From assembly GCA_002269645.1 (NCBI GenBank), contig NIVC01001518.1, positions 124,001 to 188,000 of the forward strand: a stretch of 64,000 nucleotides of DNA. The letters are read 5' to 3'. The notes beneath the pieces are model-generated. The model was not told the origin of the DNA and ran no database searches. It was given only the letters and a program-made list of their open reading frames with translations. The stretch is from Macrostomum lignano (taxonomy: Eukaryota). Shown here in pieces: positions 1-64,000 of this stretch. The translations under genes were made by a program, and so were the position numbers. The first letter of the stretch is position 1. The number at the start of each line of letters is the position of its first letter.

Positions 1-557
1 TCCTTTGGAATGCTTCTAATAACGTCTTCAACGTGACGATCAAATATCCTGATAAGCTCTTCGTCAGTAGCGTCGAGGTCAAGTCGCAGTCGCTGATCGA
101 ACAGCACCGCCTTCAGCTTGACAATGTAGTACAGTCCAATCAGGTGAAACAGTGGGGTCAGCACCATCTGGATCACCTTGGCTAGTCGCAGAACTGTGCC
201 TCTCATGCTAGTTGCCCATCGTTTAGGATCGCGCACGCTCAGCACAAACCTCGCATCCGGATAGATCCTGGCCAAGTCTTTGTAGAACAGGCAAGCTGGA
301 AAATCTGCGGTAGCTTGGAAACCGCAGAATATTTTGTCAGCCAATTCTCTGGTCAAGCCGTTAGTTGAGGCCTGGTACCACAGCTTCAGATGCGAACGAT
401 TCTCGTGTAGAATATAGTCCATATGGTAGCACCTGCCACCCAGCAGGATCTCGAATGCTTTCATCTGCGAATTGGTGCCAGTGCGCATCAGGCCTACACT
501 GATCACCTGAAGATTGCTGCGATCCGTGTCCTCAAACTGACGCCTAGTTGACGTCAT
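1..557 (-). CDS. Sulfotransferase, SULT-OR/Sulfotransfer_4-like, copy 1 (3' end runs off the window)
   Basis: Manual translation from ATG at 557: MTSTRRQFED...VISVGLMRTGTNSQMKAFEILLGGRCYHM...ADFPACLFY...FVLSVRDPKRW...RSIPK, open to the window edge and paralogous to the other copies. Confidence 0.85.
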   Translation of the reverse strand, partial: MTSTRRQFEDTDRSNLQVISVGLMRTGTNSQMKAFEILLGGRCYHMDYILHENRSHLKLWYQASTNGLTRELADKIFCGFQATADFPACLFYKDLARIYPDARFVLSVRDPKRWATSMRGTVLRLAKVIQMVLTPLFHLIGLYYIVKLKAVLFDQRLRLDLDATDEELIRIFDRHVEDVIRSIPK

Positions 558-1853
558 GCTCAGTCAGTTTGGCTGGATGAGAAATCAGAAAGACAGGTTA
601 AAACAGGTCTGTGATAACACTAGTAGATATTGTTCCTGTTTGGACTATAGCTTGTGTTGCTTTTGTTTTAATTTGCTGACTTCAACTCGAGTTCTAAGGA
701 GTTGAGAACGGCAGAGTGCTCTCCAGAAACGATGCATTAATTAAAAGTTAAAATGTGAATATCCACATAAAGAACAAAACAAGCTATACACATATACAAT
801 ATTTGAGGTATTTTGTCAACTAGATGAACTTTAAACTTTGCTCAAAGGAGTCGGGTTTGAAGAATTGCCTCAAGAAGATCACAAAGGCGGTCATGGGTGC
901 AAGAGCTGGACTCTGGGGGGAGAAAAGTATGGAGACACTCACAGAGTTTGAAATGAAATTTTACAGAAGAATGCTTACGGCCATGTCGGCATCTTATAAA
1001 ATCTTACAACCTTGATAATACAATCGAATGCTCATTCTGTTGAGTTAAAAGCCCCGAATTCGAGCCAACTACTCGTAGTTCCGATCGCTAGAGTTTGAAC
1101 AGTAGTAGTAGTATAATAAGCTTTACACTAGATGTTTGTGCACTATGAAAATCAAAATCAAAACCAAAATCAATTAAAAATAGTCTCGGAATATTAATAA
1201 GTTTATTTATCACACATACAGCATCGTAAAAAAGGTTTATATAAATATATACGCTACTAATTCTATTGAGTGATTATTTATTCAGTAATAAAATTAATCT
1301 GAAAATTTAATAAAAATCCACTATATCGTACTAAAAATTATAAATCTAAATCACAACCCATTGTCCTAGAATGCTTTAATCAAGATAAATTTGTGATATA
1401 AAAAAATCGATTTATCACAAAAGACCATTAAAACGTTCTACAGTGAAAGCAACAAGGTGTAAAACTTGGATTCAGCAATATTGAAAAGTCTCAATCTTTG
1501 CGAGTGACGCAACTTAGCTACGCCGCGACAGACTTGCGTTGAGGAATGAAGTGGGGGGAGCTGTGTGCAAGGATTGGACGGATTACGAGAGCTATCCCAA
1601 TCAGTTTTCTCGTAGATTTTATTTCAGATTAGTCCAAAGAGAAATTGCACTGGCGCATAGAGTGGCGACTTTTCAATGTTGCTGAGTCTATTATTTAGAA
1701 GGCACCTTGTGATTGTCTAAAACTAAATAAAAAGTTGTAACGCCATATAATTCGATGTCTAATATTGAGAAGACATAAAAGTGGTAACTCGGAGATTTCT
1801 TCCTGCTTTCCGTTTGATTTTATACTTGGCAGCCTGGAATTGAAACCTACAAG

Positions 1854-2650
1854 TCAAGAAGACCACAGCTGAAGACAACGCTTAACACTGAACCAGACCG
1901 CAGCACCAGCAGCCGTACAGAAGGCCACATTCAGAACTGATCCGAAAAGTATAAATGAACCAATTTTACGTTGAAATTTTTGGTATCATTCACGCACGGG
2001 AATGGCACGTCCGGCACCGGTACATTCAAGAATTTGCACAACGGTTCCCAGCCGTCTGTGACTCTGAACACTAACAGGCGCTCCTTAGGAATAGTCCGAA
2101 TCACGGCTTCAGTGTGCCGATCAAAAGCGACAGCAAGTTCCTGGTCAGACATGCCTGGATTCATTCCCATTCTAGGGAACATTGCAGTTTGCAATTTGTC
2201 CATGTAATTGAAGCCAATTAGCCAGGCTATTGGGGGCAGGATGTGTTTGCCAGCTGATTGGGCCTTGTAAACTGTAGCCCGGACACTCTGCACCCAGCGT
2301 TCGGGCTCGCGGAGGCTAAGAATAAATTTGGCTTCAGGATAAATCTGCATCAACTCCGAATAGAAGTGAGCAGCTGGAAAGTCTGTGCAAGCTCGAAATT
2401 CGCTTAACATTTCGTCTGCGAGTTCTTTTGTGAGTCCTTCTGTAGCGGCTTTGAGCCACAGTTTCAAATGATGTCGCTTCTCCTCTATGATCACTTCCAT
2501 ATGGTAGCAGCGGCCGCCAAGCAGAATCTCTAGCGCCTTCATCTGCGAATTGGTGCCAGTTCGCATCAGGCCAGCGCCAATCACTATGGGGCCTGTTGAA
2601 GATTTCGATGCCTGAAAAAATAGCGTTGAATGCTTTGAGTTGTTAAACAT
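1854..2650 (-). CDS. Sulfotransferase copy 2, with a 1-nt frameshift near 1965 before the C-terminal hydrophobic tail
   Basis: ORF 1931-2650 has GLMRTGTNS, DFP, RxPxxW and DGWEPLC motifs. The homologous tail (FILFGSVLNVAFCTAAGAAVWFSVKRCLQLWSS*) lies in another frame ending at 1854. Confidence 0.8.
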
Positions 2651-2688
2651 GCTCTAGTCCCGTTAGCCAAGGCCAAGGCTAGCACAAA

Positions 2689-3789
2689 TTAGTGCTGGGG
2701 TCCTCAGTGTAGGATGAGGGTCATTGGTGTTGGGGTCCTCAGTGTAGGATGAGGGTCATTGGTGTTGGGGTCCTCTGTGTAGGATGAGGGTCATTGGTGT
2801 TGGGGTCCTCTGTGTAGGATGAGGGTCATTGGTGTTGGGGTACTCAGTGTAGGATGAGGGTCATTGGTGTTGGGGTCCTCAGTGTAGGATGTGGGTCATT
2901 GGTGTTGGTGTCCTCAGTGTAGGATGAGGGTCATTGGTGTTGGGGTCCTCAGTGTAGGATGAGGGTCATTGGTGTTGGGGTCCTCAGTGTAGGATGAGGG
3001 TCATTGGTGTTGGGGTCCTCAGTGTAGGATGAGGGTCATTGGTGTTGGGGTCCTCAGTGTAGGATGTGGGTCATTAGTGTTGGGTCCTCAGTGTAGGATG
3101 TGGGTCATTGGTGTTGGTGTCCTCAGTGTAGGATGTGGGTCATTGGTGTTGGGTCCTCAGTGTAGGATGAGGGTCATTGGTGTTGGTGTCCTCAGTGTAG
3201 GATGTGGGTCATTGGTGCTGGGTCCTCAGTGTAGGATGTGGGTCATCGGTGTTGGGTCCTCAGTGTAGGATGAGGGTCATTAGTGCTGGGTCCTCAGTGT
3301 AGGATGTGGGTCATTGGTGATTGGTGTTGGATTCTCAGTGTAGGATGTGGGTCATTGGTGTTGGTGTCCTCAGTGTAGGATGTGGGTCATTGGTGTTGGG
3401 TCCTCAGTGTAGGATGTGGGTCATTGGTGTTGGTGTCCTCAGTGTAGGATGTGGTCATTGGTGTTGGGTCCTCAGTGTAGGATGAGGGTCATTGGTGTTG
3501 GGGTCCTCAGTGTAGGATGAGGGTCATTGGTGTTGGGGTCCTCAGTGTAGGATGTGGGTCATTAGTGTTGGGTCCTCAGTGTAGGATGTGGGTCATTGGT
3601 GTTGGTGTCCTCAGTGTAGGATGTGGGTCATTGGTGTTGGTGTCCTCAGTGTAGGATGTGGGTCATTAGTGTTGGGTCCTCAGTGTAGGATGTGGGTCAT
3701 TGGTGTTGGGGTCCTCAGTGTAGGATGTGGGTCATTGGTGTTGGGGTCCTCAGTGTAGGATGTGGGTCATTGGTGTTGGGGTCCTCAGT
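2689..3789. repeat. Minisatellite, 34-35-bp unit (GGGTCATTGGTGTTGGGGTCCTCAGTGTAGGATGA), ~31 copies
   Basis: Direct tandem periodicity; begins ~40 bp upstream of the copy 2 ATG. Confidence 0.95.
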
Positions 3790-4765
3790 TTAGACTTTGG
3801 GATTTGCAAGTTTGTTAACCACCCTAAAATAAACATAATAGAATATGACTGAAAATAAATATAATAAATGAGTAGAGTATTGAAGTATTGAAGAGTGTCT
3901 ATCTGTGTCTATCTGTGTTAAAAGGGACGCTAAAAAACTCTCTGAGTTAGATGGCATCATTAAAACAAAGTTGCTAAAATCAGTTAACCATGCATAAAAA
4001 TAAGCTCACTCCATCGAACGAATTAAAAACAATTTGCTAAATAAATAAATATATAGAAGTTTGTGCGAGTCTAAAATAGAATCAATGATGAAGAACAGAC
4101 TACAGACGAAAGAGTCTAAAAATCTTGTTAAACTTTAGCACAAAGACTAAGCAAGCAAGGAATAGCAATTCTCTGTTGTCAGGACTAAAAAATTATGAAT
4201 TCCACCTCTCTACAAAATTCCAATATTATATACTCGTAAAACTTGGCATATGTAGCAGATAATTTATTTGATTCATTAAATAGCCAATTAATTTACAAAC
4301 TCTAATTCATGATCTGAGTCCAAATCGACAAAAAAAATTGTCAGATCGGCGTACTATAAACGTAGAGTCGAGACACCCAAATCTAGGTAACTTTCTTTGA
4401 GCTTTATCGAATATCGAATATCAGACTAGCTTTGATAATTTTGTTATTTTGTTTAATCAATTGAAAAATTCAAATATGACCTGGAGTCATTTTATAATAC
4501 AATCTTTTTTAACTTGTTTGTGTGATTGTCATGAAATGTAATCAACCATATTCAAGTACATATTCAATAACGGCATGACTCAAACTCTTCTCTTCTAGTA
4601 TCTAAGTTTCTATTCGACTATATTTCTTTGATCGATTCTATTCGATCAAAGTCTACCCAGATGGCGAAACAACCTCGGACCCAGCGCAGGTTGGTTTCAA
4701 ATCAAATCTTCTACAAGTCCAGAAGTTAAGGACGGAAACTTTAGATAAATCGGAAGCCGCTTAAC

Positions 4766-5509
4766 TTAAAAATACTTTCTCAGGCAGTATTTGGCCCCAA
4801 ACCAAGCAGCAGAGCCGACAGCGGCATAAAAGCCGGCATTGAGTACAACGCCAGCAACTCGAACAATCTGAGTCCTGCGTCGGAACTGCTTCGTGTCGTT
4901 CACATTCGGAAACGGCACATCCGGCACGGGCAAGCCTAAAAACTTGCACAATGGTTCCCAACCGTCAGACACTTGAAATACCAACAGTCTGTCCTTAGGA
5001 ATTGTCTGCTTGACAGCTTCAACGTGTCATTCGTACGCAGCGATCATCTCTTGCTCGGACATGTCAAACCGGAAGCCCAGACGCTGCTCAAGGATCAAGT
5101 CAATGACAGGTACAGAGGAAGACATGCCTAGGAGCCAATCTACTGGTTTCGGAATCTTCAGCTGTACACTTCTCAGCTCGGCAATGGTGCTGCGAACGCT
5201 TACAACCCAACGTTTGGGATCTCGAATGCTGAGTACAAACTTTGCGTTGGGATAAATCTTCATCAATTCTGGATAGAAGTGAGCAGCTGGAAAGTCTGTC
5301 GAAGCTCGAAAATCGCCCAGAATCTTTTCAGCAAGCTCTTTAGTTAAGCCTCCCTTGGCGGCCTGGTACCAAAGCTTCAGATCATTTCTTCGCTCTTTCG
5401 CAATCACCTCCATATGGTAGCAGCGGCCGCCAAGCAGAATCTCCAGCGCCTTCATCTGCGAATTGGTGCCAGTTCGCATTAGGCCGGCGCCAATCACTAC
5501 GGGGCCTAT
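4766..5509 (-). pseudogene. Sulfotransferase copy 3, probable pseudogene
   Basis: ORFs 5027-5497 and 4766-4984 share a frame, separated by TGA at AYE*H (paralogues have R, so likely CGA>TGA). An in-frame TAG at 5510-5512 precedes GPVVIG and no in-frame ATG start is seen. Confidence 0.75.
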
Positions 5510-6193
5510 CTATTTTAACATCTCTGTTACACATTGTTACAGTCAGCTAAGAATGACAAAATAGATTCATAAAACCAATGAGTCGAGCCATGCCACGCTT
5601 TCTTATTTTTAAGAACTGGATGGACATGTAATAATTAGGCTAAAAATTAACATAGAACCTTAATCTCCTTAACTAAAAGCTTTATGAATACCAATAGAGC
5701 TATGAGAAAGGCAAAGCATATCAAAAGATGAACACTGGGCCTGCCTACTATCAAAAGCAATAACACAATTTTTACGCTAGAAAACGTCAAACCCTTACCT
5801 ATAACTGTAATATATTTTGGTCGGTAACTGGTCGGTAATATTATATTATATTATATATAATGGTCAGTTACCGACACACTTATTGGGCTTTAACTTAGTG
5901 CAAAAAAGAGAAAGAAAACGCCTAATGTGACAAAGTTATGAAAGGCGAATTTATTGAAATTGTAATAAAACTCGCAACAGGTCAGCTGTGCAAATAATTT
6001 TCGCTAGTTGTAAAATTTCGTTACATAATCTAAAATTGTTGTGAAATTTGTTAAAATTAAACAAAATGAAAAGCGTTCAAATAAAACTACAAGAAAACTT
6101 TTTAAGAGAGTTCTTTTCAACCGTAAGTTTCGAAATCTATACTTTTAGCAATGTAAAATCACATTTATTGAGAGTTAATAAATTAGCTTAAGA

Positions 6194-8141
6194 AGCCTTC
6201 TATTGTATCGGTCAAGCAAACCTACGCAGACAGCACTTCACACCGAACCAGCAGCCTTCTATTGTATAGGTCAGGCAAACCTACGCAGACAGCACTTCAC
6301 ACCGAACCAGCAGCCTTCTATTGTATAGGTCAAGCAAACCTACGCAGACAGCACTTCAGACCAAACCAGCAGCCTTCTATTGTATAGGTCAAGCAAACCT
6401 ACGCAGACAGCACTTCAGACCAAACCAGCAGCCTTCTATTGTATAGGTCAAGCAAACCTACGCAGACAGCACTTCACACCGAACCAGCAGCCTTCTATTG
6501 TATAGGTCAGGCAAACCTACGCAGACAGCACTTCACACCGAACCAGCAGCCTTCTATTGTATAGGTCAGGCAAACCTACGCAGACAGCACTTCAGACCAA
6601 ACCAGCAGCCTTCTATTGTATAGGTCAAGCAAACCTACGCAGACAGCACTTCACACCGAACCAGCAGCCTTCTATTGTATAGGTCAAGCAAACCTACGCA
6701 GACAGCACTTCAGACCAAACCAGCAGCCTTCTATTGTATAGGTCAAGCAAACCTACGCAGACAGCACTTCAGACCAAACCAGCAGCCTTCTATTGTATAG
6801 GTCAAGCAAACCTACGCAGACAGCACTTCAGACCAAACCAGCAGCCTTCTATTGTATAGGTCAAGCAAACCTACGCAGACAGCACTTCAGACCAAACCAG
6901 CAGCCTTCATATTGTATCGGTCAAGCAAACCTACGCAGACAGCACTTCACACCGAACCAGCAGCCTTCTATTGTATAGGTCAAGCAAACCTACGCAGACA
7001 GCACTTCAGACCAAACCAGCAGCCTTCTATTGTATAGGTCAAGCAAACCTACGCAGACAGCACTTCAGACCGAACCAGCAGCCTTCTATTGTATAGGTCA
7101 AGCAAACCTACGCAGACAGCACTTCACACCAAACCAGCAGCCTTCTATTGTATAGGTCAAGCAAACCTACGCAGACAGCACTTCAGACCAAACCAGCAGC
7201 CTTCATATTGTATCGGTCAAGCAAACCTACGCAGACAGCACTTCACACCGAACCAGCAGCCTTCTATTGTATAGGTCAAGCAAACCTACGCAGACAGCAC
7301 TTCAGACCAAACCAGCAGCCTTCTATTGTATAGGTCAAGCAAACCTACGCAGACAGCACTTCAGACCAAACCAGCAGCCTTCTATTGTATAGGTCAAGCA
7401 AACCTACGCAGACAGCACTTCAGACCGAACCAGCAGCCTTCTATTGTATAGGTCAAGCAAACCTACGCAGACAGCACTTCAGACCAAACCAGCAGCCTTC
7501 TATTGTATAGGTCAAGCAAACCTACGCAGACAGCACTTCACACCGAACCAGCAGCCTTCTATTGTATAGGTCAAGCAAACCTACGCAGACAGCACTTCAC
7601 ACCGAACCAGCAGCCTTCTATTGTATAGGTCAAGCAAACCTACGCAGACAGCACTTCAGACCAAACCAGCAGCCTTCTATTGTATCGGTCAAGCAAACCT
7701 ACGCAGACAGCACTTCAGACCGAACCAGCAGCCTTCTATTGTATAGGTCAGGCAAACCTACGCAGACAGCACTTCACACCGAACCAGCAGCCTTCTATTG
7801 TATAGGTCAGGCAAACCTACGCAGACAGCACTTCAGACCAAACCAGCAGCCTTCTATTGTATAGGTCAAGCAAACCTACGCAGACAGCACTTCAGACCAA
7901 ACCAGCAGCCTTCTATTGTATAGGTCAAGCAAACCTACGCAGACAGCACTTCAGACCGAACCAGCAGCCTTCTATTGTATAGGTCAAGCAAACCTACGCA
8001 GACAGCACTTCAGACCAAACCAGCAGCCTTCTATTGTATAGGTCAAGCAAACCTACGCAGACAGCATTTCAGACCGAACCAGCAGCATTCATATTGTATC
8101 GGTCAAGCAAATCTACGCAGACAGCACTTCAGACCAAACCA
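6194..8141. repeat. Tandem array, 59-bp unit, ~33 copies, derived from the 3' end of sulfotransferase copy 4
   Basis: Unit AGCAGCCTTCTATTGTATAGGTCAAGCAAACCTACGCAGACAGCACTTCAGACCAAACC; its reverse complement encodes FGLKCCLRRFA*. Confidence 0.95.
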
Positions 8142-8879
8142 GACAGCAAGGCCCACAGCCGAGCAGAAGCCGAAATTAGCAAGAGCACTAATTGTGTAAA
8201 AGCCAATGGCTTTCTTCTGAAATTCAGCAGTATCATTCACATTTGGAAACGGTACATCGGGTACCGGCAGCTCCAGGAAGTTGCACAATGGTTCCCAACC
8301 ATCCGAAACTCGAAACACTAACAGTCGCTCTTTGGGAATAGTTCGAATCACCGCCTCGGTGTGACGGTTAAACGCTTCAATCAATTCTTTGTCTGTCATG
8401 TCCACTCGAATACCCAATCGCGAGTCGAAGATGTTGTGATGCAACGGCAGAAAGTAGGTCAGATTGAGAAGCCACAACGATGGGGCCAGCATACAACCCA
8501 TAGCCTTCATACCCTTAAAGATGGTACTGCGAACGCTCTCAACCCATCGTTGGGGATCGCGAACGCTCAGCACAAACTTGGCATTGGGATAAATCTTGAG
8601 TAGCTCAGGATAGAAAGCCGCTACAGGAAAGTCTGTTGTAGCAACAAAACCGTCAAAGATTTGGTCAGCCAGCTGTTTTGTTAAACCCTCTTTGGCAGCC
8701 TGATTCCACAGCTTCAAGTGGTGTCGCTTCTGTTTCATGATTACGAACATATGGTAGCACCGGCCGCCAAGCAGAATCTCCAGCGCCTTCATCTGCGAGT
8801 TGGTGCCAGTTCGCATCAGGCCAACACCAAACACCAATGGACCCGTAGTGGACTGTTGCAACTTGCTATCAAGAGACAT
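8103..8879 (-). CDS. Sulfotransferase copy 4, intact (258 aa from ATG 8879), C-terminal hydrophobic anchor
   Basis: Uninterrupted ORF with all family motifs. The track's 8981 start is a TTG; the first ATG is MSLDSK. Confidence 0.9.
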   Translation of the reverse strand: MSLDSKLQQSTTGPLVFGVGLMRTGTNSQMKALEILLGGRCYHMFVIMKQKRHHLKLWNQAAKEGLTKQLADQIFDGFVATTDFPVAAFYPELLKIYPNAKFVLSVRDPQRWVESVRSTIFKGMKAMGCMLAPSLWLLNLTYFLPLHHNIFDSRLGIRVDMTDKELIEAFNRHTEAVIRTIPKERLLVFRVSDGWEPLCNFLELPVPDVPFPNVNDTAEFQKKAIGFYTISALANFGFCSAVGLAVWFGLKCCLRRFA

Positions 8880-9964
8880 TGCGCTTGCTTGCGATTCAGT
8901 TGATGTTAAACAATAAAAAACGATAGCAGAAATAATTGCGCAAAGGTTACGCTTAGCTCTGAGGCACTGTGGTGGTCGCAACTCACACCCACGGATACTA
9001 GAATAACTAGACTAGATGGGCCACTCAGCAAATTTGCGTGTAAGCTACTTTCAGTTCAGTAGCAAGTTACACGGAAGAATTTTAATGTATTTTAAAAGAC
9101 AAGGTTTATTTATTGTCTCTTACACCCCCAAGCTTAAACCCTCAAACTCCACACGGAACCTCTACCCCCGCCCCACCGCCCAATTTTTATTACCCTACTC
9201 GGTTGTTCCAATCTAAAGCTGCCATGTACATATCAGTGGACTGGCTAATGTACATTATGGCTGAACCAATTAGCAAGCTGTTTACGCCTGCAAGCTTGGG
9301 CTTCTAAACTTATCGAAGTCATTTCAGCTGCCATTATTTTTATAAAATAACGTACGTATTCTTTATTGCTACTGAACTGAAAGTAGAAAGCTGTTTTACC
9401 AAGTATATATGACTGAGTGGCCCATTTAGTTATTCTAGTATCTGTGCTCACACCCAAAAAATTAATTTTCAACTTTTGGAGATAAAAACGTTCAAGTACG
9501 AATGCACTCGTACCAGACTTTTCAAAATCCATTTTTACTTTTATGAAGATTCTAAGATATACAGCTACATTTGAGCTGGGTGACGAACTTGCTTAAACCC
9601 TCGTAACTAACCAAGGCCAACTGTGCTTAACTTAATTCGCTAACACATGGAGGAACAAAACTTCAATGCAAAATGAGTGCTAGCTTGAAAAAAATTAGCA
9701 AAGAAATAACAAACAGACTAAAGATACACGTTTTATTAGTTTCCATTAGTAACTAGAAATAAAATGGACACGCTGTACTTTTTTTGCAAATTGTAAACTA
9801 AAATAATAACAGTATAGAATGGTATAATACCGTGACTAGGTATAGCAATGGAAATGAATAAATATTAACATATCTAGTGATAAAGAAATGCGCTAATTAT
9901 ATTGTGGTTTCTTTAAAATAGATTGTAACTATTCAGATTTTTACCGCGTAAAGTATTATTGGTT

Positions 9965-11115
9965 ATTGGGATATTCCTGAAGGATGGTTTATGGGATATT
10001 CCTGAAGGATGGTTTATGGGATATTCCTGAAGGATGGTTTATGGGATATTCCTGAAGGATGGTTTATGGGAGAATCCTGAAGGATGGTTTATGGGATATT
10101 CCTGAAGGATGGTTTATGGGATATTCCTGAAGAATGGTTTATGGGATATTCCTGAAGGATGGTTTATGGGAGAATCCTGAAGGATGGTTTATGGGAGATT
10201 TTTGAAGGATGATTTATAAGAGAATCCTGAAGGATGGTTTATGGGAGAATCCTAAAGGATGGTTTATGGGAGAATCCTGAAGGATGGTTTATGGGAGATT
10301 TTTGAAGGATGGTTTATGGGATATTCCTGAAGGATGGTTTATGGGAGATTTTTGAAGGATGATTTATGGGAGAATCCTGAAGGATGGTTTATGGGAGATT
10401 TTTGAAGGATGGTTTATGGGAGAATCCTGAAGGATGGTTTATGGGAGATTTTTGAAGGATGGTTTATGGGAGAATCCTGAAGGATGGTTTATGGGAGATT
10501 TTTGAAGGATGGTTTATGGGAGAATCCTGAAGGATGATTTATGGGAGAATCCTGAAGGATTGTTTATGGGAGATTTTTGAAGGATGATTTATGGGAGAAT
10601 CCTGAAGGATGGTTTATGGGAGAATCCTGAAGGATGGTTTATGGGAGATTTTTGAAGGATGGTTTATGGGATATTCCTGAAGGATGGTTTATGGGAGATT
10701 TTTGAAGGATGATTTATGGGAGAATCCTGAAGGATGGTTTATGGGAGATTTTTGAAGGATGGTTTATGGGATATTCCTGAAGGATGGTTTATGGGAGATT
10801 TTTGAAGGATGATTTATGGGAGAATCCTGAAGGATGGTTTATGGGAGATTTTTGAAGGATGGTTTATGGGAGAATCCTGAAGGATGGTTTATGGGAGATT
10901 TTTGAAGGATGGTTTATGGGAGAATCCTAAAGGATGATTTATGGGAGAATCCTGAAGGATGGTTTATGGGAGATTTTTGAAGGATGATTTATGGGAGAAT
11001 CTTGAAGGATGGTTTATGGGAGATTTTTGAAGGATGGTTTATGGGAGAATCCTGAAGGATGGTTTATGGGAGAATCCTGAAGGATGGTTTATGGGAGAAT
11101 CATGAAGGATGACTT
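9965..11115. repeat. Minisatellite, 25-bp unit (GGGAGAATCCTGAAGGATGGTTTAT and variants), ~46 copies
   Basis: Direct periodicity; ends ~90 bp downstream of the copy 5 stop. Confidence 0.95.
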
Positions 11116-11201
11116 ATAGTAGATTCTTAAGCCGACAAAGCCAAAAAGAGAGGCAATGCACTTAAGTCGTGAACTTATTGATAAAAAATATTTTGCAGAT
11201 G

Positions 11202-12026
11202 TCAACCAAACCGGCGCAGAGCGAACTTCAACCCAAACCAGACAATCGCCCCAGCAACCGAGCAGACAGCCAAATTAGTAGTGACACTGGCCATATCGAT
11301 GAAGTGAGCAAAGAACACAAACTCATTAGTGTCTTTAATATGCGGAAACGGTCGATCGGGCACAGGTACACCCAGGTAGCTGCACAGAGGCTCCCAACCA
11401 TCGGTGACTCGATAGATCAACAGTCGATCTTTAGGAATCGTTCTTTGTACAGCTTCAGCATGCCGTTCAAAAGCAGCGGTCATCTCCTCTTCAGTCATGT
11501 CAAAATTGAACACGAATCTAGATTGAAATATAGCATCGTGTAACAGTTGGAAGTAGCTGAGATCCCACAGCCACCGAGTCAAAGGTAACATCCGGCCCAC
11601 AGCTCGATAGACACGACCAATAGTGAGTTTCATGCTATTCGACCAACGCTTGGGATCGCGAAGGCTTAAAATGAACTTCGCCTCGGGATAAATCTGCGCC
11701 AACTCGGCGTAAAACATTGCCGTAGGAAAATCTGCTGCCGCAACAAAACCGTCAAATATTTGATCGGCTAGTTCTTTAGTCAGGCCCTGAGTAGCGGCTT
11801 TGTGCCACAGTTTGAAATGATCCCGCCTCTCAGACATTATCACCTGCATGTGATAGCAACGACCGTTTAGAAGTCTCTCCAAGGCTTTCATCTGCGAATT
11901 GGTGCCAGTTCGCATCAGGCCTGTGCATATCACTTTTGGCCCACCCTGCGACTGCTCACTTTGAGTATCCGGTTCTGTCATGAGTAGTTTCGATTTTTTT
12001 ATTGCTGGTCTGCTTTTGATTTGCAT
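11202..12026 (-). CDS. Sulfotransferase copy 5, intact, C-terminal hydrophobic anchor
   Basis: 274-aa ORF: ICTGLMRTGTNSQ, ADFP, LRDPKRW, DGWEPLC, tail VAGAIVWFGLKFALRRFG*. Start may be M1 or M16. Confidence 0.9.
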   Translation of the reverse strand: MQIKSRPAIKKSKLLMTEPDTQSEQSQGGPKVICTGLMRTGTNSQMKALERLLNGRCYHMQVIMSERRDHFKLWHKAATQGLTKELADQIFDGFVAAADFPTAMFYAELAQIYPEAKFILSLRDPKRWSNSMKLTIGRVYRAVGRMLPLTRWLWDLSYFQLLHDAIFQSRFVFNFDMTEEEMTAAFERHAEAVQRTIPKDRLLIYRVTDGWEPLCSYLGVPVPDRPFPHIKDTNEFVFFAHFIDMASVTTNLAVCSVAGAIVWFGLKFALRRFG

Positions 12027-12119
12027 AAATAGAGGTTTATATATTGTTTAAGGAATTTTGTGAAGAAACAAAAAAGACCATCCTTTATGAACAAAAATAA
12101 ATGGTAATTAGACTCTTGT

Positions 12120-12850
12120 GGGAAATTAGACGATACTTTTGAGGGAAATAAGAGACTCTTTATGGCGAATTAGAGGACACTATTGAGGGGAGTTAGAGGA
12201 GACTCTTGAAGGGAATTAGAGGAGACTCTTGAGGGGAATTAGAGGAGACTCTTGAAGGGAATTAGAGGAGACTCTTGAGGAGAATTAGAGGACACTATTG
12301 ATGGGAATTAGAGGAGACTCTTGAGGAGAATTAGAGGACACTATTGATGGGAATTAGAGGAGACTCTTGAGAGGAATTAGAGGAGACTCTTGAGGGGAAT
12401 TAGAGGAGACTCTTGAGAGGAATTAGAGGAGACTCTTGAGGGGAATTAGAGGAGACTCTTAAGGAGAACTAGATGAGAATCTTGATGGGAATTAGGAGAC
12501 TCTTGATGGGAATTAGAAGAATCTCTTGAGGGGAATTAGAGGACACTATTTAGGGGAATTAGAGACTCTTGAGGGGAATTAGAGGACACTATTGATGGGA
12601 ATTAGAGGAGACTCTTGAGGGGAATTAGAGGAGAATCTTGAGAGGAATTAGACGGCACTATTTAGGGGAATTAGAGGAGACTCTTGAGGGGAATTAGACG
12701 GCACTATTTAGGGGAATTAGAGGAGACTCTTGAGGGGAATTAGACGGCACTATTTAGGGGAATTAGAGGAGACTCTTGAGAGAACTTAGGAAACTTTCAA
12801 GGAGAATTAGAGGAGGCTCTTAAATGAATTAGAGACTCTAGAGAGGAATT
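12120..12850. repeat. Minisatellite, 23-bp unit (GAGGAGACTCTTGAGGGGAATTA)
   Basis: Direct periodicity with degenerate ends. Confidence 0.9.
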
Positions 12851-13058
12851 ATGAATGTCCATCGATGGAAATCAGAGGATTGACATAGTGAAAATACTAT
12901 AGTGATAAAGCTCATATGTTATCGACGTGATAAAGGCTGTTGAAAAACTATTTATTCAAATAAATAATCAGTTAAGATTGAAAAACTCCTATCAATAACT
13001 ATAAAAAATGAATAATTATTCCATTGAGTTAATTGCATAAAAAATGCAATTGAGATTG

Positions 13059-14198
13059 CTAGCCCTGAGCAGTAGAGGACCGCAGCAAGTATTTAACACC
13101 AAACCAGACACCTCCAAAGACAGCTGAACAAACAGCTAAATTAAGCACAGGCCCGACAATCTTGAGCCCGACAATTGTTTCTAAGAATCGTTTCGTATCG
13201 TTTAGATGAGGAAACGGTTCGTTCGAAGGCACGGGCAGCTCCAGGAACTTACACAACGGTTTCCAACCGTCTGACACTCGAAATATCAACAGTCTCTCCT
13301 TCGGTATGGTTCGAATCACTGTCTCATTGTGACGGTTGAATGCTTCGATCATTTCCGCATCAGACATGTCAAAATTGAAGCCCAAACGAGAGCCCAGCAC
13401 AGCGTCACTCAGAGGCAAGTAGTGAGACAGTCCCAGAAGCCATCGAAGCCAGTAGCATGTACTCAACTGTCAGTTTAGACTGCAGAATGGTAGCCCGGAC
13501 ACTTCTCACCCAATCAATTGGATCGCGAATGCTCAGTACAAACTTGGCGTCAGGATAAATCTGCATCAATTCTTTGTAGAAATGAGCAGCTGGAAAGTCT
13601 GTACAAGCCAGAAATGGCGTCAGGATAAATCTGCATCAATTCTTTGTAGAAATGAGCAGCTGGAAAGTCTGTACAAGCCAGAAATGGCGTCAGGATAAAT
13701 CTGCATCAATTCTTTGTAGAAATGAGCAGCTGGAAAGTCTGTACAAGCCAGAAATGGCGTCAGGATAAATCTGAATCAATTCTTTGTAGAAATGAGCAGC
13801 TGGAAAGTCTGTACAAGCCAGAAATGGCGTCAGGATAAATCTGCATCAATTCTTTGTAGAAATGAGCAGCTGGAAAGTCTGTACACGCCAGAAATGGCGT
13901 CAGGATAAATCTGCATCAATTCTTTGTAGAAATGAGCAGCTGGAAAGTCTGTACAAGCCAGAAAGTCGTCAAATATTTCCTCAGCCAATTCTTTGCTCAA
14001 GCCTTGGATAGCAGCTCGATGCCACAGCTGCAGATGTGACAGCTTCTCTTCCATCACAATGTCCATATGATAGCAGCGGCCGCCAAGCAGCATCTCCAGC
14101 GCCTTCATCTGCGAATTGGTGCCAGTTCGCATCAGGCCAGCGCCAATCACACGAAGACCAGCTGAAGATTTGTTTTTCCTACTAGCAGCAGAAGACAT
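13059..14198 (-). pseudogene. Sulfotransferase copy 6, disrupted by a 6x70-bp internal amplification and a second frameshift near 13470
   Basis: N-terminal ORF 13830-14198 stops inside the repeats. The KFVLSIRDPIDWVRSVRAT segment is out of frame with the C-terminal ORF 13059-13466. Confidence 0.8.
13545..13964. repeat. Intragenic tandem amplification, 6 x 70 bp
   Basis: The GGCGT of each unit starts at 13546, 13616, 13686, 13756, 13826 and 13896; one unit encodes FLACTDFPAAHFYKELMQIYPDA. Confidence 0.95.
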
Positions 14199-14704
14199 CA
14201 GTTTTGCCTGATTTAATGTTCTTTTTCAGAAACTGTAATTTGAGATTTTTTGTCGCTATTGGTGTTCAAATTTCACGTGAAGTTGGTGAATTTCGAATCG
14301 TGTTAGATGGGATCGCTCACTAAATTTCTCAGTACATAAATTATGCTTCAATTTCAAAACCCCTTTTCTGGATGGGGTATTACTTCAGAATTGAAACTTA
14401 ACAAAGTTATTGCTAATAACCTATAAAGAGTCTTGCAGAAGGCATAATATGGCAGAAATATTAGATATAATTGCTCTCAAATGAATATTTAATTTTGTTT
14501 TCTCTGTTATTCTGGAAAAAGTACGATATGGCTGCAACTACAAAAGTATCATCAACTAACTACTAACGAGTTTGTGTAGTACATGGATTGTAATAATTAA
14601 ATGCTACTCATTACCTTGTATATCATCAATAAATGCCTGTACAATGACTTGAACTGAGTATGGATAAACTATAATAAAAATTTCTATTTATTGGATAGAT
14701 AGAA

Positions 14705-14940
14705 ATTGACCCACTCGGAACAATTTATGTCCTTGAGCAAGACACTTAACTCTGCATTGCTTCAGTTCACTCAGCTGTAAAATGGGTGCAAAACTGGGCG
14801 ACCCCCCCCCAGTCCTTGGACTGACCAGCCGTACGCAGCCTTCAGATGCGCCGCGCAATAGCTGCGGCTGAGCTGTCGGTTGCAAACTTGCCCATCAAGA
14901 CAGGTGTAATCTGTTATTATTATAATTATAATTATAATTT
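14705..14940 (+). mobile_element. CORE-type SINE (head not recognisable)
   Basis: TGTCCTTGAGCAAGACACTTAAC...CAGCTGTAAAATGGG resembles the CORE/MIR central domain; ends in a (TTA)n-like tail. Confidence 0.6.
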
Positions 14941-15894
14941 TTATCTATTAGATTCTAAAAAATAGTAATAATAGCATCTAAAATCAGATTTCATCACTGA
15001 ATGTCTACTTCACGTGGACAGTGACCCTTAATTGGTTTTGAAGTTGTTATAGAAAAATTGGACAAGTGGATAAGTTATCTAATCTATCACTAAATCAATC
15101 AATCAAAATAAAGGAAAATAAGCGCAAGTCAAATAAAAGAGAAAACAGAAAAGTGATGCATATTTTTTTATTTTTAGATGCAAATAAACTACACCTAATT
15201 CTATAACATATATATATATATATATATTATCCAATGGGTAATTATACAATTATTACACAGGTAAAGACAGTCACGTGTTAGTAAATTCATAGCTCATCTA
15301 GTTTTGTTTTAAAGATAGAATAAGGAGAAACAGCAAAACACTTAGTCAAGATAGTAATATAGATATAGCCTAAACTAAGGTCGATTTTTTTACACAAGAA
15401 ATACTTTTGCCCCAAAATAAAAACTCTACTAATAGTAATGGTATCGCGTGTTACTATTCAAATTAAATTAATTCCTGTTACACGTAGATCGGGGGGGGAT
15501 TTCACAGCAGCCACTTGTCGACTGGCTCTCATGGACCAGCTGGGAACCAACAATCGAAATCCAGCGTTTGTTTTATTTTGAGTCGCCCCAGAGTAGTTTC
15601 GGAGTCGTTACAGGTAACATAGGTAAACTAGGAAAGAAGCGACTCTAGACGACTCTGGGGACCGTAAGGTCGGTATCGAAGGTGTGCCAGAGTCTATAAC
15701 AACTCTATTTAGAGTACAATTGGATTTAGTAGAAAGTTGAGCGCCAACCCAGACTTAAGCATCTGGGTTATTTATTATTTTTTTAAAATCTGAGACTACC
15801 TTTGCAGCTAAAACCAACAAAACACGCATGCTAAAGTCCACCCTAAAATATTGTTTTTAGTATCGTATTTTCAGTTTTAAAACTCATTTCAAGT

Positions 15895-18257
15895 TCAGTG
15901 CCGACCAGAAGCGGCTGCAGACTGGCTGCTTCCGGTTTTGGTGCTATTTTTAGCAGCAAATTCGGCCATTCTCCGCTCCAGTTCCGGCCGGAAGTGCCGG
16001 ATGAGGCCCTGGGCTGGCCAAGCGGCTCCGTCCCCAAGGGCGCAGATTGTGTGGCCTTCAATCTGCTTGGACACCTCCCACAGCAGGTCGATCTCCTCCG
16101 GGCGGGCGTCCCCGGTGACAAAGCGATTGGTTAATCGCATCATCCAGCCGGTGCCCTCCCGGCAGGGTGTGCACTGGCCGCAGCTCTCGTGCTTGTAGAA
16201 GTCCATCAGGCGGGCGATGCATTTCACAACATCAGCCTGCTTGTTCATCACGATTAGGGCGGCTGTGCCTGCGGGGGGGGGCAGTTCACGTTGGTTAGGA
16301 TTAGTGATAATTTTACAATGATGATTAGTGACGATTCTTAGGGTGGATTAGTGACGATTCTTAGGGTGGATTAGTGACGATTCTTAGGGTGGATTAGTGA
16401 CGATTCTTAGGGTGGATTAGTGACGATTCTTAGGGTGGATTAGTGACGATTCTTAGGGTGGATTAGTGACGATTCTTAGGGTGGATTAGTGACGATTCTT
16501 ATGGTGGATTAGTGACGATTCTTATGGTGGATTAGTGACGATTCTTATAAGGGGTGGATTAGTGACGATTCTTATAAGGGGTGGATTAGTGACGATTCTT
16601 ATAAAAGGCGGATTAATAACAATCCCGAGAGGTGGATTAACGACAATCCTGAGAAGCGGATTAACGACAATCCTGAGTGGCGGATTAACGACAATCCTGA
16701 GGCGGATTGGCGACAATCCTGAGAGGCGCCTCAAAGACGCACCAATGCACCGTGAACTCACCCAGAGCAGTCTGAGCCTGAACCAGCGAGTCGAAGTCCA
16801 TCAGCACAGTGTCGCACACATTCTTAGGAATCAGCGGAGTGGAGCTGCCGCCCGGGATCACGGCCAGCAGGTTGTCCCAGCCGCCAATGACGCCGCCGGC
16901 GTGCCGCTCGATCAGCTCCTTCATGGTGATGGACATCTCCTCCTCCACTGTGCAGGGATTGTTGACGTGCCCGGAGATGTTGAACAGTTTCGTGCCGCGG
17001 TTGCGGTCCCGGCCGAAGCTGGCGAACCAGGCGCCCCCGCGTCGGCAGACTGTTGGCGCAGCGGCGATGGTCTCGACGTTGTTCACCGTGGTCGGACAGC
17101 CGAACACGCCGACATCGGCTGGAAACGGCGGCTTCAGACGCGGCTTGCCGGCTTTGCCTTCCAGAGATTCAATCAGCGAAGTCTCCTCGCCGCAGATGTA
17201 GGCGCCGGCGCCGCGGTGCACGTAGATGTCGTAGTCATAGCCGCTGCCGCAGGCGTTCTTGCCGAGAAAGCCGGCGTCGTAGGCTTCGTTGATGGCGGCC
17301 TGGGGAAAAGGGGAAAGGTTGATACGGAAGAGTTGATAACTCCATCAATTCGTCTATTAATCAAACTATCAATTCATCTATTGATCAATCTATCAATTCA
17401 TCTATTAATCAATCTATCAATTCATCTATTAATCAATCTATCAATTCATCTATTAATCAATCTATCAATTCATCTATTGATCAATCTATCAATTCATCTA
17501 TTGATCAATCTATCAATTCGTCTTGATCAATCTATCAATCATCTATCGATGACTCTATCAATCATCCATCGATCAATCTATCAACCATCTATTGATCAAT
17601 GAATCAACTTATCTATTGATTAATCCATCAATTCCCCATTCCCATTATCAATTAAGCATCTATTGATGCACCAGTCTAATTACCTCTGTACATATCTGTA
17701 CCAATCAGTTAATTTACTAATATTCTCACCTGCAGAGTGCAGGCCTCCCTATAGAACTCGCCCCGAATGTAGATATAAGCCGCCCTGGCTCCCATAGCAA
17801 CGCCGGAAACGAGGCAGCCCTCAACCAGAGTGTGCGGATCGTGCCGCATGATCTCTCGATCTTTGCAGGTGCCAGGCTCTCCTTCATCAGCATTGACAAC
17901 CAGATACCTGGGCCGGCCATCGTCCGGCTTGTGCATAAACGACCATTTCAAACCGGTTGGAAAGCCGGCTCCGCCCCGGCCGCGCATGCCGCTAACCTTC
18001 ATCTCGTTAGTAATCCAGTCCCGGCCCTTCAGCACAATCTCTTTAGTCTTGTACCAGTGCCCGCGAGACATGGCCGCTTTCAGGCGCCAGTCGTGCCGAC
18101 CGTACAGATTAGTGAAGATTCGATCCTCGTCTTTCAGCGGACCGAACACCGTCTTCTCTTGCTTTGGCGGCGGAGGCGGTGCTGCCGCGCCTGCCGACAG
18201 CTGACGGAGAGGCAGGCGCATCAACGAAGATGAAGACGCTTGGAAGCTGCGAAGCAT
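15895..18257 (-). CDS. NDUFV1: NADH:ubiquinone oxidoreductase 51-kDa flavoprotein subunit, 3 exons, 479 aa
   Basis: Exons 18257-17730, 17299-16762 and 16268-15895 join in frame with GT-AG ends. Motifs [53 protein letters not shown]; presequence-like N-terminus. Confidence 0.97.
16325..16725. repeat. Minisatellite in NDUFV1 intron 2, 23-24-bp unit (TAGTGACGATTCTTAGGGTGGAT)
   Basis: Direct periodicity, drifting in sequence along the array. Confidence 0.9.
17340..17640. repeat. Minisatellite in NDUFV1 intron 1, 24-bp AT-rich unit (ATCAATTCATCTATTAATCAATCT)
   Basis: Direct periodicity. Confidence 0.9.
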
Positions 18258-18332
18258 GTTCTTGCTGTTGACTAAAGCACAATTTAACAATTAATTTCTT
18301 TTAAATATAGGCGATAACTCGCATAAATGAAG

Positions 18333-19000
18333 ACATTGTCAGGGTGGCGATTCTTCATGGCATTGTCAGGGTGGCGATTCTTAATGGCATTGTCAGAGGC
18401 GATTCTTAATGGCATTGTCAGGGGGGGGGGCGATTCTCAATGGCATTGTCAGGGTGGCGATTCTCAATGGCATTGTCAGGGTGGCGATTCTTAATGGCAT
18501 TGTCAGGGTGGCGATTCTTAATGGCATTGTCAGGGGGGCGATTCTTAATGGCATTGTCAGGGTGGCGATTCTTAATGGCATTGTCAGGGTGGCGATTCTT
18601 AATGGCATTGTCAGGGTGGCGATTCTTAATGGCATTGTCAGGGTGGCGATTCTTAATGGCATTGTCAGGGGGGGGGCGATTCTTAATGGCATTGTCAGGG
18701 TGGGGATTTTCAATGACATTGTCAGGGTGCCGATTCTCAATGGCATTGTCAGGGGGCGATTCTCAATGGCATTGTCAGGGTGGCGATTCTTAATGGCATT
18801 GTCAGGGTGGGGATTTTCAATGACATTGTCAGGGTGCCGATTCTCAATGGCATTGTCAGGGGGCGATTCTCAATGGCATTGTCAGGGTGGCGATTCTTAA
18901 TGGCATTGTCAGGGTGGCGATTCTTAATGGCATTGTCAGGGGCGATTCTCAATGGCATTGTCAGGGGGGCGATTCTTTATGGCATTGTCAGGGGCGATTC
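18333..19000. repeat. Minisatellite upstream of NDUFV1, 26-28-bp unit (ATTGTCAGGGTGGCGATTCTTAATGGC)
   Basis: Direct periodicity; starts ~75 bp upstream of the ATG. Confidence 0.95.
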
Positions 19001-19724
19001 CTAAATATAGAGCTATTTAGAGACTGTTTTGGGGGCGATTTCACAAGCCGAGGTGTAAACAAATCTTCAATTAAAAAACAAAAGAAACACGGGAATTTGA
19101 AACACAGATTAATAATGAAGGCTAAACTATAAAAGGTCAATAAGGTTGTAAATCATATCTTATCGCTTTTTTAGCATGAATACACAGCCAAAGGAGTGAA
19201 TTTACAGATTATATCATATCGTACAGAATTACAGGACATTAAAGTCCAAGCAATTCAATCATATCGTAACAGCTTTATTTACGCATGTATATATTGGTAA
19301 GAAATATATCAATAAATATGTTTGTATATAATATAATAAAACATGGGCAATAATAAAACTATGTAATTAATATTACATACAACGCAATCGGTCCAAGTGG
19401 AATGGAAGAGCTTAATTTAAAAAAAGGAATTGAAGCATTTTGGATTTGGTAAAAATTCGATGTAAAAAGGGCAGAGCTTTTTTATAATAACAAACTTGGT
19501 CGCGAATGAAACAACAGAAAAAACACAGTTTTACTGAATGAAACAGACAAATACTACTTGAAGTAGTGCTTTTTAGAGCCGCGTAGGAAAACACCGTTTC
19601 CAATGGTTTGTTAAAACGAAAACAAATTAAAAAACTAATAAACTTAAAAACACAAAAAAATGTTCCTGGAAGACACGTAAACACTGTAAAGGCTCATTCG
19701 CCTAAATATAACACCATAGTTTCC

Positions 19725-22700
19725 TCAGATCACTAAATAGTTGAGCATCTTCTGCGGATCCAAAGCCTCGTAGATGTAAAGCGGATCTCGATGACCGTTG
19801 CGTGATTTAACTGTAGCGCTGGCCCTGGCCAATTCGTCTTTGAATCTGAAAAAAAATTGGAGTAATATTGTTTTCATCTACTGTAAGTAGAAATATAAGT
19901 AAAAAGCAACTATAAAAATTCCAGACAGAAAATTTTACTTTTAACATTGTTTTCATCTACCGTAAGTAGAAATATAAGTAAAAAGCAACTATAAAAATTC
20001 CAGACAGAAAATTTTACTTTTAACATTGTTTTCATCTACCGTAAGTAGAAATATAAGTAAAAAGCAACTAAAAAAATTCCAGACAAAAAATTTTACTTTC
20101 AACATTGTTTTCGTCTACTGTAAGTAGAAATATAAGTAAAAAGAGGCGAAACTCTTACTCTTGCAGGATTTGCATAGAGGCCTGGTCGTGGCTATATTGT
20201 AGCTCGTATTCGCCAAGCGGCTGTTCACCTTTCTGTCGCTGGCAAAGACGGAACGATAGCACGGTGTCGATGAACTCGCGACGGCAGGGTAGCGATTGCA
20301 GACTGGCCTCAAGAGGCTGCTCTTCCTTTAGGTGGTAAAGCAGCATTGGAGTATTGAAGTATATGTTAGTTTAGTGGTAGTTCAGGAGTGATTGTAAGGG
20401 TAGTTCAGGGGTGATTGCAAGGGTAGTTCAGGAGTGATTGTAAAGGTAGTTCAGGGGTGATTGCAAGGGTAGTTCAGGGGTGATTGTAAGGGTAGTTCAG
20501 GGGTGATTGTAAAGGTAGTTCAGGGTGATTGTAAAGGTAGTTCAGGGGTGATTGTAAAGGTAGTTCAGGGGTGATTGCAAGGGTAGTTCAGGGGTGATTG
20601 TAAGGGTAGTTCAGGGGTGATTGTAAAGGTAGTTCAGGGTGATTGTAAAGGTAGTTCAGGGGTGATTGCAAGGGTAGTTCAGGGGTGATTGCAAGGGTAG
20701 TTCAGGGGTGATTGTAAAGGTAGTTCAGGGTGATTGTAAGGGTAGTTCAGGGGTGATTGTAAGGGTAGTTCAGGGGTGATTGTAAAGGTAGTTCAGGGTG
20801 ATTGTAAGGGTAGTTCAGGGGTGATTGTAAGGGTAGTTCAGGGGCAATTGTAAGAATAGTTCAGGCGGATTTTGAGAGTAGTTCAGGGGTGATTGTAAGG
20901 GTAGTTCAGGAGTGATTGTAAGGGAAGTTCAGGGTTACAGCAATACAGCAAGGGTAGTTCAGGGGTGATTGTATGGGTAGTTCAGGAGTGATTGTAAGGG
21001 TAGTTCAGGGGTGATTGTAAAGGTAGTTCAGGGTGATTGTAAGGGTAGTTCAGGAGTGATCGTGGGGGTAGTTCAGGGGTGATTGTAAGAGTAGTTCAGG
21101 GGTGATTGTAAGGGTAGTTCAGGGTTACAGCAATACAGCAAGGGTAGTTCAGGGGTGATTGTATGGGTAGTCAGGAGTGATTGTAAGGGTAGTTCAGGGG
21201 TGATTGTAAAGGTAGTTCAGGCGGATTTTAAGAGTAGTTCAGGGGCTATTATCAAAATTAGGTAAGGACAATTACTATATTATAGAGTTACAAATTCAGT
21301 GATTAGATTAATTGAAGACAGTTTCAACCCGACTATGATTGCAGATGATGAATGTATTGGGGAATTTCTAAAAACTCTCTAAGCATAATATAGCACATGT
21401 ACAAACGCAAACCTGCGGATCCTGAGGCAGGCAGCCGTGCAGAGCCAGAGGATAGTTAGGCGGAAAGCCGTACTCATCGAACTGGGGCTGCCAGGCAGCA
21501 GAGCCGTGCACGCAGATCATGTACATCAGATTAGTGAGCAGCGGGATCAGCTCGTCAACGTGTTGAATGCCGGATTTGCCAGGCAAGCCTTTCAATCCGA
21601 GGCCGCCCTTCTCTAACGGGTTGGTCATCTCCGCCCACCAGCCCTGCAGCTCGATGTCCTCCATCAGCTTGCGCTTCATCGCCTCCATGGGATTGGCGTA
21701 GTACAGACGGGCCGCCTTGTCGCAGTGGCCAGCGATGGCCTTGTAGATCAGCATGGCGTCCTCACTGCGGGGAGGGGAGTTCCGTGATGAGACTGATGAT
21801 CTTGGGGGGGGGGGGGAGGGGAGGCGGCTGGCCCAGCAACTGGATATTTGGGATGCTGGCCCAGCAACTGAATGTTTGGGAGGCTGGCCCAGCAACTGTG
21901 GATCTGGGAGGCTGGCCCAGCAACTGAATATTTGGGAGGCTGGCTCAGCAACTAAATATTTTGGAGGCTGGCCCAGCAACTGAATATTTGGGAGGCTGGC
22001 CCAGCAACTGCGGATCTGGGAGGCTGGCCCAGCAACTGCGGATCTGGGAGGCTGGCCCAGCAACTGCGGATATAGGAGGCTGGCCCAGCAACTGATTATT
22101 TGGGAGGCTGGCTCAGCAACTGAATATCTGGGAGGCTGGCCCAGCAACTGCGGATCTGGGAGGCTGGCCCAGCAACTGCGGATCTGGGAGGCTGGCCCAG
22201 CAACTGCGGATATAGGAGGCTGGCCCAGCAACTGAATATTTGGGAGGCTGGCTCAGCAACTGAATATTTGGGAGGCTGGCCCAGCAACTGCGGATCTGGG
22301 AGACTGGCCCAGCAACTGAAGATCTGGGAGGCTGGCCCAGCAACTGAGGATCTGGGAGGCGGGAACAACTATCAGTTATGATATTACAGTTTTTTAGCCC
22401 TAAATTAGCTATTTCCCTCAGGTTTGTCAACAAAAGTTATGTTATAGCTAAAAAGTGAGCCTTGCACTCACCGATAAGGGTAACCGGGCAGCACATTCGA
22501 ATCATACACGCCGCGGTTCTCCAGCTCTCTGTAGATGTTAATCTGCTGATCAAATCGCCAGGCTTTAAAAGCCTTCTTCAACAGCTGCCGGATGCCCTTC
22601 CTAGACAGCTGAATGTTCTGAGCAATCCAGCCGCTATCGCTGAAGAACCACTCCTTCAGCTTGGCATTGACAGCCAGCAGGTGACGGAAGTGCGGAGCTA

Positions 22701-25326
22701 GCATCTGGTAGAGCGGATGCGACTGCGACAGATTCTTGCGCATAGTAACGTAGATACCCTCAAGGATGAGGTGATGCAGCAGGCGGTTAGCAACCAGGTG
22801 ATAGCAGGCATCCGTGAGGTTAAACCATAGCTTAGCCTGCAGCCAGGCGTGAGGACTATCGCTAGGCATGATCGGCGCGCCCTCCTCCATGCGCTGGTTG
22901 AGCTGAATTGCCAGGGGAACCAGCTGCAATCGTTCGGTCCAGAAGAACAGAGCAATTGGAGAGCAGAACTGCCTGCCATTCTTGCACTCGACTCCCTCCA
23001 TGATGCTGTAGTCAACTATAAACAGGCGCCTGGCGTCCAGGATGTGCTGCAGAGTCCAGCCTTCCAAATAGGGCTTCAACCATTCAACGGCTACGCCGAA
23101 ATTCTCTGGGATAGATTTGCAGACTTTGATTACGAACGGATTGCAGCCTTTGAGGCGTTGGGCACCGAACACGAGGTCGTGCTCAGGGCCGCTAGGATTG
23201 GCTGGCCAGCGCTGCACAGACAGCGGCTCCGTGATGCTGTGCGCACGGTAGTAAGTGGTCAGATCGTCAAAGCTGGTGAAGTGATCCACGCTGGCATAGT
23301 CCACGTCCAGGCCTTTGTTGTAGATGATCTCGTCCTTGGTCTTCTCGATGTTCCAGCGGGTGTCCTAGGAGATTTTGGGCGATTCTGTCAGGGTAAGATT
23401 CTGGGCGATTCTCTCAGGGTGAGATCTAGGGCGATTCTCTCACGGTGAGATCTAGGGCGATTCTCTCACGGTGAGATCTAGGGCGATTCTCTCACGGTGA
23501 GATCTAGGGCGATTCTCTCACGGTGAGATCCAGGGCGATTCTCTCAGGGTGAGATCCAGGGCGATTCTCTCACGGTGAGATCTAGGGCGATTCTCTCACG
23601 GTGAGATCCAGGGCGATTCTCTCACGGTGAGATCCAGGGCGATTCTCTCACGGTGAGATCTAGGGCGATTCTCTCACGGTGAGATTCAGGGCGATTCTTT
23701 CAGGGTGAGATTATGGGCGATTCTCTCAGGGTGAGATCCAGGGCGATTCTCTCACGGTGAGATCCAGGGCGATTCTCTCAGGGTGAGATTAGTATGGGCG
23801 ATTCTCTCAGTGACAGGGTCCAGGGCGATCCAGGGCGATTCTCTCAGTGACAGGGTCCAGGGCGATCCAGGGCGATTCTCTCAGGCTGAGATTATGGCAA
23901 TTCTCTCAGGGTGAGATTAGTATGGGCGATTCTCTCAGGGTGAGACAATGAGCGATTCACCTAAAATGAGATTAATGCGATTTCTCAAGGTGAGATCATA
24001 GGCGATTTTTAAAGACATTCTATTCTCTGGGGTAGAAAATGAGCAGTTTCTCAGGAAAGTATAATTGCAATACGGGAATCTTACAAACTGAGAATATAAA
24101 TAGGCATTTACACTAAATTAAACTGTTACCAACCTGGGAGAAAATTTCTTCGGCTGGCAAAGCCTGCAATTCCAGCGGCAGTCCGTTGGCCCGCTGATAG
24201 AACAGGAGATTGTTTCTGCGCTCGGATATCTCAGCGATGCGCTCGTCCGGCATGGGGTCGGCGGAAGGCAGCGACACCTGCGAGTGGTGCAGTGCATGCG
24301 TGCGTTTGAAATAATCAAGGGAGCTTTGAGCTTGAAGGGCGACTCTGAAGGGAGCTTTGAAGGGCGATTCTGAATGGAGATTCTGAAGGGAGCTCTGAAG
24401 GGCGATTCTGAAGGGAGCTCTGAAGGGCGATTCTGAAAGGAGCTTTGAAAGGCAATTCTGAAGGACGATTCTGAAAGGAGCTCTGAAGGGCGATTCTGAA
24501 GGACGATTCTGAAAGGAGCTCTGAAGGGCGATTCTGAAGGGAGCTTTGAAAGGCAATTCTGAAGGACGATTCTGAAGGGAGCTCTGAAGGGCGATTCTGA
24601 AAGGAGCTTTGAAGGGCAATTCTGAAGGGAGCTCTGAAGGGCGATTCTGAAAGGAGCTTTGAAAGGCAATTCTGAAGGACGATTCTGAAAGGAGCTCTGA
24701 AGGGCGATTCTGAAGGGAGCTTTGAAAGGCAATTCTGAAGGACGATTCTGAAGGGAGCTCTGAAGGGCGATTCTGAAAGGAGCTTTGAAGGGCAATTCTG
24801 AAGGGAGCTCTGAAGGGCGATTCTGAAGGACGATTCTGAAGGGAGCTCTGAATGGTAATTCTAAAGCCGATAAAACGACATGAAACCTGACAGTTGGAAA
24901 TGCTTGCTGACTTACCTGACAGTCAAATGAATAATAGTGCCTATCGGGATGAATCCATCTGTGCACAGGAAAGTACGAATAGAGCCACTTTCCGCCCAGG
25001 CCTTTGCGCCTGTCCCTAATAATAACCTTCTCGCAAAACCAATCATAATTAACATGTTCTACTCCAGGTTCCACTGAACGCCAGAATTCAATTTTTTGCA
25101 CCTTGCCAAAACCCTTCTTGCACCAGCTGGCCAGCGGTATGGTGAATTTGTCCCTAATACTGCCGTCCTCCTCTTGGAAGAAAGCGTTGCTCAGAGTGAA
25201 AGCTGGGGAGGCGTTACCATCTCGGTCATACAGGTGCAGCGTGATGGTGGGGCCCTGTTCGGCCACTTTGTAGTCGCCAGTCACTGAGCAGATTTCGAAA
25301 GCAATTTTTGACGATTTGGCACCCAT
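19725..25326 (-). CDS. PLAT + lipoxygenase-fold protein, 6 exons, 695 aa, degenerate iron ligands
   Basis: Exons 25326-24916, 24277-24134, 23364-22472, 21764-21413, 20325-20159 and 19845-19725 join in frame (2088 nt) with GT-AG ends. LOX motifs PIALF..LVPLAIQL, WLQAKLW, HPLYQMLAPH, YPYREDA, PNYP; C-terminus LNYLVI*. Confidence 0.92.
19866..20140. repeat. 79-bp tandem repeat (~3.5 copies) filling LOX intron 5
   Basis: ATTGTTTTC at 19867, 19946, 20025 and 20104. Confidence 0.9.
20385..21245. repeat. Minisatellite in LOX intron 4, 22-23-bp unit (GGGTAGTTCAGGGGTGATTGTAA)
   Basis: Direct periodicity. Confidence 0.95.
21825..22360. repeat. Minisatellite in LOX intron 3, 28-bp unit (GGGAGGCTGGCCCAGCAACTGCGGATCT / ...GAATATTT)
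   Basis: Direct periodicity with two unit variants. Confidence 0.95.
23380..23995. repeat. Minisatellite in LOX intron 2, 26-bp unit (AGGGCGATTCTCTCACGGTGAGATCT)
   Basis: Direct periodicity; internal palindrome TCTCAC-G-GTGAGA. Confidence 0.95.
24335..24850. repeat. Minisatellite in LOX intron 1, 25-bp unit built of 12/13-bp subunits (CTGAAGGGCGATTCTGAAGGGAGCT)
   Basis: Direct periodicity. Confidence 0.95.
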
Positions 25327-26199
25327 GTTCTGATCTTAAAAAAGCATGAATATTTGTGTTTTGTTATCTAGCATCATGCATGTATTAACATGCTTTTTTC
25401 TTTGAAGTCAAGATTAAGCATTAGATTTTCTAGAACTCTTTGAAAACATTAGCAACTATTACTGGTCTCATTGTCTCATGTAATAAAAATTAAAAATAAA
25501 AAGTATGTTTACGTTTATATGGTTACAGATGTTGCTATAAATATATAGGGCACATTAAAAACTGATAACTTATTTTGACAAAACTTAATAACAAATTTTA
25601 GATCTTTAACTCTGTTTTTAAGACAAGTCACAAATGTAAGTAGCATATTCAATAACAATTAAGTTGCATGGATAATGTAATTGCAAAAGTATGTCATGCA
25701 GATCAGAATCCCATCTAGTTGCCACTTGCAATTATGCTTAATATTTTAAATTACAAAACACATAATTTTTTTGATTATTCTAAATATGACGTAAGTTTTT
25801 TGTCATTTATTAATTAATAAGTGATAATAAAAAATAGTAAATTAAATTGTTTTATTTAAAATGCAACTTAAAATTATCACTTATGAGTAAATAGAGTTTG
25901 CATATTTTTCAAGGTAGAAATATGGCATGCTTTAAAACTAATTAAAAGTGATGTAATCACAAGCGTAAGACTAAGAGCATAGGATAGACAGCTATGCATT
26001 TATACCCAGAGCTAACTAAGATGTGTATGTTATATAAGGCTGGCATAGTGAAATTAAACATCTTAGTTGACAACAAAATACCAAGCCATTTTTTCTTCAA
26101 TCAAACTACCAAATAGAAATCTCTTGACAATTTTTTCTACATAGGAATAAAGCAAAACATGCATATAAAACTATTATATAAATATATTTGATACTACAA

Positions 26200-26497
26200 C
26201 ATACATGCGCAACCTCCAAAATTCGGTCGGCCATGCGACTTAGTTTTAACAAAAATGCGACGTAGTTTTTGGCCAAAAATGCGACTTACATGTAATAAAA
26301 ACCCTAAAGCAAAATTAACGCAACTTTGGGTAAACGGAAGGAGTAACTATGACTGTCTTATTAGGTAAAAATGCCTCGTCAGCTACTTAGTAATACTACT
26401 TTGGTATTTTTCGGGTGGGCATTTTTGCGACTTCCTTGATTGGCTGCCAAATCGGTCGGCCGGATTGGCCGACTCGGCCGACTGTTGCGCATGTATG
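26200..26497. mobile_element. hAT-like MITE copy 1 (298 bp) containing a 28S rRNA-derived segment
   Basis: 14-bp TIR CATACATGCGCAAC/GTTGCGCATGTATG; 8-bp TSD TACTACAA (26192-26199, 26498-26505); internal TGCGAC repeats. Confidence 0.9.
26328..26391 (+). rRNA. Degenerate 64-nt 28S rRNA fragment (helix 69 region), not a functional rRNA gene
   Basis: GGGTAAACGGAAGGAGTAACTATGACTGTCTTATTAGGTAAAAATGCCTCGTCAGCTACTTAGT versus the conserved LSU GGGTAAACGGCGGGAGTAACTATGACTCTCTTAAGGTAGCCAAATGCCTCGTCATCTAATTAGT. Confidence 0.8.
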
Positions 26498-27722
26498 TAC
26501 TACAACTTAGTGATATAGAGCACCTCCTGGTTTATGTACTTGTATTTCTATGGTTTGCAAAATATCAGTTCTTTCTTAGAAATTTGCTAATTTTTAATTC
26601 TGCTAATTTATTTGTTTAGCCATTGTGTTTTCTAAAAATATTCTATATGTAAAATTTGTTTAAAATTTTTCTGAATTTAATATAAACAAAACATCTAAAA
26701 GGCAAAAGAAAGCAACCATTTACAAACTCAATTTATTTTTATGTTCAATATTTTAGTTCTTCAATTTTGAAAAGTATTTAGTCTAAATCACTTTGATAGT
26801 TTCCAACCAGGCTTATTCATTTCTCTAAGGACTAGAAACCTCAAATTAGGAGTATTGAAATCCACTGAAAGTGGGAATCATCTTAATGCAGTAACTTACC
26901 TTAGAGCAATAAAAATGCTCAGAAGATGTGGCCCTCTGATCCTACGAATGCCTAGGACTAGGGATATTAATTCCCCAGAAAATTTGCACCCCAGGGACCT
27001 AGGGATTTGGTCCCTAGTAAAGAATAGATATAGATATAAAAATATAGTTACCTAAAGTTCAAAACCAAAATAAAGCTGAAATAAGCTAATAAAGTATTAT
27101 TTCAACATTAAGCAATAGACTAATGTGAATTTTGTTTAAAAACTTTTCAAAACAAATAATTTTACTTCCATTATTTTTTAGGTCCCCAAATGACCCTGGC
27201 CTAAACCCTAAAGGTCAAAATCAAAAACTTTTTCAGTTTCCCTAGGGAAAATGGTAATGGTACCAACTAAACTATAAAAATGGATACAGATATAGAAAGG
27301 ATTTGCATACTAAAATGCAGATATGGATTACTATTTTGCAGAATCAATGTGGATATAAATATATTAATGCAAAAAACTTCAGTTCTGGATGAAATACATA
27401 TTTTGTTAATTGAGTTTTTAATAATAAATTTATCAATATTATGATAAGATCTATTAAATTTATACCCAAGTTCATTTAAAATTGTAAAGATACCAATTTT
27501 TTGCATGTTGTCTAATGAAATAAAGGCTAAGTTTTCTCATGGCACTACTTACTTAATTTAGTATCATGCAAATACAATCAGATTTTTTAAATTGCTTTGC
27601 TGCCCTACTTCTTGGCAGTCTCTGATTGGTAGATATAGCAAATTGTGATAACAAGGGGATAATGAGCTACAACTTAGTAATGACAAGCAATGACTTATCA
27701 TCATTAGCTTGTTGACACTGCT

Positions 27723-28022
27723 CATACATGCGCAACCTCCAAAATTCGGTCAGCCATGCGACTTAGTTTTAACAAAAATGCAATGTAGTTTTTGGCCAAA
27801 AATGCAACTTACATATAATAAAAACCCCTAAAGCTAAATTAACGCAACTTTGGGTAAACGGCGGGAATAACTATGACTGTCTTATTAGGTCAAAATGTCT
27901 CGTCAGCTACTTAGTAATACTACTTTGGTATTTTTTCGGGTGGGCATTTTTGCGACTTCCTTGATTGGCTGCCAAATCGGTCAGCCGGATTGGCCGACTT
28001 GGCCGACTGTTGCGCATGTATG
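27723..28022. mobile_element. hAT-like MITE copy 2 (300 bp) containing a 28S rRNA-derived segment
   Basis: Same TIRs as copy 1, different 8-bp TSD ACACTGCT (27715-27722, 28023-28030), so an independent insertion. Confidence 0.9.
27852..27915 (+). rRNA. Degenerate 64-nt 28S rRNA fragment (helix 69 region), second copy
   Basis: GGGTAAACGGCGGGAATAACTATGACTGTCTTATTAGGTCAAAATGTCTCGTCAGCTACTTAGT, about 56 of 64 positions matching the LSU consensus by manual alignment. Confidence 0.8.
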
Positions 28023-28675
28023 ACACTGCTGATTTGTTTCTTTCTAACAAGAAACAATTTTCCATCATTATTCACAATAATTTCGAATGAGAACAAATTT
28101 ATCTAAAAATAAACAGAAACAAAAATATAACAAAATACTTAATCAATGTTTTGACAAAACTAAATCTGAAGATTTTCAACATTTGCAATTTATATCCACA
28201 TTGATTCTACAAAATAGAAATCCACCTCCATATCAGCATGCATTTTCATAGTTTAGTTGGTACCTAGGGAGGATTTTTCAGGGTTAACATCCCTATCTAA
28301 GACTGAGAATATTCCCTAGAAGAGTAAATTAGAAATATAGGAATTAGGATAGAAGATAATGCCATAAGACCATTCAGGCTGGTAGATAAATACATATTAT
28401 TATACCTTTTTACTTTCAATTTTAAAATATCTACACTCAATATTGACATTTTTACATTCAATTTTGACTGTTTATGGTATTGCTTGTTAAAATGTTCAAC
28501 CTATTTTGATAAACTCAAATGCAATAATGACACTTTTCAAACCAAAAATGATAAACTCCAACTTTTATTAACAATTTGCTAGTAGATTGGAGTAATTTAC
28601 ATTCAATTTTGATATTTGCCCTAATGGGAAAAGTGAAATTTTCCCAGACATGCGTCCAGCATGTTTTTTAAATTT

Positions 28676-28905
28676 CAGGTTGGCGCAGCGGCTGTGGCCA
28701 GGTTGCAGCGCAACGTGGCACAGTCGTGCGGCATGGTGCGGTGGCACAGCGCAGCAGAGCATGGGAGGTATTGCGCGCGCAGCGCGGTGGTGCGACGTGG
28801 CGCAGTGCAGGAGGTTGCGCGCATGGTGCGGCACAGCAGTGCAATGTGGCGCAGCATGGAGCAGCATAATGCAATGCAACAAGAAAATATCTATGCAGCG
28901 TGACG
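28676..28905. repeat. GC-rich degenerate low-complexity repeat (GCAGCGCGGTGG-like)
   Basis: Sharp GC-rich island in AT-rich DNA with irregular short repeats. Confidence 0.5.
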
Positions 28906-29857
28906 TAGAGCAACTTTTAGGGCTAAATTTTTGGCCTTGGCGCACTTTAAAGCTAAAGACTGTTGCTTCTTGGCATGCATCCGAGCAGTTTGTGCAAAAA
29001 TTCCAATAGAGGATATTAGGATACAAAACAGTGACTTTGCCTTACCATCTATAGAATAAAATTGCTTATGTGCATGCATTTCGATAGACAGCATCATAAA
29101 ATTACACATTATATTATTAGCACACATTGAAACATTATTTTGAAGTCATATTATATTCTGTATAGTAGCAGGTCTACAATTCTAAATACAAAGTTAGCAA
29201 CAATAAGAGGCAATTTATTATTGACTATAAGAATGATGACAACTTTTTTTACCTGGCTGATGCCTTAGGGATCACAAAAACCATAGCATGTCTTTATTAG
29301 CAACCAATATTAATATAAAGCTATCAAAAAGGTCAAACATTTACATGAGTTAATTAAGATTAAAACATGTTAGAATTCATAGAGAACTCAATTGATCCTG
29401 GTATTATTCTGGCTAGGAGTCATAGTTCAGATTATGTATTAGTGTATATTAGGTTTAATGATAGAAAAAATGATGAGACCTTGTTTGTATACCAAGTATG
29501 CACACTAATGTAAAAAAATTGTCATTGACACAATGTTTTTGCTGTATTATATATACTAGGTACATATATCTTGATCTATGCTAAAAATAGTAAATACCTT
29601 ATATCCTAGCATACATGTTGCCTTCCAAACTATAGCCTGGGAGTGCCAAGTGATACCAGTGATTAGCAAACACTCTTCAAAGCAATGAATTCTTGCTAGA
29701 TCAGTCAGGGTACATATGCCTAGCTAGAATTAAGATCTAAGCTATAATTGTCACTTTTAAATTATTATATTAATTATAATAATATATTAATTATATTATT
29801 ATATTATATTAGTATCATTATATAATACTAATTATTATTATATAGCCTTTAGACATC

Positions 29858-30071
29858 AAGTGGTTCTTAACCTATAGGTTGTGACCCTTAATACTAATGG
29901 TCAATGGGGTTGCATGGCCATTTTCTAGGGGTTACAGCACAGAAATATAAGTATCCCATACATAATAATATATTATATAGATTTTAAGAGGTTGCAAACA
30001 TTAAAAAATGATGCAAGTGAATAAATTGGATCTGCCTAACAAAACTAAATCAAAAAGGTTAAGAACCACTG
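29858..30071. mobile_element. Small MITE, hAT-like termini
   Basis: Perfect 15-bp TIR AGTGGTTCTTAACCT / AGGTTAAGAACCACT; TSD not recognisable. Confidence 0.6.
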
Positions 30072-31609
30072 CCTTAGGCCTAGTCTATAAAAATTTATGT
30101 ATATCTACAAGTTTTGTTCCATAGATAAGGGGACAAAGGCCCTATTTTGTACCACTGTCAGAATTGAATACACACTCAAAATTACTAGCAACTTGTTAAT
30201 TAAGGTTGGAGTTTGTCATTTTTGGTTGAAAATTGTTATTGTTACATCTGAGTTTGTCAAAATAGGTTGAACATTTTAACAAGCAATACTGGACTGTCAA
30301 AATTAAAATATATCACAATTATTATTAAAATAAATCACAAATAAATCAATATTAAGTGCAGATTTTTCAAAATAGAAAATAAAAAAATATAATGGATAAA
30401 TTATAAATACATATATTACCAGAAGACAAGTATATATTCATGCACTACCATGGCATAAACATGTATTATAATATCTATAAAAGTACATAAAGAATATAAA
30501 AGCAACCCCTAGGGCTAGGACATAGGACATTACATCATTAAGCTTTATTATAAATATAACTTTCTATGAATAACAGACTGCAAACATTACATAATTTGAT
30601 TTTTCACATTTATAAAATTGTGAAGCATCAATCAACTCACTCATAGGCCTAGGCATGCTTTTTGTCTTGGGCGTTGCCCGTTGGGCCAAGGCATGAAATG
30701 TTTTGTATCTGTCTGTAATAGGCCACCTGTATTAACAATCAAGAAGAATTAAACTATCTAGTAACCTAGTGTCAATTTCAGTTGTTTTACTTATTGAATA
30801 ACATGTATATTTGATGGTACATATATTGTTTATAGCAATTATAATAATCTAGAATCTAGATATTGATATACACGTTACATCCATGTCCAATAGGCCTATG
30901 ATAATATCACATAAATGGAATCAGAAATAAAAATGTTGAGTATGTCTTAATGTGTGACAAATTATAGTAAGTAGTAAGTAAGTAAGTAAGTAGTAAGTAG
31001 TAGTAAATTTGGCTCAGGCTTAAGGAGCCTGTTTTGCCAGTATAATCCGATGTATTTAGTATTTGTTCAAAAGGTTAAATTTTTACACGAGTTACGATAC
31101 GAGTTACGATATTTGTAAAAGTAAGGTATTTGAAAGAGCGTCTAGAATTTTTTAAAACGGTTTTCCATAACTTCGTTAGCTTCTCATTTTAAAAATATTT
31201 CTTCCTTGATAATAATATATTAACAAAACTTTTAGAGTTATGGTCTACTATTTGTTTCTACTTTGCTATAGAACCACCATGCTTTGACAACAATTTTTCT
31301 AAACTAATGATTGCACGTGTCCTTGGACAAAATAAAAAGTATTTAATATTTCGTGGCTATCACACCTGTGTAAGCTCTTTCAAGACTTCTTCGCGTACTT
31401 CGGGCCTCAAAACCTGGTGTCTGTAATTCAACCAGAGTGTAAGAACAGTCGAGAACGAGGGCAAATACTAGTAGAATAGCTCCCTTTTTCTACTAGTATT
31501 TCGACTGAAAGGACAAAATCCACTAGAGAATTATAGTTTATCACAGTTTATGCTGGTCGTTATTTACTCATTTTAGCGCCGCAGGCAGGCACTAATTGCC
31601 TCGATACGG

Positions 31610-31790
31610 TTTTGTCAAGCCTCAAAGTTTCGTCAGCACGTCGACCAAGCGTGTCCGCATCAGCTCCGACTTCCCTCGGTGGTGTCACCCGCCTCATCCA
31701 GGCGGAGCTGCTTCTGGACCTTCAACAGGTGGAATTAGGTGCATGAATAGTAGTAGGTGCAGCCGCGAGTAGCAAAGCTCGCATTCTTAT
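31610..31790 (+). repeat. Dispersed repeat (Penelope-like fragment), also at 46860-46990 and 61195-61362
   Basis: Shared TCAGCAC...CTTCTGGACCTTCA...GGTGG core with the two minus-strand copies. Confidence 0.6.
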
Positions 31791-32066
31791 AGCTTTCCTC
31801 TTCGTCCAGTACATGCATGTACGTATACCTGCATGCACTTCTGGCATTTCGGTAAATTAAGTAAGTTACGCGATAAAATCGTAAATCAGGTAACTTTTCA
31901 GGTGGATTTTTACTAGATATAAGCTTTGTTTTTCTGGCATTTTTAAAAGACGATTAAAAGAAGTTTTTTTGCGTTGTTTTTTCGACCAAGACTCTCATTT
32001 ATATAGGTAGGTTTTCTCGGCGAATTCTGCATTGAAAAATAGAATTTTTTTATCTAGCGTGGAAAT

Positions 32067-32705
32067 TCAGTTGAGCAGCCAAAGCAAGCAGGCAGCCAAA
32101 CCAATGGCAGCTACAGCCGAGACGCTGCCTTCTCTATTGGCCGAGTTGCACTTGTCAGAATTGCATGAGCTGCAGGTGTACATAGTGATGAACTTCTTAA
32201 CTTCAGATAATCCATCCAGCTCACAATTTCCACAACCTCCTTTAACCTGAAAAAATGAGGTAAATGACTGTTAACTGGAGTCCTACCAAATGCTCAGGAA
32301 ATCCGCCAGACTCAGTGGTGCGCAGCTGACTCAAGATATATTTGCCATCCGCATAGCCGTGAAGTCGAAAACATTCTTATAAATTTTGTTTTCGTAATCT
32401 TTATGTTAATGCTTAACAATGGATTATTAATATTATTATTATTGATTTTGTTATTGTTCGTATCGCAGTCAACAGTAGTAGAGGTGTTAGTCTTGTCACC
32501 AGTGTAATCATAGCACTCTATACTGCTGGTCATGGCTGTAACAGACAAATTAATAAATTACACTGTGAGTGTATAAATGCAATAGTTCGCGTAATTGTAT
32601 GAAAGTACAGTTTTTCATATAGTCGGGATGCTCAATTAGCTTACCAAAGCACGCAAACAGTACGATGGCAGTAGAAGAAAGTCTTACCAAGGCGTTAAGT
32701 GGCAT
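32067..32705 (-). pseudogene. Ly6/uPAR (three-finger)-like GPI-anchored protein gene, disrupted
   Basis: Exon 1 (32705-32645) is a signal peptide, MPLNALVRLSSTAIVLFACF. Exon 2 reads ECYDY..DC..[frame break]..CFRLHGYADGKY and its donor is TT instead of GT. Exon 3 (32246-32067) reads VKGGCGNC...TCSSCNSDKCN plus a hydrophobic tail. Confidence 0.7.
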
Positions 32706-33899
32706 TATTAATCCGCACGGTCTCAGAATTCATTTAAATTGATTTTATTATGATTTATGCTTCATTGGACGGTTAGACATAATTTCAGAGATTTTTAACC
32801 AGCTAGCCACTTCGCCCATAGAGATAGCCACAGTTGTTGATCCTGCTCAGGCCATACAAGGGAGAATAAGCCGGTTAAAAATCTCTTGTGTTAAAGTAAG
32901 AGATGGGTAAGAGATTCTAAACCGACCTAATAAATAGAAGCAGCTAGGGTTCGCCCATAGACTATTTGCAGACTCCTGAAAGAGACGAACATCCTGTTTT
33001 AATGCAGAGCTATTAAAAACTGGCGCTTTTTTATCGAAGACGAATATTATGCACTCTTAAATCTGTCAATTTATCCGGTTACTAATAATATTTGTAATAA
33101 AATAATATATTACTCCGCATAGACACTTGTGGCAGCTCGTCTCGTATAATGGTTATGTAGCTCGTATGCATGCAGCATTGATAGCAATTGCTCATTCTCC
33201 TCTTCCTGCGCCAGCCCCCTGCCTGCCAGTCAGTCTGCCCTAGAACGCATTAACTCCCTGCTATGTTTAGCCGCACAACCCAGATTATAATAGTAGCGTC
33301 TACTCTTTGCCCGTGTCATCCTACATATGATTTAATTCTGCTGCCGCTGCCAACTCTCGAATCCGGAGTGGCTTATTTGGCGGGAGCCAGCAGACACTGA
33401 CTGCGGCGGCAGAGGCGGCGGCTAGGACGGCAGTGGATGCTAGGACGCCAGCAGCTGGCACAAATGTTCCGAAGCCTACAATCCATGTGCCGGCAACAAT
33501 GGCCATACCAGTGACAGTACCGCCGTCGGAAGTCTCATCATCTGTAACATAAGCAACCGCCGCCCTTGACGAATGGAACGACGACACGGCAATCGCTGAG
33601 CTTGACTTTTCCGCTATCGACGAGCTGGAAAGATCGACAAACGACCCCAGCACTACTGAAATAGCAAGCATCGTTTTCCGCGCCTTCCAGCCGCCGGCCT
33701 ACAAATTCATGTAGCGAGACCTTGTTCCAGCTGTCAGAAGACCTCTTAAATGACAGAAAACTAGAAGCTGATTTGCACACACGACAGCAGCAGCAGCAAC
33801 AGTGCGAAGGTCTGCAGCCCCGGAGGCACATCAGGACAGGGTCCGGTTCTGTCTGAAGGCAGCCTCTAGGTGCAGCAAGTCTTGCTGCAAGCCGCCCAC

Positions 33900-34510
33900 G
33901 CCGCGGCCCACGACATCCTGGAGGCCCTACGCAAAGCTGAAATCAGCGCCTGGACTAACGCCTTCGTTGTAGACGGCACAGGGCCGGGAGGCAGCGCTGC
34001 CATTATCGGTACCAAACTGGTTACCTTCATCCGGAAGAGCCCAGCTGGCCGCTTTTGCAGCTCCTTCGTCGCTGAGATGCGTGCCATCAAGGACGCCCTC
34101 ACCTTCGTCGGGGAGAAGATCGCCCCCACGCATCCGGCTGTGCAGCGACTCGCTCTCGTCGCTCATGGCTCTACAAGAGGGCAACCTGGACCAGCGCACC
34201 GAAAGCGGCCTCTCCTGCTGGCGTCTCCTCATTAACCTGGGCACCTCAACGACATCGACCTCGTCTGGGTCCCTGCCCATTGTAGCATACCCGTTAATGA
34301 AGCCGCGGACAGAGCCGCAAATGCCGCAGCCCGCCTGCCACAAACCTTGGCTGCCTTTTCGCTAAGCGTTGCCAAGGCTGCTATTCGCCGAGACCGCCGT
34401 GCGCTTGACGATAGCGTCATGCCTCCGACCTGGTCGACTTTCCACGCCAGGAGTCTTGACGAGCACACGGTGGCTTGCCAACTACGAGCCGGTACCTCCA
34501 TGCTGGCCGC
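33900..34510 (+). mobile_element. LINE 3' fragment (RNase H region), frameshifted
   Basis: FCSSFVAEMRAIKDAL and, after a frameshift, LVWVPAHCSIPVNEAADRAA...QLRAG. Confidence 0.7.
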
Positions 34511-34769
34511 CGAGGTGGCGCTGGCGTCGATAGCAGTGGCGATACGGAATGGTGGCGTCCGTCGCAACTTCCAATCAAAAGTCAAAGGAGTGACTTCTCG
34601 AGCGCCTCGGATGACGATGACAACAACGGTGAATACTTCGGAGGCGATGGCGGCGCTGATGCTAATGAAGTAGGAGCAGACAATGCCAGCAGAGGCAGAA
34701 ACACCGACGGCTCGGAGTTTCAACGCTGGTGGCAGTAGCAGCAGCAGCAGCAGCAGCCACTACAGTGCA

Positions 34770-37335
34770 GTTAACCGGCTGTCCTTCTCTGCTGCCGACC
34801 GTCGCACCAACCGCCAAGCCCGCAAACTCCTCGGCAGGGCCGTCGCGACTGCCCCTCCGGAGCCTCCAATCTCCCAGGAGGAGCTGAATTCGGCGATCAC
34901 CCGGCTCCACGGCCGGGGAGCTGCCGGCCCCGACGATATTCCGCCGAGCTTCATCAAGGTGCTGGGACCCCGCGCCCGGGCCAACTTGCTGGACGTCTTC
35001 AAAGAGTCTCTGACGACTGGTGTGGTCCCGGCCCCCTGGAGGAAGGCCACCATCATCCCCCTGCTTAAACAGGGGAAACCTGCCAGTCGTATCGACAGCT
35101 TCCGGCCTGTCAGTTTGACGTCCTGCATCGTCAAGACCTTGGGGCGCATCATCTTCTGCCGACTCTACGACCTCACCGAGGCCTGCGGCTGGATCAGCTG
35201 CTGGCAATCTGGCTTCCGGCGCATGCGCTCCTGTGAGGACGCCATTCTCGAACTAACTCAGGCGATCAGCGATGGCTTTCAATCAAAGCCACACATCCGG
35301 ACGTTGCTGGCTCTCCTGGACTACAGCAGAGCCTACGACAGGGTGTGGCGGCAGATCCTGATCATGCTTGAACTTGGCGCCCCGCCCCAGCTGACTCGTT
35401 GGTGCTTCGCTTTCCTGAACGACCGCTGGGCGTCTACCTGCATCAACGGCGCCCTGAGCCACCCGCGGCCGCTTCGCCATGGCCTGCCCCAGGGCTCGGT
35501 GCTTGCGCCCTTTCTCTTCCTGCTGTTCATCGATGGCGTGGTCTGGGTGTGCCCGCCCAGAGTAGCTCCGTCCCTGTACGCCGACGACCTCGCTATCCGC
35601 GTCCAGAACAGCTCTGTGGCCGCGGCTACCAACTCCATCCAGGAGGGCCTCGACACGGTGGCCAGCTGGAGTCGTCAGATGAAGCTGACCCTGAACCACT
35701 CGAAGAGCGTCGTCACGCTGTTCACGAACTACACCAGCGAAGCCGGCCTTCAGCCCCAGATCCTGCTCGAGGGCACGCCTCTCGCCGTGGACCCCAATCC
35801 GCGCTTTCTCGGCGTCATCCTCGACAGGATGCTGAGCTTTGGCCCCCACGTCCGCGACGTCACCTCCAAGGCCCGCGCCCGCAGCGACGTCTTGGCCGCC
35901 TTGGGTAACCAGGACTGGGGCTGGCAAAAGGAGAAGCTTCGGACCGTCTTCAACGCGCTCATCAAATCTGTGCTGGACTACGCCGCAGCGGCCTGGCAGC
36001 CGTAGATCAGCGAATCGCACCGCGACGAGCTCGAACGGACCCAGAACCGTGCTCTCCGCCGCATTACTGGCCAACTGCAGACATCGCCCGCCGAGGCACT
36101 ACGGCTTGAGGCCGAAGTCACCTGCTACAAAATGCACGCTAAGCGCCTCCTCACGCGGTCGTGGGAGAAAGCGCTCCGGCTGCCCGCTGACCATCCGCTG
36201 CATCGTGCCGCCGCGGGGACCGCCATCCACCGCCTCGTGCGCCCCAGCTGGCGGCTTGCGGCCTCTCAGCTCAGCGAAGTCCTGCCGCCCAGCCTGGGCA
36301 ACCGCCATGCCGTTCTTTCCGCCGAGCGCTCCTACTCCCGTCCAGCCTACTTGCCGCCTCCGCAGATTCTGCCGCACCCTCCCGTTGTCCGTCACGCCTG
36401 CCGAACCTGACCTATGCCGCAGTGCCGCCACTGACTGCATCCGGGAGCTGGCGGCGTCGCTCTCCGCACCGGCCAGGACGGTGTACACCGACGCTCCGCC
36501 ACCGGGGGGACGCTTTCCGGAGGCCACGCTTTCGTGGTTACGGAGGGCGATCCGTCTGCCCCGATCGTCGTCCATGCCGAGGCCCGCCGCGGCTCGCCTA
36601 TTACGTCCAGCTTCGACGAGAAGGTCGCCGCCCTGTCTGCCGCCCTGAGTTGGGTCCACGCCCGAACCAGCGCCAACACTTCTCCCCCGTCCTTGGTCAT
36701 CTGCTCGGACAGCCGCAGCATGATAGATGCGCTCGCCGCCAACAACCGCGGCGTCGGCCATGCCCTGCAGGCGCTGGCCCTGACGGACGCGGACGTCATC
36801 CTCCAATGGGTGCCCAGCCATTGCGGCGTCCCCAGCAACGAGCACGCCGACCGCCGGGCCAAGGAGGGCTGCGCCTTGCCTTCTGCTGCCCCCGTGTCCT
36901 TCAACGCCGCCGCCGCTGTCTGCCGCAGAGTCCTCAGTGACCCGCCGGCGGCCCATGAGCGCACGCGGGAGGCTTACCGCCTCGTCTCTGCAGCCCGCGA
37001 TAGCGAGTCTATCTCCTTGCGAGCTGATCAAAGACTGCTCGCCCAGCTCCGCACCGGCCAATCCACGGCGCCCAGGGCATCTCATGCTGTCCTGAACCCG
37101 GCCGTGTCCGCCACTTGTACCCGGTGCGTCGAGGCGGACGACACTATCGACCACTGGCTCTGCGATTGCCCGGCCCTTTACACCAGGCGGACGTAGATTT
37201 TTGGTACTCCTCGGCCCCCGCTGTCGGTCCTTGGCTCGGATCCGGCCGGTGTGGTCGCACTGGCTCGCGCGACCTTGCGTCACGCGAGGTGCTAGCCTGC
37301 AGCAAAGCAAAGCAAAAGAAAAAGCAGAAGCAGCA
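34770..37335 (+). mobile_element. 5'-truncated non-LTR retrotransposon (I/Ingi-group-like): RT - RNase H - CCHC finger
   Basis: GPDDI, FRPVSLTS, QSGFR, GLPQGSVLAP, YADD, RFLGVILD; RNase H VYTD...CSDSRS...QWVPSHCG..NEHAD; CTRC..HWLCDC; GCAAA-rich tail; internal stop at 36003 and frameshifts. Confidence 0.92.
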
Positions 37336-38089
37336 TCTCATTGACGGTTGGTAGTAACAGTCAAGGTGGCAACGCAGGCCGCGGCGGCAAACGACGAAGT
37401 GGCATTTTCTAAGTCGGCAACAACCTACTAATAGCGGCGGCTGGCTATGAGCAAGAGCGAAATCGGCAGCGAATCAAGAGTCTGCGCACAACTGGCCGGC
37501 TTCTGTCGCTACACAGGCAGCAGACAGACCAGTTCCAGCCATCTACGGACAATGGGGTGTTGACAATGCGGCGCTACTTGCATCTGTTCTACATCTATGG
37601 TGTTCGCCTTACCGGGCCTGCAAAAGTTTACCTAGGCGACCAGCTAGAAGGGCACTGTGTCGAACTGGTTCTTACCTCCAGTAATTTTTTAGGCATGACG
37701 CTGGACGACCATTGTGATCGGCTCCTGATTGCCGAACCGACAGGGCCAGCTCCATCTGCCACAGCTGCATCTACTCAGCGTCCACTTAATGCGGCGGTAG
37801 CCATTCATGGCTCCTCGGCTGGCGACGACGACGTCTAACGAGCGCACTGTATTGTCATCGGATTTGTCCGGTTTGCGACAAACACGGCCGGTTGGCATCT
37901 GTATGAGCTTCTACATGCTGCTCTGATGGGTCGCGAAGAAGGCTGCGGGTTCGTTGTTTCCGGTCGGACGATGGCCAGCATAAGCGGCGGCCGCGCACCC
38001 GATTCAGTTGCCCGTTTTATTACGCAACATTGCCCATATCCGCTACTTGTCAATGTCAGCATCACAAGCTGTTCGCTTTTGTCTCAGGT

Positions 38090-38296
38090 CGCTTTCAGGC
38101 CAATAAAGAGCGTTCAGATCTGCGCAGGTCTGCTGAGACGGAAGCCGAGCGAGTTGCCCGTCTGTAGACCGACAAAGAGCGATCGGATCTGCGCAGGTCT
38201 ACGGAGACAGAAGCCGAGCGAGTTGCCCGTCAGCAAGCTAAGAAGAAGCGTTCGGATCTGCGCAGGTCTGCTGAGACGCAAGCCGAGCGAGTCGCC
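38090..38296 (+). repeat. Three 69-bp (23-aa) coding repeats, STPR-like, with one internal stop
   Basis: RFQANKERSDLRRSAETEAERVA / RL*TDKERSDLRRSTETEAERVA / RQQAKKKRSDLRRSAETQAERVA. Confidence 0.65.
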
Positions 38297-38339
38297 ATTA
38301 AAATGACGCTTCTTGTTACATGACCATTGACGAAGCACA

Positions 38340-38680
38340 GAAAAAAGATTGATATTTTGTCTTGCCATAGAAGCATAAATCATAAAATAATTAATCGGAG
38401 TTCGAGACCGGATTAACAATGCTGCTTAACGTCTTCAGACTTTCCGATACTGGCATCGTATTTTTTGCGTGCATTGACAAGCTATGGAGTTCCACATTCT
38501 GTTAACTGCAATGAGGAATTTAAAAACAAAAATTAAGCTCTATAAGCAAGCGCACGGCATTGTGGATGCAAAATATTTAGAGTCCGCTGCGCATCAATGA
38601 CTCTGGCAGCTTTCCTGATTAGTACTGTAAACTGCATTTCACAGTCATTGTCTCAATTTTCAGGTTTTAATCAGGTTTTA
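38340..38680 (+). pseudogene. Degenerate third Ly6-like paralogue (5' region, exon 1 and intron remnants)
   Basis: Homologous to 60125-60280 (GGATTAACAATG.. MLLNVFRLSDTGIVFFACI) with the donor mutated to AC; 38580-38670 resembles intron 2 of the 60-kb copy. Confidence 0.55.
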
Positions 38681-39829
38681 GGTTTCAGGTTTCAGGTTTT
38701 AAAGTTCAAACTTTAATTTAAACTAATGCTGTATAGATTTAGTTCTAATATGCAAGAACAGTACATTTTATGTTTTGTAGAATTCTGACAATAACTTTTT
38801 GTAAAAAATAAAATATCCCAAAGGTCGCATTATTTTAGCAACCTCTTTCACTAAGTCGAAACTTCACTAAACCGAAAAAAGTTTTCGGAAATGTGAAGTT
38901 TCGGCCTAGTGAAAGAGAGTGCCTTTCGGCGAAGTGAAATTTCGGCCTAATAAAAGCGCTCCTGATCGGGATACTGTGCCTGTGTAAATACTTCATTTGG
39001 GATTCGTATTCAAGAGTTCTCGGGTTTTGTTGCAAATGCGAACTGCTTTAAGATGCCAGAAGCAGTAAATACTCGTAGTTTTTTTGCTAGACTAACTAGA
39101 ATTTTACTAAAATTGCAACTAGTTTTAGAATTCCAGAGGACGGGATACGAGCTGAAAAATTTGGAATTGCCATTTCAATCTGCATGCGCAGAATTTCTTG
39201 CCCGTGCTATTGAATTAATGAGGATTTAGAGAAATTGTATGAACTAATTCCAAAAAATTATTACAGTTCAGCCAGGAATTTCAGGTAACTCGAGTTCTAA
39301 GCTCAGATTATAATTAGCTCTCAGTGACAATTAGTTGGTGCACTTATTGTGCCTAGTTTCGTTTGGGCCACAAACGATTGCGTCGACGGAAATTGTGAAC
39401 TAAGTAAATTTTTGCGCGCCTTTCAGGCATCGAAACAGGAATACAACAGATTGCTTATCTGCGAATAGTCTATGGTCAAGCCGCCCCCAACTTTTGGATA
39501 TACCCACCGGGTTATATTTGGATATACCCATTTGCAGATAGGCGATCTGTAGATTCCTGTATCAATGCGTTTGCGAGGATATTTTTTATTCAATACAAAC
39601 AAAGCTGAATAAACAGATTGTATACATATACGAAAACGGCTGTAACGTGGGCATAATGAAACGTGGACCAATTGTTCCGCAATAATCGATGAGTAGAGCT
39701 AGAATAGACAATAATTACACTCACATCGGCCGAATTTCATGGTTTGTTCCGCATAGGATCCTCGGGGCAAGCCTCTTCTTCGCTTGGCAGTGGTGGCAGA
39801 GCATCATCGTTACCGCATTCAATGAATCG

Positions 39830-42800
39830 TGTTAGTATCGGCTTGTGTGTGCGTCGGTATGCTGTCTTTGGCCAAACCCATAGAGTTGTAATGAGTGAAG
39901 GCAGCGCTAAAGAATAAATAAAAAAGAATGAAAGAAGGCAAAGTAAGCCGCGAGAGCATGCAGCTTGATTGTCAAGTGAAAGTGATTCAATAATCGACTC
40001 CGAGCTAACAATGGCGACGAGGCTGCCAACCATCGAACCGCTAGAAGAGAGCGAGGACCCCCACCGATGGCTGCAGCGATTCGAAATCTGCGCCACGCTG
40101 AATGACTGGAAAGACGACAAAAAGCGCAACGCTTTTCTGGCGCTGCTCGGCAAGCGAATTTTTAACCTCCTTGCTGATGCGGTGCTGCCCGATAAGTTGG
40201 ACACCAAGGACTTTGATACGCTCAGCAAGCTGCTCACCAAAGAGGTCAAAGGTGAGAAATCTGTGATTGCAAGCCGCTACGAGTTCCATAAAGCGAAGCA
40301 GGAGAACAATGAGGACATAGCCACTTACAGCAGGAGGCTGAAGCAGCTGTCCGAAGCCTGCAAATTTACCGATTTGGCCGACCGGCTCAGAGATCAGTTT
40401 ATCTTTGGACTCCAGAGTAAAGAGATTCTGCGGAAACTACTGTCTGAGAAAATCGAAGACCTGACGTGGGACAAGGTAACGGCGGTAGCTGCGGCTTGCG
40501 AAGCGGTCCAGCGTGGGGAGAAAGACATGACCGGCTTGAATGTACTGCAGATGCGTCAGACAAGTGGTCGACCGCAAAAAGGCAGCGAAGCCGGAAGGAA
40601 ACGTTCACAAAAACCCACGAGTGAGGACAAGAACGCCAAGCAGGTCACTTGCTACTGCTGTGGGAAACCTGGTCATCTAAAGAGTGAATGCCGATTCAAA
40701 TCCTTGAAGTGTGATAGCTGCGGAAAATTGGGTCACCTGAGATCTGTCTGCAGAGCTTCGAAGACAAAGGCCGAAAGACACCGAGAGTCTTCAAGGGTTC
40801 GACTAGTGCTGCAATCACCATCAATTGAGAAGTGTGAAGAGGATCAATGCGACAAGATATTCTCCATGACAACCAGCAAGCAGAGAATTTCGCGCACAGT
40901 AAGTATTAACGGCACAAGTGTTGAAATGGTGTTTGATACGGGTGCGGATGCCTCATTGGTATCCAAACACTCATTCGAACAACTGTCACAGAGGACAGAT
41001 GTTATGCCAGCCGACAGAACATTTAAGGACTATCAGGGCTGTGCAGTCCCGCTGTTTGGTAAGTCGATCGTCACAGTGCAGTTCAACGGCATCACAACAC
41101 AGCTTCCTATCTTCATCGTGGATCGGCCAGGAGCTCCGAACATCTATGGGCTTGAGTGGATGCACGCCCTTGAGCCGCACCTGAATATTTACCAGGTTAC
41201 GCATTTCGAAGCACATCTAGTTCTAAAGGACGAAGCCAGACCCGTGTTTCTCAAGCCAAGACCTACACCATACGGCATTCGAGAGAGTGTGAAACAGGAA
41301 CTGGACCGCCTGGAAAGTGAAGGAATTCTGAAGAAGATTGATCAGAGCGAATGGGCAACGCCGATTGTGGTTGTGAGAAAGCAGAGTGGAAAAATACGCA
41401 AATGCGGCGACTACAAGGTGACTGTCAACAAATCCCTATGCGATATGGTCTCAACCACCCCATGCATTGAAGATGTGTTGAGCCAGTTGGGTGGAGCCAA
41501 GATCTTCTCTGTTCTCGATCTGACGAACGCTTACCTACAGTTACCAGTAGACGATGCGTCTGGAAGCATCCTAACTCTGAGCACCCCTTTCGGGTTATAT
41601 CAGCCCAAAGCCCTTGCTTATGGTGTCAAACAGGCACCGGCAATTTTTCAGGGATATATGGACAAGCTATTAGCTTCGGAGAAAAATGTGGTCAGCTACC
41701 AGGACGACATCCTCATATATGGAAAAACGGAACAGGAACACGACGACCAAATTAACGTTGTTACACGCATCCTACAGGAAAACAATGTCGTGGTTAAATA
41801 TCAGAAAAGTGCACTCAAGCGCAGTAGAGTAAAGTTTCTGGGACTCGACATTGGCAGCGAAGGAATCTGTCCAGCAGAAGACAAGATGGAAGCCATACGG
41901 AGTTTAGCAGATCCAAGGTCTGTCAAGGAGCTTAGATCATTCCTGGGCCTGGCAGAGTTTTACTCCAGATTTATAAAAAATCTATCTACCATCAAAGAGC
42001 CTCTAGCGAAGCTCGTTCGACAGGATGAAGAGTGGTGATGGGGACCCATGGAACAGTCTGCGTGTCAGCTAATCAAGACTAGCATTTGTGAGTCGAAGGT
42101 CATTAAACCGTTTGATTCATCCGACTCAATTACAAGACTCACAACGGACGCCTCTCCTTACGGTCTTGGAGCAGTGCTTGAACAATCCAAAGAACCGGTC
42201 ATGTTTATATCGAAGACACTCAGTAAGCCGGAGCGTAACTATGCACAAATTGAGCGCGAGGCGCTGGGAATCATCTGGGCTGTTAAGCGTCTTCATAAAT
42301 ACTTGTATGCTCGAAAGTTTGTACTAGTGACGGATCATCATCCACTGAAGTATATATTTGATCCAGCAAAGTGACTCAACAGCCTGGCTAGTGCTAGAAT
42401 TCAGCGATGGGCGATCTCACTGGCATCGATAATGAGCAATTTGACGTCAGTACAGTTCAGGACACCGTACTCAACATGCCGGTGAATAAAAAAGAAATTC
42501 GCAGACAGTCGCTACGGGATCCAACAATGCGTAAGCTGTTTGCCCAAGTAAAACATGGATGGACGGTAAGGGGAAAGAATCAGTTGCCAGAATTTTCCCG
42601 GCTACAAAGAGAGTTCTCCATTGAAGATGGAATCTTGTATCGGGGAATTAGAACTATTATCCCCACTGTACTTCGTGATCAAGTGCTATGAACGCTTCAT
42701 GATGGGCATTTAGGAGCGGAGAAAATGAAATCTATTGCCCGACAGTGCGTATGGTGGCCATCAGTGGATGCGGACATTCAGCAGCGGGCAAAGGCATGCA

Positions 42801-43983
42801 AGGACTGCCAGCAGCAAAAAGATCATGCGAAGAGCGAATGGATTCCATGGCCACAGGAAACCGAGAAGTGGAGCCGAGTCCATATAGACTATGCTGGTCC
42901 ATTTAATAATGGAAAATAATGATTGACGCCTACAGTAAGTGGGCTGAGGTTCATCTGATGAGTTCCACTACAACGGAAGAAACTATTCTGCGTCTTCACC
43001 GCACATTCGCACAGGAAGGTGTGCCACTTACACTAGTGTCCGATAACGGACCACAATTTACGTCCAAGCATATGGAAAACTCGCTACAGTCAATCGGGTG
43101 TAAGCACATTCTAACACCACCATATCATCCGCGATCGAATGGACAAGCGGAGAGATTCGTCCGTGATCTAAAAAACCACCTCAGAGCAGCACAGCAGGAA
43201 AGCTGCATGCAGGCCAACATAGATCGATTCTTGCTGCAGTATCGGAATGCAAAGCACGCTGCCACAGGGAAATCTCCAGCTGAAATGATGCGTGGTCATT
43301 TATTGCGTGGCCCGATCACCCAACTGTCAAAGCAACCGGTGTGGGTCAAGGTCTACAATGATCACCAACGCAAATGGGCACCTGGAGTCGTCATCAACTC
43401 TGAAGGCAAGGCTATTGTTAATGTTGAAGGTGAAGATGGAGACATCTCGAGAAGGCACCTGGAGCAGATAAAACCAAGAGTTACCGACGCTAAAGAGGCC
43501 GAGGAAGATACAAGTCATAGAGTCATAGCGATTCAAAAGATCAAGCGCGCCCAGAAGACACTAATAAACGCTATCCTACTCGTAATCGAAGGCCGCCTGA
43601 TAGACTGCAGTACAAAAAACCCGGGACACCAACCAAACAGAGCTTAACGTGAATCCAAGCGTAGTTTGCAATGGAAAGCTACTCTTGTGAACTGATTGTG
43701 TACCTGTTGTTTTTATTTATTTATTTGAAAGCGTGTCTCCACCTCATTATGAAACCATGAGGTGCATTCTTTTAGAGTATTTTTTATCTCGCATGGGAGG
43801 AGTGTTAGTATCGGCTTGTGTGTGCGTCGGTATGCTGTCTTTGGCCAAACCCATAGAGTTGTAATGAGTGAAGGCAGCGCTAAAGAATAAATAAAAAAGA
43901 ATGAAAGAAGGCAAAGTAAGCCGCGAGAGCATGCAGCTTGATTGTCAAGTGAAAGTGATTCAATAATCGACTCCGAGCTAACA
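39830..43983 (+). mobile_element. Ty3/Gypsy (Mag-like) LTR retrotransposon, full length, ORF decayed
   Basis: Identical 181-bp LTRs (39830-40010, 43803-43983; TG..CA); TSD AATCG; PBS-like TGGCGACGAGG overlapping the gag ATG; PPT GGGAGGAG; two CCHC knuckles, DTGA protease, YQDD RT, RNase H, integrase; stops at 42036, 42372, 42689 and 42916 plus deletions. Confidence 0.97.
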
Positions 43984-44943
43984 AATCGGGTGAACTCCAT
44001 CAATTCTTCGTCATTCGCCTCGTCACGTCCACCCATACTCAAGTTGCTGAGAAAGTTGACCTCATTTCCATTCAAGCCGTCAATGCTTTCAATCGGCAAA
44101 TTCGACCAACTTATTATTCGTATGAGTGGCATGAATAGAGGTTAGGGCAAACGGAGGAAACAGAAACATGTATCCTCTGCTGCAGAGTTCCAGCTTATAA
44201 GACCACAACTTCATTTAACATGTTTCGTCTATGGTAATTTCAGACTGTTCCGCTTAACTTTTCATTCCAGACGTTTAGTCTATGGCCATCATTTGGCTTG
44301 CGCCAAGTGAAAAATGCCTGTGACACAAAACCCTAGAATCACTCAGTGAACAATTCCCGTCTGGGAAGTTGTGTCCTAGCCGTTTTGAATTGGATTTTGG
44401 ACGAAACTAGACACAATTCCACTATCGAGAGTTCACACCTCACACACAACTGCCATGGCGTCGAGGCCGGTAGGCTACTATAGGCCGGTAGGCTATAAAG
44501 AGAATTTATAGTAGTACATCAGTGCGTTAATAAGAGGTGCATTCTCTTAATGCACAGGCTCGATTCCAAGTGCAGTCACATTAATTTGGGGCTGAATTGG
44601 AATCTCGGCTTGGCTCTGCTCGTGCAATTAAAGGCCTTGAGAGCCAACTCCAAGGCACAGTGAAGTGTACATGCCTAACGATAAAATAAAGTTAGAGCCG
44701 CTGTACACTCCTATGTAAGTGTGTGCTTGTGCGTATGACTGCGTACGTATCCGCGCGCTTGTGTGCCTGCTCAGGGGAGTCGGCGGAATGGGCAGTAATT
44801 CCTCTCGCCGGTTGTGTGTATATGTCGCTTAAAGTGCGCCAGGGTGCACACAGCCCCCTGCCTCTAATAAAAAAGGGCGCCAGCACCAGGGGCCCAAGCA
44901 CATGAGCTACAAGATACTAACAGCCGTAAGATACTAACAGCAA

Positions 44944-45267
44944 TGGCTGGGGCAGCGCTGGCTGGGGCCCTTCAGAGTCCTGGAGAAGCTGGGGCCCGTC
45001 ACCTACCGCATCTCCAAGCGCGTTGGGCGGCGGCCGAGCTCGGTGGTGCACCACGACCGCCTGAAGGCCTTCACCCCTCGGCGGCCGCAGTTGGCGGGCC
45101 CGCCGTCTGAGCCAACTCCGCCTCCCGACAGCCGCCCGGAGAGCCTGGACGGCGACGGTGACCTGCGGCAGGACTGGAAGGAGCTGTTCCAGGAGCCGGA
45201 GGCTGCCCAGCCTCGGCGGTCTGAAAGGGACCGAAGGCCGCCTGATTTCTATGTGGCCCAGTTTTAA
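44944..45267 (+). mobile_element. Gypsy integrase C-terminal remnant
   Basis: WLGPFRVLEKLGPVTYRI...VVHHDRLK...RRSERDRRPPDFY*. Confidence 0.75.
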
Positions 45268-46635
45268 GACCGTGTGCGTGTCTTTAACTTGTTTGCTAAT
45301 ATTTTATTTTGTGCGAGTTACATGGCGGTTTTGATTAATTAAAATAAAAGAACATTATTTTTTACTCGATTTTTTTACTACTCGAATTTTCGCCATTAAA
45401 ATTTTACTTCCCGATTCTTCTCAACTCGGATTTCGCCACTCGAATTTTATTCCTTAATCGGGTTCGATTTTTGAGAGGGAGTGATGTGAAGTGTACACTA
45501 CTTTTCGATTGTGCGATTGTGCACGTAGTAATGAATTGCAATGAGTGTACGGTTATTTGAGCTGGGGTTGCTGCAGTCTTGCGCAACCCTCAAATATATA
45601 TAATCAAGCCTGTGTGGCTTAGCAGTTTGCAAGACCGTTTCGTTCTAGCACATACTTGGCTTACATTATTGATCATATTGATTTATTTGCAGCTTGACGG
45701 AGAATATATTGATAGATTGTAGTTTATCAGAAGGGATTTTGATGAAGTTCAATCTCATGAAGAGAATTTGAAGGAGTTCTGTCTCACGGAGAGAATTTTG
45801 ATGCATTTGGATTATGGGATTCGGGTCATGGGATTCAGCTGATGGATTTTAGGGAATGAAATTCTGGCGATGGGAGTTCTTCCCCTTTCTGGATTTTAAC
45901 GGATCCCTGTTTCACGGAGAGGATTTTGATGGATTTGGCAACTTTAGTCAGTCAGAGATGAGAGAATAGAGAAGAGTGAAAAGAGAAGAAAGGAGAGATG
46001 ATAGAAAAGAGAGTAGATATGAGAAATGAAAGATAAGACCAGAGATTACAGATGGGAGAGAAGAGGAGAGTAAGGCGGGAATGAAGAGAGGGAGAGAGAG
46101 AGAGGAGGACGCCTCCAATCTCAGGCTCTGACACGGTAAAAAGGACTGAAATAAGTCAATTTTATTTGAGTAGCCGATATTTTGAAATGATTAAATTTCT
46201 TCGTCAGGCTGTAAGCGACTGAAGTTTATTTGGCACGAATTGCCGTCAATATATAAAGGCGATATCGCCAGAGAGAGACGATCGATAAATGGGTGTGCTC
46301 AAGCACTTAAAACAGTACGCATGGTCAGTACATAAAAACGAGTCTGAGACTATGAGAAAAGCGGGGGTGGCTAAAACTGTACAAGTGGGCCTAGACAACC
46401 TTTAAGTGTCGAATAACAATTGTAAAAAATGGCAAAATAAATAGACCAGGTAAATAAAAAAATTTAAATGCTTAGAGCAAAAAATGCAGGTGCACCGTAC
46501 ACAGTGTCAGAAAAATGAACAAAAAAGCAGAGAAAAAATAAATCGAAAAAAAAAAAAAAAACAAGCCAATGAAGAAAAAATCACAGAGGCGAAAAATAGC
46601 AGTAGAAGAGGCTTTGTACAGACGTCAAAAAGGAC

Positions 46636-47160
46636 CTAGTTGGCAGGATCGAGCCGACTATGACAGAGCAGGGTCCGGAGGCTTCTCCCCTTGGTGTAGG
46701 CAGGCAGCACCGGGGTCTCGCAGTGGCGTATCACCCTGTCCTTCACCTTGGCAGCCAGGGCGTCGGAGGTCGCACAGTGGGGCAGGATCAGCGGGATGGC
46801 CGGTTTGTGCAGTACGCCGGCAAGTTCGTTGGCGCCGTGTGGAACACGAGTCGGACATTGTCGCAGCACTTGGTGCCACCTGCTGAAGGTCCAGAAGCTT
46901 CGACTTGATGGAAAAGAGTTACATCATCGAAGTCAGAGCTGATTCAGGCACATTCGGTCAATGTGCTGATGAAAGTTGGAGGCTTGGCAAGATCATATTG
47001 AGGTGCAGTTCTGATTTCCTGCGGCGCCAAACTGAGAACGGCGATTGCGCCTGAGCAGCTGTCTCGACTCCAATGACGATCTGGTCTCAAAGGACTCTGT
47101 TCTCCATTGTCTCCTCGTTAGCTGGCTTGCTATAATTGCAGCGTTTGATAGTCCTGATGG
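46636..47160 (-). mobile_element. Probable Penelope-like element fragment (RT thumb/linker)
   Basis: IPLILPH...LPAYTKGRSLRTLLCHSRL resembles the PLE post-RT linker motif; recognised from memory only. Confidence 0.4.
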
Positions 47161-48633
47161 GTTACGGCCTTTTCGGCTTTAGAAAAGCCTCCAAGCCTCA
47201 GGTCTCAGAAATAAATTAATTAGAGTCATGGCCCCCCACTCCTGTCAGATGGTCAGCCCCATGGTAGCTTGATCGTGTGGCGAGCAGTCTAGGTCCTATA
47301 ATTAAGAGAGGGACAGCGAGAGACAAGCAGGGAGAATTTTGAAGGTAGAAGTTAGTTAATACGCAGATTAGCTAACTCGCTGCCACCAGCCCGTGCGTCC
47401 TGGCTCACCACACCGTGACTTTCGAAATCGGGCTTCCGACTAGAAGGGGCTTTGCACTTACCTGCCAACTAGTGTCTTTTTGCTGTCAATCTTGAAGTCA
47501 TAGCCGATGATAAGGGACACTGCTGGGACTTGATCGCATTGGCCATGCAGGTACAGAGGGGACTTGTGCAGGGGATTCTTGCAGTGGCGAGTCTATGGGG
47601 TAGCTACATGTACTATTACATAGCTAAATACGAAGGATGGTACTTTTGGCCTTCAACACGCCAACTAGCCTCTCCTAGCGCTGATGATAGGCTAACTCGA
47701 GCTTCAGAGACCGCATGATTCATAACCCAAGCCGCTTGGCAATTCTAGAGTGCACAAAAGTACATCTCAAGCGCCGATTTTGCACTATTGGCAATTTCGC
47801 TAACTGATTTGATAGAGTGATCGACTGAGAACTGCCTTGCCATTGGTCCACTGTGACCGGCGCCTACTAGCTTAGCTACTCATCTGAGCCATCGGCGAAC
47901 AAAGATCACCGTTAAAAATAACTTCCAGATTTTGTGGATTTAACCTTCTCACTGAATCACTTCACACTTCAGATTGAATCGGATTAACCAGACTACTAAC
48001 AATATTATTGAATGACTTCTGCCTCAACAACAGCACTACAGAACAAAATGAGCAAAAGTGTCCGCCCAATCCAGCTACTGAAATAGGGGACAGATAAGGA
48101 ATCACCCAATCAAGCAAGTCTATGTGGCCTCTCACCCAACCAATCAGAAACTCAACAGCCGGAGACCAGGTAATCCACAGTGACCGAATCGGCTCAGTGC
48201 TTCGCAGCTGTAGGCCCGGGGTGATGCTGGCACAGTCTTCGCAGATAGCTAGCAGGTGATGATCTTAATCTTGATGATCGTCGCTGTCGACGGGGGAATT
48301 CGTCCTTGATGATGAGGGAGGTTGTCACAATTATTCCGTAATCCGAGGATCAAGAGACGACGGTCGTGACTCCGAAGGTTAAGAGGAGGTTGAGGCAAGG
48401 ACTTCGAGGGGGGCGGAGGGGGTGGCTCCGTATTTTGGCAAAAATGCGCTTGGTTCCCCCTTTGATTGCTCAGTGGCACAGCGCAAGTTTAAATAAAACA
48501 AAATAGACAGATTAAAATGAAAGTGTTCAGACTCTCGTGTGTCAACTTTATTCAAAAGTCACTAAGGAGGATTCAAAGTATCAGAATCAAAATTCAACAG
48601 CGCGTATCAGTTAATCAGTGTCAGTGCGTCTGC

Positions 48634-48740
48634 TATCTCTGCAGTGCTTAGCCATACTCAATGCACAGAGATAGGGCTCATATCTCCGCAGTGCTTAGCC
48701 ATCTCCAATGCACAGAGATAGGTCTCATATCTCCGCAGTG
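48634..48740. repeat. 47-bp tandem repeat, 2.3 copies
   Basis: TATCTC(T/C)GCAGTG at 48634, 48681 and 48728. Confidence 0.85.
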
Positions 48741-49539
48741 TATTTTACCACATACTTCAGCATTGCCGCCTATCTCGCCATTGCTAGTGCAGCAGCATCA
48801 TAATTCGCCCTACTACTCTCATGTGCTTTGAGTCGAAGCTCATAGAGGATCTGCGATATCTTAGGCTACTTGTAGATAGCTGTTTTTTAGGGTTGGATGC
48901 ATTTTTGCTTCAGAAAGCATTTTCCTCCAAGATATTACCAATGGTGACTTTACAAGATCATAACCTAATAGTGGGGTCGTACTATAAAGCTGTCGTAGCG
49001 TAAGTTTGATCTTACGTCGGACCTTTTACACTGCGGAGATAGGAGCTAAGAACGATCTTATGTTACGATGGCTTTATAGAACGGGCCCAGTAAATTTTAT
49101 AGTTTATTAAAAAACATGATTTCTTTCTTTGTTGTCTCCCGTCTCCCGCAGCTTTAACAGAGTTTAAAACGCTATTGAGCAATAGGAAAGAGTCCACAAA
49201 TGGATTGTGCACTGACTGGCTCAGTCTTTCCGCGAATTACGACTTCATTAAAAATTTTACTTCGGCGGAGAGGCATTTTTCTGTCGTTGTGGCGGAAAAG
49301 TTCATATTTATTCAGCCCAAATGATTTTTTACATTAAGAGAAAGCCTACTCACCTTTCGCCCCGCTCCGCCCTGTCGTGCAATGTACATCTGATCGTACA
49401 CTGGGCGCCCTCACCTCCCACGCGTCATTTTCTCTTCGCTAAATAAAGTCAAATCAGCCAGCGATCCAGAAGGCCTTTTTCGCATTCTCTCAACAAACTC
49501 TAAAGAGAAAATCAATTGAGTCGTGTCAATTCAATTACA

Positions 49540-49557
49540 TAGCGCCTGAACAGGGAC
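49540..49557 (+). promoter_or_regulatory. tRNA-Lys-type primer binding site of the BEL/Pao element
   Basis: TAGCGCCTGAACAGGGAC differs at 2 positions from the tRNA-Lys(UUU) PBS TGGCGCCCGAACAGGGAC and directly follows ...CA. Confidence 0.7.
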
Positions 49558-52500
49558 TATTCAGCATTTTTCTCTCTTCACTAGAGAAGTGAACTCTAGA
49601 CATGAAGCTTGAAAATCAACTTGCTTAGTCCGAGAGCAAGCTAAATCATCAGTTGTTTCATCGTCACAATCTCCTCATGCGTCGCTTCGTCTCGTCGTGC
49701 TCTCGGTCGTCGCTGGCTGTCTCTTCGTGCTCTAGGTCGTCGCTGGCTGTCTCGTCGTGCTTTCGTTCAGCGCTGGCTGATCTTCGTGTCGTCCGTCGTG
49801 TGTCGCCAGCTGGTCTTCGTGTCGTCGTGTGTTGCTAGCTGGTCTTCGTGTCGTCGTGCCTCGCCGGCTGGTCTGTCGTCGTGTGTCATCGGCTAGTTAA
49901 GTTCAGAATTTTCGGACAGACTATTTTTTTATTTCACTGTTTGATAACAACGTTACCATTGATACTCAGTTTCACTCACTATTTTGATACTAACTGTTTG
50001 CGTTAGATTTATCGTTTTTTCATTTTTTCGCTATTTTTTTCTTCTTGTCTTGGTCTTTTCTGCCGTGCTGAATGGAAGATCTGAAAAAGGATCGGGCAGT
50101 GTTGCGTCGTGCAGTGTCGTTGCTGCTTGACAAGGTACAACTTATGGTGGCCGCATCATGTGCTGGAAGTTCGGAAGATGAGATGCAGAGTCTGTTAAAC
50201 GTGCTGAGTCTGAAGAGGTCCGAGTTGTACCAAATTGATAACAAATCGCTCGGTTTTTCGTTGACGAAAATGGAGAAGAAAGAGACAAGCTTCAAGAGGA
50301 AGTTGAAAGAAGTAATGGCTACATGCTAAAACTGGAAGGAGCTGCTGCGGGGCTGAAGAGGCTGTTGGACCGTCTTGCTGAATCGAGGAGTCGCGCGGCT
50401 TTAGCGTCACAAACGGCTGGTTCTGCTAGGTCGAGTCGTTGCAACGTAAAGCTGCCAAAACTCACTCTGCCAATATTCGATGGTAGCGATGCAACTCAGT
50501 GACCGGCATTCAGTGGCCAATTCGATGCTGCCGTTCACAAGAACGACTGCCTATCAGATGTTGAGAAGTTCAGTTACCTCTTGGGTTGCTTGCGTGGTGA
50601 AGCTCGGCGTTGCGTCGACAACCTTCAGCTGACAGGACAAGACTATCATACTGCCTGGGAGTTACTCGTAGATCGGTACGGCTCAAAATAACATTTAGTC
50701 CAACACTTTATGAAGAAGCTAGAAGCCGTGAAGTGTCCTTCCGACTCTACCCAATGGCTTCGAGCCTTCATTGATACCACTCGGTCCTGCATCCGTGTTT
50801 TAGAGACTCTTGGTGTCTACCAGTCAAATTACGAAGTATTTCTGCTGCCGAGTCTTGAAGCAAAGTTGCCGGTCGGAATTAGAGGGGACGTGCTACGAGT
50901 TGGTCTATCCCAGTTGAAAAAGGAGGAAAATCTAACTGTCGAACTATTCTTAGACTCTCTAGATAGCGAAATCAAACTGCGAGAACGATGCTCGGCAAGC
51001 GGCCATAAGCACCCAGACGTTCCAAAGCCTGGTCCAGAGGGCTGCAGTACTCTAGGAAGCTCATCGTTAAAACTCAGCGTAGATTCTCCTTCTTCAACCT
51101 TCGTTGCTGGACCTGGATCTGCCAATCAGCAGAAAGCAGCATTCAGCAAACAAAAGGACGGTTCTCTGCTTTCCTGCACGTTTTGCCAAGGCAACCATTC
51201 GTCAGAATCTTGTAAGGTACACACCACCGCGAAAGCAAGGTTTCGTATCTTAGTCAACGGAAAGCGCTGCTTCTGTTGCCTGCGCGCAAAACACTCCGCT
51301 TCTGAGTGCCGTTCTAAACGTGCGTGCCGATGTTGTGGCAAAATGCATCATCCGAGCATCTGCCCCAGCCTGTATCCCACTGTAGGTAACGGGCCCGGAA
51401 ACCAAGCTGGTTTTTCGAAACAGTCAAAGCCGGAGCTAGTGTCGGAGTCCAGCAACGTGACAGCTGCAGCGGCCATGGATCACCTATCTGCTGCTCCAGA
51501 ATCCGATAGCCAGTCTCTGGTAGTGCACTCAAACCCAGCTGTTGTCATGCCGACAGCAAAATGCTTGCTGATAAGCCCAGATGGACAAACGAAACTTCCG
51601 GTACGTGTACTGTTCGACACAGCAAGTAACCAGACTTATATTCGGCACGATCTTAGTAAGCAGCTTGGATTAGAATCAGAAGGCACAGAAGTCCTCCGAG
51701 TCTGCACGTTCGGTGCCAGTAGCACCAAATTTAATTCGGAAATCGTAAAATTCAGAACCCGCCGATGGAATTCCCCCAGCGTTTTCTCTCTGCGCGGTTA
51801 CACAACTCCACGGATCTGCTCACCGCAAGCATCGGTCATGCTGAATGCTCATCCAGAGATACAATGCCTCGATCTCGCCAACCTGTCCAACCCGCGAGAT
51901 GCATCGGAACCGATCTCGATTTTGGTTGGTGCTGACTGCTTCTACGATCTTGTAGATGGCGAAGTATTTCGCACAGTGAGTGGTAAAGGTCCGGTGGCAG
52001 TGAAAAGCAAGCTCGGCTATCTGGTCAGTGGCAGATTCACAGTTTCTGCATCAGCGGATGATCATATGACGACTTGCACTCTTCACTGTGTCGGTGAGTC
52101 GCTAGCCGATGTTGTACGCTCTCAAGCTGCAGAGTCCATGCGCAACGAGATCCAGCAAACAGACAGCAGAGACAACAAACACGTGAATTTTCCACCAAAA
52201 CTTGAGTTTCGGCAAGGCCGCTACTCAGTCGGGTTACCGTTCAAGGACGGGCTGCGTGAGCAGTTGTCGGACAACTTGAATCTTGCTTACAAGCGGCTAA
52301 GCTTGACGGTGTCAAAGCTACGTCAAATCAATCAACTGACGGCGTATGACGCCATCTTCAAGGACCAACTCGCTCACGGCGTCATTGAATCAGCACTAAT
52401 ACGGGAGCCAAAAACGCTTAAGCACTGCATCCCACACCTTCCTGTGATAAGGGAGGAAAGTCAGACGACTCGACTTCGCGTTGTCTTTGATGCAAGTGTG

Positions 52501-53677
52501 AAGACAGCGACGGGTTACTCTTTTAATGACGTGCTGGAGGCCGGTCCGTGTCGACTGCCCTCCGTCTCTTCGTTGCTACTTCGCTTTCGAAATCATACTG
52601 TAGCTATCATAGCTGATGTCGAGAAGGCTTTTCTTCAAATCACTATTCGTGAGGAGGACAGCGACGCCCTTCGGTTCCTGTGGCTGGAGAACATAAGCGA
52701 CAAGAAGTCAAGTATTCACGTCTTCCGCTATGTGCGCCTTGTGTTTGGCCTGATCTCCAGTCCAGCAATCCTGCAACAAGTTCTGTTTCACCATTTCCGT
52801 ACAACAAGCAAGGCTTCCGAGACTGTGCGTCTGAAACTGTCTCAGGACACATATGTCGACAACCTAGTATCTGGCGCAGACTCCGAAGAGGAAGCAATGG
52901 CATTGTATCACATGACGCGGGGCGTGTTCCTGGAAGCATCGATGAATATACGCGGCTGGCTCTCAAACTGCTCAGCTGTGAACACCACTGCTCTTGAAGA
53001 TGGTTGTGGCGTGTCACATTCAAACAAATCACCAGTCAAGGTCCTTGGCATGCATTGGATTCCTGATAGCGACACATTTAATTTGTCGATTCGCGATCAT
53101 CCGGCAATCGGCTTGTCCGGCGAACGTCTGACCAAGCGTTCGACATTGTCAGCGTTCTCCAAGACGTTCGACCCTCTTGGCCTTCTTTGCCCCTTGCTGA
53201 CGCGAGCCAAACTGCTTTTTCAGCAGAGCTGCAAACCAAAGGTGCCGTGTGGGACGCTATGCTTCCGGAGCCCCTTCACTCGCAGTGGGTTGAATGCTTA
53301 GCTGAGTTCCGATGTTGGACGATGCCACTCGACCGAAGAGTCTTCAGACAGACGCCCTACGCAGCGTGCGTCTATATACGGTCTACATTCGATTCAGGTG
53401 ACGTCCAAGTTGCGCTACTGATGGGCAAAACACGCGTCGCGCCCATAGCTCCGACGACTATTCCACGGCTAGAGCTGATGGCTGCGAACGAGCTTGCTCA
53501 AGTCCTCGACGAAGTCCGCGCTGAATATCCGCATGGCTTCATCACCTGCTGGAGCGACAGCATGGACGTTCTGTGGTGGCTCAAGTCGACACACAAATTG
53601 TGGAAGCCATTCATTCAAAACAGAGTTTCCAACATTCGAGCAGCTGTGGCACCGGAGAAGTGGCGGTTCTGCCCTGG

Positions 53678-56600
53678 TGTGGTATATGCGTATATAAAGC
53701 ATATTTCATTTCACACACATTGGCCATAGACACTGCCCCTGTTAACCCTGCGTTCTAAAGCTAATATAAGGAGAGAAAATATAAAGGAAATGAATGTTAA
53801 CATCGGCATGGCAAGAGCCCGCTACCAAGCTTGAGATTACTAACCATAATTCACCTGGACTTCGAGTTGGTAACGAAAGTCGGATGTAACATTGGCGATG
53901 AGGATTCTTCAGAAGACAAAATGACCGCGCCAAATACTGCTTCGAAAATCAGCACATTTGATCCGGCACGACCTGAAAGGTGGACTGTATACGAGGAGCG
54001 TCTGGAACAATACTTCATCGCTAAATCCATCACCAAAGAGGAGATTAAGCGAGCCGAGCTCATCACAGTAATTGGTGAAGACTGCTATACGTTGCTCAGA
54101 GACTTACTGTCTCCAGACTCCCCGAAGGACAAATCCTACGATGATTTAATTGAAAAGTTACGAACGCATTTCACCCCAACGCCGAAAAGAATCGTCGAGA
54201 GATACAACTTTCATTACCGAAGCCAGCAGAAAGGCGAATTCATTGCAGAGTACGTCGCGCAGCTACGGAAGTTGGCGGCGACCTGTTCGTTTGGAGGCTT
54301 TTTGTCGGAGGCGATCAGAGACAGACTGGTTTGTGGACTACGAAGCAAGCTGACACAGCAAAGGCTGCTGCAGGAGGACGATGTTTCACTGGACGACGCA
54401 GTTAAAATCTCGACAGCAATCGAAATCGCAGAGAAGGGTGTAATGCAGATCCACACTGGAAGAGACATTGTCGGCCTGGCTCAGGCCAATGCGGTATATG
54501 GAAAATCATCTGCTAAGGGATCGGGACCGACAAATCCGGCCAGTTCAGACGACCGGTGCTACAGGTGCCTCTCTTCTGGGCACTGGGCGAGAAGCTGTCC
54601 CAAAAGATCGCATGTCTGCAGTCGATGCAATAAACCAGGTCATGTTGAGAAGGCGTGCAGGACGAAGCAGAAGCAGTTCAGCGGAAACCAACCGCCGCAC
54701 AGCAAGAAGAAGTTCGAACCCAAGCAGAGCTACAAAAATAGGAAAATAAAGCATCTGAGCGCAAATGGAAGCCCCGGCAGTAGTGAGGAGTCGTACGATT
54801 TCTCTGACGTCAAGAACGTCGCTGTCAATTCAAATTACGAGGCTAAGCGAATGAGCGCACAGAAGGCTCGGTTCAAGCCTTTCACAGAGACACTGCAAGT
54901 CAACGGGTCTCCGATTAAATTCGAAGTGGACACCGGCGCCGAGCGCACAATTGTAAACAAATCGACAGCGGAACTGATCCGAGTTAAACCGCGCGGCACG
55001 ACCTTGGTCCTCACATCTTATTCTAACGAACAGATTCCCCTACTTGGAGAGGCTGTGGTTCAGGTTGTAATTGGCGACATTGCGACGGAGTTGTAGGTCG
55101 TCGTCACTGACGGCACAAAGCAGAACCTGCTAGGTCGCGATTGGATAACGCAGCTTGATCCCCTGGCCCGGAAATACGCAGGAGAAGCGTCAGCAGTGGG
55201 AATTCTTTCCCTCGATGCTGATCACGAGCTCAAGACGATTCTAGAAGAAAATTCGGAATTATTCTCAGATGGTCTTGGGAAGATAAAACATTATACAGCC
55301 AGACTGCATCTCAAGGAGAACACAACTCCAAAGTTTTGTAAAGCACGACCGGTACCATTTGCTCTTAAGCCCGCCATCGAGCAGGAACTCAAAAGCCTAG
55401 AGAATCAGGACATTATCCGGAAGGTGAAGACGTCTGACTATGCAAGTCCAATCGTCCCTGTGCTGAAGAAGGATGGAAAATCGATACGAATCTGTGCAGA
55501 CTATAAGCGAACCATAACCCTGCCCTCGAGGTGGACATTTATCCGCTAGGCAAGCCGGACGAACTGTTTACTCGACTCAGCGGAGGCAAATTCTTTACGA
55601 AACTGGACATATCTCAGGCCTTTCTTCAGCTGGAGCTACAGGAGGAGTGCCGCAAGTACACCACTATCAACACCCACATGGGCCTGTACGAATACAACAG
55701 ATTAGTTATGGGCCTGGCAAGCTCTTCAGCTCAGTTTCAGGAGGCTATGGACAAGATTCTGAGCGATACGGATGCGATTTGTTTCGTCGACGATATCGTC
55801 ATTAGCGCCGCATCACAAAGCGAGCATAACAAGAAGCTGAGAAACGTTTTGGTTCTGCTGAAGAACCACGGAATTAAACTGAACAAGAGCAAATGTGAAT
55901 TCATGATGCGCGAGATTGAGTTCCTCGGTCACGTGATCGACGAGAACGGCGTGCATCAGTCACCGAGAATTATGAGAGCCATCGCGGAGGCTCCAAGGCC
56001 AACCAATATTCCAGAAGTCCGCTCGCTAGTTGGGCTAATCAACTACTACAGGAAGTTCATCAGAGGCCTGTCCGACATCCTAGCACCTCTAAATGCATTG
56101 CTCCAGAAGGACGCTGAGTTTATTTTGAGTAACGAGTGTGAACGAGCATTTGTTGCGTGCAAGTCAGCTCTAGCATCTACTCAAGTATGAATACTAGTCC
56201 ACTACGACCCGGACAAGCCGCTGGTTGTTCATACCGACGCGTCATGCTATGGTGTCGGCGCGGTGCTTTCACACATTATGAGCGATTCGGATGAGAAGCC
56301 AATCTGTTATGCGTCCAGAGGCCTGTCCAAGGCTGAGAAGAACTATTCGCAAATAGAAAAGGAAGGTTTAGCAATAGTCTTCGCGGTGAAAAAGTTCCAC
56401 CAGTATTTGTAAGGCAGACGGTTTATTCTGGTCACTGACCATAAACCGCTTGTGACGATATTCGGTCCGAAGAACCACATTCCAAGCATAGCTGCCAGTC
56501 GGTTGCAGCGCTGGGCTGTGATTCTGTCAGCCTATCAGTTCGAGATTCGATACAGGCGGACAGACGAACATGGAAATGTGAACGCGTTGTCAAGACTGCC

Positions 56601-58266
56601 GCTGGAGAATACTAAGTCCACGGAGGATGGTGTGTTCTAGAATCGCATAGAGGCTCAACCAATCGACCATGGAGAATTAAAGAGAGCAACAGCGATGGAT
56701 GAAAATCTGTCCCGTGGTCTGCGATACTGTCGTTTTGGGTGGCCAGAACATAGCGAACAAGAGCTTCAGCCCTACCACTCGAGGCGAAACGAGCTGAGTG
56801 TTGAAGATGGAGTCATCTTTTGGGGCATCAGGATGTTGATCCCTGCTTCACTGAAGCAGCAGCTACTGCAACTGCTACACGAAGGGCACCCCGGCATTGT
56901 GGGCATGAAGTCCCTGGCACGGCTGCATGTATGATACCCAGGGATCGATAAAGACATCGAGACGGCTCTAACCAAATGCAAGGGTTGCCAAGCGCAGAGG
57001 AACCTGCCGCCACAGGCGCCACTGCAGCCGTTGCTCTGGCCAGAAAAGGCATGGACTCGACTTCACTTGGACTTCTTTGGTCCATGCTACGGGTTCATGT
57101 GGCTTGTCGTTGTCGATGCCACAACCAAATGGGTTGAAATTTACCCGATGAGGTCGGCGACTGCCCATGGCACGATCACCAAGCTGCAGGAAACTTTCGC
57201 GAGATATGGTTATCCGAGGCAAATCCTCTCTGACAATGGGTCGCAGTTCACTGCTGTGGAATTTAAAAACTACCTTCGAAGCTGCCGCATCACACAAATT
57301 TTGACGTCGGTGGGGCATCCAAGATCGAATGGACTAGCCGAGCGAATGGTTCAGACCGCCAAAAGAGCGTTAAGAGCGGGCATGAAGGACTCTCATGATG
57401 CACTAGGATGTCTAAATGCTTTTCTAGCGCGCTACCGAGTTACGCTACACTCTACAACCGGCAAGACGCCTAGCGAGATGATGCTAAAGTACTCGCCAAG
57501 AACTAAACTTAGTCATCTTCACCAGGACACCGAGCAAAGAGTTGCTGAGAAGCAGGAGCAGCAGAAGCAGCAACACGACAAGGGAGCTTCAAAAGTAGCC
57601 CGTGAGTTTGAACCTGGAGAATATGTGATCGTGCTCGACTTCAGAAAGCAAGGAGAGGACAAATGGGCAGTCGGAGAAATTCTTAAGCGCCGTGCACAAC
57701 TCTCGTATCTGGTGAAAGTAGGCCGCATGGTCTAAAAACGGCACGTGGACCTTACTTCGACAGGACTTCAAACGGAGAGCAAGGCCGCTTTGTCCCATGA
57801 ATTGCTGGAGCAGCTAATCGGGAAAGGCAATAACGAGTCGCAGGCAATTAACTCAGGCGGAGGAGCGACAACCAAGACTAGATGTGCGGAGACTGCCCAG
57901 GCCAGGAGGCATCGCTACAAGCATGAGGATGTGCCTCTAACTCAGACCAGACAGAGACCCCGAGCTGCAACTTGATGTGACGGAAATTTTTGTTTAAGAG
58001 GAAAACTTACTCTTTGCACAATCACGTACAAATTTTTCTAAGGGGAGACATATGTGGTATATGCGTATATAAAGCATATTTCATTTCACACACATTGGCC
58101 ATAGACACTGCCCCTGTTAACCCTGCGTTCTAAAGCTAATATAAGGAGAGCAAATATAAAGGAAATGAATGTTAACATCGGCATGGCAAGAGCCCGCTAC
58201 CAAGCTTGAGATTACTAACCATAATTCACCTGGACTTCGAGTTGGTAACGGAAGTCGGATGTAACA
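53678..58266 (+). mobile_element. Ty3/Gypsy (Mag-like) LTR retrotransposon nested in BEL/Pao
   Basis: 214-bp LTRs (53678-53891, 58053-58266; 2 differences); TSD CCTGG; PBS-like TGGCGATGAGG; PPT AGGGGAGA; gag CCHC x2, VDTGA, FVDD, RNase H, integrase; several stops and a frameshift near 55520. Confidence 0.97.
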
Positions 58267-58830
58267 CCTGGGAGGGACAACCCCGCCGACATTGCGACCC
58301 GACCAGTCGTGCCAGGCGCATTCGATTCATCTTCCCCTTGGTTTCGGGGTCCTGAGTGGCTGTCTCTGGATTTCTCGCTCTGGCCGGAGCAACCTGTGAT
58401 AGGCGACCAAAGCTCAAATCATCGAAATGCACACAGCTGCGCAGTCACACAGACGTCGACGTCAGAGGTACAATTGGCACGCATCCACTCCATCATCGAG
58501 GTGCAGCGCTACAATTCCTTGACTAGATTGCTGCGGGTCTCAGCGTGGGTTCTCCGTTTCATCAGCATTTTAAAACGGACGCGGCAGGCTACGACTGTCG
58601 AGCTGACGTCGGCAGAGCTGTTAAAAGCGGAGGAGTTCGGGATTAAATCGCTGCAGTCGCGTGACTTCGAAGCCGACATTCGCAGTCTTCCCGACAGCAC
58701 TGCCCGCACGCAGCTTAACAAGAACCTTTCGCTTTTCTTGGACTCGAAGGGTGTTCTTCGTAGCGCGGGAAGGCTTGGAGACACTCAGCTTTCTGACGAC
58801 AAAAATGAAGAAAGTGAGCTCGCTGAAACT

Positions 58831-59800
58831 GGGTCTACGACGTTTGCCAGCCGACGTTTGCCAGCGGGACGTTTGCCAGCGGGACGTTTGCCAGCTAAAT
58901 TTGCTAGCCAATATAAAGCCAGTCAGTGAAAAATTTGATACTGAAATATTTGCAGTTTAGCGGTTTGACAAAAACCGTTTTTACCCCAACTTTTTGACGG
59001 TTATTTGCATGTACAAGTTCGAAAGCAAAATCTATATAAATTATGAAATTTATTAGTCTAACATTAACATGTAATATATAGTTTAACAATGATTTTCTTT
59101 GAATGTGAAAATATAGTTTACTTTTGACAATGGTGTATTGTTTTTCCCAGTTTGAGATGGTTGATTTTTGATGTGCAAAATCTTCACGTAGATTAAAACG
59201 CGAATCTCTAGCGATTTAAGTTATGAAGCAAACAAAAAGAGCTGCTGAGTGGTAATTCTGGCTTATATATTTCTCAGTTCATTGGGAATGGGAGATCCAA
59301 AACTAAGCAAATTGATTCCAATGCTGTTTTATTACTACGCAAGTAAGCCAGGAAAATGCGATCGCAATGTACATGTGTAGACGAGTCGAATGCGGTACGT
59401 TTGTATAGTAAGCTAGCTGAATAGCCAGACAAGCCGCCAGTAGCAAGAACTAGTAGGATAGCAAGCGCTAGATACTACATATAGAAAGCTTAGTCACGCC
59501 AAGGACTACTAAAGTAGAAGGACGCAGTACTCGAAATCTATGAAAAAATGTTTTGAAGGCCATCAAATTTTTCACTGACTGGCTTTATAATGGCTAGCAA
59601 ATTTTAGCTGGCAAACTTCCAACAGGCAAAAGTCGGCTGGCAAACGTCCCGCTGGCAAATGTCGGCTGGCAAACGTCGGCTGGCAAATGTCGGCTGGCAA
59701 ATGTCGGCTGGCAAACGTCCCGCGGGCAAACGTCCGGCAGGCAAACTTCAGCTGGCAAACGTCGGCTGGCAAACGTCCCGTAGGCAAACGTCGCTATCCC
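58831..59800. mobile_element. MULE-like non-autonomous foldback element (970 bp)
   Basis: Long imperfect TIRs built of 14-bp CGACGTTTGCCAGC units plus a ~45-bp unique arm; 9-bp TSD GCTGAAACT / GCTGACACT (1 mismatch). Confidence 0.8.
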
Positions 59801-60212
59801 GCTGACACTCACAGCTCATTCTAAACTACTTATAAAGTTCCGGTCAGTAGTACATGTATTAAATAACAGTGAATAAGTAAAAGTTCTCATAAAACGTAAC
59901 GATACAGTATAAGTAGCAGCTCTGCGCAGTCTGAATTGAAATTTTAGCATGCAGCCTCACTCTGTGCGTGGGTCTCGTGAGGTAAAAGTGCAAAAAACTT
60001 GTTTTTACCCCTTGACGCATATGCAGCAGTTACTGCCATAGAATGTGGCGAGTTGGCAACAAAAAACAGGCCTTGACTTGAGAGGTTGAACTACGCTCGT
60101 ATTCGAGCCACACACAGAAGCAAGAATCGATATTTTGTCTTACCGCAAAGAAGCATAGCTAAATCATAATTAAAAACAATTAAATCACGGATTTCTTGGC
60201 CGGATTAACACA

Positions 60213-60863
60213 ATGCCACTTAAAGTCTTCAGACTTGCCGCTTCTGCTATCGTATTGTTTGCGTGCATTGGTAAGCTAATTTAGCATTTTGACTATATGG
60301 AAATATGTGCTTTGTTTTTATTATACGAGTTATTGCATGTGTAATTTACTGTGTAATTTATTAATTTGTCTGTTCCAGCCGTGACCAACAGTTTTGAGTG
60401 CTATGAATACGGGGGTGACAAGACTGACACCTCTAGATCTGATGACTGCAATCCGACACAAAAAACCAACAACCACAAAATTCTAACTTTCCAAATTTTC
60501 CTATCGTAAAGCAACCAAACCAAAACCAACAGAAAATTAAAAGCTGTTTTCGTATGCACGGCTATCTAGATGGCAAATATTTCGTGAGTCAGCTGCGTAC
60601 CACTGAGTCTGACAAATTTCCTGAGCAATTTAGTACTGAAGACTCCAGTTAACAGTCATTTACCTCACTTTTTAGGTTGATGGAGGTTGTGGAAGTGTAA
60701 TTATTTAATACCCGGGTTTGACAAGTTCAGCACCACGATCACGTGCAGCTCGTGCACTTCTGACAAATGCAACTCGGCCAGTAGAAAAAGCAGCCTCTCG
60801 ACTGCAGCCGCTATCAGTTTTGCCGCCTGCCTGCTCTGGCTGCTCAACTTCACTGCTGCCTAA
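60213..60863 (+). pseudogene. Ly6/uPAR-like GPI-anchored protein gene, disrupted
   Basis: Exon 1 (60213-60270) MPLKVFRLAASAIVLFACI. Exon 2 (60379-60583) FECYEY..DC..[stop, frame break]..SCFRMHGYLDGKYF. Exon 3 (60676-60863) GGCGS[-1 nt]CNYL...TCSSCTSDKCN plus hydrophobic tail. Confidence 0.7.
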
Positions 60864-61194
60864 ATTCCAGCTGGATAAAAAAATAAATAAATCCTTATTT
60901 TTCAATGCAGAATCCGCCAAAAAACAAACTACGAGCGTATAAATGATAGCATTTGGTTCAATAAAAAACAAGAGCAAATCTTCCTTTCCGTTTCAGAATG
61001 CATAAAAAAGCTATATAGTAAAACTCCACCTCAGAAATAAACGCTTTATTTGAACGAATTTATCGCGTAAAATTTGAGCTACACACAAGAAACATTTTTT
61101 GTCTTATTATTTTATTTGGAAGTTTTAAACAAATTCACTAAAATGTCACAAATCATGCATACTGGATTAAGATGATAGTTATGAGAGCGAGGTT

Positions 61195-61362
61195 TGCGCT
61201 ACTCTTGGCTGGACCTACTAGTCATGCACCTGGTGCCACCTGTTGAAGGTCCAGAAGCAGCTCCGCCTGGATGAAGGCGGGTGACACCAACGAGTTCGGA
61301 GCTGATGCGAACACATTTGGTCGACGTGCTGATGAAAGTTGGAGGCTTGGCATTACTGCAGC
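61195..61362 (-). repeat. Dispersed repeat (Penelope-like fragment), third copy
   Basis: Homologous to 31610-31790 and 46860-46990. Confidence 0.6.
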
Positions 61363-62905
61363 GCATTCGGCAGCTATATTCTGTCTGTATTGCCCCCCAC
61401 CCCCAAATATGCATTTGGTATGCAGTTACTATTAAAACGTTTTGATCGTGCAAATCTCTTATTAGGATTGCCTTTTATGACGTGCGTCATGTCGGTCGCT
61501 GAGCGTCGCAACACCTTGTAGGGTCGTTGATATGGCGCCTCGAGTGGTTGCTTAACTCTGTCAACTCGGAGCCACATAAACTCGCAGGACTCCAGCTCCG
61601 GAGGTATGTAGACAGGCTGCTGACGGGTCCGCGGCAGGCGGTACGGGAAAAAACAGGTCATGTAGTTGAGTCGACAGCTGACGCTGGTCGGCGTTATCAG
61701 TTGTAACCGGTGGAACTAGCGGCTGTTCTCCCGTGACGATTGAGAATGGCGAGTGACCCTGGTCGTCCGGGTTAATGCGCAATCCGAATAAAACGATGGG
61801 CAGCTGGTTAAGCCAGCACAAGCCGCGAGCTCTGAGGCTGGCCTTCAGTGTGCGATGAACTCGCTCGATCATACCGTTGGCCTTAGGATTATATGCGGCC
61901 GTGCGGATGTGATGGACGCCGAGAAGATTCACCAGGTTTACCATTAGTTCCGAGCGAAATTGAGCTCCATGGTCTGTGATGAGTATTAACGGTGGGCCAA
62001 ATCGACAAACCCAGTGGGCAACGAAGGCTTGTGCAACAACCGTACGGGTGATCGATTGCAATGGGATTGCTTCGACCCAGCGGGAGTACGAGTCCACGAT
62101 GGTTAGTAAATACCGCGGCTGGGTGCAGCTGTTTTAGTTGGGTCCGGCACCGGGAGCGGTCCGACTAAATCCATGTAGACCGTTGTGAACCGCTGTGTAG
62201 GTGCAGGCAGGTGGTGCAGTGGTCGACGAACATGACGACCGATTTTTGCTGATTGACATTGTGTGCATTCTGCAGTCCAGCGCTGTATGTCTGACTTCAT
62301 GCATGGTCAGAAAAAACGATGGGCGACTAAACGCAGTGTGGCCTTCACACCTGGGTGGGCGATGTCGTGCAGTGCTAGTACAATCTGACGACGCATGTGC
62401 TCTGGTATGAACGGTCGTGGGTTTCGTTGCCAAGTTTCGCAGTACAGGGGACAATCTGCTAACCCGACGTCGAATGGGTGGTAACGGTCACCGCTCGTGA
62501 GCCCCGCTTCTCGCTGTGCCTTGGCGATCGCAGGGAGATCTGCGGGCAACTGCAATATGTGCGCGTCTTCCGATTGAACAGTGTTGACTGCTCGCCAGGT
62601 TTGACGGTGTCTCGAGATAAGGTATCGGCGACCACGTTTTTGGTTCCCGGGATGTGAATGATGTCGATCACATATTCTGAGATGGTGGCCAACTGGCGCT
62701 GCTGCCAATCGGATAGGCGCTCCTTATTGCTGTTGAATGCACCGACTAACGGCTTGTGGTCGCTAAACACGGTCGTGGGTGGCCGTGAATGATGCGTCGC
62801 CATGTCTTGACGGCGGCAAACACGCCTAGAAGTTCACGGTCGAACGCGCTGTATGCCGTTTCCGCTTTGATGACCTTGCGTGAATACAACGCCTTCATTT
62901 TGGCG
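61363..62905 (-). mobile_element. Gypsy pol remnant (RNase H + integrase, CsRn1-like), frameshifted
   Basis: YSAFDRELL, SDHKPL, HIPGTKNVVADTLSR, LHDIAHPG, DSYSRWVEAIP, TDHGAQF, AYNPKANGMIER, LEAPYQRPYKVL. Confidence 0.88.
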
Positions 62906-63553
62906 ACGCGGGCACTCATTTTGGCGCCGCAGGAACTCATTTTTGCACCGCAGGAACTCTGGATATATTTGTATATTTGTCTGGAATAAGTAGAAAGTTT
63001 AAAAAGTACTACTGTAAAGTTGTAAAACTGCCAAAGTTGGTAGAAGAAACACAAAAGTTAATAAAAAATGTGCTTCACAAAAATAGTGCAGTACCATCGA
63101 AAAATATGACTAATTTTATTTTATTACACAAGAAAACACGCCTGAGGCTGAACCACAGGACAGGTTGACAGAGGAGCAAAATGGCATCGCGACTGGACAG
63201 TACGGCGATGAGGCGGCATGTACATGTAATCTGGATGATGAGCTCCCGGCCGTAACAATAAACAAACAGCGACTCGACATCGCCATTCAGGCTAATGCTG
63301 CTGCGCTCGATGCTACGGCAGCCACCAAGCTTTGTTACTAAGGAGCTGCTAATCGAACTAATAGGTATGAAGGCTTTTCAAACTTAATTTACAATGTCTG
63401 TCACTTCCTTGCAAATATAAAGAAGTGATTATCCTGATTTGAAGTTTTAGGTTTTGCAATTTTATAATAATAAAAGCGCACTAAAGGTTCGCCATTTATA
63501 AAAGTTAAAGTTCAACGGCACATTTATATTTGCTGTTTATTATCATATTTCAG

Positions 63554-63781
63554 GTCGTGATGCTCTTACATGCGACTCCGGCTCCTATATGCAAGGACTA
63601 CTTAAGTAGAAGGACGCAAGACTCAGAATTGGTGAAAATTTCATTGGAGGCCGATTTTTTCAATGTATCTCCTGTGTACGCTATTGATCGACAATCCTCC
63701 GCCAGTACTGAGGCACAGCTTGAAATGGCGAAGACGCTAGCTGTCCGCGGCGACTTACTCGACGAGCTGCTCGCCCCCTAG
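63554..63781 (+). CDS. Possible terminal exon of an unknown small protein
   Basis: Acceptor-like TTTCAG at 63548-63553, then 75 open codons; no recognisable domain and no upstream exon found. Confidence 0.2.
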   Translation, partial: VVMLLHATPAPICKDYLSRRTQDSELVKISLEADFFNVSPVYAIDRQSSASTEAQLEMAKTLAVRGDLLDELLAP

Positions 63782-64000
63782 AAGCTAAGTGTGTCAGCTA
63801 ACTGCATTCATTTGCAAAAAAATCTTATAACATAAAAAAATTTGGATATAAATGCGATTCCCAAAACACACTGCTTTTTTATTTCTTATTTTCTTCAGTT
63901 TCTACTTATAGACATATTGTGAATACATTCACGCATTCGCTCTTTCCCACGCGCATCTCCAACTGATCACTGTTCATTTTTCTTGCATTATGGTTAAAAT

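What the first reader, a model, noticed from the sequence alone, without database searches (positions are those of the whole stretch)
19725..25326. Intact, probably myristoylated lipoxygenase-fold protein that has lost most iron ligands (candidate pseudo-lipoxygenase)
Seen: an uninterrupted 695-aa spliced ORF. The canonical H-Q-x3-H-L-L-R-T-H-L-x2-E reads H-L-V-A-N-R-L-L-H-H-L-I-L-E: the first Fe-His (5-LOX H367) becomes Arg and one residue is deleted. The canonical Q-H-A-A-V-N-F-G-Q reads H-G-S-A-A-W-Q-P-Q, so H550 becomes Gly and N554 becomes Trp. The H372 equivalent and the C-terminal Ile are kept. The N-terminus MGAKSSK fits the N-myristoylation consensus. Known: Fe-LOX use H-x4-H spacing on a pi-helix; fungal Mn-LOX use H-x3-H. 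Inference: a catalytically dead lipid-binding or regulatory LOX (Arg might replace the metal and pair with the Ile carboxylate), or a rebuilt metal site using the two new neighbouring His residues.
Basis: partly seen in the sequence, partly recalled or inferred. Interest (0 to 1): 0.72.

Follow-up and report, generated by a model that had tools for sequence, protein, structure and literature searches.

The report
Flatworm lipoxygenase relative without metal site
This intact Macrostomum lignano gene belongs to a conserved flatworm group (flukes and tapeworms included) of lipoxygenase-shaped proteins that lack three of the five metal-binding residues, so the "arachidonate 5-lipoxygenase" label on the fluke and tapeworm copies is probably wrong as an enzyme name.

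Summary
A six-exon, all GT-AG gene on the minus strand (25326-19725) encodes a 695-aa PLAT + lipoxygenase protein. It is 100% identical to Macrostomum lignano BOX15_Mlig014613g1.

Family alignments put Arg379 at the first iron-binding His, followed by a one-residue deletion. Gly570 sits at the third His and Trp574 at the Asn. His383 and the C-terminal Ile695 are kept.

This is a clade trait, not a one-off. All 17 full-length flatworm orthologues (Macrostomum, trematodes, cestodes) have R / deletion / H / G / R-or-W / C-terminal I-or-V. A partial monogenean sequence covers only the first three of these positions and agrees.

The clade is under purifying selection. dN/dS is about 0.10 between the two Macrostomum paralogues. 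Protein identity is 48% between Macrostomum and Schistosoma.

Two substrate-channel determinants are also replaced: the Coffa Gly/Ala becomes Leu, and the invariant Leu is lost.

The AlphaFold model is confident (pLDDT 87.5) and matches solved lipoxygenases (TM 0.82-0.86).

Best reading: a conserved, probably N-myristoylated, metal-free pseudo-lipoxygenase. Its positive function is unknown. No paper describing it was found.

The parts
19725..25326 (-). Whole coding region of the lipoxygenase-like gene (695 aa; M. lignano Mlig014613g1), six exons
   Evidence: Spliced model with all-GT/AG introns. It is 100% identical to the NCBI protein.
24916..25326 (-). Exon 1 (aa 1-137): MGAKSSK N-terminus and PLAT beta-sandwich
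   Evidence: strands E8-134. The N-myristoylation pattern is matched.
25306..25326 (-). Codons 1-7, M-G-A-K-S-S-K: candidate N-myristoylation signal (Gly2, Ser6, Lys7)
   Evidence: MGxxx[ST]K in 18/18 flatworm sequences. pLDDT is below 50 for residues 1-5.
24134..24277 (-). Exon 2 (aa 138-185), linker between PLAT and the catalytic domain
22472..23364 (-). Exon 3 (aa 186-482), N-terminal half of the lipoxygenase domain, including the helix that carries the first two ligand positions
   Evidence: helix 356-396, pLDDT 95-96.
22759..22800 (-). Motif 1, H374..E387: non-ligand His374 kept, Arg379 in place of the first iron His, a one-residue deletion after L381, lineage-specific His382, and His383 (second iron His) kept
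22645..22659 (-). Arched-helix positions L421 (Coffa Gly/Ala site, 8R-LOX G427) and F425 (8R-LOX L431)
   Evidence: Residue mapping from the alignment; column counts.
21413..21764 (-). Exon 4 (aa 483-600), including the helix that carries the third His and the Asn positions
   Evidence: helix 552-580.
21482..21508 (-). Motif 2, H569-G570-S-A-A-W574-Q-P-Q577: Gly in place of the third iron His, Trp in place of the ligand Asn
20159..20325 (-). Exon 5 (aa 601-655)
19725..19845 (-). Exon 6 (aa 656-695 plus stop), ending in Ile695, whose carboxylate is the fifth ligand in canonical enzymes
   Evidence: C-terminal I/V in 17/17 full-length flatworm sequences.
19846..24915 (-). Span holding the five introns (24915-24278, 24133-23365, 22471-21765, 21412-20326, 20158-19846); each is mostly a private minisatellite array

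Best explanation
The gene encodes a full-length animal-type lipoxygenase fold: an N-terminal PLAT beta-sandwich plus a helical catalytic domain. It can no longer hold the catalytic iron.

**State of the metal site.** Of the five ligands, only the second His (H383) and the C-terminal carboxylate (I695) remain.
- The first His is Arg.
- The third His is Gly.
- The Asn is Trp here and Arg in parasitic flatworms.
- One residue has been deleted between the first two ligand positions. This changes the i/i+5 spacing to the i/i+4 spacing of a plain alpha-helix.

**Evolution.** These changes arose once, before Macrostomum and the parasitic flatworms (flukes, tapeworms, a monogenean) split. They have been held fixed since then under purifying selection.

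**What the protein is.** It is a pseudo-lipoxygenase with a conserved non-dioxygenase role.

**Most likely working, by inference.**
- The Arg side chain or chains occupy the former metal position and neutralise the buried C-terminal carboxylate, which keeps the fold stable without metal.
- The conserved MGxxx[S/T]K N-terminus is myristoylated. Together with the PLAT domain it holds the protein on a membrane.
- There it acts as a lipid-binding or protein-scaffolding module rather than as an oxygenase.

**Shown:** the gene model, the fold, the ligand substitutions, their fixation across the clade, and the selective constraint.

**Inferred:** no metal, no dioxygenase activity, the Arg-carboxylate pairing, myristoylation, and a membrane or lipid role.

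**Confidence by part.** About 0.85 that it is a conserved protein without canonical dioxygenase activity. About 0.5 for the Arg-carboxylate pairing. About 0.5 for myristoylation. About 0.3 for a specific lipid-binding or scaffold role. The overall figure of 0.7 refers to the pseudo-lipoxygenase reading as a whole.
For: **Gene and identity.** An intact spliced ORF is identical to an annotated M. lignano protein. Three near-identical copies (g1-g3) and a 77% paralogue all carry the same motifs.

**Fold.**
- Pfam finds PLAT plus Lipoxygenase.
- The best solved relatives are coral 8R-LOX and 11R-LOX and human 5-LOX.
- The AlphaFold2 model has pLDDT 87.5 and pTM 0.89, with pLDDT 90-96 around both motifs.
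- Foldseek gives TM 0.82-0.86 to 8R-LOX, 11R-LOX and 5-LOX.

**Ligand columns across the clade.**

| Position | Flatworm | Canonical relatives |
|---|---|---|
| His1 | R in 17/17 full-length (also in partial P0019) | H |
| Residue after His1 | deleted in 17/17 | G |
| His2 | H | H |
| His3 | G in 17/17 | H |
| Asn | W in 2, R in 15 | N |
| C-terminus | I or V in 17/17 | mostly I |

**Other catalytic determinants.**
- The Coffa Gly/Ala site is Leu, Ile or Phe in 18/18 flatworm sequences.
- The invariant channel Leu (8R-LOX L431) is Thr, Met, Ile, Phe or Val.

**Constraint.**
- dN/dS is 0.10 between the two Macrostomum paralogues, although dS is about 1.4 and therefore saturated.
- Identity is 48% between Macrostomum and Schistosoma and 58% between Schistosoma and Echinococcus. 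Flatworm versus canonical is only 33-37%, while canonical relatives from different phyla are 52-54% alike.
- This pattern is a long stem branch followed by conservation.

**No rebuilt site.** H382 and H569 are not conserved.

**Cationic replacement recurs.** Arg or Lys sits at a ligand position in several other ligand-degenerate lipoxygenase lineages: Lingula, amphioxus, the sponge Sycon and Ciona.

**N-terminus.** MGxxx[ST]K occurs in 18/18 flatworm sequences.
Against: - There is no direct evidence on metal content, activity, lipidation or expression. No transcript-derived copy of this exact protein was on record in the databases searched (one search lists NCBI and UniRef sources only).
- Bulky replacements at the Coffa site and loss of the channel Leu may mean that the fatty-acid channel is filled. 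That would weaken the lipid-binding part of the proposal.
- Adult Schistosoma mansoni extracts are reported to have lipoxygenase activity giving a 15-HETE-like product (PMC8718004; PMC12825244). No canonical flatworm lipoxygenase turned up here. That leaves some room for an unorthodox activity of this protein.
- The five cestode N-termini (MGE...) fail the PROSITE-type myristoylation pattern.
- His-to-Arg is a single-nucleotide change, so recurrent Arg may be partly mutational.
Confidence: 0.7

Rival explanations
1. It is still a metal-dependent oxygenase with a rebuilt centre. In the Macrostomum protein, H383, the neighbouring H382 and/or H569, and the I695 carboxylate form a new site of the 2-His-1-carboxylate type.
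For: - H382 and H569 lie directly next to canonical ligand positions.
- A pairwise alignment can even place H569 on the canonical His.
- Lipoxygenase activity is reported in schistosome extracts, and no canonical flatworm lipoxygenase was found.
Against: - H569 is Gln in the 77% paralogue and Ala/Thr/Ser in the 15 trematode and cestode sequences.
- H382 is Thr or Asn in the 15 trematode and cestode sequences and the partial monogenean.
- The residues that are conserved at the site are Arg, Gly and Arg/Trp. These are not metal ligands.
- The Coffa site and the channel Leu are also changed.
Confidence: 0.06
2. It has become a different kind of enzyme. It would use the old cavity and the new Arg, His or Cys residues for metal-free chemistry on lipids, such as isomerisation, hydrolysis or lyase action on oxidised lipids.
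For: - Conservation is strong at and around the former active site, including clade-specific invariant residues (R379, C372, G570, S571, K422).
- The stem branch is long and is followed by tight conservation. This is the pattern expected for a change of function.
Against: - No catalytic motif of any other family was detected; Pfam finds only PLAT and Lipoxygenase.
- No precedent was found in the literature searches.
- Conservation at a former active site is equally expected if those residues merely stabilise the fold.
Confidence: 0.12
3. It is a decaying pseudogene, or an artefact of assembly or annotation.
For: Ligand loss is what a dying enzyme gene would show. All the introns are repeat arrays, which could mislead gene callers.
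Against: - The 695-codon ORF is uninterrupted and has consensus splice sites.
- The same residues occur in three near-identical copies and in one diverged paralogue.
- dN/dS is 0.10.
- Orthologues of the same length with the same substitutions occur in trematodes and cestodes, plus a partial monogenean sequence; these make up about 18 clusters at 90% identity.
Confidence: 0.01

Closest known systems
Coral 8R-lipoxygenase (Plexaura homomalla AOS-LOX, PDB 2fnq/3fg1/4qwt) and Gersemia 11R-lipoxygenase (3vf1)
   Same: - Best sequence matches in the PDB: E 3e-54 for the single protein and 2e-69 for the flatworm profile.
- Best structural matches, TM 0.82-0.86 over the full length.
- Same PLAT plus helical-domain architecture, and the WL.AK, HP...L..PH and DEYGF motifs are kept.
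   Different: The 8R-LOX ligands are H384, H389, H570, N574 and I693. Here the equivalent residues are R379, H383, G570, W574 and I695, with a one-residue deletion between the first two. The Coffa Gly427 corresponds to Leu421 and Leu431 to Phe425. Overall identity is only about 24%.
Human arachidonate 5-lipoxygenase (ALOX5, PDB 3o8y), the name under which the parasite orthologues are annotated
   Same: Same fold (TM 0.83-0.86) and same domain order.
   Different: The equivalents of ligands H367, H550 and N554 are Arg, Gly and Trp/Arg. The enzyme name is therefore unlikely to describe the function.
Canonical 'AOS-LOX-like / 5-LOX-like' lipoxygenases of other invertebrates (for example the nemerteans Tubulanus XP_074651881 and Lineus, and bivalves)
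   Same: Closest relatives by sequence (34-37% identity). They have similar length, often an MG N-terminus, and the same Trp at the 8R-LOX I437 position.
   Different: They keep H/H/H/N plus a C-terminal Ile and are 52-54% identical across phyla. The flatworm clade sits on a long branch and has lost three ligands.
Carbonic anhydrase-related proteins (for example CA-RP VIII): conserved pseudoenzymes of a metalloenzyme family in which a zinc-binding His is replaced, in CA-RP VIII by Arg. This comparison rests on my own knowledge and was not tested here.
   Same: The logic is the same: a metal-binding His becomes Arg, the fold and strong conservation are kept, and the protein is thought to act by binding partners rather than by catalysis.
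   Different: The fold and metal are unrelated. The parallel is an analogy only.
Other ligand-degenerate lipoxygenase homologues found here (Lingula XP_013388118, amphioxus XP_035681464 and XP_019638280, Tubulanus XP_074652900, Tropilaelaps OQR69394, Sycon XP_065186429, Ciona savignyi H2YSA1)
   Same: They have lost one or more metal ligands. Lingula and one amphioxus group also show the one-residue deletion in the same helix. Several have Arg or Lys at a ligand position.
   Different: For those checked, the nearest relative (outside near-identical copies) is either a canonical lipoxygenase or another degenerate one, never the flatworm clade. The losses are therefore independent of the flatworm one. 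None of them was shown here to be conserved across a phylum.

Membership tests
Lipoxygenase superfamily (fold, Pfam PF00305 + PF01477) | Significant match to the lipoxygenase catalytic-domain profile and an N-terminal PLAT domain | tested here: met
   PF00305 E 1.5e-41 (143 bits against a cut-off of 23.6) and PF01477 E 3.5e-8.
Lipoxygenase superfamily (fold, Pfam PF00305 + PF01477) | Three-dimensional fold of animal lipoxygenases | tested here: met
   AlphaFold2 pLDDT 87.5, pTM 0.89. Foldseek TM 0.82-0.86 to 8R-LOX, 11R-LOX and 5-LOX. This is a predicted model, not a solved structure.
Catalytically competent iron/manganese lipoxygenase (EC 1.13.11.-) | First metal-binding His (8R-LOX H384 / 5-LOX H367) | tested here: not met
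   It is Arg379 here and Arg in 17/17 full-length flatworm orthologues.
Catalytically competent iron/manganese lipoxygenase (EC 1.13.11.-) | Second metal-binding His (8R-LOX H389), five residues after the first | tested here: inconclusive
   His383 is present and invariant, but the spacing is shortened by one residue in the whole clade.
Catalytically competent iron/manganese lipoxygenase (EC 1.13.11.-) | Third metal-binding His (8R-LOX H570 / 5-LOX H550) | tested here: not met
   It is Gly570 here and Gly in 17/17. The adjacent His569 is lineage-specific.
Catalytically competent iron/manganese lipoxygenase (EC 1.13.11.-) | Fourth-position ligand Asn/His/Ser (8R-LOX N574) | tested here: not met
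   It is Trp574 here, and Arg in the 15 trematode and cestode sequences.
Catalytically competent iron/manganese lipoxygenase (EC 1.13.11.-) | C-terminal Ile/Val whose carboxylate binds the metal | tested here: met
   The protein ends ...LVI; I or V in 17/17. Whether the carboxylate is buried was not testable.
Catalytically competent iron/manganese lipoxygenase (EC 1.13.11.-) | Small residue (Gly/Ala) at the Coffa site and the invariant channel Leu (8R-LOX G427, L431) | tested here: not met
   They are Leu421 and Phe425 here. The flatworm clade has L/I/F and T/M/I/F/V at these two positions, whereas canonical relatives have G/A in 13/14 and L in 13/14.
Catalytically competent iron/manganese lipoxygenase (EC 1.13.11.-) | Bound Fe or Mn and dioxygenase activity | not testable with these tools
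   This needs recombinant protein, metal analysis and an activity assay.
Pseudoenzyme (conserved catalytically inactive homologue) | Loss of essential catalytic residues combined with purifying selection and conservation across species | tested here: met
   Three of five ligands are lost in all orthologues. dN/dS is 0.10. Identity is 48-58% across the flatworm classes sampled. Actual inactivity was not measured.
N-myristoylated proteins | Met-Gly start, small uncharged residue at position 3, Ser/Thr at position 6, no Pro at position 7 | tested here: met
   MGAKSSK fits the pattern. 13 of 18 flatworm sequences fit it, and the five cestodes have Glu3. An in-frame stop 4 codons upstream fixes the start.
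N-myristoylated proteins | Covalent myristate on Gly2 | not testable with these tools
   This needs metabolic labelling or mass spectrometry.

The most novel reading that the evidence does not exclude
The flatworm clade may be the only lipoxygenase homologue that these animals have, and it may still be responsible for the lipoxygenase-type products reported from schistosome extracts. In that case it would oxygenate or rearrange polyunsaturated lipids at a centre that lacks the canonical metal ligands, either metal-free or with a new ligand set. That would be a new catalytic solution on the lipoxygenase fold, and a parasite-specific one.
Probability: 0.07. Interest if true: 0.9.

Novelty: new variant of a known kind. 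Interest (0 to 1): 0.6.

Why it matters
1. **A well-supported pseudoenzyme branch.** The lipoxygenase family would gain a pseudoenzyme branch with fixed replacement residues. It is a natural experiment in what the fold does, and how it stays folded, without its metal. It includes loss of the extra residue that creates the i/i+5 ligand spacing.
2. **Annotation and an old puzzle.** Flukes and tapeworms of medical and veterinary importance carry this gene under the name "arachidonate 5-lipoxygenase". If it is inactive, that annotation misleads pathway reconstructions. The old question of which enzyme makes the HETE- and leukotriene-like lipids reported from schistosomes would also stay open. It could then be tested directly: express this protein and assay it.
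3. **A tractable model.** The gene is conserved, apparently flatworm-restricted, and present in a free-living laboratory species (Macrostomum lignano) where RNAi is practicable. Its real function can therefore be studied.
4. **A wider pattern.** Similar ligand-degenerate lipoxygenase homologues turned up in at least seven other animal lineages. Non-catalytic use of this fold may be common and overlooked.

Tried and rejected
**Alignment of motif 2.** The pairwise phmmer alignment to 8R-LOX placed H569 on the canonical third His through an indel. I rejected this in favour of the gap-free family and profile alignments, because H569 is not conserved.

**Literature.**
- Nine full-text searches found no paper on ligand loss in flatworm lipoxygenase homologues and none mentioning Mlig014613.
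- Only reviews repeating the report of lipoxygenase activity in S. mansoni extracts turned up.
- The library lacks most subscription journals, so prior description cannot be excluded.

**Model coordinates.** I looked for them in order to measure the R379-I695 distance and the cavity volume. None were exposed.

**Canonical flatworm lipoxygenase.** I searched for one. None appeared among the 68 hits to the query. None appeared among the 78 of the best 120 hits (out of 480) to a canonical nemertean enzyme that carry an organism name. None appeared in the profile search. This is absence of evidence only.

**Further clade members.** I looked for planarian, polyclad or other additional clade members. 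The 50%-identity representative library holds only three representatives of the clade, and the profile search added nothing.

**Second copy in the window.** I checked whether the window holds a second lipoxygenase copy. It does not.

**Transcript support.** I considered testing this through the assembly look-up. The protein is on record only from NCBI genome contigs, so I did not pursue it.

Full report
**1. The observation**

The region 19725-25326 carries a minus-strand gene. Reading the open segments and the junctions gives six exons: 25326-24916, 24277-24134, 23364-22472, 21764-21413, 20325-20159 and 19845-19725. All five introns begin GT and end AG. The 2088-nt CDS translates to 695 aa plus a stop. 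An in-frame TAA lies four codons upstream of the ATG.

The protein is 100% identical to NCBI PAA67451.1, 'hypothetical protein BOX15_Mlig014613g1' of the free-living flatworm Macrostomum lignano. The window therefore comes from that genome, and my model equals the deposited one.

I verified the codons for R379, H382, H383, H569, G570 and W574 in the raw sequence.

**2. What it is**

- Pfam finds PLAT (residues 15-131) and Lipoxygenase (248-674, E 1.5e-41).
- The best solved relatives are coral 8R-lipoxygenase, Gersemia 11R-lipoxygenase, human 15-LOX-2 and 5-LOX.
- An AlphaFold2 model built on a 32-sequence alignment is confident: mean pLDDT 87.5, pTM 0.89, and pLDDT 90-96 around both motifs.
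- The model superposes on those structures over its full length with TM 0.82-0.86.

**3. The ligand positions**

In the printed alignment to 8R-LOX, the chain index is residue number + 3. With that offset the alignment reproduces the published ligand numbers H384, H389, H570 and N574, which fixes the mapping.

- R379 aligns with H384. One residue is missing after L381. H383 aligns with H389. The MAFFT family alignment and a flatworm-profile alignment to 11R-LOX agree on this.
- For the second motif, the family and profile alignments are gap-free from the motif to the conserved DEYGF. They put G570 on the third His and W574 on the Asn.
- The single-sequence phmmer alignment instead shifts H569 onto the His by adding an indel. 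H569 is Gln in the paralogue and Ala/Thr/Ser in the other flatworms, so that shift is an artefact of one lineage-specific residue.

Two of the five ligands remain: H383 and the C-terminal carboxylate.

**4. It is a clade, not a one-off**

The homology search returned three groups:

- a 77% paralogue in M. lignano (Mlig001506g7);
- orthologues at 42-49% identity from trematodes (Schistosoma, Heterobilharzia, Trichobilharzia, Fasciolopsis, Paragonimus, Opisthorchis, Dicrocoelium, Calicophoron), cestodes (Echinococcus, Hymenolepis, Hydatigera, Mesocestoides, Spirometra) and a monogenean (Cichlidogyrus);
- canonical lipoxygenases of nemerteans, molluscs and other groups at about 30-36%.

Many of the parasite proteins are named 'arachidonate 5-lipoxygenase'.

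In all 17 full-length flatworm sequences the ligand columns read R / deletion / H / G / R-or-W / C-terminal I-or-V. The partial monogenean sequence shows R, the deletion and H in the part it covers. The canonical relatives read H / G / H / H / N / I.

Two further determinants are also replaced:

- The Coffa Gly/Ala position (8R-LOX G427) is Leu, Ile or Phe in 18/18 flatworm sequences.
- The invariant channel Leu (8R-LOX L431) is Thr, Met, Ile, Phe or Val.

The second-sphere Gln (Q577) is kept in Macrostomum but is Met in the parasites.

A profile search of 1.84 billion representatives and a profile search of the named database found no further members of the clade. They also found no planarian or other free-living representatives.

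**5. Selection**

I rebuilt the paralogue's CDS from its locus L001 and aligned it by codon.

- Nei-Gojobori dN is 0.142 and dS about 1.38, giving dN/dS of about 0.10. By region it is 0.04 in PLAT and 0.11 in the catalytic domain. dS is saturated, so the ratio is approximate, but it is far from 1.
- At the protein level, Macrostomum versus Schistosoma is 48% identical and Schistosoma versus Echinococcus is 58%.
- Flatworm versus the canonical nemertean enzyme is only 33-37%, although canonical enzymes from different phyla are 52-54% alike.

This is the pattern of a burst of change on the stem of the clade followed by long conservation. The replacement residues themselves (R379, G570, S571) are invariant.

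**6. Mechanism**

*Shown:* the fold is kept, three ligands and two channel determinants are replaced, and the replacements are fixed.

*Inferred:*

- With one His and one carboxylate left, and Arg, Gly and Arg/Trp at the other positions, the site cannot hold the catalytic iron. The protein is therefore not a dioxygenase. I put this at about 0.85.
- The Arg at the first His position, joined by a second Arg at the Asn position in the parasites, most likely fills the metal's place and balances the buried C-terminal carboxylate. Retention of the C-terminal I/V fits that. So does the recurrence of Arg or Lys at ligand positions in other degenerate lineages. No coordinates were available to test it.
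- The one-residue deletion turns the i/i+5 ligand spacing into i/i+4, which is what a regular alpha-helix would need to keep both side chains on one face. The same deletion accompanies ligand loss in Lingula and in one amphioxus group.
- The N-terminus MGxxx[S/T]K is invariant in the clade and is disordered in the model. This is consistent with N-myristoylation and, together with the PLAT domain, with membrane attachment.

The positive function remains open: lipid binding, scaffolding or new chemistry. The bulky residue at the Coffa site warns that the old fatty-acid channel may be partly filled.

**7. Rivals**

- *A rebuilt metal site.* This is unlikely, because the candidate His residues are not conserved.
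- *A decaying pseudogene or an artefact.* This is excluded.
- *A new metal-free enzymatic function.* This cannot be excluded. The reported lipoxygenase activity of schistosome extracts (PMC8718004; PMC12825244), together with the absence of any canonical flatworm lipoxygenase in my searches, keeps it alive at low probability.

**8. Comparison and novelty**

By fold and ancestry, this is a member of the lipoxygenase superfamily. It fails four of the defining features of a catalytically competent lipoxygenase and is inconclusive on a fifth (ligand spacing), so it should not be filed as an arachidonate lipoxygenase.

It behaves like the conserved pseudoenzymes of other metalloenzyme families. Carbonic anhydrase-related proteins, where a zinc His is replaced by Arg, are the closest analogy that I know of; I did not test that here.

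No paper describing this was found in nine searches of the held library, which lacks most subscription journals. I rate it a new variant of a known kind. It is of moderate to good interest, mainly for pseudoenzyme biology and for the annotation and lipid-mediator biology of parasitic flatworms.

Noticed in passing
window 19846-24915 (introns 24915-24278, 24133-23365, 22471-21765, 21412-20326, 20158-19846); L001 3303-8389: Every intron of the gene is almost entirely a minisatellite array with its own unit (periods 25, 26, 28, 23 and 79 bp). The paralogue's introns are also arrays (periods 29, 23, 16 and 26 bp), but with different unit sequences, even in the introns that occupy the same position.
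   Followed up: partly
window exon 1/2 and 2/3 junctions (24916/24277, 24134/23364) compared with L001 3302/4319 and 4681/5281: The two Macrostomum paralogues (77% identical proteins) share their last three intron positions but differ in the first two. The window gene has introns after codons 137 and 185. The paralogue has them after about codons 105 and 225 in window numbering. This implies intron gain and loss, or sliding, since the duplication.
   Followed up: partly
Proteins P0219, P0175/P0200, P0121, P0109, P0133, P0045/P0113, P0145/P0137, P0238, P0047, P0115, P0230: Ligand-degenerate lipoxygenase homologues also exist in a brachiopod (Lingula), amphioxus (two groups), a nemertean (Tubulanus), a mite and a tick, a sponge (Sycon), Ciona savignyi and Saccoglossus, plus unnamed clusters. 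None of those checked has the flatworm clade as nearest relative; the neighbours are canonical enzymes or other degenerate ones. The losses therefore look independent of the flatworm one. Lingula and one amphioxus group share the one-residue deletion.
   Followed up: partly
N-termini of canonical invertebrate lipoxygenases (P0020, P0021, P0029, P0037, P0038, P0044, P0097 and others): Many canonical relatives also begin MG and fit the N-myristoylation pattern (8 of 13 checked). Some have Cys residues right after the Gly (MGCCF, MGNCCG), as in dually acylated proteins. A lipid anchor may be an ancestral feature of this invertebrate lipoxygenase group.
   Followed up: partly
window 1931-2650, 8103-8981, 11202-12026 (all minus strand): Three ORFs match the Sulfotransfer_4 domain (E about 1e-62 to 1e-64). 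They form a small tandem family downstream of the lipoxygenase-like gene (which is on the minus strand).
   Followed up: no
window 34683-36005, 39969-43647, 50710-55096: There are retrotransposon remains: reverse transcriptase, gag-type aspartyl protease, zinc knuckle, integrase core and Pao-type peptidase. They include a GC-rich (about 62-63%) block at 34-38 kb.
   Followed up: no
L001 8553-32742: The annotated model of the paralogue Mlig001506g7 takes its last exon from 24 kb downstream. That exon is only about 52% identical to the window protein's, against 62-80% for the other exons. The 3' end of that model may be mis-joined.
   Followed up: no
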